From contig NC_057718.1 in assembly GCF_004010195.1 (NCBI RefSeq), positions 46,677,274 through 46,741,273 of the forward strand: a stretch of DNA of 64,000 bases, read 5' to 3'. The notes under the pieces were generated by a model that was not told the origin of the DNA, made no database searches, and saw only the letters and a program-made list of their open reading frames with translations. The number at the start of each line of letters is the position of its first letter. Positions within the stretch are counted from its first letter, which is position 1. The position numbers and the translations under genes were made by a program. This document shows, piece by piece, positions 1-64,000 of this stretch. This DNA is from Chiloscyllium plagiosum (Eukaryota).

Positions 1-323
1 CCCTGGGGTTGCGAAGTCCAGAACTAGAGGGCATAGGTTTAGGGTGAGAGGGGAAAGATATAAAAGAGACCTAAGGGACAACGTTTTCACGCAGAGCGTG
101 GTATATGTATGGAATGAGCTGCCAGAGGAAGTTGTGGAGGCTGGTACAATTGCAACATTTAAGAGGCATTTGGATGGGTATATATGAATAGGAAGGGTTT
201 GGAGGGATATGGGCTGGGTGCTGGCAGGTGGGACTAGATTGAGTTGGGATATCTGGTCGGCATGGACAGGTTGGACCGAAGGGTCTGTTTCTATGCTGTA
301 CATCTCTATGACTCTATGACTCT
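1..323 (+). mobile_element. CR1-type LINE 3' end (young subfamily, (CTCTATGA)n tail)
   Basis: ORF2 C-terminal motifs RTRGHRF / FTQ..V..WNELPE, 3' UTR ending catctctatgactctatgactct. Confidence 0.9.
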
Positions 324-553
324 AAGTGTTGGGTGTCTTGAAACATATTAAGGTAGACTCGTCCCCAGGTCCAAAAGAGTTCAATCCCAGGATATTGTGG
401 GTGACATGGGGGCCTTAACAGATTGCTGTACATCTCTATGACTCTATGACTCTAAGTGTTGGGTGTCTTGAAACATATTAAGGTAGACTCGTCCCCAGGT
501 CCAAAAGAGTTCAATCCCAGGATATTGTGGGTGACATGGGGGCCTTAACAGAT
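294..553. repeat. Exact 130-bp tandem duplication
   Basis: 294-423 and 424-553 read identically (tgctgtacatct...ccttaacagat). Confidence 0.9.
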
Positions 554-1860
554 GTATTTGCAACCTTTTTGGCCTTAGGCAAGGTTCCAGAGAATTGGAG
601 AATGGCCAATGTTGTCCCTTTGTTTAAGAAGGAAAGCCAAGATAACCCAGGTAATTACAGGCCTGTGAGCTGTTGAAGAATTTACTGAAAGACAGGATTT
701 ATTCACATTTGAAAGTGAATGGATTTGTTAGTGACAGGCAGCATGAGTTTGTGTGGGGAAGGTCACCTCTCAGCAGCTTGAGTTTTTTTGTGGAGGTGAC
801 AAAAATGATGAGGGGAGAGCAGGGAATGTTGTCTACATGGACTTCAGTAAGGCATTTAATAAGGTACCTCTTGGCAGGCTGGTCCAAAAACTAGTCTCGT
901 GGGATCCAGAGTGACTGGCTAGATGAATACAAACCTGAACTGGTCATAAAACACAGTAGCAGTAGAGGTTGCTTTTTGTAATGGGGACCAGCAACTAGTG
1001 GTGTGTTTCACCGAGATTATTGCTGAGACTTTTGTTGCTTTTGATATATATAAATGATCTGGAGGAAAATGTAGGTGGTCTCATTAGTACGTTTGTGGAT
1101 GATACCAAAATTGGGTGAGTTGCAAATAGTGAGGAGGGTTGTCAAAGCAAATGGTGGGATATAGATAGATTGTAGATTTGGCAGAGAAATGGCAGATGGA
1201 GTTTAATCTGGTCAAATGAGAGATGACACATTTTGGTAGATCAAATCTAGATGCAAATTATGTAATAAATGGCAGAACCCTTAGTGCATTGACATGCAGA
1301 GGGATCTAGGTGTACAGGTCCACAGATCGGTGGAAGTGACAACACTGGTAGATAAGATGGTGCAGAAGGCATACAGCAGACTTACCTTCATAGTCTGGGG
1401 CATCAAATATAAAAGTTGGCAAGTTACATTAAAGCACTTTAGTAAAACTTTAGTTATGGCACATTTGGCATGCAGTTCTGATCAGCGCACTACCAGAGAG
1501 GTTTGGATGCTTTGTAGAGAGTGCAGAGAAGATTTACCAGGATGTTGCCTGGTCTGGAGGATTTTAGTTATGAGGAGAGGTTGAATAAACTCATTGTTTT
1601 TACCAAAAAGATGGAGGCTGAGGGGCGACATGATGGAAATCTACAAAATTATGAGAGGCTTAGATAGGATGGATAATTAGAGGCTTTTTTCAGGGTGGAA
1701 AGGCCAACTACAAGGAAGCAACATTAAGGTGAGAGGGGCAAAGTTTAGGGGAGAAGCATGGGGAAAATGTTTCACCCAGAAGGTGGTGGGTGCGGGGGAA
1801 ACACTTGATAGACACATGAATGGGAGGCGAACAGAGGCATAGAAACCACATATATAATGG
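324..1860 (+). mobile_element. Older decayed CR1 LINE, RT region
   Basis: WRMANVVPLFKK, NPGNYRPVS, QHEFV.GRS, YMDFSKAF, FVDDTKI, RDLGV remnants with stops and frameshifts. Confidence 0.9.
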
Positions 1861-1869
1861 GTCTAAATA

Positions 1870-2350
1870 AGGAGGGAACATCTCTGGGATACATGCACCA
1901 AACAAATGCATCGCCCTGCGGCTAACCATTTCAACTCCCTCCCACTCCACCAAGGATGTGCAAGTCCTGAGCCGCCTCCACCACCAAATCCAAGTCTGGA
2001 GGAAGAATGCCTCATCTGCCTTGGGGGCCCTCCAACCACATGGCATCAACATTGACTTCATCAGTTTCCTCATCTCCCCTCCCCATACCTCATTCTAGAT
2101 CCAACCCTCCAACTTGGCATCATCCTCTTGAACTGTCCTACCTGTCCATCTATTCGCTGCACCCTGTCCTCCGACCTGTATCCTTCCCAGCTACCTTCCC
2201 CCTATCTTCACCCTCATCTTTATATTTATCTCTCACTACCCCCACCCCTGCCCCTGCAACATTCCTGATGAGGTGCTTATACTCAAACCGTCGATCTTCA
2301 TGCTCCCTGGATGCTGCCTGACCAGCTGTGCTTTTCCAGCACCACACTCT
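1870..2350 (+). mobile_element. Penelope-like element 3' fragment (GIY-YIG C-terminus + terminal repeat)
   Basis: NHFNS.SHSTKDVQVL...LEEECLI..LGALQPHGINIDF; terminus similar to 7560-7720; decayed CTGATGA motif near 2265. Confidence 0.8.
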
Positions 2351-3546
2351 TCGGCCCATATAGCTACAGATATTGCTACCAGAAGGCAAGGTGAAAGAAG
2401 TTGAGACAGACAAGTGGAGAGGAATCAAAAGAACACAGATATCGCTGAGGATTATTGGACTGCAGGAAGAGTTAACAACATGGATAAACTTAAACATGTG
2501 TAAGAATTTTAAAATCATGGAGTTCCAGGACAGTCTCTGTGACATTCAGTGAGCAAAAGGGGGAATGGGTTTCCAGGACAGGGAGCAAATGGGGACATTG
2601 GTAGCAGAGTTTTGCATGAACTCCAGTTTGTAGCAGGTACAAGATAGAGAAAAGCAGCATGAAAATAGTTAAAGCTGGAGATAGCAAAAGCATGGAGTTT
2701 ATTGTGTTATTGACTTTTCATTTAATTTTTTTTTTCAAAATTCAACTATTACCATGTACCTTCTCCAGATAAGACTTTCTTTAAGCATTCAGCAGCTCCA
2801 ACTAAAATTGAAGTGCAGTAGTCTACATTTAGTAGGACTGTCTTCAGAATTATTAAGATCTACCTGCAATATGGTCCAGATGTCTGAATGTGTAAATGAA
2901 CTATTTACAAATTTAGATGGTGCTCAGATGGGCTGAGGCAGGGGTAGGCCACAGCAGTGAAAGAACACAGTCTTGGTGCTGGAGATTTATAGGATTGGAA
3001 TTTCAGCTCAGGGTCAAATAGGATGTCAAGGTTGCTGGTTACGTTTGAGACAGTCGCCAGGAAGGGAGTTGAAGTTGATAGTTAGATAACAAGAGTTTGA
3101 AGGATAGGCTGAAAACAATAGCTTCAAACCTTCTCATATTGATAATCTAACAACACTGAAATTGTGGACAATCAAGTGATGTGGTGATAAATTTCCTCAA
3201 AGCTTTTTTTTGAGCGCATGTAGTAATTTAAAGGGACAGACTTAGATGCAGCATGCGTGATGACTTTGCATGAATATTAGATTGACTACTGGTAAAACCA
3301 GTCACAATCTGATGGAGCTGGATGTCATCAACTTCATACCTGCTGTATTTTCAGATGCTGTTGTTGTACAGCACATAAATGAGAATTAGAAGGCTTGTGG
3401 CAAAATATGATTTTATGAAGATTTTTAAAGGTAGGATGATAAAGAAATCTAAAAGAGTAAAATCAGTCAATCCATTGATGAGTGGAAAGGTGAAAGGATG
3501 AATGGGAGGCACGTAAACTATTTGAGAGGAATCTATCACCAAGACA

Positions 3547-4473
3547 TTTATATAAATGATTTGAATGTGAACATAGGAGTTAGTAAGATTGCAGATGACA
3601 CCAAAATTGGAGGTGTAGTGGACAGCGAAGAAGGTTACCTCAGAGTACAATGGAATCTTGATCAGATGGGCCAATGGGCAGATGGAGTTTAATTTAGATA
3701 AATATGAGGTGCTGCATTTTAGAGAGGTAAATCAGGACAGGACTTATAACCGTAATGGTAAAGTCCTGGGGATGTTGCTGAACAAAGAGACATTGGAGTG
3801 CAGGTTCATAGTTCCTTAAAAGGAGTCGCAGGTAAATAGAACGGTGAAGTGTGCTTTCCTTTATTGGTCAGGGCATCAAGTATAGGAGTTGGGAAGTCAT
3901 GTTGCAACTGTACAGGACATTGGTTGGGCTACGTTTGGAATATTGCATGCACTTCTGGGCTCCCTCCTGTAGGAAGGATGTTGTGAAACTTGAAAGGGTT
4001 CAGGAAAGATTTATAAGGATGTTGCCAGGATTGGAAGCATTGAGCTATAGGGAGAGGCTGAATAGGCTGGGACTGTTTTTACCTGGAGTGTTGGAGGCTG
4101 AGGGGTGACCTTACAGAGATTTATAAAACCAAGAGGGTATGGATAGGATAAATAGACAAGGTCTTTTCCCTGGAGTGGGGGAGTCTAGAACTAGAGGGCA
4201 TAGGTTCGGGGCAAGAGGGGGAAGATGGAAAAGGGACCTAAGGGGAAACTTTTCATGCAGAGGGTGGAATGGAATGAGCTGCCAGAGGAAGTGGTGGAGG
4301 CTGGTAAAATTACAGGGCATCTGTAAAGGCATCTAAATTGGTATATAAATCGGAAGGTTTCAGAGGAATATGGGCTAAGTGGGACTAGATTAGGTTAGGA
4401 TATCTGGTCAGCGTGGATAAGTTGGACCGATGGGTCTGTTTCTGTGCTGTACATCTCTATGATTCTATGACTC
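3547..4473 (+). mobile_element. CR1 LINE 3' portion
   Basis: YINDL, ADDTKIGG, LYRTLV..RLEYC..FW, LERVQ, RTRGHRF; tail ctatgattctatgactct. Confidence 0.92.
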
Positions 4474-6494
4474 TAAAACCAGTATGTAAAGAGAGACATG
4501 GAGCCACGAGTGACATTGAACAATAGTGACATCAAGAACAACAAATGGGACTTAGTAGAGGATCTGAATCATGGAAATTTGGATATTTTGAAATTCATGC
4601 AATGGGGGACAAAATAGTCAAACTTGAAGTAACAAAAGCATGTGAAAAGGTTTCAGTGTTAGGGGTACATTGTATTAGGGTTATGTCGATGTTAGGAGTG
4701 GGCAATGTTGTACATATAGAAGTAACAGATTTAACCTGAGTACAGTTGTAAAAGCAGGTATTTAACAAAGAGAGTATTTGTAGGTGGTGTAAACACTGGA
4801 CCTTTGTTTTACATTATCTATACGTAAGTCAATAAAAAATTGAAGGGGAAATAGAAACTAAAATATGTTTTCAATTGAGTATTCATATTGATGACATTAA
4901 TTTCAGGTTTTAATGACTTTTATAGACTTTTTTGTCAAATATTATTTTAAAAATTGATTTCTGGTCATGTATGCTTTTTTTGGAATTGATTTACCTTGTC
5001 AAATTTCTTCATGCTGAAAATCAATTGACATCACATTGCATCATTGCACTTACCATTTGGACACGAAGGGAATTGAGGGATACAGTGAAAGTCTGGAAAA
5101 GTGTGAAGTACAAGTTCTGTCTGATTGTACGAATGAACAAGTTTGATGGCCGTGATGACCTTGTCCTGCTCCTTTTTCACATATTCTTATCATTAATTTC
5201 CATTTTTATATGTTTGCTTGACTGTCATTATTGACAAATTAGTCAACTGTAGAACAATTGCATCTGAATCTATCCTGACCCACAGTTTTGTTGCTAATCC
5301 CAGGAGCATAGGCTTGTTGTAACATTCCTATGGATACATTAATTGAGCTGCACACATATGAGCCAGGTATCAAATCTGGGACTTTCTTGGCCTGTATGGG
5401 TCAGTTTCTTGCTAGATTAAGATCACCATAGCATTAAAGGTGCATAAGTACACATGCAGCATCTTGTTTGCAATGTTATAGTGGAATTGGAATTAAACTG
5501 TTTGGTACATACTACAATGTTTTTCTTAAATTATTTGATTGATCTGTGGTGTCAATTTGTTGACATGGACTGATGCTGGAATCTGTATCATAGATGTAGT
5601 TTGCTACTTGATATACCTCTTAGCATCGAACAGTCTCAATCTTTAAGGTAGTTGATGTTTTAGTATTGGTCTGAAACTGGAATTATGGAACAGTTACAAA
5701 TCATGAAATTTTGTAGGCTATAACTTAATCTCTAGTTTTAGACTGACATAGCTATACCTGTTTCTTGAGTGTGTGTGGAGTACAAGCATTGATAAATGTT
5801 ACTGAAATCTATGAGCATTCTCGTATATAGGGCTAACTAACATAGGGTTATTAAACACCAAAGTGTACATTTTAGATGAAAAATGTACCTAATAAGACAG
5901 CTAACATAAAAAGCAACGTACAGAATTCACTTTCTGGTTATAACAGGATTTTGTTCCAGCAGTGGTCTGAATCTTCTGCCCAGCAGCAATGCTCCATACA
6001 TTACCACTATCACACAGAGCTTTTCCAGATTCAACACTACTGTTCTGGAATCTTCTGATCCTGGCTGAAGAAGATACACACAGTGCAATGTCTCCCTTCT
6101 AACTCTAGCAAGTGGAGTAAAGTCAGGGGAACAATATGACATGCCTTTTTTATGGCAGTAGCCACTGAGATATTTAAATTCTCATCCACAGGAGCTGGAT
6201 GGTGGTTGTCAGGTTGGCAATGAGCCAGCTGGGAGTAGTTGTTGATTGGAGAGTAGTTAGGCCTGGTCAGTGGGATTGTAGAGATAGTCAGGTGATTGAG
6301 AGGTGGCTGAGAAGTAAGGGACCAGGTCAGAGGGTGTTGGGTGATTGTGTGATAGTTGGTTAGGTTTGGAGTGGTGCAACAGGTAGTCACATGGTGGTGG
6401 GACAGGCAGGCAGTAGTTGAATGGTCAGCAGGACTGATTGGGTCACTTGTAAAATTACCTAAGTGTTAGACCAGGTTTAAAAATGTCTAATATT

Positions 6495-6790
6495 TATAGA
6501 CTCATACAGCACAGAAACAGACCCTTCAATCCAACCAATCCATGCTGGCCATAATCCCAAACTTAGCTAGTCCCCTTTGCCTGCTCCTGGCCCATATCCC
6601 TCCAACCTTTCCTTTTCATGTACTTATCCAACTATATTTAAACATTGTCATTGTATGCGCATTGACCACTTCCTCTGGAAGCCCATTTCCACACCTGAAC
6701 CACCTTCTGTATAAACAATTTGCCCCTTTTTTAAATCTTTCTCCTCCCTCCTTAAAAAATATGCTCCCTGGTCTTGAAATTCCCCATCCT
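6495..6790 (-). mobile_element. CR1 LINE 3' end
   Basis: Reverse complement resembles the CR1 3' UTR and ORF2 end at 1-323. Confidence 0.75.
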
Positions 6791-6991
6791 GTAGATCTGC
6801 CTCAAGTCTCCACATTTAGCTCATGCAGAGCTGAAAATGTTTTGCTGGAAAAGCGCAGCAGGTCAGGCAGCATCCAAGGAGCAGGAGAATTGACGATTCG
6901 GGCATGAGCCCTTCTTCAGGAATGAGGAAAGTGTGCCAAGCAGGCTAAGATAAAAGGTAGGGAGGAGGGACTTGGGGGAGGAGCGTTGGAA

Positions 6992-7152
6992 NNNNNNNNN
7001 NNNNNNNNNNNNNNNNNNNNNNNNNNNNNNNNNNNNNNNNNNNNNNNNNNNNNNNNNNNNNNNNNNNNNNNNNNNNNNNNNNNNNNNNNNNNNNNNNNNN
7101 NNNNNNNNNNNNNNNNNNNNNNNNNNNNNNNNNNNNNNNNNNNNNNNNNNNN
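6992..7152. other. Assembly gap
   Basis: Run of N. Confidence 1.
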
Positions 7153-7591
7153 GTTGGTTGGTCCGGGTGTCCCAGAAGTGTTCTCTGAAACGTTCCCACC
7201 TGGACCAACCAACCCAACCACCCTGTGGCTCAACACTTCAACTCCCCCTCCCACTCCACCAAGGACATGCAGGTCCTTGGACTCCTCCATCGCCAGACCA
7301 TAGCAACACGACGGCTGGAGGAAGAGCGCCTCATCTTCCGCCTAGGAACCCTCCAACCACAATGGATGAACTCAGATTTCTCCAGTTTCCTCATTTCCCC
7401 TCCCCCCACCTTGTCTCAGTCTCAACCCTCGAACTCAGCACCACCTTCCTAACCTGCAATCTTCTTCCTGACCTCTCCGTCCCCACCCCCCACTCCGGCC
7501 TATCCTCCTTCCACCTATCGCATTTCTAACACCTCTCCCCCAAGTCCCTCCTCCCTACCTTTTATCTTAGCCTGCTTGGCACACTTTCCTC

Positions 7592-7627
7592 ATTCCTGAA
7601 GAAGGGCTCATGCCCGAAATGTCGATT
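7592..7627 (+). ncRNA. Minimal hammerhead ribozyme motif in PLE terminus
   Basis: CTGAAGA-A-GGGC(tcat)GCCC-GAAA-tGTC; antisense copy at ~6888-6923. Confidence 0.7.
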
Positions 7628-7899
7628 CTCCTGCTCCTTGGATGCTGCCTGACCTGCTGCGCTTTTCCAGCAACACATTTTCAGCTCTGATCTCCAGCAT
7701 CTGCAGTCCTCACTTTCTCCTTAGCTCATGCAGAGTACTGTATAGATGTCCATCGATGATCTGGGGACTGGAAGATTCAGAACATTTATGTTATTGTCTA
7801 CTCAAGTTAAGCTAGAGAGATACTTTGGTCAAATTGCTTATTGGCCTCCAGAGATGTATTTAAGCTTTTATATTGTTGTGCAATACTAATTATTTTGTA

Positions 7900-9075
7900 T
7901 CAGCTGCACAAGAGATTCTTACAAAAATGAGCCTCTGTGGAATTTGAGGTAACCTTCTGGTAATTGGGTGGAAGATAGGGAATAGATTAGGGATAAAATG
8001 GAACATTCCTTGATTAATGAATTATGACAACAAGTATTCCCAGCGACCAGTGCTATCATCTCAATATTATGATGTGTCCATTTGTACAAATATGTGGATG
8101 AAGAGTGATGTATTACATATCCAAGTTAAGCTAGGAGAAAATATGCTTTATAGATTCAGGCAGAACTTATAAAAAGATTATGAAACTGAGACAAGATATG
8201 GGAGACAAACACCATGTAGGGATATGTGAGGACATTTACTTGGACCCAAAGAAGTCAAATTAGGCAAGACATTCCAAGTTTTAAGGAATAGAATGATTTG
8301 GGTATCTATATGCAAGTCACTGAAAGCACACAGCTACAAAAGCTTTTCAAAAAGGCTAATGAAAAGTTGATTGTTATGTCAAAGGGATTGGAATTCAGAA
8401 GGTAGGAAGTAATGTCTCAGTAACTCAGAGCCTAACTAAGTATTGCTTCAAACTTAGCTCAGTTGGCTGGAAGACTGGCTTGTGATGAACAGTGATACTA
8501 CTAGCATGGGTTATTCCCACACCACTGAGCTTACCATGAAGGATTCTCCTTCTCAACTTCACTTGAGGCATCTTGACCTGCAGGTTAATCTACCAGCAGT
8601 TACCTCCCTCTGTCTGAAAGAGCAGTAGGACTATAATGACACCAAATATCAACAAAGATGTATTGGCCTCAAATTTTCTCACTACAATGGCTTATAAGAT
8701 TACATTATGAGGGACTGGTTCTTGGTTTTGCTTGATATTTCTAGTTTAGATGGTTGATGGACGATCAAGGATATATTAAAATTTCAAATAGGGCAAATAC
8801 AGATATGCCGTTTCCTCTGGTGAGGGAGTCCACATTAAACCAGAATAAAGATAGAGCTGGCCATTCAAAAAATAGAACCCTGGTTCACACAAGGTGTTGA
8901 AGAAATGTGGAATTATCTTCCACAAACAGGCTGCAGATGCTTGATAATTTACAAATTTTGTATTTGTAAATTTGTTATTAAGTGTGTCAAAAGGTTCGAA
9001 GGGTTATTGGAGTTGAGATACAATTAAGGTAAGGAATTATACGCTCCAGTGCTGAAAGATTCATTCCTGTTTCTA
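7900..9075 (+). mobile_element. Very old CR1 LINE RT/3' remnant, interrupted by a SINE
   Basis: Residual DLG.Y, KKANE.L and RVV..WN.LP-like sequence; 3' UTR-like end. Confidence 0.6.
8455..8642 (+). mobile_element. tRNA-derived SINE
   Basis: A-box-like tagctcagttgg; body resembles the reverse complement of 57995-58120. Confidence 0.6.
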
Positions 9076-10139
9076 TGAACAGAATCTTCCCAGCCCCTGA
9101 ACAACAGTTTGCTATTTTACCAGGTGGTGGAGAGAAATTATCTGGTGACAGTTTTGACCTGAAAGTCTGAATGGGCTCTGGGCTCTTGGCTCCAGCTCAC
9201 TGCTTGCTACTCCAGGCATGCACCATGGGCAGCAGTCACCATGTTGGCATCAGACAAGCATCAGCCTCATCACATTATGACACATCTCCAGCTCACTCAG
9301 AATGCAGTTCACCTCTTCAGTAGTGTACTTCAGAATGCATCAATACCTTTCATTGCAATGCTACTGCCAGGGTACTTAGTGTGTCAGCAGACACTCACTT
9401 AAAGCATTGAAGTAGTGCACACTTCTGGGCAGGTAGCTTACCTTTTGTGTGCTTTATCTTACTCAGAACTCACATGGTCATCGTATTCTGTCTTACTTTT
9501 CCTTCTAGCTTAGACACAAAGCCATGCAGTTTCTCATTGTTGCCAACAGTGAGCAGTAAAGGGGAAGGACTTATAGCTCTATAGCACTAGTATGTCAATA
9601 TCACATTTACAGTAAGCGCCAGCAGCTTACCTGGCTAGCACACTCAATGTGCTTCAGACCATGGCCAGGTCTCAGACTCTAAATGCTCCAGCCCTCAAAC
9701 AAGTCGAAGGAGACTGACATCAGTCAGGGAGTCCTGCCACAGTCAGTCAAGGGCATCATCACTCTCAGTCCAGGGGCCTGGATACGGTCAGCTGGTAGCT
9801 TGGGCAGCTCATGGGTTGAACGTAATTTCATCCAGAGAGTAGGCTATGGTTAGTCCAGCAGGTCCAGTGAAACCAGTCCAGGGATTAGCAGCCAATCTAT
9901 TGGAGGCTTGCACAGAAATGAGCAAGGGGTCTGGTCACCCCATCAATTGGGGCTGTTCCATGTTGGTCAAGGGCCTGGGCCGCAGTCAATCCCAGAGTCC
10001 ATTTTCTGGAAGTCAAGCTGGGTTTTCAGTGGCCAGCCACTACCAGTCACCCAACCTTTTGAGTGAAAAGTTTTCTCATCTGTAATCTAAAACTGTCCTC
10101 TAAGTATAAAACTGTACCTTATAGATTGACCCACAAGAG

Positions 10140-11940
10140 TTTACTATAGGCCCCCCAATAGCAGCAGAGATGTGGAGAAACAGATTGGGAAACAGATTTT
10201 GGAAAGGTGCAGAAGCCACAGGGTCGTAGTCATGGGCGACTTCAACTTCCCAAATATTGATTGGAAGCTCTTTAGATCAAGTAGATTGGATGGGGCGGTG
10301 TTTGTGCAGTGTGTCCAGGAAGCTTTTCTAACGCAGTATGTAGATTGTCCAACCAGAGGGGAGGCCATATTGGATTTGGTACTCGGTAATGAACCGGGAC
10401 AAGTGGTGGGCTTGTTAGTGGGTGAACATTTTGGTGATGGTGACCACAATTCTGTGACTTTCACCTTGGTTATGGAGAGAGATAGGTGCGCACAACAAGG
10501 TAGATTTTATAATTGGGGGAAGGGAAATTACGATGCTGTAAGGCAGGATTTGAGGAGCATACGTTGGGAGCATAGGCTGTCAGGGAAGGATGTCGTGGAA
10601 ATGTGGAACTTTTTCAAGGAACAGAAACGACGTGTCCTTGATATGTATGTACCTGTCAGGCAGGAAAGAAATGGTCGTGTGAGGGAACCTTGGTTGACAA
10701 GGGAGGTTGAATGTCTTGTAAAGAGGAAGAAGGAGGCTTACATAAGGTTAAGGAAACAGGATTCAGACAGAGCAGTGGAGGGATACAGGATAGCCAGAAG
10801 GGACCTGAAAAAAGGGATTAGGAGAGCTAAGAGAGGGCATGAAAAATCGTTGGCGGATAGGATCAAGGATAACCCAAAGGCATTTTATGCGTATGTGAGA
10901 AACATGAGAATGACGAGAACGAGGATAGGTCCGATCAAGGACAGTAGTGGGAGACTGTGTATTGAGACGGAAGAGATAGGAGAGGTCTTGAACAAGTACT
11001 TCTCTTCAGTATTTACGAACGAGAGGGACCGTATTGTAGAAGAGGAGAGTGTGAAATGGACTGGTAAGCTAGAAGAGATACCTGATGGAAGGAAGATGTG
11101 TTGGACATTTTGAACAACTTGAGGATAGACAAGTCCCCCGGGCCTGACGGGATATATCCTAGGATTATGTGGGAAGCAAGAGAGGAAAGTGCAGTACCGT
11201 TGGCAATGATCTTCTCGTCTTCACTGGCAAAGGGGGTGGTACCAGGGGACGGGAGTGTAGCGAATGTTGTGCCCCTGTTCAAAAAAGGGAATAGGGATAA
11301 CCCCGGGAATTACAGGCCTGTTAGTCTTACTTCTGTGGTAGGCAAAATAATGGAAAGGGTACTGAGGGATAGGACTTATGAGTATCTGGAAAGACACTGC
11401 TTGATTAGGGACAGCCAGCACGGATTTGTAAAGGGTAGGTCTTGCCTTACAAGTCTTATTGAATTCTTCGAGGAGGTGACCAAGCATGTGGATGAGGGAA
11501 GAGCAGTGGATGTAGTGTACATGGATTTTAGTAAGGCACTTGATAAGGTTCCCCATGGTAGGNNNNNNNNNNNNNNNNNNNNNNNNNNNNNNNNNNNNNN
11601 NNNNNNNNNNNNNNNNNNNNNNNNNNNNNNNNNNNNNNNNNNNNNNNNNNNNNNNNNNNNNNNNGAACTAGAGAGCATAGGTTTAGGGTGAGAGGGGAAA
11701 GATATAAAAAAGATCTAAGGGGCAACGTTTTCACACAGAGAGTGGTGGGGGCATGGAATGCGCTGCCTGTGGGAGTGGTAGAGTCGGAATCATTGGCGAC
11801 CTTTAAGCGGCATTTGGATAGGTACATGGATGGGTACTTAATCTAGGTTAGAAGTTCGGCACAACATCGTGGGCCGAAGGGCCTGTTCTGTGCTGTATTG
11901 TTCTATGTTCTATGTTCTATGTTCTATTGTTCTATGTTCT
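10140..11940 (+). mobile_element. Young CR1 LINE, ORF2 (endonuclease C-terminal half + RT N-terminus), (TTCTATG)n tail
   Basis: YYRPPN, MGDFNFP.IDW, PTRGEAILDLVL, GDGDH, KSPGPDGIYPR, NYRPVSLTS, QHGFVKGRSCLT, YMDFSKA.DKVPH; one frameshift near 11090; aagag at 10135-10139 and 11941-11945 is a possible TSD. Confidence 0.95.
11563..11664. other. Assembly gap
   Basis: Run of N. Confidence 1.
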
Positions 11941-12254
11941 AAGAGGAAACATCTTTTCCACATCCACCTTGTCAAGTCTACTCAGCATCATATACAATTC
12001 GATCACGTTACTCCTCACTTTTCTAAACTCCAATGGAAATGAGCCTAGCCTTTCCAAGGGCATGGAGCTTATTTCCTCTCATTTGAACTAGAGGTATTTG
12101 ACAATATGCTCTTAGATGCAATGCGGCTTTACTTGAGCGTTGGGGTGGATGGAACACTTTTTAGTGATCCCACCTCATTTACAATCCCTTACTATATTGT
12201 GCATCATGACATGCACTGCATACACCTGAAAAAGATCCATTATTAAGCTAGAGA

Positions 12255-12728
12255 GGCTTCAGAAAAGATTTACCAACTTGTTGCCGGGTATGGAACATTT
12301 GTGTTGTAAAGAAAGCCTGGCTAGGCTGGGACTCTTTTCACTGCAGCATTGGAAGTTGAGAGGTGACTTTATAAATGTTTATAAAATCATGAGGGGCATA
12401 AATAGAATTAATGGGAAGTGTATTTTCTCTAGAATGTAGTATTACATGACTAGGGGACATATGTTTAAGGTGAGAGGAGGAGACATTTAAAAAAGACAGG
12501 CAAATGTTTTACACAGATGGTGGCTTGCACGAGGAATGAACTTCGTGAGGAAATGATGGATCTAGGCACAGTTACAACATTTAAAAGACACTTGGATAAG
12601 TACATGAATAGGAACGGTTAGGAAGGATCTGAGCCAGAAGCAGGCAGATGGGACTAGTTTAGTTTGGGATTATGCTTGACTTGGACTGGGTGGACCAAAG
12701 TCTCTGTGTTCATGTTGTATGACTCTGT
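12255..12728 (+). mobile_element. CR1 LINE 3' fragment
   Basis: Q.RFT.L.PG, LRGD.I.VYKI, TRGH.FK, 3' UTR. Confidence 0.85.
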
Positions 12729-13284
12729 GTCAAAGGTCCATGGACAGGCATGGAAGACCTTCTTTATTGGAGTGCTCCATGTCCCACTGTATTGATGGCT
12801 ATGCTAAACTGTTATTTGTGTGTGAAATGAATACTAACTGCTCACATTAATAAGGAATTGTTCTGATAATAATATTTTCTATATAGGCTCATTGTGCAAG
12901 TAAATGGATCTACTGCACAAAAGGGTAATATAGATTTCATGGTGCAATCCATTCCCTTAATTGCCATTCCTAATAAGCAGCACCAGGAGGTTGCTGCCTT
13001 TGAACACTGTTTATCACCTGTACACATAAAACCAATCTTATCTATAATACAAAGTTCACAAAATGAATAAAGGCTTAGTATGAATCAAAGCATGATCTTG
13101 TGTGGAAAATAATCTGGGATAAGGTGTCTTATTTGAACAAAGGGAACTTCAATTTATGCTCGATTACTTCTCAGATTACTTCAAAAGATGACTGTCAGCC
13201 ACATTAGACTATTCCTAACAGACTAAACTTGCATACAGGTTTATTACAGTAGTTTAAGTGTAATAAACATTGAACCAGATCAGA

Positions 13285-13435
13285 TGTCACTGAGTCAAAA
13301 TCCTGGAATTCCCTCCCTCATGGCATTGTGGGTCAACCTACAGCAGGTAGACTGCAGGGATTCAAGAAGGCAGTTCACCCCTACCTTCTCAAGGGCAACT
13401 AGGGACGGCCAGCCAGCGACGCCCACATCCCACAA
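13285..13435 (-). mobile_element. L2-like LINE/SINE 3' tail fragment
   Basis: Similar to the minus-strand segment at ~30180-30420 and to 43490-43590. Confidence 0.5.
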
Positions 13436-14599
13436 ATGGGTTTTTGAAAATGTAGTATTCCAGAGCCAGTTAACAGGTGTAAGGACACCAAAACTTGTCA
13501 TGTTTTATTGTTGCCGGTTTAATTGCAGAATTGGGATAATGTAAACAGTCCTTGAAAACGTTGATTGGACTCAAATTCCTTATCCACAGTGTTGAAGTGC
13601 TCCTTAATAACTTTCTGAAGGGGAGACAGAATTTCTGCATACCAGAAAGATGCTGGCTATCAATGTAGGAGAGGTTAAACTTCAGGTGTGCGCGAGAAAT
13701 GAGGTTGGAGGTGATGATGGGTGGATGAAGGAGACAGCTGGTGGAAAACTCAGCAGGTTAGAGTCCCTACTCTATAGATCTTTCATTGGGACCAGCTATA
13801 TGATCATAGAAACACCTCACTGACAAGGGCTGAAGTGTGGCATACCTGGGGAATGATTAGGCCTGAATCTTGAAGACCCAAGTGTTGATCGTTATTCTTG
13901 CATGTTTTAAATGATACTTTCTCCCCTCTAAGACAGGGGCAGGAAGGATCAAGGACAGCCTTCCCACCCAAAAGGGCAGGTGGAGACTTTAAGGCCTACT
14001 CAATGACCGCATCCTGCCTTAGCTAGTATTCTACAGTAGGTGGAAGTCAGGCCATGTGGGCATCTCACCAGGTAAACCCTGGTAAACATGCATACAGCCT
14101 CTGGAGGGAGTCCCTCCTACTTGGGCAGCCTGTCAGTTACAAGGGCCAAATGTAGCGAAAGACTGCCACGTGTCTTTTGATTGACAACCCCCCCCCCCCC
14201 CCCCCCCCCCCACTACATCTCATTGCGATGTCCCTGACTGCCAAAGGCCAACTGCATCACCTACCTTTTCTCTAGGTCTCCAGCAATGATCTACAGCCTT
14301 GGCTAACAGCATGTCAGTTACCAATCCCAGTAATACTGCCAGTATTGGAGAACTTCCAGCAGCATTTAGAGGCAGAGAATTCCTCCTGATGCAGATCAGC
14401 TGAGGCAGTTTTTAGCAAGTATAAATCAATACACATAGAAGAAAAGTCATATGAAGACATTTAAACATGTAATGAAGAATTCCATTATAAAACTAAACAT
14501 ATTTAAATGAAGCAGAGGAGTGACAATTGGGATTGGTAATAAATGCTGGCTTTGCCATTAATGAATGAGGAAAGAAAATAGGACAATGAAACAATAACA

Positions 14600-14790
14600 T
14601 AAAAACAAAGGACTTCAGATGCTGGAGTTTTAAAATAAAAGCCGGAAATAGGGGAAGAAAGTCTGGTCTCAGCAGATCTGGCAGCATCATAGAAAAAGAA
14701 ATGAAGTTTTTGCCTCAAATCTAATATGACTTCTTCTTTGGATCATTGAAATGCACAGAGTCATGAATTCATTTTCTTTTGTATGTTTGC
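14600..14790. mobile_element. Decayed PLE-terminus fold-back element
   Basis: cagatgctgga...ctcagcagatctggcagcatc matches the PLE terminus family of 57110-57190. Confidence 0.55.
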
Positions 14791-15549
14791 TATTTGCGCT
14801 TTAAGCCGGCATTTTGTGAAAATAGGGATATTTAAGGAACAGAGTTCTAAGTGTTTGTTATTCCTGACCATGCTTGCCTGTCGCTACCATTAGTTATAGT
14901 CAGTTCTGCCTAGCAATAGGGATAGAACCTGTTATAAGATTTTGTACATTACAGGGTTGCTGAAAAAGCATGCACAGGTTTGGTGAAGCTTGCTGTTTGT
15001 AAAATGTTAGGACTGTGTTTATATGTAACCACTGGAGCAAAGTTTCCAAGAATTCAGGAAAGTGGAGTCCCTGAAAAGGAAGGTGAACCATCAGAATATG
15101 AACAATTATTAAGACGGTTGAAAACCATGACTTTTGAGGGAGTTTCAAATTCGCATTACAAAATGAAAACCTGTATTTCCTTGTGAAGTTTTAATAAGTT
15201 CTGTTGACCCACAGAGTATGGAGGAATGCTGAAATATCTGCAAGAGCTGTTTGATATTGATGTTATGTGAGGTGCTCAATCATTATTTATCTATTACCAA
15301 TACTTGCCTCATGTTGTATTTAGGATATTAGAATACAGTTCATATCTATCATGTTACAGTTTAAACATTCCATTTGTCAATAATCATTGCATGTTTCTTT
15401 AAATTTTATTTGTAATGAACTAGTTAATTCTTTGTTGACAAAATAAACCTGGCTGAATTGTTTCCAATGCTAATCCAGATTTGGTCTAAATATTGCATAA
15501 TTGTGTAAATCACCAGTCTGGTTAAATTTAAAATTTATTATAGTAAGTG

Positions 15550-16845
15550 GAAAAGAAGTAGCTACAGAGAGTGGATGCGGCGGTAATCATTTTCCAGGAA
15601 TCCTTAGGTCCCGACGAAGTCCTAGAGGGTTGGAAAACTGCCAATTTAACACCTTTATTTAATAAGGGAAGGAGATAACAAACAACAGGTAATGTCTGTT
15701 GTTGGGAAAATGTTACAGTCCATTATAAAGGATGCAATAGCTCAGCATTTCAAAATACATAACATGAGCAAGCAGAGTCAACAAGGCTTCGTGATGGGGA
15801 GATCATGCCTCACAAATTTACTAGAATGTTTAGAGGTAACAAGCAGGCTAGATAAAGAGGAGCAGTAGATGTAATATGTTTTCATTTTCAGAAACATTTG
15901 ATGATGTACTCACACATTAGGCTACTTAATAAGAATTAATTTTGTTGGAGACAGTACATTAGCATGGATAGATGATTGGCTAATTAATTGAAGACAGTTG
16001 AGATAAAGGGAGCATTTTTAGAATCACAACAGTAACTAGTTGAGTGCTACAGTGGTCAGTGCTGGGGTCACAATAACTTACAATATATATTAATGATTTG
16101 GAAGATAAAAGTGAATGTACTGTAGCCAAGTTTGCTGATGACACAAAAGTAGATGGAAAGGTAAGTGGTGATGATGACGCAAAGAGAATAGAGGGATATA
16201 GATAGATAGGTTAAGGTGAGTGAGAAAAAAATCTTGACAGATGGACTATAATATGGGAAATTGTGAAGTTATGCCTTTGGGAGGAAGAATAGAGGAGCTG
16301 AATATTATTTAAATGGAAAAAGATTGCGGAAAGCTACTGAACAGAGAGATTTGGAGTGCAGCAGGTAATAGGAAAGGCAAATGAAATGTTGGACTATATT
16401 TCAAAGGGAATGGATTTATGAAAGTATGAATGTTTTAATATAATTATAGAAGTCACTAGTGAGACTACAGCTGGAATACTCTGAACAGTTTTGAGTCATT
16501 TGTCTAAGGAAAGCTAGACTGACATTGGAGGCAGTTCAAAGAAGGTTCATTTAGCCAGATACCAGGTTATAGACCAGGTATAGATACCAGGTTTTATGAG
16601 GATAAGTTGAGTAGGTTGGGTTTGTACTCGTTGGAATTTAGAAGAATGAAAGGCAACCTTATTGAAACACACAAGATTCTTACAAGATTTGAGAGATTTT
16701 TAATTCATAAGGGAATGAGTTATGGGGAAAACGCAGGAAAGTGGAGTTGAGGATTGTCAGATTCGCCATGATTTCATTGAATGATGGAGCAGATTCGATG
16801 GGCTGAATAGCCTACTTCTGATTCTATGTTTTATGGTCTTAAAGT
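15550..16845 (+). mobile_element. CR1 LINE RT region, internally deleted; (TCTTATGG)-type tail
   Basis: WKTAN.TPLF.K, QQGF..GRSCLTNL, FADDTK, LY.SLVR.QLEY..QF. Confidence 0.88.
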
Positions 16846-17186
16846 CTTAACCTCAATTGTAACAATAGCTAAAACAGTCAAACAGTAGTAAGGAATTCTA
16901 TTTACACCGCTCTGTCCAGATTGCTCCTGGCTTACTGGATTCAGCTTGACATTACAATTAAGCACTGGCAGGAGGACAAATTTAAATCAGCATTTGATGG
17001 TACAAAACTTGAGTGTTGCTGGAAAATAAACATTTCATTGGAAATTTTTCATCTTGAACTCATCAGGCTAATTTGCAAGAATATTGATTTATTAATACTT
17101 GAATGCATTAATAATGCATTGATATGTTGCATCTAATATACACAACATACCATCCTGTGAGGGTGACTGGCAATCCTAAACTGGTT

Positions 17187-17327
17187 AGGCTGCATCCAAG
17201 GAGCAGGAGAATTGATGTTTTGGGCAACTCTCCTGCTTCTTGGATGCTGCCTGACCTGCTGTGCTTTTCCAGCACCACAGTCTTCCACTCTGATTCTCCA
17301 GCATCTGTAGTCTTAACTTTCTCCTAA
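17187..17327. mobile_element. PLE-terminus mini fold-back
   Basis: gcatccaaggagcaggaga ... ctcctgcttcttggatgc inverted arms, followed by the rest of the PLE terminus. Confidence 0.75.
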
Positions 17328-17634
17328 TCTGAAATTGGTTGTCAGTGAAACCATTTACACACGCAGGATTATCCAGCATCTGTTGTCCAGTTGCAGTATC
17401 ATATTTAGTGTTAGACACTATTGTGGTAAGCACATATTGTTTGAGTATGATCAGTATCTTATTTTTTGCGAACAGTCAAAGGGATATGCTGTTTGATATG
17501 ATCCACCAGTCTTTGGAATATACAGCCTAATACTTGGCATCGTACTGGTACTAAAATGTACATAACACATTACACATTTGTATGATAGGCATAATGCCTT
17601 TTTGACTTAGTGACAATATCCTGACAAAAAAATT

Positions 17635-17865
17635 GCGGATGCTGGAATCCAAGATAGACAAGCAGGAGGCTGGAAGAACATAGCAAGCCAGGCAACTTCA
17701 GGAGGTGGAGAAGTCAATGTTTCTGGTGTAACACTTCTTCAGGACTGGGGTAAGGTGAAAAAGGAGCTGCAGATAAAAGAGGGGGAGGTGGTGGGGGTGG
17801 GGTGTGAGGAGGGGATTGTGATGAGGTAGGGAAAGGTGAGCACAGGTGGAGGGTATGATCTGCAG
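17635..17865 (-). mobile_element. PLE terminus with HHR motif
   Basis: Reverse complement agtc-CTGAAGA-agtgttacacca-GAAA-catt-gact. Confidence 0.7.
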
Positions 17866-17869
17866 CTAT

Positions 17870-18680
17870 TGTCTAAAACCCTGTTAGTGGCAAACACCAC
17901 AGTATTGCAACTGCCTAGTTGCAGTGTGAAACACCTGTTACTCCAACACTTGAGGCACCTTAACTTTCCAGGGTAACTGAGGTTGACCGTCCACTTTCCA
18001 GGATCAGAAGTGACAGACTTCAGGCCACTCATGAGTTTGTGGGATATGCAGTAAGAAATGATCTGATCAGAGGAGTCATTGTCCTGTAGAATGACACAGA
18101 CTAGTTCCATTTCAGTTTTTAACATGCACAGTGAAAGAAATGGATCAGGCCCTATTTACAAATTTAATACACATGGACCCTGTTCTTTCCAGACAAAAAG
18201 CATGTGTACATGCAATGCATCTATTTCAACTCAACAAAACAGGTGACCAACATTTGCTGGTTCACTTCTGAGGGAAATGCCTTCATCAATCAGGGTCAAG
18301 GTGTCTGGTTTAACATTTTAACAAATCCTGGCAGTTAACTATCCATCTTTAACTGCTGCATTCTTCATGGAAACAGCTCTCCCAATCAGAGACAAAAAAA
18401 AATTAGCTCCCCCTACCCCCAACCCCCACATCCAGTCCTGAAGAAGGGTTGCACCTGAAACAGTGACTTCTCCACCTCCTGATGCTGCCTGGCATGCTGT
18501 GTACCTCCAGCCTCCTGTTTGTCTACTCCCAATCAGATTCCACTTGTCAACCACTCACCATTCTTTCTCATATGGTGTAAATAGTTGTTTCCCCTTAAAT
18601 TGGTATTGTTGTGGTTTGTCCTGATGAGTGCAAGGTTAAAAGCTTTGACAAAATGCCTCGTCAGTTTTCAGCAGTACTCA
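17870..18680 (+). mobile_element. Second, distinct Penelope-like family 3' fragment ending in an HHR; split by a nested PLE terminus
   Basis: GIY-YIG-tail-like remnant ~18150-18235; tttgtc-CTGATGA...aaaagcttt-gacaaa at 18615-18652. Confidence 0.55.
18391..18525 (+). mobile_element. Nested PLE terminus with HHR and 12-bp TSD
   Basis: TSD ctcccaatcaga at 18379-18390 and 18526-18537; agtc-CTGAAGA-a-gggt(tgc)acct-GAAA-cagt-gact. Confidence 0.8.
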
Positions 18681-19239
18681 AAAATGTAAATCTGAAAAAT
18701 AACTTCAAAGTATGAGAATTTCACAAAGAAACATAGTTGCGGTGTAGTAGGAGATAAAGTTTTAAGTCAGATATTGAGGGAATTCTTCACACAAAGAATC
18801 TTACTCAGAGGGTAGTGTCCAATCAGGGTAATGGAGGCAATAATCCTGAAATCTTTTAAAAAGCAATTGGATGTTGAAGCAGGATTTTGCAATCTTTCTG
18901 AATGTAATCGTCAAGATGGGCTGAATCATCTGCAGTTACCTTGCAACCATCAAATTTTACTCTCTGTGCATTTAATTCAATGACATTGATTACCAAAGTG
19001 GATGTCTTCTGCAACCTAAAGCCAAATTTAACCTTTTCTCCCACTGAAGATTTTTCAATGGTTTCTTCACCTTGCTGCCAGACTACGATATTTCTGTACG
19101 TCTGTCAGTATTGATATGCGCCTTCAATAAACATCACTAAAATAATACTTCATTGTTTATGTGAAATTACATGTCAAAATATCATGAGCCCTCCCACTTT
19201 AGCAGAAACGATACCGGATATCAAACAAAACTAGGGTCA

Positions 19240-19592
19240 CCTTCCTATCGGAAAGATGTTGTGAAACTTGAAAGGGTTCAGAAAAGATTTACAAGGATGT
19301 TGCCAGGGTTGGAGGATTTGAGCTATAGGGAGAGGCTGAGCTAAGGGGCAACGTTTTCACGCAGAGGGTGGTATGTCTATGGAATGAACTGCCAGAGGAT
19401 GTGGTGGAGGCTGGTACAATTGCAACATTTAAAAGGCATCTGGATGGGTATATGAATAGGAAGGGTTTGGAGGGATATGGGCCAGGTGCTGGCAGATGGG
19501 ACTAGATTGGGTTGGGATATCTGGTCGGCATGGACAGGTTGGACTGAAGGGTCTGTTTCCATGCTTCATGTCTCTATGACTCTATGACTCTA
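19240..19592 (+). mobile_element. CR1 3' end with internal deletion
   Basis: LERVQKRFTRMLPG joined directly to LRGNVFTQRVV; (CTCTATGA) tail. Confidence 0.9.
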
Positions 19593-19777
19593 CAAAGTGA
19601 TAGGCTATGGATTAGTATCACTACACCCTTGAAGCTTGCCTTCTTTATACTAATGCCCTGACACGTGCAATTAATATGTTCCAAGATATGTGAAAGTATT
19701 TGCTGCAATCAGTTCTCCAGTATTTCTTTCTTGACGTTGTTGCTCTCTAAGAGCAAATTACCATACTGCTTATAACC

Positions 19778-20497
19778 TTGAGCAGGGATGTACTTCTGAG
19801 GCTCTATAAGGCTCTGGTCAGACCACATTTAGAGTATTGGGTGCAGTTTTGGGCCCCATATCTCAGGAATGTTGTATGGCCTAGGAGGAGGTTCACAAGA
19901 ATGGTCCCAGGAATGAAAAGCTTAACATATGAGGAACACTTAAGGACCCTGGGTTATACTCAATGGAGTTTAGAATGATGGGGGGGAATATAATTGAAAC
20001 TTAATCGAATACTGAATGGCCTGGACAGTGTAAATGTTGGGAAGATGTTTCCATTTGTAGGAGAGACTAAGATCCGAGGGCATCGCTTTAGAGTAAAGGG
20101 AAGACCTTTTAGAATGGAGCTAAAGAGAAACTTCTTCAGACAGAGAGTGGTGAATCTATGGAGTTCATTGCCACAGAAGGCTGTGGAGGCCAGGTCATTG
20201 AGTATATTTAAGAATGAGATAGATAGGTTCTTGAGTATCAAGGGGATCTAGGGTTACGAGAAAAAGTGGGAGAATGGGGTTGAGAAACTTTCTGCCCGAA
20301 ACATTCATTCTCCTGCTCCTCGGATGCTGCCTAACCTGTTGTGCTTTTCCAGCACCACACTCTCGACTCTGATCTTCAGCATCTTCAGTCCTCCCTTTCT
20401 CCTTCCTGAGAAACGTATCAGCCACGATTGAATGGCAGAGCAGACTCGATGGGCCGAATGGCTCAATTTCTGCTCCTATGTCTTAGGGTCTTATGGA
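19778..20497 (+). mobile_element. CR1 3' portion with nested PLE terminus (20289-20406)
   Basis: LYKALVRPHLEY.VQFW, RGHRF, FFRQRVVNLWSSLP; nested insert flanked by tgagaaac at 20281-20288 and 20407-20414. Confidence 0.9.
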
Positions 20498-20871
20498 CTA
20501 CACCCCAGGTCCTTCTCCCCAACAATTATCACCACCAACATTCTCGAGGATGCAACTTATGAGTTTATCTGACCATTGCCAAGTGAGTTGCAATGTGCAA
20601 AGGAACCGAAACTTGCTGGCTAGCTGACAACATGAGCCATCAGTGATCCCCTGTACTTTCTCAAAAGTGTCAGCATGGTCAAATTAAGCAACATGCTACT
20701 CCCCCACTGCTGTTTAAAGGGAAAGGAATTGTAAGAGTTTGCCATTAATTATACTCAATGCATCAATTCACTGTACAATGTATGAGTGGGCAACAAATGA
20801 TTTGGCATCAAATAGTGTGACCTGGAATAATGAAATGGAGGGACAGGATTTGAAAGTACTGCTGTCTTTAA

Positions 20872-21062
20872 CAAAACAGAAAGTGCTGGAGGAAATCAGC
20901 AGATCTGGCAATATCTGTAGAGAGAAAAACAGTTAAATGTTTCTTGAGAACTAGAGTCACTGGACTCAAAATCTTAATTGTGTTTTTTTCTCTACAGATA
21001 CTGCAAGACCTGTTGAGTTTCTCCAGCACATTCTGCATTTGCAGTCCTTTGCTTTTATTCAA
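20872..21062. mobile_element. PLE-terminus fold-back with 10-bp TSD
   Basis: gtgctggaggaaatcagcagatctggca / tgcaagacctgttgagtttctccagcac inverted arms; TSD ctgtctttaa at 20862-20871 and 21063-21072. Confidence 0.8.
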
Positions 21063-21307
21063 CTGTCTTTAAGTTGGTTTCAAGTGTTCTTGCAATAAGT
21101 GACAAATCTTCATATGAGACTTCCCTGTTAATGCATTACTCAAGGAGGTATTTGTCATTGTTCATTGGTAGATAGGTGTGTCAATATTGCCAGACATGAT
21201 TGACTGCACTATTACACAATGGTGGGAGCAATTCACATTCCTATTCAACTTACGATCACACCTTAATTTATTGTGTTCCATTCAATCATCAAAATCATTG
21301 TTTCATA

Positions 21308-21685
21308 AGGCTGAGGAGTGACTTTATAAAGGTTTATAAAATCATAAGGGGCATGGATAGGGTGAGTAGTCAAAGTCTTTTTCTCAGAGTAGGGGAGTTC
21401 AAAACTAGAGGGCTTGGGTTTAAGGAGAAAATGGAAAGATGTAAAAGGGACCTGAGGGCAACCTTTTCACACAGAGGGTGATGAGTGTTTAGAATGAGAA
21501 GGTGGGTACAATTACAACATTTAAAAGGCATATGGATGGGTACATAAATAGAAAGGGTTTAAAGGGATATGGGCCAAATGCTGACAAATGGAACTAGATC
21601 AGTTTAGGATATCTGGTTGGTACGGTCGAGTTGGACCGCAAGGTGTGTTTCTGTGCTGTACAACTCTATGATTCTATGACTCTAT
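21308..21685 (+). mobile_element. CR1 3' end
   Basis: RLRSDFIKVYKIIRGMDR...KTRG; tail ctctatgattctatgactct. Confidence 0.88.
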
Positions 21686-22244
21686 TTTTAACAAACTTCA
21701 ATTGCTGCCCACAACTGACACTCCCCTTTGCATCTAATTATTTTGTGCTCCCCTCAATCCTTGTGAAAATTGGTCTTTGGAATATTTGTTTTCCTTTTTT
21801 ATTTCATTCTGCCCGGTTCTTATGAAATCGTATAAACTAGTAACTTAATATGCAATAATGGATCATTTAACACAGGATGTTAAATAACACACTATCCTGT
21901 GAGAGATTATTCTGAAATTACATTTCCTCAATAAAAATTTCTATAATTAAAACACAATACTGCAAAACTGATCTTAAGTATTGCAAGCATAAACAACACC
22001 ATACATATTCTCCCTCGCAATTGGCTTAATTGTGCATGATTCTAATTAATCTCTGGTTGATCTGTGGTTCTTCACCATGTATTTAAAATTAGCTTTCTCT
22101 TCTACAAAAGTGTAGTCCTGTGATAAGAATACTTGTGATCCAGCAGTAGTGTCCCTACCTCTAGGCCAGGAGGCCTGTGTTCAGGTCCCACTTGCTCCAG
22201 AGGTATGTAATACTGTCCTTGAACAACTTGGTTAGAAAATATCT

Positions 22245-22835
22245 AGCATTCATTTTAGAGGGCTGCAATACAAGAGCAGAGATGTCCTGCTGAAGGTGTG
22301 TAAGGCTCTGGTCAGCCTGCATTTGGAATGTTGTGAGCAGTATCGGCTCCTGCATCTAAGGAAGGATGCACTGGGCTGAGGAGGTTCACAAAAAATGATC
22401 CTGGGAATGAAAGGTTTGTTATATGAGGAGCAGTTGTGTCTGTAGTTAATGGAGGTTAGAAGGATGAGCTGGGGCATCTGATTGAAACTTACAGAAAACT
22501 GAAAGGCCTAGATGGAGTAGATGTGGAGAACATGTTTCCACTAGCAGGAGAGACTAGGACCCGATGGTACAGCCTCACAATTAAAGGATGACACTTTAGA
22601 ACTGAGATGAAGATGAACTTCCTCAGCTGGAGGGTGGTTAATCTGGAATTCTGCCATTGACGGCTGTTGAGGACAAGTCATTGAGTGTATTTAAGACCGA
22701 GATAGATAGTTTCTTGATTAGTAAGGGGATCAAAGGATTCAGGGAGGAGGTTGAGAAACAAAGCAGCCATAATTGAATGGTGGAGCAGACTCAATGAGCA
22801 AAATGGCCTGACTGTTATGGTCTTATGGTCTTATC
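22245..22835 (+). mobile_element. CR1 3' portion, (TCTTATGG) tail
   Basis: Homologous to 19778-20497. Confidence 0.85.
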
Positions 22836-22845
22836 TATTCTTGTA

Positions 22846-23186
22846 ATAGAGTCATAGAGACGTACAGCACGGAAACAGATCCTTCAGTCCAACTCATTCA
22901 TGCTGACCAGATATCCTAAATTAATCTAGTCCCATTTGTTCATATCGCTCTAAACCCTTCCTATTCATGTACCCATCCAGATGCCTTTTAAATGTAATTG
23001 TACCAGCCTCCACCACTTCCTCTGGCAACTCATTCCATACATGTACCACCCTCTGCGTGAAAAAGCTGTCCATTAGGTCCCTTTTATATCTTTCCCCTCT
23101 CACTCTAAACCTATGTCCTCTAGTTCTGAACTCCCCCACCCCAGGGGAAAGACCCTGACTATTTACCCTACCCATGCCACTCATGA
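22846..23186 (-). mobile_element. CR1 3' end (tail-to-tail with the previous copy)
   Basis: ORF 22921-23184: RTRGHRFRVRGERYK...FFTQRVVHVWNELPEE. Confidence 0.92.
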
Positions 23187-26100
23187 AATTTACGCCAAAT
23201 GCTTAGTAAATATTTGTGCACGTATTCTAGAATCTTCTTGAGAACGTGACACAAAATAGGACACACCTCTAGCTCAAAGGATGCAGCTGGTAGGGAAAAC
23301 AAAATCACATGTAGAAGGAATTGGTTTCACATTATGCCTGAGGCTTGATGACTCAATTTTCCAATTTCCCAGTAGCTGAGAGCAATATCAGCTCCATAAC
23401 TCACAATAGGTATGGCGTTTTGATGTGTTTAGAGCATTTTAAAATTACAGCTGAGTTACATATTACATTTTATATCTGTAGTGAGATAGTTGTATCATCA
23501 CTTATTGGACAGGAGCACACACGGTAGGATGCCTTTAAGGTGTAAAGTGATTTTTCTACTGTTTACTATTCAGCAAGTCTCACCATTGATTTTAAAATAT
23601 ATTATCTGATTGCTTTTGTTATGAATCACAAAGGAAGCAGTGCAGTCCATTTGAACTTGACCCAATAATGCTTTTTAAGATGCCACACCTCTATTGCACA
23701 ACAGATGACTCAGTGCAGGATGGGAGTGTTAACAGTAATTCAATGTGAGTGCCAAAGAAATTGTGTACATTTTTTTATAAATAACTTCATTAACAGTATT
23801 CTTCCCTTTGCCTTGGTCCCCTACAGAGACAATTACCCCTGCAGTTGTGAAATGCTTTTTCAAGGTGTGTTCTCAATGATAATCATATGGAATTCCAGAA
23901 GATCTGCATCTGTGGACCAAAGCAGACAGGCTGTTAAATTATTCATTAGAACAACATAGTGTTCCTGGATCCCGGATAAAAATGGGGACGCAGTGATATA
24001 ATGTACTGAATGTACGAAAAATTGAGGCTTAGCTGATATTGTACCCAATCAGAGCATACAATGGAACAGCATGCATTGCATTTGCTAACTGAGATCATGC
24101 AGAAGCAGGATCATGGTCAGCTTTACAGCCCCATACTCAGCTTAGAGATGTTGGTGGGATTGAAGGAAATAATGAGGGAGTCATAAGTTAGTGTTTGGGA
24201 AGGAGCAGTGGCTGGTTTAATGTGGAGCAGTACCTCTGTTTCTTCTGGATTTACAATAATGTCAGTAAAATGTTTGAGGGGGTAAGGTGAAAACCTCCTA
24301 GGATGATTGGCTTGATTGATAAAAGCCTGACATAACTGACCACAACCATGTACAGCCCTTGTCCTGATCACTCCACAAGCTGAATTCTCAAAGGGGTCTG
24401 AAACAGATATTAGGTTCCAATTTGCATGAGCAAACCAACACCAAGACCGGTTTCACAACACCTTGGGTGTGTACTCAGCAGCCTGATCTAATATGACAGG
24501 TTGCGTCTTTCCTTGCAGAATAAGTACACACACACATCACCACAATATTAGACAGATAGGTACTTGTGACTAATAACCATGACAGATGGATGAACCCTTG
24601 TGCAATTTGATAAGTTGACAGCAAGATTGCCAAAGCATAGCAAAGTGGAAAGATTTATTAAGCATAAATTATGGCTTAGATAATGAGCCTGTAGTTAATG
24701 CTGATTAACAGTTTATTCTGAACAGGGCAACCGAGTGCACAAAAATGTGTAAACTACTCTTTCTGATTTCTAAAAGGCTTGTAGACTATTCTGACTTCAG
24801 TAGTCTGCTCAGTCTTCTTGTTCAATTGAATGGTTACCAGGACGCTTCATGCATTTTTAATTAGTCTTGAGCATCTGATGTTAGTGTCTAAGTATTACAC
24901 ATCCCTCAGTAAGAAGACACTCATACATTGCAGAAACGTAATAAATTTATTTTAGTGGACTGGATAAAAATTTTGTGCAGTTAGAGGTAAGTATGCAAGT
25001 TACAAAGTTTCACTTAAATTCTAAATATAACGTTTAAACTTATACAGACACACCCTAAAGCACCAGAATTTGAATGCACAGTTTAATTATTTTACAAAAT
25101 GTAATTCCAGGGCAACATTTTCTCATAACCTATACCTCCCTCTTACATTTAATGCCAGGGTCTGAACCGAACCTGTTTGGCTAGAGTAAAGTGATCATGA
25201 CTCACAACTCTTTTAACTGTTTAATGTATCATTGATAACATACAATCACCCCCCCCCCCCCCCACCCCGCTCGTTACAATTTCAACAATACTCAGGAACA
25301 CTGCTCCCCATTATTCTCCTCAATTTTTAGGAGTAGTCTCAATGAGATCACTCGGAACAATGGTCCCTCCGTGTAGATTAGATTTTTCTCTCAATTTGCT
25401 CTCTTGTCCCTAAAAGCAAGCTGTATACAGCAAAAAAAATCACATAAAATAATATTTTAACTACTTTTTTTGATTGTAATGTCTTATATGAACTCCACAA
25501 TCTGAGCTCATGTTAATCCACCAACATATAAGGGTGGTTTGATTTTCTGGGATTATCAACATCATTAAATTGGTGAATGAGTTTTACCCTCAGTTCTGGA
25601 TTTAGCATTTCCAAAGGATGTGGGTGCCAACTCAGACATAAAGGAACAATAGCTGTTAGCTTGTATGTGCTATTTACTGGGTGGCCACAGGGGTTCACTG
25701 GTCAAGACAATCATTTAAATCTGGACAAACACACACAAATGTGTGGTCTGATTGCATCAGCTAATTCTTAGTTAACATACTCATGAAGTCACATCACCAT
25801 TCCCCAATCTCTGAGTAATTTCATTTCAGATGTCAGCCTTTTTTTATGTTTTAGTTAGGTCTCTTGATTTCTGAGATACAAAATGTGGCCCATTTGTTAC
25901 AATTGTCCATTAACAAGTTGACTTTGTAATCCTTACCTTTAAAAATCAACTTCCACTAAATTAAATGTGTTCTTCCTGAAGGACTGGCTTCATCATTATA
26001 AGTCTTATTTTCTGCCATCTTTTTATCCATTATGAATATATTGTATTTATGTGGAGAATCTCCAGAGTGCACTGCAGATATCACATTTAGCAACATAGGG

Positions 26101-26429
26101 CTATGCCATTTGTTTAAAAGACCAGAATGAGTTGATAATTGCAGCAATTTGTTGTTTCGTGACCAAAATGTGCAGGATGCCAAATAGGTGGAAGGAGATA
26201 GCAGGAAAAATCTGCCGATACATTTCAAAAAGGAGTGGTTGATGACAATGGAGGAATTAAGTATACTGATATGGATTGCAAAAGTAACAGTGCAAAGGGC
26301 AAAAATGTGAAGAAACATCGAAATTTTTTTTAAAAGGAACAGGATTAGTCCTTTGAGACTGCTCCACTGTGACTGAACAGCCTACTTAGTATTATGTTCC
26401 ACCCTTTTATCCCTTTAGCCCTAATTTAC

Positions 26430-26855
26430 TGATAATTGAAAGTAGGTGGGAGGGCCCGTTGTGACGAGGACATAATGAATCCGCAACAAGATATAGGGAG
26501 GTTGAGTGAGTGGGTAAAAAGAAATTGGCACATAGAGTTTAATGTAAGAAAGTGTGAGGTCATGCAGTTTGGTAGGAAGAATCATGAGGCAGATTATTGT
26601 TTAAATGGAAAGAGACTCCAACAATTGCAGCACAGAGGAATCTGGGTGTTTTTAAACACAAAATGTTAGCATGCAGGTGCAGCAAGTAGTTAAGAAGACA
26701 TTTGGAATTTGGTCTTTATTGCAACAGGATTTGAATTAAAATGTAGGAAAGTCTTGTTATAACTGTACAGTGTGTTGGTGAGGCTGTGCTTGGATTACTG
26801 TGTACAGGTTTGTACATTTTTTGTCACTGCTTTCAAAAAGGATATGTTGGCATTG
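26430..26855 (+). mobile_element. Old CR1 RT C-terminal fragment
   Basis: QQDIGRLSEW..NWHIEFNVRKCEVMQFG; LY..LVR..LDYCVQ. Confidence 0.8.
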
Positions 26856-27085
26856 AGTTCAAATCCCACCGTGACAGATGGTAGAATTTTAGTACGACAA
26901 AAATCAGGATTTAAGAGTCTGATAATGATCTATTGTCAATTATTAGCAAAACCCATCTAGTTCACTAATGCTCTTAAGGGAAGGAAACTGCCATCTTTGC
27001 CTGATCTGGTCTGTATGTGACTTCAGACCCACTGAAATGTGGTGGACTCTAACTGCCCTCTGAACTGGCCTAATAAGGCTACTTT
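26855..27085 (+). mobile_element. tRNA-derived SINE (family also at 52680-52995 and 43490-43750)
   Basis: B-box-like gagttcaaatccc; aaaacccatctagttcactaatg core shared with the other copies. Confidence 0.65.
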
Positions 27086-27094
27086 TTTTTTCTA

Positions 27095-27580
27095 TAGGAA
27101 GGAGATTGTTAAACTTGAGGGGGTGCAGAAAAGACTTGTAAGGATGCTGCTGGGATTGGAGGGTTTGAGTTATAGGGAGAGGTTTAATAGGCTGGGGCCT
27201 TTTTCCCTGGAATGTTAGACACTGAGGGGTGACCATATGGAGGTTTATAAAATCATGAGGGACATTATAGGGTGAATAGCAAAGGTCTTTTCTCGTGGGG
27301 TGGGGGAGTCCAAAAGTAGAAGGTATAGGTTTAAGATGAGAGGGAAAAGATTTAAAAAGGACCTGAGGGGTAATCTTTTCATTCAGAGGGTGGTACGCAT
27401 ATGGAATGAGCAGCCAGGGGATGTGGTGGAGGTAGGTACAATTTAAAAGGCATCTGGATGGGTATATGATTAGGGATGGTTTAGAGGGATATGGGCCTTA
27501 TGCTGGCAAATGAAACTAGGTCAGATTGGAATGACTGGTTGCTGCAGATGAGTTGGACCGTACTATATGATCCTATGATT
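27095..27580 (+). mobile_element. CR1 3' portion
   Basis: YRKEIVKLEGVQKR, LRGD.MEVYKI, QRVVRIWNE. Confidence 0.88.
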
Positions 27581-27659
27581 TTGTAATTGCTAGAACATCC
27601 CAAAAAAGAATGAAACAAGACAGAACATTTGCTATTGACCCAGACATTGGAAATGACAA

Positions 27660-30170
27660 TGGAAAACACTGCACTATCGACCCTGCAAAGTTCTGCTTAC
27701 TAACATCTAAGATTTTTGTGCCAAAGTTGAGAGAGTAGTCTCACAGATGAGTCAAGCAACACCCTGGTATGATTATATGCATAAAAAAGATCATCCCTTA
27801 CAAACAATGCCCTAGCCACCGGTATCACCATCATTGGGTATGGCCTGACCCACTGGTAGGACAGAACCGCTGAGTTGACAGCACAGTGACGTACACAGTC
27901 ACAACGGGGTTGTCCTGGGAGTCCTCAACATTGATTCCAGACACCATGAAGTGCATTGATAGCAGGTCAAACCAGAGTAAGGAATCCGAAACAAATACAC
28001 AAATTGCTGGGAAACCTCAGCAGGCTTGGCAGCATATGTGGAGAGGAAAGAAAGGTTAACATTTCTGATCCAGTAACCCTTTTTCAGAACTGTTCTGACT
28101 TTTGGCAGCAATGTCTGTTTTTGTTTCTGATTTCCACCATCCACACTTTTTTTTAATGGATAAGGGATCTTCTGGCTGATTACCTCGCAAAGGAATGTTT
28201 CACCCACACTTTCTCCTTAGTTGATAAGTCAATGCTTCTCCATGCTGAATAACACTTGGAGGAAGCACTGAAGGGAGCAATGGACTCTGTGTGGGGGGCT
28301 TCTATGTAGCACTACTGATTGAGCTAGTTAAATCTTGATGACATTGCTGCCAAAATGAGTCTGCAGCAGGAAGTGAGGGAACCAACAAGAGGGAAACATA
28401 CCTGATTTCATTCTGACCAATCTGCTGGCTGCAGATGCACCTAAACATGACAGTATCAGTAAGAGTGACTATTGCACAGTCCTCTGACGAAGTCACTATG
28501 CCTTCACATTGAGAATATCTTCCATTGAGTTGTGTTGTGCACTTGAACACAATCTGTAACTTCTGATCACATTAGGGGATCAACATTAGTTCAATGAAGA
28601 ATGTAGGAGGGCCTGCCAGGAACAGCACTGGGCATACTTAAAAATGAGGTGTCAAGCTGATGAAGTGACAAAACAGGGCTGCTTGTGTGTCAAACAGCAT
28701 AAGCAGCAAGTAACAGATGGAATAAAGAGATTCCAGAACTAAAAGATCAAATCTGAGCTCTTCAGTCATAGTCATAGAGATGTCCAGCACGGAAACAGAC
28801 TCTTCAGCCCAACTCATCCATGCGACCAGATTTCCTGAACTAATCTAGTCCCATTTGCCAGCACTTGGCCCATATCCCTCTAAACCCTTCCTATTCATGT
28901 AACCATCCAGATGCCTTTTAAATGTTGTAAATGTACCACTCTCCACTATTTCCTCTGACAATTCATTCCATACACGCACCATCCTCTGTGTGAAAAGGTT
29001 GCCCCTTAGGTCCCTTTCAAATCTTTCCCCTCACACCCTAAACCTATGCCCTCTCGTTCTGGACTCCCCCACCCCAGGAAAAAGACCTTATCTATTTATC
29101 CTATCCATGCCCTTCATGATTTTATAAACCTCCATCAGGTCACCTCTCAGCCTCTGATGCTCCAGGGAAACTGCCCCTGACACATCTAGTCATGAATGAG
29201 GGTAAACAATGAAACAATTCACTGAAGGAGGACTCTCACCAATATCCCAATCGTAATTGGTGGTGGAACCCAGCACATCAGTGCAAAAGATAAGGTGGAA
29301 GCATTTGCAACAACTTGAGGAGCAATAAAGGCTGGCCAGCTAGCGCCATCCATGTCCCACAAGTGCCAAGTGAATGATTAATCTCAGACTTCTTCAGAGG
29401 TCCCCAGCAATTCAGATGCCAGTTTTCAGCCTATTTGATTCACTCCACATGATATCAAGAAATGGTCGGAGACACGAGATACTGCAAAGGCTGTGGGTCT
29501 GACAATATTCTGGCAATAGTACTGACTTGAGTTCAAGAACTTGCTGCTCCCCTAGCTAAGCTCTTCCAGCATAGTCACAGCACTGGCATTTATTTGACAA
29601 TGTGGAAAATTGTCCAGGTATGTGCACAAAAAGCAGGACAAAACCAACCCAGCTAATTACCACCCCATCAGTCGACTCGATCATCAGTAAAGTGATGGAA
29701 GGTGCCATCACCAGTGCTATCAAGCAGCACCTGCTCAGCAATAACCTGCTCAGTGATGCCCAGTCTGGGTTCTGCCAGGACCACTCAACTCCTGACCTCA
29801 ATACAGCCTTCAAACATGGATTAAACAGCTGAATTCCAGAGGTGAGGGGAGAGTGACAGCTCTTGACGTCAAAGCAGCTTTTGAACAAGGAGCCCTAGCA
29901 AAACTGGAATTGATGGGAATTGGGAGAAAAACCCTCTGCTGATTAGAATCGAAGCTGGAACATAGGAGGATGTTGTGGGTTTCGAAGTCAGTCATCTCAG
30001 CTCCAGGACATCTCTGCAATAGTTCCTCAGGGTGGTGTCCCAGGCCCAATCATCTTCAGTTACTTCATCAATGACCACTCCCCGCCTCCCCTCATAAGGT
30101 CTATAATGGAGATGTTTGCTAATGATTGCACAATATTCAGCACCATTTGCTACTCCTCAGATACACTCCT
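27660..30170 (+). mobile_element. Decayed L2-group (non-CR1) LINE ORF2, with nested inserts
   Basis: NPANY.PIS..SIISKVMEG, QSGFCQDHSTPDL, ALDVKAAF, VPQGGVPGPIIFSYFIND, MFAND; endonuclease-like 5' part; nested PLE terminus at ~27985-28150. Confidence 0.75.
28767..29180 (-). mobile_element. CR1 3' end nested in the L2-group LINE
   Basis: Reverse complement of the CR1 ORF2 end and 3' UTR; tail tagtcatagag. Confidence 0.9.
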
Positions 30171-33100
30171 CAGACAATGAGCTGCTTTCTTGAAACACTG
30201 CAGGCCATATGCTGTGGATTGACTCATAATGCCCTTAGAAAAGGAATTCCAAATTTTGACCCAGCAACAGTGAAGGAACTTCCAAGTCAGGATGGTGTGT
30301 GGTTGGTGAGGAACTTGCAAGTGGTGGTGCTCCCATATATCTTTTGTCCTTATCATTCTAGGTGGAAGTGGTCCTGCAGTTAGAATGTGCTGAGGATCTT
30401 TTGTGAATTGCTGCAGGGCATCTTGTAGGTATGACTGAGCATTGGTGGTGGAAGCCATAGACGCTAGTGGATGTGGTGTCAATCAAACAGGCTGCTTCGT
30501 CATGGATGAATCTGTTTTCATTTTACTCCAAAGTCCAACATTATTATAAAGGCATGTGTTAAACAGAAGCAAAATTTAATAGAATTCACAAAGATGTTAC
30601 CATGGACAGTGGTGTAAAATTATAAAGAGAAACGTTATCAGCTGGGACTTTTTCCGTGGTGCAGAGAAAAATTTAATTGTTCATACATGTTTAGATAGAT
30701 TTATTCTAGATGGCTCAAATAGAGATGTTGCAGATATAAACTTCATGTATATTTCTGTGCTGTTACATTCTGTAATGTGCTTCCCTTCCCGTGATTTTGT
30801 TTTACCCTGCAAAGACTATCTTACTGTTCATGTGAAACCTGAGGTGAACCCTGGGTCTATGCAGTTTGTATTCTAATCTTTCTTTGACAGTCTTAAATTA
30901 CACTGCATTTTCCATAACTTAACCTCCCTTTTGAATCATTCACAAGTCAAAGATATTGTGATTAGAGTCACATCAATGAGTATCAGTTATTTCTGGTGGC
31001 TTTGACAGTAACAGCAGAAATACATTTCCAAAAAAATCGAGTTCCATTCAATTTGGGAGATTCAAGAAAATGAGCAGAAGATGGAAGTGAAACAAATGCT
31101 AATCTTACAACAGTTTCATACAGGCTCTTGATCCCAGGGAAGGAATGTCACTGTCTGGTTTGAACTTAATTTGCTAATTCTTTCTGAAAAAAGCAATGCA
31201 GAGCTCTTTCTGAAGGGTGAGAGTCCCATTGCCTATATTAAATTCCACCTTTGGGTCTGAATTTAATGCCTCTACTTAGTGGTGGGTTTGGTGGTGGTAC
31301 TGTGAATGCCACGCTTCCCTTTACTCCCACCTGCTTATACGACTTCCATCATTACTCATGCTGAACCACAGTTGACTGCATTACTGACACTAGCCACTGC
31401 CTTTCCGATGGCATTGCTGAGCAATGAAGAGTTGCCACTCTTTGCTTGGCTGTCGGTTTTCAGCAGATGAAACATCTGCAGCCAGCTGCCCAATGAAGTG
31501 GCACTTAACATAATGTTAAGAAAAAAAAAGCAACATTGGGCTCTCAAATGCTTTCCCACTAATGAGTTGAACCCTCATTGTCTATACTGATTTTCACCTG
31601 TGGTCTCTGTCTTCCTCACTCCCTTCAAAGCCAACATCTGCATCGCTGCCTTTTTGTTCTTTTTTATAGTTTACCTCTGTAGATGTGCATTATGTCTGGT
31701 TTTCAGTGGCAATCTGACACTGTCTAAAATACTTGATTTTGTGTATTAGGAGCTTAATTCAGTGCTAACTCAAAGCTCTATTTGGTCAACTAATTACAGG
31801 TGGCTGTTGTAGGAAATGTAACAAATTTAAATTGGTACCATAGAAATATCCTCTTCAGTTGGATCTGAAAGTTGAGGTGCATTCTTGAGTCAGAACTGAG
31901 GAAACTACATCAGCCAATGTTCCTATTGGCATTAAGTGAGAGTAATGCCAAGTTGTTCCATTCCCATCACATCTGCTTTTCTCTTTATTGAACACAAAAA
32001 ATCATTCAGAAAATGAAAAAGAAAAGGATCTGTAATGGATTGGTTTTCAGACACTGTGGCAATTTAAGTTTAAAATCTCTAATTTCAAACTGGTTTTAAG
32101 TGGCACCATACATTGAATTATCACAGGAAAGCTCTCTAACCTCATACGAGCTAACGGAATCTTAAAAGTACATTCTTCACGCTTCATTCATTTAAAGTGT
32201 AAGAGTCATAATCTCAGGTAGCTTCGATAGTTGATCACTGCACACTTGTATAGCTTAGTAAAGCACACTCAGTTGAAATTCTTGGCAACAATTTCGGCTA
32301 ATCCCTAAGGTATGGAGGTGGGTGAATACTTGCACTGTAAAAGGAATGTGTGAAATGTGCTGAGACAGACATCAAAATATGACATAAATAAAGAACAAGC
32401 AGTTTACATACAATCAACAGTAATGTTTGTGTCAAGCCAGTCTACCAAATAATGAAATCTTGTGATTTGTTGGATGAAAAATATCTGAGATTTTGTCCTT
32501 TAACTCTAATCAATTCTTCCAAAATAAAAGTGTTGCTAAGGGATATAGATCATGTGGATTCTTGCCATGCATGCCTTTTTGTGAAATATGCGGAACATTC
32601 TCACCTTTGGCCTAGTAAAGTCACTTCCTCATTTCTTTTCCCAGGACATTGGTGACTGAATTGGTGTTGTTTCCTGTTCTCATCCCACACCAGAAAATTC
32701 ATCAACGTTACTTTCAATCTCCGGCCTTCGCTGATTTTCATGGTTCAGAGATTGCACGCACTGAGTTGGGCCAACATTAAGTATTAAGGATTTGCCCATC
32801 TCTGCCTGGCCAGCTCGCATTTAGACTTTTGAGGCAGGATGTCTCATCTCAGAGGATTGCTGGCCAACTGAGATACTGGCAACTCCCGTACCCCTGCAGA
32901 AGCACTAGGAGCAGTAGCCACTTTCCTTTTTAAAGGATTAATGTGAAACTGCACAGCCTCCCATAAGGAAGTAGCAGAGTTGAACTGTGAGGTAGGGGTG
33001 GAATCTCACTGGCCTGGTGAGGGGGTAAATGGACATGACAATAAAATACTGAGGGCTGTGAAATAGGCATAGTATACTCATCAAGAGAATATTCCTCCAA

Positions 33101-33344
33101 ATTGACATCAAAACTTGGAAGGCTTTACTGGGTGGTCTGGTCACTGTCAGCTTATGGGCCTTCATTGAGCCATGCAGCTGGTGAGCAACCCTTGGGTCAA
33201 ATTATTACAAGGCCAGCGGCAGTACCATTGGTCTGAAACTAATTTAACAAACCCCCCCTCACCTACCATCTGCCCCAGGTTTGGGGTTTGGTGAATTGTA
33301 AGATTCTGGCTATTAAGTTTACATGCTTCACCTTCAGTTCTTGC

Positions 33345-33640
33345 CTTACCTTCCTTGACTTGTATATTTATATTATCAGCCAACATCTGTGGCAGGCCCA
33401 CTGACTCCCACAGTGAACTTGACTACATTTGCTCCCTTAACCTGCTTCTATTTTTGGATTTGATTCCATTCTCCTAGTTCCTTCATCTCCATATTATCTG
33501 CTCTGATAAATCCTACCTTTCATACCAATGCTTTCAATGTGCCTTTCTTTTCCCTTAATTGAATATCTCAACCACTGAGGGTGGTGTGGTCTGTGATAAT
33601 GGTCTTTCCATTTTCCACACCTGCTCTCACCCTTTCCTTT
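33345..33640 (+). mobile_element. Old Penelope-like RT C-terminal fragment
   Basis: LPFLDL...PTDSH..LDY...SI...FL.L..ICSD remnants. Confidence 0.55.
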
Positions 33641-36446
33641 TGAAAGGATTAATGTGGACATATTGCACAGGGAGTAGGTGAACGCTGGCAGACAGACTCA
33701 ACAAGCAAGCAGAACATAAAACAAAGTCTGAGTGGCCTCTGACCAGTAAAGAATATTGTGTCAATTGTGTTGTACAAATTTGATATAACCTCTTGTAGAA
33801 TTGGTGGATCCTGTGAACACTGTACCTTGATACCCTAAAATATTCTGTAACCATTGTTCTGGGAGTCAGAAGAGAGACATTGCTCTGTCCTTTGGCTCCC
33901 CTGTCTACATTTGAATAAAGAATACTGATAAAAAGTACTTTGTATGTCCAGATTGCGTTATTCCTCTCAGCACATATCATCCTGCTGAGAGGAATAACGC
34001 AATCTGGACATCCAGCTGAGAGGAATATCGCATCCTGCTGAAGTGGGGAGAATCCACTTGTGGATAGAGAACTGCTGAGGATAACTGCTGAGGGGAAAGA
34101 GAGCAAACAGTAAGCTTTCACCTGGAGAGGGCTTGAGCATAATGGCTGGGGATGCTCAGAAGGATCATATGGTTTGTGGACTCCATGTTGCAGTGTGTGT
34201 ATAGGAAACAGAAGGGGTTGGTAGAACAGATGAGGAAGGATGGTTGAAGTCTGCTCAGTGGGTCTTGGGACCAAAGAAAGATCAAGCCAACAGGGCAGTT
34301 TGATCTTTTGCCACCTGCACAAGCAGCAAGTAGAAAACAATAAGCCCCTATGAGAAACTTGCCACAAGGTAATGGTAGTAGCCATACGACAACAATGATA
34401 TGATTTGGAGAGATGCGGATAAAAAAAACCTGGAAATGTGGGCACCATGATACCAACAAGTAGATTGGGAGCTAGGTCAAGGGTAACCACAGGCAGAGGT
34501 AAGTAAATGGCTGAAGTGATAAGGTGAAGCCACATTAGATGGTGGTTGCTGAGAATAGTGACATGTTTGGAGGCGATATTTTTATTGAGGGCCCAAGAGG
34601 TCAATAACAACATCTCAGGCAGATAAGAGATCAACACAATAGATTAAAGGTGGTGGAACCCGGGGCGATCAAACTGGAAAAGAAAAAAATGTCTTGGATG
34701 CAAAAACAAACTTGGACAGATTTCAAGGAAAGGTGAAAAAAATTACCTTTGAAGTACCACTGCAGCCTAGAATGCTGAGTTTGTGTGTGTGAGTCTATGT
34801 CAATGTTTATTCTCCTTGTGTGCTTTGAACCTGGCAAAATCTATTGCAAAAAGGAAAGGGGTCAGTGCTCTGTAAATACTTGTTTAGGACTGATTGTGAA
34901 TGGTTGCTGCTTAAACTGTAACATTGTCAAAAACAATGTCTTTGTTCTGTTTTGGAATGAGAGAGGAAAAGTCAGGCTGGACGTGCAGCTCTGGTCGTTT
35001 GTGGGTTGCAGGCCAGTGTATATGTTACATAAAAATATGTTAACCCTGAATGGTCTGTTCTGTATTCTGGGTTTAAAGCAGTTTGCTGCTGACTCTGTCA
35101 GAATTGATTTATCTTTTTCTATTAAGAGCACATGCTCTTCATTCCTGCCTGTGTGTCAAACAAAAGGTCTATCTTCAACGTTTGGAGTCATTAGAATGCA
35201 TTCTGCATTAGGTGGAGTGGATTCTTTGCGGCAAAGTTTAAGTGACTGAGGATTCTGCTCCTGCCACAGGTTCTCAGGAGACTAGGGAGAATGGATGTTG
35301 CTAAATTGGAGTGTGGTAACAAACCATTTAGTTGATTTGAATTTCAAAAAGAAAGAAAAGAACTGAGAAGATTGGAGAGACTTACCGATTAATTCAAAAT
35401 CCTGCAATTAAGAGATAGGAACTGCTGGAGATTGCCGAGACCTGGATTGTAAGGCATTCAGGAGATGCCTCGACCCTCTGAGGGGCCTTTGAAAAATATT
35501 GAGGCTATTTCACTATTCTAGGAATATTGGGATGGACTAAATGGTACCATGGAGGAGGAGAGGGTACGTTATCTCCAGTGGAGCTCCAGAGGCATGAGGA
35601 AATACTGAAATGATTGGTAGAGGCTACTAAGGGGCCCATCAGTGGAGCTGTGATCAACATTAAGGCCCACAGGAAAGTAAAAACACTGCAACATACAGGT
35701 AATGCACAGGTAGGTAATTGGGCCATTAAGGCATTACAAGAGGAACCAGAGAAGATATTTAATGTTAGGTTGGAGGAAGTATCAGTGCAAGAAGTACAGG
35801 GCTCAACAGACAGAGCAAAGCAGGAGAAGTGGGGATGGGAAGGAGTGGCTAAGGGAGCAAATGGGATGTGGCAAAAGGAACAACAAGTAGTTGACCTGAA
35901 TACAATCCACCAGAGCCTGATAGATTGGAAATATGCCCTGGGATAGGACATCCCGAGATTAAGACCAATCTATGGTTAGTAAGCAGATACAGACCAAGGT
36001 GGAAGTGCTTGGGGCAAGAAATGGCGAAATCATGCCAATGACATCTGTCGTGTGTGGAATTTAACCCAGAAACGGTTGGGAAGGTTAGGATGAAGAAATA
36101 CATATGCTCCAGAGGTTCATGGGAAAATCTGCAGATGGATTTTGCTAGATCCCTCCACAGAGTGAAGAGAAGACTTGTTGCTTGGTAATTGTCAACTAGT
36201 TCACCCAAAGGTTGAAGGCATTTACAGCTAGAGATTGCACATGCAAACTGTATGTAGGGTATTTTATTCCTAAGAAATAAATAAGCTCCACTACAAACAA
36301 AATCAGTCCAGGATACACATTTTACTGGGAAGGTGAAGGAAGCTACTGGGAATCAAATAACAATCCTATATTATTTATCATTCTCAATCATCAGGAATGG
36401 CAGAAAGGATAAAGTAAACCCTGAGCAAAGCATTAGAAAAGACCAT

Positions 36447-37837
36447 GGTGACATCTTGCAAAATGTCCAAATTACAGAGGAGGAAGTGCTGGCTGTTTTG
36501 AAACAGTTAAAAGTGGATAAGTCCCCAGGACCTAATCAGGTGTACCCGAGAACTCTGTGGGAAGCTAGAGAAGTGATTGCTGGGCCTCTTGCTGAGATAT
36601 TTGTATCATCGATAGTCACAGGTGAGGTGCCGGAAGACTGGAGGTTGGCAAACGTGGTGCCACTGTTTAAGAAGGGCGGTAAAAACAAGCCAGGGAACTN
36701 NNNNNNNNNNNNNNNNNNNNNNNNNNNNNNNNNNNNNNNNNNNNNNNNNNNNNNNNNNNNNNNNNNNNNNNNNNNNNNNNNNNNNNNNNNNNNNNNNNNN
36801 NNNNNNNNNNNNNNNNNNNNNNNNNNNNNNNNNNNNNNNNNNNNNNNNNNNNNNNNNNNNNNNNNNNNNNNNNNNNNNNNNNNNNNNNNNNNNNNNNNNN
36901 NNNNNNNNNNNNNNNNNNNNNNNNNNNNNNNNNNNNNNNNNNNNNNNNNNNNNNNNNNNNNNNNNNNNNNNNNNNNNNNNNNNNNNNNNNNNNNNNNNNN
37001 NNNNNNNNNNNNNNNNNNNNNNNNNNNNNNNNNNNNNNNNNNNNNNNNNNNNNNNNNNNNNNNNNNNNNNNNNNNNNNNNNNNNNNNNNNNNNNNNNNNN
37101 NNNNNNNNNNNNNNNNNNNNNNNNNNNNNNNNNNNNNNNNNNNNNNNNNNNNNNNNNNNNNNNNNNNNNNNNNNNNNNNNNNNNNNNNNNNNNNNNNNNN
37201 NNNNNNNNNNNNNNNNNNNNNNNNNNNNNNNNNNNNNNNNNNTGGGAGGTCATGTTGTGGCTGTACAGGACATTGGTTAGGCCACTGTTGGAATATTGCA
37301 TGCAATTCTGGTCTCCTTCCTATCGGAAAGATGTTGTGAAACTTGAAAGGGTTCAGAAAAGATTTACAAGGATGATGCCAGGGTTAGAGGATCTGAGCTA
37401 CAAGGAGAGGCTGAACAGGCTGGGGCTGTTTTCCCTGGACTATCGGAGGCTGAGGGGTGACCTTATAGAGGTTTACAAAATTATGAGGGGCATGGATAGG
37501 ATAAATAGACCAAGTCTTTTCCCTGGGGTTGGGACGTCCAGAACTAGAGGGCATAGGTTTAGGGTGAGAGGGGAAAGATATAAAAGAGACCTAAGGGGCA
37601 ACTTTTTCACACAGAGGGTTGTACATGTATGGAATGAGCTACCAGAGGATGTGTTGGAGGCTGGTACAATTGCAACATTTAAGAGGCATTTGGATGGGTA
37701 TATGAATAAGAAGGGTTTGGAGGGATATGGGCCGGGTGCTGGCAGGTGGGACTAGAATGGGTTGGGATATCTGGTCGGCATGGATGGGTTGGACCGAAGG
37801 GTGTGGGTTTATATGCTGTACATCTCTATGACTCTAT
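36447..37837 (+). mobile_element. Young CR1 LINE inserted into the ERV integrase
   Basis: KSPGPNQVYPRTLWE, WRLANVVPLFKKG, LYRTLVRPLLEYC...WNELP; flanked by gaccat (36441-36446) and gatcat (37838-37843). Confidence 0.93.
36700..37242. other. Assembly gap
   Basis: Run of N. Confidence 1.
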
Positions 37838-39091
37838 GATCATAATGGAAAATGGGACTTCATGGGCAGATGCACGACAGAGCCAAGAGACTGAATACAG
37901 CTTGGTTCAAATTAATGACATGGACAGCCATGAAATTGTTTTGAGGTGGGATTACTGGGGCATGGGGAACAGAGACGTAAGTTCCACTCAGGATAAAGTG
38001 TGGCGGTCTGTATGTGAGACATGTACTCAGCTCCATAATATGTGGTAGACTGCGTGGATGAACAACTGATCCATGAAAAAGCCAGGAACTTCTGTTGGGA
38101 GACATTTAAGTGGCAGTAAAAGACCTGGTGATAGTGAAGACCAGCCACTAAGAGAGGGCTGCAGCCAAGATGGTGAGCACCCTACCTGATAATAATGACC
38201 AGGTTTACTTGCACATGGATGAAGATCTACTGGAGCCAGCTAGAGAAGTAGAAAGGAGATGGGGAGAACTGATTTCTTGCACTCATACCCTCAGTAAAAT
38301 GTCATGCTGAAGATGGCTGTTTGACACGAAAGGCTGATTGCTCTACCTAAAGGATATGTGGGGACTGAAACACCTTGCTGCAAGAGAACATGTGACTGAC
38401 CAGCATCCAAACACTTTGAGAGTGACGAACCAAAATGGAATGTAATTGTTAATTGGATTGAAACCAGTTGTTCTAAACAACATACATCATGGTGTTCAAT
38501 TACATTTACTGAGAACAAAGGAGAAATATGTTGGAAATCTGGAGAATGCCCAAGGGGATGATCCTTAGGAGTGAATGAAATACCAAAGGGAATTTAGGAA
38601 AGAGGTAAGCGCAGACCTAGAACATGTTTCTCTCCCACATAGATAAGCTAGAATTTTGGAAAGAGCAATACATGCAGCTAAGGTGGGAGGGCAAATATGC
38701 AATGAGACCAAAATAAAATCTTTGGTGGGAGCAGAAACTGAGATGTGAAACAGGGGCCCGAAGTAATATTCCTGATGTACAGTGTTGAGAAACCATGGTT
38801 GTAAGGGAAATGAAGGGAGGAGTAGCAAGGAAAGGGATCTTTGAGGAAAGGGCTGCAGAAACGTCAGTTAGTTTGCATCAAACCAAATTGGTGGGTTTTG
38901 TCCAGGGACCCCATGGGAAGAAGTTACAAATATCAAACTTAGGTTGACATGGAGGTCTAACCGACTGTATCACTGTGAACAAGAAGTGAAGGTGCCGAGC
39001 AGAAATGATAAAGAGAGAACAGGCTATGTGCTCAGAGGCAGGGGGTAAATTTAACCCTTCACATATCAATCCTGGCATCATCTTCAACCCA

Positions 39092-39258
39092 AGGAGCAGG
39101 AGAGTCACCGTTTCGAGCATTAGCTCTTCATGATGAAGAGTTTATGTTTGAAACGTCAATTCTCCTGCTCCTTGGATGCTGCCTGACCAGCTGTGTTTCT
39201 CCTGCACCACACTTTTTGACTCTGATCTCCAGCATTTGCAGTCTTCACTATATCCTTG
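39092..39258. mobile_element. PLE-terminus fold-back with two opposed decayed HHR motifs and an 11-bp TSD
   Basis: TSD tcttcaaccca at 39081-39091 and 39259-39269; centre cgtttcgagcattagctcttca / tgatgaagagtttatgtttgaaacgtc. Confidence 0.8.
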
Positions 39259-40123
39259 TCTTCAACCCAGTATGTCATGCTTACCTGTTTAAAGAAAAAG
39301 AGCTAGCAATAGAGAGAGGTCAACTTAGATGATCGAGCTGGACCATGGGATGATATGACGGAATTGTTTTAGAGCATGCGAGCCCCTTGGAGGTGCAGAT
39401 ATGAGGCTGATTTGGTGCATGTGCGTACCCATATAATCTAAGGCTAGGACCTCCTCTATATAACTGCCCGCCATTCCCACAGCCACAACAGCAAGAGATC
39501 AAGACCCCAACATCAGAGCAGCCCAAACCTTACCTCACCCCACGACCAACCTGGGAACCTGAATGTCTCGAGCTAATGAAGGGACCAGTTGATGTACTAG
39601 GACTCTTGAACAGGTCTCTGACACCAATGTTCCCCATGAGATAAAATCTTTGCTCTAGAATTTGTTCTGTATAATGTGCTCTCACCAAAGTGCTCTCATG
39701 GCACCTAAGGGCTCTATGTAAACCTGATCCTCTGAAAGGTAAGCGTGCACCTGAATGGGGGAACTGGCAACATAATGTTACCTTATCAACCTTCTGCTTA
39801 TAGACCAGAGGAAGATGAATTGGAAATAGCAGTAGAAAACCCAGATCTAGAGAAATGCATGAACAAAAAGGACATCTCATCCCCACTCTAAGTGAACCCC
39901 AATTAGAAGTGAGGAGGAATGGGGAGAAGGGGTAGTCCACCAAGTTATAAACAAGGTTAAAGAAGAATCATGCAATGTTGTCTTCACAACAAATGGACTG
40001 AGCTGTTCAATAGAAAGTTTAGATTTACATGCGGACAGTAATTCACAAAGAGGATGTATCTTGAAGCAGGACATATGCCCTTACACATTGAAATTTCTGA
40101 TGCTTCATTTGCAGCCATTTTCA

Positions 40124-42535
40124 TGTTTTATGCATAATTTGCCTTTAAGAGAATTCGCTTTTAAGGACTCCATATGTTGTGTACAAAGAAACATTGTCTT
40201 CATGTTTCTTAGGCTGCTTTGGAAATTAATTGGCTTGCTGTAATGTCTGCTTTATAATTTAAAATCTGTTTTGCTGTTTTAAATAAATTAATCCACAGAG
40301 TTAATCATTCTCTGCTGAGCGATTGATTATTAGACCATTATCACTAATATGACATTGTGAATATCGGTGGCATAAGATTGTAGTGATGAGACCCATTGTA
40401 TTTGAACAGTCAGCAAGCAAGTTAATCTGCAGGTGGAGCACTTTAGAATTATTACTACTGTTGACAGTGCACAAGCAACAATATCCAACTCATGCAAATT
40501 CTAAGAAATATGTACCCATAGTCATGGGAAGCCATGACAAAGCCAATGAATGTAAAGTTCAGCATTTCCCGGTTCCAGGATCAATATGTTGAAGTGGAAG
40601 TACAATCAATTTTCCTGAACATTATAGATGTTCTACATCACAGACACTGCGGGACCAGCAACTGCAGGTTTATCAGCATGCTATGAATCACAATCCAAGG
40701 AATCAGTCAAACTTCAGAGATACTATAGGGACTGCAGCAGACTGTTCAACGAACATTCACAGAATTGAAGAGAAAATAAACATTTCATTTTCTTCTGAAC
40801 TCGTGGAGCTAAGATCTCAGCTCTCTGCCAAGGAGAGGAAAATGGAAGTTCAAGAGAAAAAAAAACTCAGGACAAATCCAAACTTGAGGAGCCCATCCCT
40901 GAGATGGCAAACTCTTTAGAGGTCACCTCTGCTCAACTAACAACAATGAGTAAAGGGCTGGAATAGAAAAAAACCCAGAAAATATAACAATCTACAAGCT
41001 CTGTATCACCAGTCTATAGGGTGATCTGGAGCAACTTGCAGGTAAAACATATCAGACTCAGCACAAGTAATGACAGAAATACTGGCACAAGTTTAAACCA
41101 ATGCTAGAGAAAATCTCAGACCTGCAAAATCAGCTGGAGATACACAGCACACATAAGGAGCTGCAAATCACTCATGAGACAGTACTTGTAGAAATCAAGG
41201 CCAACAACAACATTCTAGTGAAGGAGCTTAAGCAGGACATAGAGGAAACCAAATAACCACTGAACATAGAACATAGAAGTGGAAGAGGTCCAGGCTTTCA
41301 AGAAAACACAAAGGAAAAAACATTGGAGAGACTTGATTGTTAAAGGAGGTGAATGAGAAATTATACTGGACCCGCAGAAAACAGAAGGGCTTGATTGAAT
41401 TAGAAACTCTTATGGAACAAAACAATAAAGACCAAGAACATTTGAACTACTTGACACAGGTTGAGGAATGAGATCAGTCTAGAACCAAGTCTAGCTGTAG
41501 TGTATCAGGATAGAGTAATTCTGGAACAGTAACTGCAGTCCATGAAAGAAAGTCCTCCAAAATCACTATCGCATGACCTGGACAAATCAGCAATTTACTC
41601 ATACATTATTGAGCCTTATACGGTCTCTTATGGTAAATAGTTAAACTTCCTTGGAAAGAGGGAGATTTGTATTGTTATGGACTAGACCAAACTCCCTTCA
41701 AATATATTAAGAAAATAGCTTAGATCCCATTTTTTTCTTATTTTAAAGACAAATGCCAAGTGTTGTGTTCTGGATGCAATTCAATTGGTCAAACTAACAG
41801 GCTCAAAAGCAATTCAGACTTTATTCTTACACTATAGTTAAATTACAAACAAAAGAAAGAAGAAGTGGAATAATTTAACTCTTTGGGAAACTTAATAGAA
41901 TAATAGGTTATTTAACTACCAAACAGCAAATTGGTCAAATAGGTTATTTAACTACTAAACAAATAGATTATCACATGTACAATTTTCCAGCGCAGGAAGA
42001 AAGAATATCGAGAGAGAGAGAGAGAGAGAGAACCGAAGTGTTTTGCTGTAGCAGGGAGAGATGTAAAGCAGTTTCCAAACTACAACAGCTCCAGAAAGTT
42101 AAACTGAAACTCTAGTTCTTTGGGAGCTTGACCCCACCCCTTCATGCTGCTTCTATTGTTCAAACTTTTAAAAAAAACAAGGCCTCACAAGCTGTTTACT
42201 TACTGGCTTGGAACAGACTGCTTTCCGCCTCTGTCTCAACCTCTCTTCATAAAATAAAGGTCAAAATACACCTCTTAAATACACCATTGTGTTATCACAG
42301 TATGTTTACCTTGCCTTTAAGGGAATTCACCTTTAATTACTCTGTTTTGTGTTTGCAAATTTGCAACTTTTCTTGGCAAGTTGTCTCCTTTGGGTTTGCT
42401 AACTGAACACAGGGAAATCAGCTGACTTGCTGCAACATTTGCTTTCTATGTTATATCATGTTTCATGTTTACATAAACATACTCACGGAGTTAATCGCTG
42501 ACAAGCAATTGATTGTTAGACCACTATCATTAACA
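40124..42535 (+). mobile_element. Small old LTR element with a coiled-coil ORF remnant; 3' LTR split by a solo LTR
   Basis: 40124-40349 resembles 41668-41672 + 42304-42535 (ttgcctttaag.gaattc; gagttaatc..attgatt.ttagacca.tatca.taa.a); purine tract ggaaagagggaga just before 41668. Confidence 0.6.
41673..42299 (-). mobile_element. Solo LTR (Gypsy-like) with 4-bp TSD
   Basis: Starts TGTTAT, ends ATCACA; GTAT at 41669-41672 and 42300-42303; minus-strand AATAAA near 41820; internal (GA)n. Confidence 0.75.
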
Positions 42536-42958
42536 TGGCTATCACTGAAGATGCCTCCATGGCATTCTGTCATTCCTGCTGATGTCCAGATGCCATTCAA
42601 CTGGTTGGGGCCCATCTTCACAGTCACATTGAACACACTGTGTAATATTTTCATGGTTTTGCAGAAATGGCATGTGTTTCTTCAACAGAGTTGGCAAATT
42701 ACAGCAAAGCATGTAATTTTTAAGCTGCAGAAGGGCCATAATAACTATCAAAACTCCCACATGAGATGGACTCCAGGATATTGCATATCCATGAACAACA
42801 GCATTGGAGATCAATTACTCACTTTTGCTGAAAGTGTGCAGGATGTGCTAACTTTCATTCCTTAGAGTAAGCATTATGGGATGTCTCCACCCAGCATGTT
42901 TGTTATGAGGTAAATGTCCAAATACCACCACATTCAGGACAAATTTGACTTTTATAAC

Positions 42959-42964
42959 TTTATT
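42959..42964 (-). promoter_or_regulatory. Probable polyadenylation signal of a minus-strand host gene
   Basis: AATAAA on the minus strand, downstream GU-rich tgaatgtggtggtattt, upstream U-rich and TGTA-containing sequence. Confidence 0.55.
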
Positions 42965-43489
42965 AAAACATTTCATGCATGGTGTAAAAGGTACACATTT
43001 TTCATCATCAAAACATGCAAGTCTGAAACAACATTGATTCTTATATTCATTAAAAACGCAGTTCACAAGTGTAATAAATAGAAATATTTTAGCCAAGGTC
43101 AGTTAACAATTACTTTGTAACAAATCAATTTATGGCCAAAGGTTTCAAGCACAATATATCAAGTAATAAAAAAATTTGCATTCAAAAAAATGTTTAAAAA
43201 ATTCAGAGGAGCTTGTGTGTCACAGTTTGTTCTCACATTTTTGATCCTGGCCCCAGTGCAGTAATTCTAATGCTGCCCCATTTATTCACTACTGTAAAGC
43301 AGCTTTTGATTAGGGTAAAGCAACATGCTTTTTAAAAACACCTTTATCAACACTGAAGAAGTGGAAGATCAAAGAGTTGTCAAATATTAAATGCAATTCT
43401 TAAAAATTCATTGAGGAAACATTGCTGTCCTTCATGATTAACATCACTTTTATAAAACATATCTCTTAAAACGATAAATACTTTTTAAA

Positions 43490-43750
43490 ATTCATTCTCA
43501 GGTTTGGGCATTGCTGGCATGACTGGCATTTCTTACATATCCTGATAAGATGGCGGTGTGCCTTCTTCTTGAGTGGTTGCAGTCCATGATTTGTTACAGA
43601 TGAATGGCTCACTAGGCAACTTCAAAGAGCTGTTAAGTGACAAGCATATAGATGTGGAACTTGACTTATATATAGGTTAAGGTTAGGTATCTTTTTTCCC
43701 TAAAGCACATTAGTGAAGCAATTCAGCTTTTATACAACAGTTGGCTTTAT
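43490..43750 (-). mobile_element. Old SINE within the putative UTR
   Basis: Similar to 52680-52900. Confidence 0.55.
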
Positions 43751-45829
43751 GGTTATCTCATATTTTAAAAGAAAACTTATACCATCTTTCTTTTAAAACA
43801 GGATTCAACAATCATTTTAAAAGGCATGTATTAATAAAATAACTTTGAGCTTTAAACTGGAGTCGCTGTTTTATGGGATATGAAAACAATGTTGAATACT
43901 GAGAAGTGAACAAACAGTATGGGTTCCAACAGCCAGGTTACACAGAGAACATTATTGTGCATAAAATACACCATGGCCTCATTTTCACACACACGGGCAA
44001 ATCATGCCTGCTGGTGTAACTTGCACTGTGGGGTCCTCTTTCATAAATGGGAAGTATTTACACATACACATACACCTTTATTCTAAGCTGCTTGTAAGAA
44101 CACACAGCTTCCTAAGGCAGCAATACATAGAAGATGCTTTGTATCCTTTACCACCAACCTTCCCACAGGCCTTACAATTTTGGACGTTGAAGTTATAACA
44201 CAAAAATACCCTCAGGTTTCTTCAACTTGGAAAGACTAATGACCATTTATAAAGACAAATATTGAAAATGATTGGCACTTGGGGCCCTCGCTATTTTCAC
44301 CTGTCTTTCACCATATCGCTTCAACATGTTTCTAAGCTTCCTCAGTTTCAGAGGTAGGCCAAATGACTCCTCAAGCCTGCTCTGCCATTCTGCTCTAACC
44401 ATACAGTATATTCCTGGATTCCCAATAGTGTCCAAACATGACCAGCCCAATAGGGTTTTCGCTGAACTTTCAGATGAAATAGCACACTAATCACCCAAGC
44501 TGGATTCTAGGGAATACTTCAATACAAACTTTCAAATCACAAGTAGTGAATGCACAAAGAATGGCAGTGGCAGTTTATGATAAGATGGAACCTGTGCTTG
44601 CAAAAAAACCTGGAGAAGAATCTGCTATAGTAGCTCTTAACTACTTGACAAGAACAGTTTAAAATTAATTCATCTAAAAATATGAAATGTTTGGAAATGA
44701 AAGTCAATGAAACTTTGCCTTCTATGGTTGAATGCAACTTTTGAATGATTGTTGTCAAATTTAAGGGCTGATTGGTTGGGTCAGAGAGTATTCTTGCTAT
44801 CTCTTTTCTGTACAGTTGACACAAAAGAATATAAATACGTATTTTTTTGAACCATAAGTCTCAATGCTCCCTATCAATTGTTATAAAAAATTCTTACAAT
44901 CTAGTAAAAAATAATGGCTGAAGTATATTTGGAGTGTGAGAAGCTGAACTCAGAGCTTGTAGACATGATAGAATAAAGCTTCTAGAATCTGCTTCTTGTT
45001 GTTTTTATATCAATACATATTGACTGCCCTTCTTTCCCGAACAAAACCCTCACATTGGCTACCTTGAAATATGAAGAAAGCACCTTGTAATTTGTTTGTC
45101 AACAATGTGTATTCTAAAAATAAAGTAGAAAACTCTAATATTGTAGCAAGAATACAGAAAATACAGTGGAATGGAGGTGGCGCTTTATAAGAGTTTGTTG
45201 GACAGTTCTGACAGTAAGATCTGCAATTGGAAAATAAGTCTCTGGAAAAGTTTAAGTTTCAAGATGCAACATCATTTTATTTTGATTCTAGCTTTCCCAA
45301 ATAAGACAAATGCAGTCATCAAGACTTGCAACTAAGATGTAAGACTATTTTAAATGCAAATTACTTTATGTCCAAACCAAAGACTCCATATTATATGATT
45401 AAGGGTTTTGTACTTCTCTCTGATCTCAAAAAAATTACTAAAGCCAAAATAAGTTGAAAAAGGAACCTCAATGTTTGATTTCAATTTCATCTCTTGGTAT
45501 GGTATAAAAGAAACAGATCCTAGCAGCATTCCAATCTCTGTTTCTGACAATGAAGAATTTTCAAACCTTGCTCTAGTCCAGAGTCCAAACTCTGAATTTC
45601 TGTGTTGATGGCCAATAGGGGTGTGTGTGTATCTGTGTGTACCCTTTCTTTATGAACCACAGAAATCCACAAAATCCCAAATGTTATATGACTGACTATC
45701 CCACTTACTGATACGACAGCCATTGGAGACATGTTCATATTGAGTCCTGTCAGACTGCTGTTTTCATCTCTTGCCACTATCCACTAAGTGGTATATGAAA
45801 CTTTGAAAATGATAACAAAGATTTGGTTA

Positions 45830-45962
45830 AAAATCACACAACACCAGGTTATAGTCCAACAGATTTATTTGGAAACCAAATAAACCTGTTGGACTATAAC
45901 CTGGTGTTATGTGGCTTTTAACTTTGTACACACCAGTCCAAAACCGGCATCTCTAAATCATG
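45830..45962. mobile_element. Short hairpin insertion with 15-bp TSD
   Basis: Inverted arms 45826-45922 (caccaggttatagtccaacag / ctgttggactataacctggtg); TSD acaaagatttggtta at 45815-45829 and 45963-45977. Confidence 0.85.
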
Positions 45963-47040
45963 ACAAAGATTTGGTTATTTGTGGATCTATATACAGAATG
46001 CTATGGGAGGTATGGGAAGGGAGTGATCTGATTCATAGACTACAGTCTACTCTGGTGTATAAGAGCTTTAGAAACAGGGAAGGCCTGGATAAAATAAATG
46101 GTCCCATGTGAAAAGGATAGAATTTGCTCAGCTATCTCTGCTTGAAGAGCAAAGTCACCAAGAGCCTGATCACCTTGTCAAAGTTTTCAAAAGCTTGGGC
46201 TCCTTGTCACAAGTAAATGGGATCTCAAGTCAAACATTAAGATGCCAAAGTGTGACTGGGGTTCTACCAGGCAGAACTTGGATGATTCCGAACTCCAGCC
46301 ATTTTCAAACACTACAAAACAATCAGAATTAGGACCCAATTTTTAAATTGCTGTTGACCCCAGAAATGTTGAGGACAATTATGCCCACACCACAGGCTTG
46401 ACTGATGTTAGCTAACAAAGTACAAACCAGCGATCCTGGTCAATTTGGTTGGTGTCTTTACCCCCCAAAAAACACAAAAATATTGGTTTGCTCCATTTTT
46501 TCTAAGTTGTATAAAACATTTACAAACCACACAGAAAATGATTATTAACAGTTGCTCTGGAGAATGTTTTCTTTTTCTCTCTTCCATTGGTAATTTCGAG
46601 TACTGGTAGTAAACTTTTTCCCACAACTGTTCTCTATTGCTTTACTAGTCTTTAAAATTATTCACCTATTCCTATTTACAGTACAAGTATCAGCCACTGT
46701 TTAAGCATTAAGGAAGCACTGCTGTCAGACTTTCAGTCAAGCATTAAGTGTTGGGTTCACACCATAATGCCTTGGCAATTACAAACCAATAATAGGAATA
46801 CTAATCACAGTGCTACAACTGGGGAACTGAACTGTGTACATTTTAAAAAATATAAGTTAGATGAATGAGTTAGTATCCCACTTGTTATTAAGCTACTGGT
46901 TCTGTAGTCCAAGCAAAAAAGTGTACACAAATCTTCATAAATAACGTTGATCTGATACAACAAACGACTGGAAAGTAAAGTGCAAGAGAAAGCACCATTG
47001 AAGATTATGAAAAAGTACCAGCTTTCACTCCATGGCTTCT

Positions 47041-47113
47041 TTAGATACGGATTTGATATCCAACATCATTCAATGTGCTGAGTTCTGCTGGCTTCTTTTC
47101 TGTTATTGCAGGT
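47041..47113 (-). CDS. Putative terminal coding exon of an unidentified host gene: (x)PAITEKKPAELSTLNDVGYQIRI*
   Basis: Strong acceptor ttctgttattctttcag at 47114 (minus strand); frame open to TAA at 47043-47041; followed by UTR-like sequence. Confidence 0.55.
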
Positions 47114-49989
47114 CTGAAAGAATAACAGAATGAACAGTCTAAGAATTAGGTTTGATTTTAGAACCTATAGACATACAATTTAAACTCAGATCAATAGATC
47201 AGACATGTTTAGTATTTATGACTTAAAATCAGTCTTGCCTTGATTACATGGTCTGCACAGAATTATATAGGGCTTTTGCTCAGTTGCACCCTGAGACTGA
47301 TAGAACCTGACCTATTTTATGATGCTAATTGAGCTTCTTCTAATATTAGTATAGTGTACAGGGTGTGATTCACTGTGAATATGTAAAGATTATACTAAGC
47401 TGATGGCTCAAAGTATCCAAGTTTTAACAGACTGGTGGATTTCCTTAATAGGGAACTGGATGAAAAAGTTAAAAAAAACACTGGCTGCAAGGCACATGGA
47501 CACACTGGCTCCAGTTTTAGGAGGTGGTCTAAATTTATTTCTTGCAGAGCAATTAAACAGCTTCATGTAAACAGGTAGCCACCAAAGAGGCTCAGGAATA
47601 GTTACGAGTAACTGATCTCCACTTTATTCAAGTTTGAAGGCCAAGGTATAGGAGGAAAGTTCTCACAAAGCATTCATTTCTATTGGGCATTCTACAGTAA
47701 TACATGAACATTGTGGGGCGGTCCTTTAGTTTACATAAAATCCAGGCTTGCATCAAGTCTAGCACAGAGCAAGAGCATATGAAAACACAACTCATGAACC
47801 AGACACTCCATAGACCTGAACGCCCAACACAGCCGCCAGTGTCTGATGTGTAGCAGTGCTGTAGGCCACAAAGGATTGTATTATAGGCTTTAGATTTAGT
47901 CCATAGATACAAAAGATTATTTTTGACGTAATAAGTTACCTGACCACAATGTTTAAAATACAGATTGCAGGCAGAAGTCACATGAATACCACACTATGGG
48001 GAACTATGGAAACCTATGCAGATATGCTCGCAGCTGTTATGTGTCAGTTGAGTCTTTCACAAGTATAGGAAACCTTCTGTAATTCAATAGACAGAAACAT
48101 TTCTTTTAAATTTCTTACACACTTCGGTTGAAAGTATTTAAATAAGTTTAAACTGTTTTACAGATGTCTGGTATCATTTTTATTTACATCATCTATACAA
48201 ACTATTTGTATCTTGACTTAGCTAAAGGTAAATAGAAAAGTGCAGATCTTTGGCTATTTCTCAATAAGGCATTACTCAGTTATTAGACTGTGACCCATAT
48301 TAACCAGCAGGGCTAATATTTTACAGAAAGAAAATTTTAAAACAAAATAAGCAAACATTAAAATAAAAGAGGATGAATATTTAAGGAATTAGCCATTACA
48401 ATTCTGAAAAATGTTCTACAAGCCATTAGGTGTTGACAAACCTATATCCTATTGAATGTTAGTATCATGGAATCATTCATTACCTGATAATTAGAGAACA
48501 GAAGGAGGCTTTTTGACCTATTGTTAGCCCTTAAAAGGAACAATTCATATACTACTGCCCTGCCCTGCCAAATCCATGCACATTGCTCCCTTTGAGATAA
48601 GCATCATAGAATTTTATCACACAGTAAAATTAAATTAGAATTCCATCTAGGATTGATTCACCATTTAAGATCCGAGCTTGTCTGAAAACAGATATATTGC
48701 GAAATTGTTGCATTGGCAAGCAATTATATTAATAAAGATACCTGGTCAGAGTAGAAAAGCTTGGACCACATATCAAAAATAAATATTTTTAAAAAAACTT
48801 AACCTACTCACAGCCCCCAAGAAACACAATACCACTCTGCTGATTTGAAGACTTCAGGCCTTTCCAGATTTCAGTAGTCACTCAGAAAGATGATAAACTA
48901 AGTTGGCATTTACAAAACCATAACCAAGTGCCAATTGTCACAATGGATAGAATTGCATCAAATACACTGCAATGGCAGCCTTCCCCCTCATAAGATGATA
49001 ATTTGTATCGTGGAGGTTAATTAGATCACAGACCCGCAGGAGCAGAAAGTCCTTAGGGACTCCAGCAGTAACAGGTGTGCAGTTCGTGGTGGGCAAATGC
49101 TTGACATTAATGATTAGTAAATTAACTAGCGTTCCAAATATAAGACCCTTAGTGCAGCCAACAATTGCTGTTAATAAGATCTATCCAAAAGCAAGCACAA
49201 ATATTGCAATACACAGTCATGGTATTTGAATAAACTAAATTAGAAAAAGATGTGAAATCTATTCAGCTCAGCAGTTCTTGTTCAGTCCCAACAGAAACTG
49301 AATGACTTTACAATCTGACAGCTTTCCTGAAGTATTTTAAATTACCTCAAAATAGCAACAAAATACTTTTGTACAAATATTAAAACAGAGCTACTTTTTA
49401 AAGTATTGGAAATTGAAACTTCTAAAATACCTTCCAATTGACTATTAGGTTTCAGTAAGTGTAATGTATTCTACCAAATCAACAGACAATCTGGCATTGC
49501 TTTAGCTCTGATAATGAACTCTCAGTAAGCAATAATTCCAAGAAAAAGAGAGACCCACCCTGTTATAGCCAAAAAGCCAAAACTTGAGAAGGGACATTCC
49601 ACACAGATTTGGGTACTGTGTGTCTACAACACTCTTTAGGCACTTCAAGAACATAATCTTAGTTTGCTTAAAATATTGTTTGGATTGAGCCTAATTTTAT
49701 TGACAGCTTTTGGGATCATATTAACACAGTAGAGGGGATTTGTTTCATTGTGTTGGTTGAGGTTTAGTAAGCAAGATATTTTATATAAATGCTTGGAAAT
49801 TTTGTGTGATAATTTTATCTTTGAGACTTGCCTATGTGTTGCGTTGAAAACAAACGTAATTTGCAGGATCTTAACCCCTCACACATTTGACATTTGAAAT
49901 TATATTTATGATGGATGCAATCTGCCATATGACAGCAACAAATTAAGACACATTAAAGAATGCCCTTTCAAAGAACTGTCAAAATAGTT

Positions 49990-52400
49990 GGATAGAAATT
50001 GTAGGGGGTTTCAACTTCCCTCATATTAACTAGGGTAGTCATAGTGCGAAAGGTCTTGAGGGAATGTAATTCTTAAAATACATCCAGCACAGCCTCTTAA
50101 GCCAGTATGTAGAATACCCTAAAAGAAAGTCCTTAACTTAATTTTTTAGTAACAAAGCCAGGCAAGTGGTTCAAGTAACAGTGGGAGAGCATTTTTCAGA
50201 CAGTGATCGTAACTCAGTTAGATTCAAGATTATTATGGTTAAAGACAAACATGGGCCTAAAATCTAAGTTTTAGATTGAGAGCAAGGCCAATTTTAATAA
50301 GATCAGATATGATTTGGCCAAAGTGGATCAGGAGCAGATACTTTTAGGTAAATCTGTGTCAGCCCAGAAGGAGGATTTCAAGAAGGAAGTAGGGAGATTA
50401 CAGGGCCAACATTGTTCTAATAAAGATAAAAAGTTCGCCTAACAAATCCAATGAATCCTGGATATCAAGGGATATACAGAATTGAATAAAGAGGCTTATG
50501 GCAGATATTGAGGCCACAAAACAACAGAAGTCCTAGAGGAGTACTGAATGTGCAAGGGCAAATTTAAAAAGGAAATAAGGAGACCAAAAAGAAGGCATCA
50601 AAGAATTGCGGCAGGCAAAAATAAAGGAAAGCCCTTAGTTATTTTGCAGGTACATTAAAGTAAAAGGGTAACTAGAGAAATAGTAAGGCCTATTAAGAAT
50701 CACATGGTAATTTGTGCATGGAGCCAGCAGATGAGGATAGGGTTCTAAAAGATTACTTGTGTCTGTGTTTATTAGTGAGAGGGACAATATGGTTATAGAA
50801 GTCAGGGAAAAGGACTGTGATATACTTTAAAAAATCAGCATTGACAGAGAAGAGATTCTGAGTAGTCTGGCAGGCTTAAGAGTAGATAAACTTCTAGACC
50901 AGATGAAATATATCCCAGGCTATTCAGTGAGTCAAGGGAGGAAATAGCAGAGGAGCTGGCAATAATTTTCAATTCCTCTCTGACCACAGGAGAGGTGCCA
51001 GAGCACTGGAGGACAGCCAGTGTGGTACTGTTATTCAAGAAGGGAGCAAGTAATAAATCAGGACTGCGAGCCAGTCAGTCTAGCCTCAGTGATAGGGAAA
51101 CTATTGGAAGCAATTCTGAGGGACAGAATTAATCTGCACTTGGAGAGGCAGTGAGTAATCAAGAATAGTCAGCATGGTTTCGTTGAGGGGAGATTATATC
51201 TGACCAATTTGATTGTGTCAAAGAGATGATCGAATGTGTAGATGAGGGCTAGCTATTTGATGTAGTATACTTGGAGTCAGCAAGGCTTTGGCAAGGCGTG
51301 GCATGAAAGGCTGATAGCAAAAGCAACAGCCCATGAGAGCCAAGGAAAATTGAATCCAGAATTGGCTCAGTGGCAGGAAGCAGAGGATGATGGTCAAGGG
51401 CTGTTTTTTTTTTGTGCCTGGAAGTCTGTGTCCAGTGAGGTTCTGCAAGGATTAGTGTTGGGGCTCTCACTATTTGTGATACATGTAAACAATTTAGACT
51501 TGAATGTAGGAGGGTTGATCAGTAAGTTTGTGGATGAGACAAAAATTGGTTGGGTGGTAAATAATGAGGATTAAATTACAGAATGGTATAGATAGGCTGG
51601 TCAAATGGGCTGATGAGTGGCAAATGGAATTCAATCCAGAGAAGTGTAAGGTTATGTGCTTGGGCAGGACAAACAAAGCAAGGGAATATACAATGAATGG
51701 TAGTTTCCTGAAATGCACTGAGGATCTGAGGAACTTTGGTGTACATGTCCACTAGTCCCTGAAGGTAGAGGGTCAGGTAGATAAAGTGGTTAAGCAGGCA
51801 TATGAGATACTTGCTTTTATTAGTCAAGGTATAGAGTTTAAGAGAATTGAGGCGAACACTGGAACTGTAAAAAAAAGTTGGTCAGGCCACAGTTAGAGAG
51901 TCAGAGTATGAAGGATATTTACCAGCATGTTGGCTGGCCTGGAGAATTATAATTATGAAGAGAGATTAGATCATTTGGGGTCATTTTCCTTGGAGCAGGG
52001 GACACTGAGTGGTGCTGGGTGGCGGTGGTGGTAGTGGTAGGGCTAGGGAGAACAATATTGAGAAATGTAGAGTGTAGACAGAAGGAAGCTTTCCCGCCCC
52101 CAGTGGGCAGATCAATAACTGGGGGCATAGATTTAAGGTAAGGGGCAAGAGATTTAGAAGGAATGTGAGGACATTTTTATTTACTCGGAGGCTGCTGGGA
52201 ATCTGGAACTCACTGACTATAAGGGTGATATAGACAGAAACACTCAATTATTAAGCAGTATTTATGTACCCATCTGCAATGTGAACACATACAAAGATGT
52301 GGGTGAAGTCCTGGTAAATGGGATGAGAATAACTGATTGTTTTGACTAGCGCAGACTCAATGAGCTGAAGGGTCTTCTTTCTGCAGATCTCTGTGGCTCT
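49990..52400 (+). mobile_element. Old, long CR1 LINE (endonuclease end through 3' UTR), many stops
   Basis: GGFNFPHIN, EHFSDSD.N, WRTASVVLLFKKG, QHGF, LVLGLSLFVIHVNNL, FVDETKIG, WQMEFNPEKCKVM. Confidence 0.9.
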
Positions 52401-52679
52401 GAAGAAGTTCAAAGTTAACTTGGTAACAATCAAATTGTCTCGAGATTTCAAATGTCACAGAATCTAACATTTTTTTTTGTATCTGGTAATCTGCATTTGT
52501 CTAATTAGAGACAATTAATGTTGGTACATGATAATAAAGTCTACAACCCCTGGGAAACCTCAGGGTAGAATTCCCCTAGAAGTTCCACTGTTAACTGCAT
52601 CCCCACAATTTGCATTTCATGAGATCATGACTAACAAACAGCTTGGATTTTAACTGGCTTGCTCGGGTTTTTTTATGTA

Positions 52680-52995
52680 CTCACAGGCTTAGCCAGCTTT
52701 TATGACCCATTCCTGAATGGCACTTGTGAGTTAACAGTTAGGACAGTTTAAAAGTCAACACGTTATTGAGGTTCTGGAGTCATATGTAAGCTTGGCTGGG
52801 TAAGGATGGTATTAGAGATATTAGATGGTATAGGGGCATTAGTGAACCAGATGGGTTTTTCCTGACAATCAACAACAGTTTTATGGTCATCATTAGACTT
52901 TTAAAATTCATTTTTGTCAAACTGAATTCAAATTCCATCATCTGCCATGGCAAGATTTGAACCTGGGACATTACCTGGGTCTCTGGATTAACAAT
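52680..52995 (-). mobile_element. tRNA-derived SINE
   Basis: Reverse complement contains caggttcaaatc (B-box) and the aaaaacccatctggttcactaatg core. Confidence 0.65.
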
Positions 52996-53009
52996 CGAGT
53001 GTGTGGTAT

Positions 53010-53236
53010 TGAATAGGAAAGGTTTAGAAGGATTTGGCCAATTGATGGAAAAGCACAGCAGGTCAGGCAGCATCCAAGGAGCAGGAGAATCGACGTTTCA
53101 GGCATAAGCCCTTAATGAGGAAGCCCTGATGAAGGGCTTATGCCCAAAACATCGATTCTCCTGCTCCTTGGATGCTGCCCGACCTGCTGTGCTTTTCCAT
53201 CATTTGGCCTATATCCTTCTAAACCTTTCCTATTCA
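53010..53236. repeat. ~105-bp-arm inverted repeat: PLE termini plus inverted CR1 flank
   Basis: tgaataggaaaggtttagaagg...gcataagccctt / aagggcttatgcc...ccttctaaacctttcctattca. Confidence 0.85.
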
Positions 53237-53500
53237 CATATCCATCCCAATGCTTCTTAAATGTTGTAATTGCACCTGCCTCCATCACTTCCTCTGGCAG
53301 CTAATTCCATACATGCACAACCCTCTGCATGAACAAATTACCCCTCAGGTTCCTTTCAAATCTTGCCCCTTTCACCTTAAACATATACCCTTTACATTTG
53401 ACTCCCCTATCTTGGGGAAAAGACCATGCCCTTCAAGATTTTGTAAACCTCTATAAGGTCACCCCCTCAGCCACTGATGCTCCAGGCGAAATAGCCCCAT
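53200..53500 (-). mobile_element. CR1 3' fragment
   Basis: Reverse complement of the ORF2 end. Confidence 0.8.
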
Positions 53501-55004
53501 ATAACTGCACTACTCCTACTTCTGTCCCTCCAAGTCAACATGCTGCTTTGAACAATTATGTGATACATAGTGGAACAGGTTATGTATTCGTCAAATACAA
53601 AGCTTGGCCCTGATGATCCTAAGACACCCCAAAGGGGTACATTTTAAAATGTTATTTTACAATCCCCTGCAGAATTGAGAGGTGCACTCATGCTCCTTCC
53701 ACCCAGACACAGAGCATTTCTGACTCTCTTGATCAATTTGCCCTTAGTGTCGCTCCCCTCAGTCACATCCAGGTCCTTCCCTATCCTTTATCCATACTGC
53801 AGCCTCCAATTGACATACTCAGCCATTACCAAGGTAGTGGAGCTGAGGTAACTGATCAATTTCATGGAAATGCGTAGGGCTGCTCTTTGCTGCCTTCACA
53901 AGTTCAACATGCTCTGTGCCAACCATCTCTAGTTTCAGTAAACCATCCTTAACGGTTCTTTTCAAATAACCTTTTCATATGTAAACTGTTGCTTCTTAAG
54001 CTACCTTAAAATAATTTATGAATAGTCAATTGCCTATTTTTAGGTCAGTGCATGTCCCAAGTCCCAAGGTTGTGACAAAAAGCAGTCTCTACTTGAAATA
54101 TTTTGGTGTTAATCGTGTAACCTCCATAATGACAAAGTTGGAACAGAGTTTGGATCTATGCAGGCAAATGCTTTTCAATGCATAGGCCCAGCTCTTAATT
54201 GCAAACCGGCAACAGAATGACTCAGAATAATTCCTACCTCTCTAATTGCTCAGTTCTAACATTTGGACAACTCAGTTCAAAGCTACAGAGTAAGTGACTT
54301 GTGCAAGGGTGCCTATGTCCAGTTATAGCAAGATTCAACTGATTGAGATTCCTTCTGTTTTTGTCATTCAGAGATCTATAAAGGGCCATGTCCAGTTCCT
54401 GGCCTTTCCTTAGGGTTCTGCAAAGAGTGAGAGGAGAGGACAGGGAGAGAAGAGGGAGAAATGACAAGTGTTGGATGGAAACTGGAGAGCATTTACTCAG
54501 AGTACCTATGAGGAATAGGCATGCTATTGTGCAAAACTGAGGGTGCATGTCACTGGTGGATAGTTAGACAGGGATATGAGGAACTATATAAATAAAAGGT
54601 ACACCTGGAACATTGGTTGGTGTGTATAGTGATATGCCACACTAAACTTGAGAAGGCAGAGTGAAGGAATTAATACATTCATGATGTAAGTCAATGCACC
54701 ATTAATCCCACATTCCCTGACTTGTTTAGGGCATTGAAGCACTCCCTACATTGGATCAACGGGCATGTTGCATCTGATCCTAAACCCTTGGACAATCTCG
54801 ATCCACATATCTTTGAATCAACAGCAGGCTTCTCCCTCCGATTATGAAGGAATAGTACTTCCCTGCGTTGATCTGGGTTCTTATAACCTCCTAAAATATA
54901 TTCAGGGAGAAACTGGAAAAGCCAGCTATAGCCTTTGACAGTGTTGACTCCATTTCAAGTTTTGTTCCTCTCTTCATGGCTACTACAAGATTTCAGAACG
55001 CATG

Positions 55005-55243
55005 TCACAGAATCCCTACAATGTGGAAGCAGACCATTCAGCCCATACTGACCCTTTGAGGGGCATCCCACTGAGACCCATAGCTATTCCACCTAACCTG
55101 CACATCTTTGTGACTGTGGGAGGAAACCAACACAGACACAGGAAGAATTTGCAAACTTCACGCAGACAGTTGCCTGAGGGTGGAATCGAACCTGGGTCCC
55201 TGGCACTATGAGACAGCAGTGCTAACCACTGAGCCACAGTACT
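55005..55243 (-). mobile_element. HE1/V-SINE-like tRNA SINE
   Basis: A-box tggctcagtgg, B-box ggttcgattcc, V-domain-like gtttgcaaattcttcctgtgtctgtgttggtttcctcccacagtc. Confidence 0.85.
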
Positions 55244-55934
55244 GGCTGTCTAGATTACTCCTTTAAATGATGAAATGAGACCAGGTCATCATCATGCCCA
55301 ATGCTGGTAATTGACCTTGAAATCCAAAAATAGAATGATAATAGGATATCTCAGTTTAAATGTCACTGAAAGAATCTCCGCATTTATTCTACCTCCAGAA
55401 TTCACCCACACTCAAACCCAACCTCAAGTTTTTGACCAGAATAGTGGCTAAAAATGTATTAAAGATTTTTATCCTCACTTTCTTTTTTGAAAAACAAGAA
55501 ATTCTAAAAGAGTTATTGTTCTCTGAAGTCTATGATAACATGATCAGAAACCTTGGCATGGAAAGAGATCAAAGTCACATGGTGTAATTAGATTAGACCA
55601 GCAGTATTTTAAGGAATGTGCACATATAAACAAAATAATTACTGTCATGACACTGCCCTACAGAAAGCCAGAAGAACTAATGGTTCTGAACCCTAGAGCA
55701 CAGAGACACAAACACTGATACAATTATATTATCAGAGGTGATACAACCTGTTTGAAGAAATGCAATTATACCCTTTGTGTCATGGTTAGCTTGCCATAAT
55801 CATCTGACATTTACCGCTGCTGTAAGTGCCTTTCTATATAGTCTGTGGCAGCCATTAAACATACATTACTATTACTGTACAAAGTGTCAGAAAAGGTACA
55901 GCTAAGAATGTACTATACAACATCAAAGCCTGCT

Positions 55935-57200
55935 TCCTGTAAAGATTCTATTCCTACATCACTGTCACATCTGTTCTGATGATGGCAACTTCTACAAGGC
56001 CTCCGAAATGTTCACCCTCTTCCTCAACTGAAGATTCCACAGCACTGGAGTTGACAAGGCCCTCAGGCATGTGTGACCCATCCCCCACACTTACGGCCTC
56101 ACCTCCTCTCTTCCCTCCCATAGCAGTGATACGGTCCCCTGGTCTTCACCTGGCCCACCACATCCACATCAAGAGGATCGTTAGCTGCCATTTTCTGCCA
56201 TCTCCAGCAAGATGCCACCACCAGACACATATTCTCCTCCTCTCTCTAGTTAGCATTCAGCAAGGACCATTCCTTTAAGGACACCCTAGTCCACTCCTCC
56301 TTCTCTCTCAACACATCGCCCCACAGCCATGTGACACCTTCCCCTGCAAATGCAGAAGGTGTAATACCTGCCTATTTACTTCCTCCCTCCTCAGTACCCA
56401 AGGACCCAGACAGACACAGACACAGGAAGAATTTGCAAACTCCACACAGCCTGAGGGTGGCATCGAACCTGGGTCCCTGGTGCAAGAGGCAGCAGTGCTA
56501 ACCACTGATCCAGGTGAAGTAGCTATTTACCTGCACTTCACTCAATCTTGTTGATTGCACGTACTGCTCTCAGTGTGGTCTCCTCTACTTTGGGGAAATG
56601 AAGCATAGACTTCGTGACCGTTTCACAGAAAAGACCCTGAGCTTTTTGTTGCCTGTTACTTCAACACACCACCCTATTCTCTGGCCAATATCTCTGTCTC
56701 AGGCTTGCTGCAATGCTCCAGTGAAGCTAAGCACAAGTTGGAAGAACAGAAACTTATTTTCCACTTGGGAACTGTACAGCCTTCTGGACTCAATATCGAG
56801 TTTAACAGCTTTAGGGCTTGGCACCTTCTCTCATATCCATACCCCCACTCCCACACACCAGGTCTTGTTACCACATGTCTGCTATTACACATAACACATT
56901 GTTAGCCACTAATAGTCCCCATTATTAGCTATTTTCCTGGGCTGACTGTATCGACTCCTTTGTCTAACTGTTTTTCTCTCTCTTTGAGCTCTGACTCCAT
57001 CTACCGTTTATTCCTTACCCCACTCCCCCAATCCTACCTTTTGCATACACAACAACTTTCCCCTAGCTACCATCAGTTCTGAAGAAGGGTCACTCGACCC
57101 GAAACGTTAACTCTGATTTCTCTCCACAGATGCTGCCAGACCTGCTGAGTTTCTCCAGCATTCTTCTGTGGATCTCCAGCATCCACAGTTGTTTGTTTTA
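55935..57200 (+). mobile_element. Penelope-like element 3' part (RT C-terminus, GIY-YIG, terminus)
   Basis: CKDSIP..ICSDD; C.CRRCNTC; FTCTSLNLVDC..CSQCGLLYFGEMKHRLRDRF; LEEQKLIFHLGTVQPSGLNIEF; nested SINE fragment at ~56410-56507 (minus). Confidence 0.88.
57075..57112 (+). ncRNA. Best-preserved minimal type I hammerhead ribozyme
   Basis: AGTT-CTGAAGA-A-GGGTC(ACTC)GACCC-GAAA-CGTT-AACT: intact core, 5-bp stem II, 4-bp stem I, palindromic AACGTT stem III. Confidence 0.78.
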
Positions 57201-57994
57201 TTGCAAAGAATATGTCTTTGTTTGCAGAGGCATCCTCTGCATTGGGATACAAGAAAGGGGAACAGACTTGCATTTGCCAATATGCTGGTGAATGCAACAC
57301 TCCTTTTAAAGGAAGTTAATGCTAAAACAGTGTGTCTTGTATATTTAACCAGAAGCAACAGCTTGCATGCTCTGGAAATCATCAACCCAGCAACAGTGAA
57401 ACTGGAAGAGCAGCATTTTGCTCAAATTAGGCAAATAATGCAGCAAAGTGCAATTTCCCAGTGCAGTGGAACTTGTGATGAAAGAATGGCCAAAGTATCA
57501 AAGACACACTCATGCATTAGGCACAGAGGAATAAAGTGAAAGCCCAAGGCAGCATCTCATACAAAGAATAATTATCTCTAAGGCGATGAGGATAGAGATC
57601 TTAACATATATTAACTTCATCAAAGTATTTGAAGGAAGCACAATTGGTACGCCAATGGTCAAATGAGAAATGCTTTCAGCAATACGATTAAAGGTCACAT
57701 CAGCCTATGCAGTGCTTGCTGCAAATACTAAGCTCAGCTATTTAGTGAGCATGACATTAGCTGTGCATTTACTACAGGCAGTGGGTCAGATAGAAGTCAC
57801 TGTGGCTCAGCAAGCAAAATGGATCAGCAACAGCACTCACTACAGCATCAACATTGCCTGGAAGAGGAAGATTACATCAGGAATGAGCATATATTAGAGG
57901 AACAGACAATGACAATGTGCATGGATACCATTAAGAGACCCATACGATTTAAAGACAATGTATGCATGTACAAATAGTAATGGAAATCACTGAA

Positions 57995-58120
57995 AGTAAG
58001 GTCGCCATCATAGATCATATGGCTGCCCTTTCATTAGAGGGAGACAACTGGTGGTGGCTTAATCTGAAGGTCACCACGCCTCAGGCAAGGGAGATGTTTG
58101 AGAAGGTGAGGCCTTCACAG
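57995..58120 (-). mobile_element. SINE 3' part (family of 8455-8642)
   Basis: Reverse complement tgaaggcctcaccttctcaa...gaggcgtggtgaccttcagattaagccaccaccagtt. Confidence 0.55.
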
Positions 58121-59177
58121 TTAGCACGCTGCTTGTTAATGAATGGTAGTTTTGTTTGTAATCATGTATATTGAATAACTTACATACATGTAATTGCAAA
58201 TGATAATACATGCAAATTTTGTTTTTTTTATAAACAGTGGAATGTTTGGAGAAATGCAATTGTACCTTTTGTACCGGTTGGCTTGCCATAGTCATGTGAC
58301 CTCTGCTATAAGTCATTTTGTGTGCAGTCTGCAGCAGTCACTCAATACACTTATAACAGAACCCACCTTTAAATTGTCGCAATTATTTCCTGACAGCACA
58401 TCATGCAATTGCTATCTGTCATATGCCAGTTTTTGGCGAATTCTGACATCTAATATGAGCTGTAATATAAAACTGAACTTAAAAGTGAAACAAAATAATG
58501 TAGAACCGTAGAGGATGCTACTGAGCAGTGATACAAGATATAAGCATTATCTCTCCAGAGAGAATATCAGTTAGTCAGTAGAACAAACATTCACAACGTT
58601 TGCCTCCTCATGCCTCGGGTGTTCCTATTTTGAGAATGCTCAGTTGCTAAAGGATAACAGCAGACAACACAAATGACTACATATTGTCCCTGGGGTTACT
58701 TGCTCAGGTCAGGCATGCTATAGTGCCCACATCATCATCCATTTTAAATCAGAATGTCTTATTTAACTGCAGCATTCATTCTCTTATGCACTGTGGATGT
58801 TTATTTTTGTGGCCTCGCAACTGAAAAATTTGACTAATATTACGGAATAGCAAAAGGCTTTTTTTTTGTCATTTTTAGAATAGCAGGCTTGGACCTTCCA
58901 ACTGAGGACATTGGTGGATTAATTCAGCACGGACCCATTAATACAGACCAGTAAAGTTTCGGCTTGTCGTTTCAGCTCAGACAATGCAATTCGTTCAAGC
59001 ATACTGCAGTTAAGTCACCATCCAACAAATCCTTCCCTTCACTGCAAAAACTCTCTACTAGCTGAAGACAGATTTTTGAGTTGTATTACTGAAAATCAAC
59101 CATATTCAAATGTGTAGTGTGGGGAACCTCCATAACATTCCCCATCCCCCAAGAGTCCTTGGCTGCAAAGGAAAACA

Positions 59178-60262
59178 AAATAAATAAAAACTGAAAGAAC
59201 TGCAGATACTGTAAGTCGAAAACAGCAACAGAAATTCCTGGAAAAGCTCAGCAGGTTTGGCAGCATGTGTGAAGAGAAATCAAAGTTAACTTTTTGAGTC
59301 CAGTGACCTTTCCTCAGAACTGATGGTAGCTAGGAAAATGTCAGTTCATATGCAGAGGATAGGGTGAGGGTGGGGATAGAGCCCAAAGAGAGAGAATAAC
59401 AGTTAGACAGATAAAGGAATGGATTACGATCTGGCAGGAAAGGTGTTAATGGTAACTGTTAGTGGCTAACAACAGGTAATGTGTAATGGCAGGCTATGCG
59501 ATAACAAGGCCTGGTGTGTAGACCGAGGGGCTTGGACATGGAAGGGTTCAGGCCCTAAAATTATTGAACTCGATATTGAGTCCAGAAGGCCATAGGGTCC
59601 CCAAGTGGAAAATAAGGTGTTATTCTTTCAGCTTGTGTGGAGCTTCACTGGAGCACTGCAGCAAGCCAGAGACAGAAATGTTGGCCCGAGAACAGGGTGA
59701 TGTGTTAAAGTGGCAGGCAACTGGAAGCTCAGGGTCTTTTTGCAGGCAGAACGTAGACGTTTCTGCAAAGCGGTCACCCAGTCTATGCTTTGATTCCCCA
59801 GTGTCGAGGAGAAGCTCAGCAAAGCTCAGTGCAAGCTAGAAGAATAACACCTTAATTTCCACTTGGGGACCGTGTAGCCCTCTGGACTCAATATCGAGTT
59901 CAATAATTTTAGTGCCTGAACTCTCCCATGTTGCAGCCCCCTACTCCACACACCAAACCTTGCTATTACACACGACCTAGTGTTAGTGACTAATAATCTC
60001 CATTAACAACTATTCACCCTCCTAGCCAGATCGTTATCCACTCATTTATCTGTCCAACTCTTCTTCTCTCTCTGTGTTCTATCCCCAACTATCGTTTATC
60101 CTTACTCCCTCCTCTCACCCTATCTTCTGTATATAAACCGGCATTTTCCTCGCTACAATCAATTCTGAGGGAGGGTCACCTGACCCGAAAGGTTAACTCT
60201 GATTTCTCTTCACAGATGCTGCTAGACCTGCTCAGCTTTTCCGGCAAGTTCTGTTTTTGTTT
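59178..60262. mobile_element. Large fold-back Penelope-like insertion with 12-bp TSD
   Basis: Minus copy ~59190-59810 and plus copy ~59820-60262 of the GIY-YIG tail + terminus; TSD caaaggaaaaca at 59166-59177 and 60263-60274. Confidence 0.85.
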
Positions 60263-60364
60263 CAAAGGAAAACAGTATCACCACCACAAAGACATTGTCA
60301 TTTGCCTACTGCAATGGAGCAGGCATTAGGGGCTGAATTAGACACTCCTGCTCTGAGTTCTTAC

Positions 60365-60535
60365 ACACAAATCACACAAACCAGCTTTCCATCTGTTGAC
60401 TCCATCTACTCTTCTCCTTGCTGCGGAAAGGCAGCCAACATCATCAAAGACCCTTCCCAATCTGGTCATAAGCTCTTCCAACCTCTTCCATCAGGCGGAA
60501 TATACAGAAGCTTAAAACACATGTATCAACAGGTT
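60365..60535 (+). mobile_element. Rex1/Babar-type LINE 3' fragment
   Basis: PSVDSIYSSPCCGKAANIIKDPSQSGHKLFQPLPSGG.YRSL. Confidence 0.75.
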
Positions 60536-60618
60536 ATTTGTCCAAAATGAAGGGTACATCATTCCAGACAAAGAAACATTCTCTTTACCCTGGTCTAGAG
60601 GGCTTAGTCCCAGCTAGG

Positions 60619-62530
60619 CATAGAGTCATAGAGATGTACAGCATGGAAACAGAACCTTCAGTCCAACCCATCCATGCCGACCAGATATCCCAGCCCAATC
60701 TAGTCCCACCTACCAGCACCCGGCCCTATCCCTCCAAACCCTTCCTATTCATATACCCATCCAAATGCCTTTTAAATATTGCAGTTGTACCAGCCTCCAC
60801 AACTTCCTCTGGCAGCTCATTCTATACACGTACCACCCTCTGCATGAAAATGTTGCCCTGTAGGTCTCTTTTAAATCTTTCCCCTCTCATCCTAAATCTA
60901 CGCCCTCTAGTTCTGGACTCCCTGACCCCAGGGAAAAGACTTTGTCTATTTATCCTATCCATGCCCTCATGATTTTGTATACCTCTATAAGGTCACCCCT
61001 TAGCCTCCAACGCTCCAGGGAAACCAGCCCCAGCCTGTTCAGCCTCTCCCCATAGCTCAAATCCTCCAACCCTGACAAACATCCTTGTAAATCTTTTCTG
61101 AACCCTTTCAAGTTTCACAACATCTTTCCGATAGGAAGGACACCAGAATTGCACGCAATATTCCAACAGTGGCCTAACCAGTGCCCTGTACAGCCCAAAC
61201 ATGACCTCCCAACTCCTGACTCAATACTCTGACCAATAAAGGAAAGCACACAAAATGCCTTCTTCACAATCCTATCTACTTGCGACTCCACTTTCAAGGA
61301 GCTATGAATCTGCACTCCAAGGTCTCTTTGTTCAGCAACACTCCCTAGGACCTTACCATTAAGTGTATAATCCTGCTAAGATTTGCTTTCCCAAAATGCA
61401 GCACCTTGCATTTATCTGAATTAAACTCCATCTGCCACTTCTCAGCCCATTGGCCCCTCTGGTCCAGATCCTTATGTAATTAAGGTAACCTTCTTCGCTG
61501 TCCACTACAACTCCAATTTTGGTGTGATCTGCAAACTTACTAACCATACCTCGTATGCTCGCATCCAAATCATTTATAAATGACAAAAGGTAGAGGACTC
61601 AGCACCAATTCTTGTGGCACTCCACTGGTCACAGGCCTCCAGTCTGAAATACAACCATCCACCACCACCCTCTGTCTGCTACCTTTGAGCCAGTTCTGTG
61701 TCCAAATGGCTAGTTCTCCATGTACTCCATGAGATCTAACCTTGCTAATCAGTCTCCCATGGGGAACCTTGTCGAACGCTTTACTGAAGTCCATATAGAT
61801 CACATCTACCGTTCTGTCCTCATCAATCCTCTTTGTTACTTCTTCAAAAACTCAATCAAGTTTGTGACACATGATTTCCCACACACAAAGCCATGTTGAC
61901 TATTCCGAATCAGTCCTTGCCTTTCCAAATACATTTACATCCTGTCCCTCAGGATTCCCTATAACAACTTGCCCACCAATCACTTCTCTAGCTTCCCACA
62001 GAGTTCTAGGGTACACCTGATCAGGTCCTGGGGATTTATCCACCTTTATGCGTTTCAAGACATCCAGCACTTCCTCCTCTGTAATATGGACATTTTTCAA
62101 TGTGTCACCATTTATTTCCCTGCATTCTATATCTTCCATGTATTTTTCCACAGTAAATACTGCTGCAAAATACTCGTTTAGTATTTCCCCCATTTTCTGT
62201 GGCTCCCCACAAAGGCCACCTTGCTGATCTTTGAGGGGCCCTATTCTCTCCCTAGTTACCCTTTTGTCCTTAATGTATTTATAAAAACCCTTTGGATTCT
62301 CCTTAATTCTCTATTTGCCAAAGATATCTCATGTCCCCTTTTTGCCCTCCTGATTTCCCTCTTAAGTGTACTCCTACTGCCTTTATACTCTTCTAAGGAT
62401 TCCATTGATCTATCCTGTCTATATCTGACATATGCTTCCTTCTTTTTCTTAACCAAACCCTCAATTTCTTTAGTCATCCAGCATTGCGTATACCTACCAG
62501 CCTTTCCTTTCACCCTAACAGGAATATACC
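60619..62530 (-). mobile_element. CR1 LINE, ORF2 mid-to-3' end with internal deletion
   Basis: REIRRAKRGHE, KSPGPDQVYPR, YMDFSKAFDKVPHGRL, SGVPQ.LVL, FADHTKIG, LYRALVRPLLEYC; tail catagagtcatagag. Confidence 0.95.
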
Positions 62531-62881
62531 TTCCCTCAGAACCACAGGGTAGTGCTGGAGGTTAATCATTTAAACCAGACTCTGAGATGAACCAAATATC
62601 AGTGACCTTCTGGCTGTGTACGCCCAGAACCATCCTAATCCTTAAAAGTTTAGTCTCCAAAATTATCTGGAAGTGAATGGTTGGAATCCTCATCCCCAGT
62701 GATAGACCTTTCAGATCTAATAAATGATTTACCAGTGTGGCTTAATCATTCACAATATCATAAAGTACTATGAACCTGTCCAGCTCAGTTTACTGGGTTG
62801 GCCTTGGATGGATAGTTTGCTTCCAAAATTCAATTTCCCAATCCATCATTTAGCATCACTATGACTCAAAACTAACCTCCA

Positions 62882-63378
62882 CCATAACCATAAGACATAG
62901 GAGCAGAAAGTAGACCAAACAGCCCACTGAGTCTGCTCTGTCATTCAATGAGATCATGGCTCATCTGATCATCCTCAACCCCACCTTGCTGTCTTTTCCC
63001 TACAACTCTTCAATTCCCTGACTGATTAAAAATCAGCCTTGAATATATGTAATGAACCAGTCTTGACAGCTCCCCTCACTTAATAATTTTACAGATTCAC
63101 TACCTTCTGAGAGAAGATATTCCTCCTCATCTGTCTTAAACAGGTAATCAGTGATCCTGAGACTAATCCCTCTGCTCTTAGCCTCTCCCATATGGGAAAG
63201 CACACCTGTGTTAAATATCCAGGGATCTGGAAGGATTCAATAAGGTGGCCTCTCATTCTTCAAAACCCCAATGAGTACAGGCCCAACCGACTCAATCACT
63301 CCTCATCAGACAGGAACTCCATAACTAGCATCAGCCTAGTGAATCTTCACTGAACAGCCTCTAATGCCAGTATCTACC
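62882..63378 (-). mobile_element. CR1 3' portion, (TCTTATGG) tail subfamily
   Basis: Begins ccataaccataagacataggagcaga; reverse complement of the 19778-20497 type. Confidence 0.8.
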
Positions 63379-63399
63379 ATTGGAGAATATTCATGAATT

Positions 63400-63490
63400 G
63401 AGAGTGGTGCTGGAAAAGCACAGCCGGTCAGGCAGCATCCGAGGAGCAGTAAAATCGATGTTTCGGACATCTGCAGTCCTCCCTTTTGCC
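63400..63490. mobile_element. Collapsed PLE-terminus insertion
   Basis: gtgctggaaaagcacagccggtcaggcagcatc... then catctgcagtcctccc; flanked by atattca repeats. Confidence 0.65.
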
Positions 63491-63624
63491 ATATTCACTA
63501 ATTGGCCACTGTCCAACTGGCAAGCATGGGTTTGCATTTGCTGGATAGAAGCCAAGAGGAGCTCAGCATAAGCACAACTATTCACATAAGCTGTCAGAAT
63601 GCATTGCCACCCATTTTGTCAGCA

Positions 63625-63945
63625 CAATAAAGTATACCAGAGAAAACATTCTATCTGGATGCAGTTGCTTGGTATAGCAACTGGTCTGTTAGGACCATAA
63701 GAAATTACATAAAGTTGTGAACACAGCCCAGAACATCACACATGCCAGTGTTCCATCCATTGACTCCATCTACTCTTCTCGTTGCTGCAGAAATGTAGCC
63801 AACATCATCAAAGACCCTTCCCACTCCGGTCATAATCTCTTTCAAACTCTTCCATCAGGCAGAATATAGAAAGCTTAAACACATACGTCAAAATGTTCAA
63901 GATCAGCTTCTTCCCTGCCTTTATTAGATTTCTGAATGGATCTCT
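63625..63945 (+). mobile_element. Rex1/Babar-type LINE 3' end
   Basis: ENILSGC..AWYSN.S..D.KKL.KVV.TAQNIT, IIKDPSHSGH.LF..LPSGR, SFFPAFIRFLN. Confidence 0.8.
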
Positions 63946-64000
63946 CAAATTTAATGTTGATCTTGCTTTTTTGCACATCTTCTTTGATTCCTTGCTCTGT

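What the first reader, a model, noticed from the sequence alone, without database searches (positions are those of the whole stretch)
57075..57112. Family of minimal hammerhead ribozymes in Penelope-like termini, with compensatory stem changes between subfamilies
Seen: about ten PLE termini carry intact or decayed CTGANGA-A-[stem II]-GAAA motifs (2265, 6900-, 7596, 17725-, 18438, 28070-, 39130, 53126, 57079, 59300-, 60165). Stem II sequence differs but pairing is kept: GGGC/GCCC (7604-7615), GGGTC/GACCC (57087-57100), GGGT/ACCT (18446-18456). Stem I covaries: AGTT/AACT (57075) versus AGTC/GACT (18434, 17720-). Stem III is reduced to a palindrome (AACGTT). Known: PLE terminal repeats carry minimal type I HHRs thought to cleave as dimers through the palindromic stem III. 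Inference: this copy, with an extra A after the CUGANGA box and a GUU cleavage triplet, may still self-cleave. It lies antisense within a probable host intron.
Basis: partly seen in the sequence, partly recalled or inferred. Interest (0 to 1): 0.75.

Follow-up and report, generated by a model that had tools for sequence, protein, structure and literature searches.

The report
Shark Penelope-end hammerhead, likely inert relic
The motif is a real, intact-looking copy of the minimal hammerhead-ribozyme sequence that Penelope-like jumping genes are already known to carry at their ends, and it sits in a broken, likely old copy in shark-like DNA where it likely does nothing.

Summary
Observation confirmed. 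57075-57112 is a minimal type I hammerhead (min-HHR), the only one of 14 aligned copies with core, CpG bases and both stems intact. It ends a 5'-truncated, frameshifted GIY-YIG Penelope-like element (about 56008-57210) whose closest named relatives are elasmobranch. The window holds 20 such termini in three families; three stem pairs change on both sides between subfamilies. Across genomic copies the core decays as fast as the tail (6.2% vs 7.7%, p=0.71); G12 is lost by CpG decay in about a third of family depth in three organisms; one intact copy among 11 is expected by chance. The 3' junction is shared by two other organisms, so the insertion is likely old. No fully intact partner lies in cis and no host exon was found. 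Family-wide fold-back joints cluster at stem I. This scan found the same kind of thing before (25 notes, at least 10 genomes, including this one). Verdict: new member of a known kind, low interest.

The parts
57075..57112 (+). Minimal type I hammerhead motif, intact (stem I 57075-78/57109-12; box 57079-85; extra A 57086; stem II 57087-91/57096-100; GAAA 57101-04; palindromic ACGT 57104-07; U17 57108)
57072..57117 (+). Competing or extending helix I register (57072-76 with 57113-17), predicted pairing probability 0.6-0.7 against 0.02-0.03 for the 4-bp stem I
57113..57210 (+). Terminal part of the pLTR and tail; ATG at 57130 opens a short frame shared by families A and C, likely the element's ORF start
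   Evidence: known layout
56008..56815 (+). 5'-truncated, frameshifted PLE ORF remnant: RT-EN linker and GIY-YIG endonuclease; no RT core
   Evidence: tblastn with P0004, P0047, P0096, P0112; phmmer 124 hits; Pfam GIY-YIG on homologs, below cut-off
56345..56371 (+). Cys-rich C-x4-C-x2-C linker motif of Neptune/Nematis type
   Evidence: translation; definition
56400..56512 (+). Secondary short repeat inserted in the ORF remnant (approximate ends; SINE label recalled, not tested); sibling near 55130-55236
56816..57071 (+). 3' untranslated part of the element (pLTR upstream of the hammerhead)
   Evidence: alignment with 59317- and 60165+ copies
59284..59321 (-). Family C motif, left arm of an inverted pair; G12, G10.1 and C15.2 changed
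60161..60198 (+). Family C motif, right arm of the same pair; A9 and C15.2 changed; nearest same-strand partner, 3.1 kb away
28054..28091 (-). Family C stub starting at stem I; G8, C11.1 and C15.2 changed; joined to an inverted tail piece
20953..20979 (+). Subfamily C' stub (stem II GAGTC/GACTC), arm of a short inverted pair with 20884-20944 (-)
18434..18468 (+). Family B motif; U16.1, C11.1 and G16.2 changed
17712..17746 (-). Family B motif; C11.1 and G16.2 changed
7592..7627 (+). Family A motif; only C15.2 changed; inverted pair with 6888-6923 (-, A15.1 changed)
2261..2296 (+). Family A motif; G12 and A15.1 changed
53088..53157 (.). Family A fold-back pair; both arms begin 1-3 bases before C3; both cores damaged
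39103..39161 (.). Subfamily A' fold-back pair turning at G5/A6; A-U at the second stem II pair in both arms
17167..17274 (.). Family A fold-back pair lacking the box; one arm starts near the predicted cut, the other in the 3' strand of stem II

Best explanation
57075-57112 is an intact minimal hammerhead motif at the 3' end of a truncated, frameshifted Penelope-like retrotransposon copy; the motif was likely under selection only in the active source elements, and this copy is likely a neutral relic that kept its core by chance. In a source element the RNA would fold stem II in cis, two copies would pair through the ACGU palindrome and swap stem I strands, and one core would cut the other copy after U17, likely with help from the element protein (inferred from published PLE work). 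Reverse transcription would start about 100 nt downstream in the tail. RNAs starting at the hammerhead would give the short stubs and fold-backs; read-through RNAs would give longer copies such as this one. After insertion the copies decay neutrally, fastest at CpG.
For: Shown: PLE ORF remnant directly upstream on the same strand; 20 termini in 64 kb; 72,365-95,555 contig records laid per DNA run in three organisms. Two-sided changes at 3 of 8 pairs follow subfamilies. Divergence of this copy from the 59317/60165 pair is 45/281 upstream but 5/91 over hammerhead plus tail (p=0.012), while changes private to each arm of that pair are uniform (17/281 vs 7/91, p=0.62; 25/281 vs 7/91, p=0.83). Non-CpG core errors 8/129 vs tail 37/480, p=0.71; G12 lost in 4 of 14 copies and in 32-36% of family depth. 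Chance of at least one intact copy among 11: 0.72 (core) or 0.34 (core plus stems). 3' junction shared in organisms B and C (records 16 and 24). Active stem I register has probability 0.02-0.03; active dimer -17.5 vs best dimer -27.4 kcal/mol. Literature: monomer inactive, dimers weak; anole ribozyme protein-assisted and not needed for insertion in vitro.
Against: This copy has only 1 private difference in 46 hammerhead columns, about 3.5 expected at the siblings' rate (hand binomial p about 0.13), so locus-specific retention is not excluded; the orthologous cores in B and C were not covered by the contigs shown. The covariation rests on about four independent events; the measure that counts pairs is not above shuffles (392/500). 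Folding energies ignore core tertiary contacts, and my dimer model left out the outer helix. No cleavage assay was possible. Depths are summed contig depths, not copy numbers, and 41 rows of differences were not shown.
Confidence: 0.82

Rival explanations
1. This copy is still catalytically used: in a plus-strand transcript or in trans, its intact box-stem II-GAAA half cuts the GUU site of the 60165 copy or of other family RNAs, as the enzyme half of a double hammerhead.
For: Intact core and stems; 1 of 46 private differences; 60165 keeps U16.1, U17 and AACT; GUU is listed as an active site in PMC3138052; family sequences are common in RNA reads (1248 laid).
Against: 60165 has C15.2 changed, leaving a G-G mismatch in the dimer helix, and lies 3.1 kb away; published dimers cut weakly or need the protein; only 9 of 1248 reads were 99% alike and all fitted only partly; unique flank depth in RNA-labelled contigs is 0.3-1.
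Confidence: 0.08
2. The motif is kept in the element mainly as a structural signal (RNA start, annealing handle for second-strand synthesis, ORF leader), with cleavage incidental.
For: 12 of 12 opposite-strand joints shown link 57073-78 to 57109-25, one with the 4 stem I letters fitting both sides; catalytic mutants insert normally in vitro; some PLE clades lack hammerheads.
Against: The catalytic boxes are the same in all three families while the stems differ, which points to selection on catalysis; 11 of 12 joints show no shared letters; 290 joints were not shown; 57117 and 57119 are also alignment limits for other subfamilies.
Confidence: 0.07
3. The copy was co-opted by the host, for example as an intronic processing or splice signal on either strand.
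For: Shared junction in three organisms; acceptor-like pyrimidine tract ending in CAG at 57117-57129 (sequence).
Against: No host exon or GT-AG joint found; on the minus strand the motif is not a ribozyme (fold z=0.35); shared presence is expected of any old insertion.
Confidence: 0.03

Closest known systems
Minimal type I hammerheads (min-HHR) in pLTRs of metazoan PLEs (Cervera and De la Pena 2014, PMC4209133)
   Same: CUGANGAH box, G10.1-C11.1, GAAA-CG-UH with no helix III, short helix I, many families per genome with compensatory changes, mostly single motifs in truncated elements, some opposite-strand pairs.
   Different: No cartilaginous fish row in the alignment part read or in the supplement search (supplementary file 1 not searchable). 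Stem II is 4-5 bp, at the short end. A possible bulged outer helix I.
Neptune/Nematis-type EN+ Penelope-like elements (PMC8557442, PMC3846280)
   Same: C-terminal GIY-YIG, Cys-rich linker, 5' truncation, inverted pLTR pairs, optional tail, pLTR holding the first codons of the ORF.
   Different: No RT core survives here, so the clade cannot be fixed by phylogeny; no target-site duplication found.
Poseidon element PAc of the green anole (PMC11167929)
   Same: Hammerhead at the pLTR-ORF junction; RT start 111-118 nt after the start of stem II matches the tail end here (57198-57205 vs about 57210).
   Different: PAc is intact and was assayed; its ORF starts at stem II, here the likely ATG lies 22 nt after the cut; different clade.
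Non-LTR retrozymes (PMC7229834 listing; bioRxiv 10.64898/2026.07.22.740005)
   Same: Type I hammerhead of PLE origin; reported in one chondrichthyan genome.
   Different: Retrozymes are head-to-tail tandem units; the termini mapped here are single or inverted and several are attached to ORF remnants.

Membership tests
PLE min-HHR | CUGANGA box plus one extra nucleotide | tested here: met
   57079-57086; extra A in 13 of 14 copies
PLE min-HHR | Helix II closed by G10.1-C11.1, followed by GAAA | tested here: met
   5 bp, pairing probability 1.0
PLE min-HHR | Palindromic 15.2-16.2, no helix III, NUH triplet | tested here: met
   ACGT 57104-07, GUU
PLE min-HHR | Short helix I | tested here: met
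   4 bp in sequence, though predicted to be out-competed by a shifted register
PLE min-HHR | Located in the terminal repeat of a PLE, sense to the ORF | tested here: met
   ORF remnant 56008-56815 on +
PLE min-HHR | Compensatory changes among families | tested here: met
   3 of 8 pairs, 12 cells, 0/500 shuffles for cells; 392/500 for pairs; few independent events
Active hammerhead ribozyme | Self-cleavage after N17 | not testable with these tools
   No assay; the polyA single-cell reads are no test of cut ends
Rfam hammerhead families | Covariance-model score above threshold | tested here: not met
   0 hits at gathering score in the window; no hammerhead family at E<=10 in 401 or 66 nt
EN+ PLE | C-terminal GIY-YIG endonuclease | tested here: met
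   Homology to proteins with GIY-YIG hits below Pfam cut-off; the remnant itself gave no Pfam hit
EN+ PLE | Telomerase-like RT core | tested here: inconclusive
   Absent by 5' truncation; present in homolog P0096
Neptune clade | CX2-5CxxC linker between RT and EN | tested here: met
   56345-56371; also a mark of Nematis
Neptune clade | RT phylogeny | not testable with these tools
   No RT core in this copy and no genome held
Non-LTR retrozyme | Head-to-tail tandem units each with a hammerhead | tested here: not met
   The 20 termini are single or inverted; none in short direct tandem

The most novel reading that the evidence does not exclude
Hammerhead stem I doubles as the fold-back handle that builds inverted Penelope insertions: cDNA runs off an RNA 5' end at the start of stem I, its last bases pair with the copied 3' strand of stem I, and extension gives the 57075-to-57113 junction seen in contigs of three organisms. 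This would give the ribozyme fold a replication role apart from cutting, and the shark genome a fossil record large enough to test it.
Probability: 0.15. Interest if true: 0.6.

Novelty: new member of a known kind. Interest (0 to 1): 0.2.

Why it matters
As a single locus it matters little: it is one well-preserved copy of a motif class described in 2014. The family is a usable resource: very abundant, shared by related species, with fold-back joints clustered at stem I, so it could test where PLE RNA starts and whether cut or uncut RNA is copied, which is open (PMC11167929). My 6 paper searches found no description of shark PLE hammerheads, but the library is partial, supplements were partly unseen, and a 2026 preprint already covers one chondrichthyan.

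Tried and rejected
No own genome held, so no genome-wide count or R-scape test. Rfam gave no hammerhead hit. Pattern scans: 12 metagenome loci, none with a blastn match to the window and none read as this element; 0 in viral contigs. Host gene search: no host Pfam domain in 213 of 218 long ORFs and 104 of 267 short unmasked ORFs (those below 38000 not sent); no GT-AG joint among 15 of 61 joints shown for 44200-64000; A>T skew on + is 0.06-0.10 at 32-56 kb but 0.014 at 56-64 kb, too weak to fix a strand. No RNA holder listed; run X22 laid 0 reads (no test); no pile of read starts or ends in X21, not a test of cut ends. Word-based protein search with the endonuclease end found nothing; the search with P0003 was uninformative because it is a receptor model fused to a PLE piece. 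The regex anatomy mis-registered several copies and was replaced by the alignments; alignments A1 and A2 were dropped for gap placement and mis-cut ends. An idea that the outer helix I covaries in the 28087 copy was rejected: those bases belong to an inverted tail piece. No target-site duplication longer than chance 6-mers.

Full report
Observation. A descriptor requiring both boxes, a paired stem II, a paired 15.2-16.2 and a UH site hits only 57079 and 7596, against 0.005 hits per random window in 200 simulations. The loose pattern gives 13 matches against 6.08 expected. Rfam has no model that scores it. All 11 listed sites are real termini, and iterated nhmmer finds 20 at E<=0.01 among 22 hits, in three families by stem and tail sequence. 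At least six inverted pairs are among them (6919/7596, 17.2 kb, 20.9 kb, 39.1 kb, 53.1 kb, 59317/60165), and the 28087 stub is joined to an inverted tail piece.

The element. Upstream on the same strand lies a broken ORF, 56008-56815, matching the linker and GIY-YIG part of PLE proteins. It has frameshifts, stops, a short inserted repeat near 56400-56512 and a 22-nt deletion relative to the 59317 copy. Its last 57 residues find 124 proteins at E<=0.001. Of 8 looked up, 7 come from sharks, skates and rays and one from a sea urchin with RT and GIY-YIG hits below Pfam's cut-offs. A C-x4-C-x2-C motif at 56345-56371 fits the Neptune/Nematis linker. The RT core is missing, so the clade is not fixed. 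Downstream the element runs to about 57210. An ATG at 57130 opens a frame in which 3 of the 4 differences between families A and C fall on third codon positions (read); in rotifer Penelopes the pLTR holds the first 12 codons and the tail extends this to 22, so this is likely the ORF start (inferred).

Covariation. I aligned 14 of the 20 termini. Six were left out because they lack the box or are too decayed, and non-homologous 5' bases were trimmed from five rows. On 8 pairs, 85.4% of 96 cells pair. Three pairs change on both sides: the stem I pair next to the core (C-G/U-A), the second stem II pair (G-C/A-U, in two subfamilies) and the fourth (U-A/C-G). No shuffle of 500 reaches 12 such cells, but 392 reach 3 such pairs, and the tool warns that relatedness inflates these scores. 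This is about four independent events: real, modest, and at the level of source elements.

Decay. Non-CpG core bases are changed in 8 of 129 cells, tail bases in 37 of 480 (p=0.71); G12 is lost in 4 of 14, although the search favoured copies with a core. In contigs of three organisms (72,365-95,555 records laid per run) the CpG bases dominate: G12 G>A in 32-36% of depth, C11.1 C>T 33-42%, C15.2 C>T 25-32%, G16.2 G>A 32-36%; the free position N7 varies in 27-35% (41 rows not shown; depth is not copy number). With these rates at least one intact copy among 11 has probability 0.72 for the core and 0.34 with stems. Against the two arms of the 59317/60165 pair, this copy differs in 45 of 281 upstream columns but 5 of 91 over hammerhead and tail (p=0.012), while each arm's private changes are even along the element (p=0.62, 0.83). 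I read this as selection among active lineages and neutral decay after insertion. The weak point is that this copy has 1 private change in 46 hammerhead columns where about 3.5 are expected (hand binomial p about 0.13). Contigs of organisms B and C cross the 3' junction with 2 and 5 differences (records 16 and 24), so the insertion likely predates their split; these contigs do not reach the core.

Can this copy cut? Untested. Stem II forms with probability 1.0, the 4-bp stem I with 0.02-0.03, and a shifted helix with 0.6-0.7; the active dimer scores -17.5 against -27.4 kcal/mol for the best dimer (outer helix and tertiary contacts not modelled). The nearest same-strand partners are damaged (60165: A9, C15.2; 53126: G12, G16.2). 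A Schistosoma min-HHR monomer did not cut and multimers cut weakly. The anole PLE ribozyme cut only with the element protein, and its mutants inserted normally in vitro. GUU is an accepted site. No host exon or strand was established (see Tried and rejected), so the antisense-intron claim stays open; on the minus strand the motif could not act.

Where copies start. Of 15 joints shown (290 not shown), 12 join opposite strands, and all 12 have one side at 57073-78, the 5' strand of stem I. The other side is at 57109 (1), 57112 (2), 57113 (2), 57117 (4), 57119 (2) or 57125 (1). The last group is partly an alignment limit, since loose ends also pile at 57117 and 57119. In raw RNA reads of the family, depth goes from 14 at 57071 to 189 at 57083, so most family sequence does not continue into this copy's upstream part; other subfamilies contribute to that. 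In the window the short copies start at stem I (28087, 53119, 53126), in the box (39130, 39131), at or in stem II (20953, 20300, 63460, one 17.2-kb arm) or near the cut (the other 17.2-kb arm). This fits an RNA that starts at the hammerhead and is copied from the tail, mostly uncut (inferred). The 57075-to-57113 joint, with 4 letters fitting both sides, is what fold-back on stem I would give. It is 1 of 12, and earlier notes of this scan favour run-off and microhomology joining, so I keep it as the novel case at 0.15. Self-priming was already proposed for inverted PLE junctions.

What is known. PMC4209133 (main text parts 1-2 of 4; supplement search, file 1 not searchable; file 2 part 2 of 3) gives the consensus with the extra nucleotide, the palindromic 15.2-16.2, covariation among families, thousands of copies in coelacanth and frog, and CG-UU sites in 12 of 44 rows shown; no shark row was seen. 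The 2026 preprint (parts 1-2 of 5 and passages; supplements not seen) reports retrozymes in one chondrichthyan. PMC11167929 was read as passages and section 3 part 2; PMC8557442, PMC3846280, PMC6155905 and PMC3138052 as passages; PMC7229834 as a search listing only. Standard hammerhead numbering, the geometry of the double hammerhead and the SINE label are recalled. This scan holds 25 notes on the same kind of motif in at least 10 genomes; they are leads, not support.

Verdict. Real motif, correctly identified, member of the PLE min-HHR class on all sequence criteria tested; activity untested and likely nil at this site. New member of a known kind; interest 0.2.

Noticed in passing
window 57113-57210: The tail is shared across families more closely than the stems; ATG 57130 with third-position changes suggests the ORF start; two acceptor-like tracts (ending 57129, and further on in sibling copies) could be used in splicing. 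Its end matches the RT start distance measured for the anole element.
   Followed up: partly
window 57073-57125 (family-wide): All 12 opposite-strand joints shown have one side in the 5' strand of stem I; one uses exactly the stem I complement.
   Followed up: partly
window 39103-39161: Fold-back with a one-base centre at G5 of the catalytic box; both arms carry the A-U stem II variant.
   Followed up: partly
window 56400-56512 and 55130-55236: Two similar short repeats, one inserted inside the PLE ORF remnant; SINE-like by recall.
   Followed up: no
window 44200-47113: Long unique contigs at depth 11-12 in an RNA-labelled run (X20), well above the flanks near 57 kb; possibly an untranslated or non-coding transcript, or DNA in the run.
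   Followed up: no
window 10130-11691, 36285-37755, 61573-62561: LINE remnants with endonuclease or RT hits at 10130 and 61573; CR1-type by recall; N runs at 6992-7152, 11563-11664 and 36700-37242 lie in repeats.
   Followed up: no
proteins P0003, P0023, P0031: Public gene models in which the endonuclease end of this PLE family is fused to host domains (neuromedin-U receptor in a skate, DUF4518, NYAP): exonised pieces or annotation errors.
   Followed up: no
window 33349-33552: Weak match to the PLE RT region (E 0.001-0.007), not linked to a mapped terminus.
   Followed up: no
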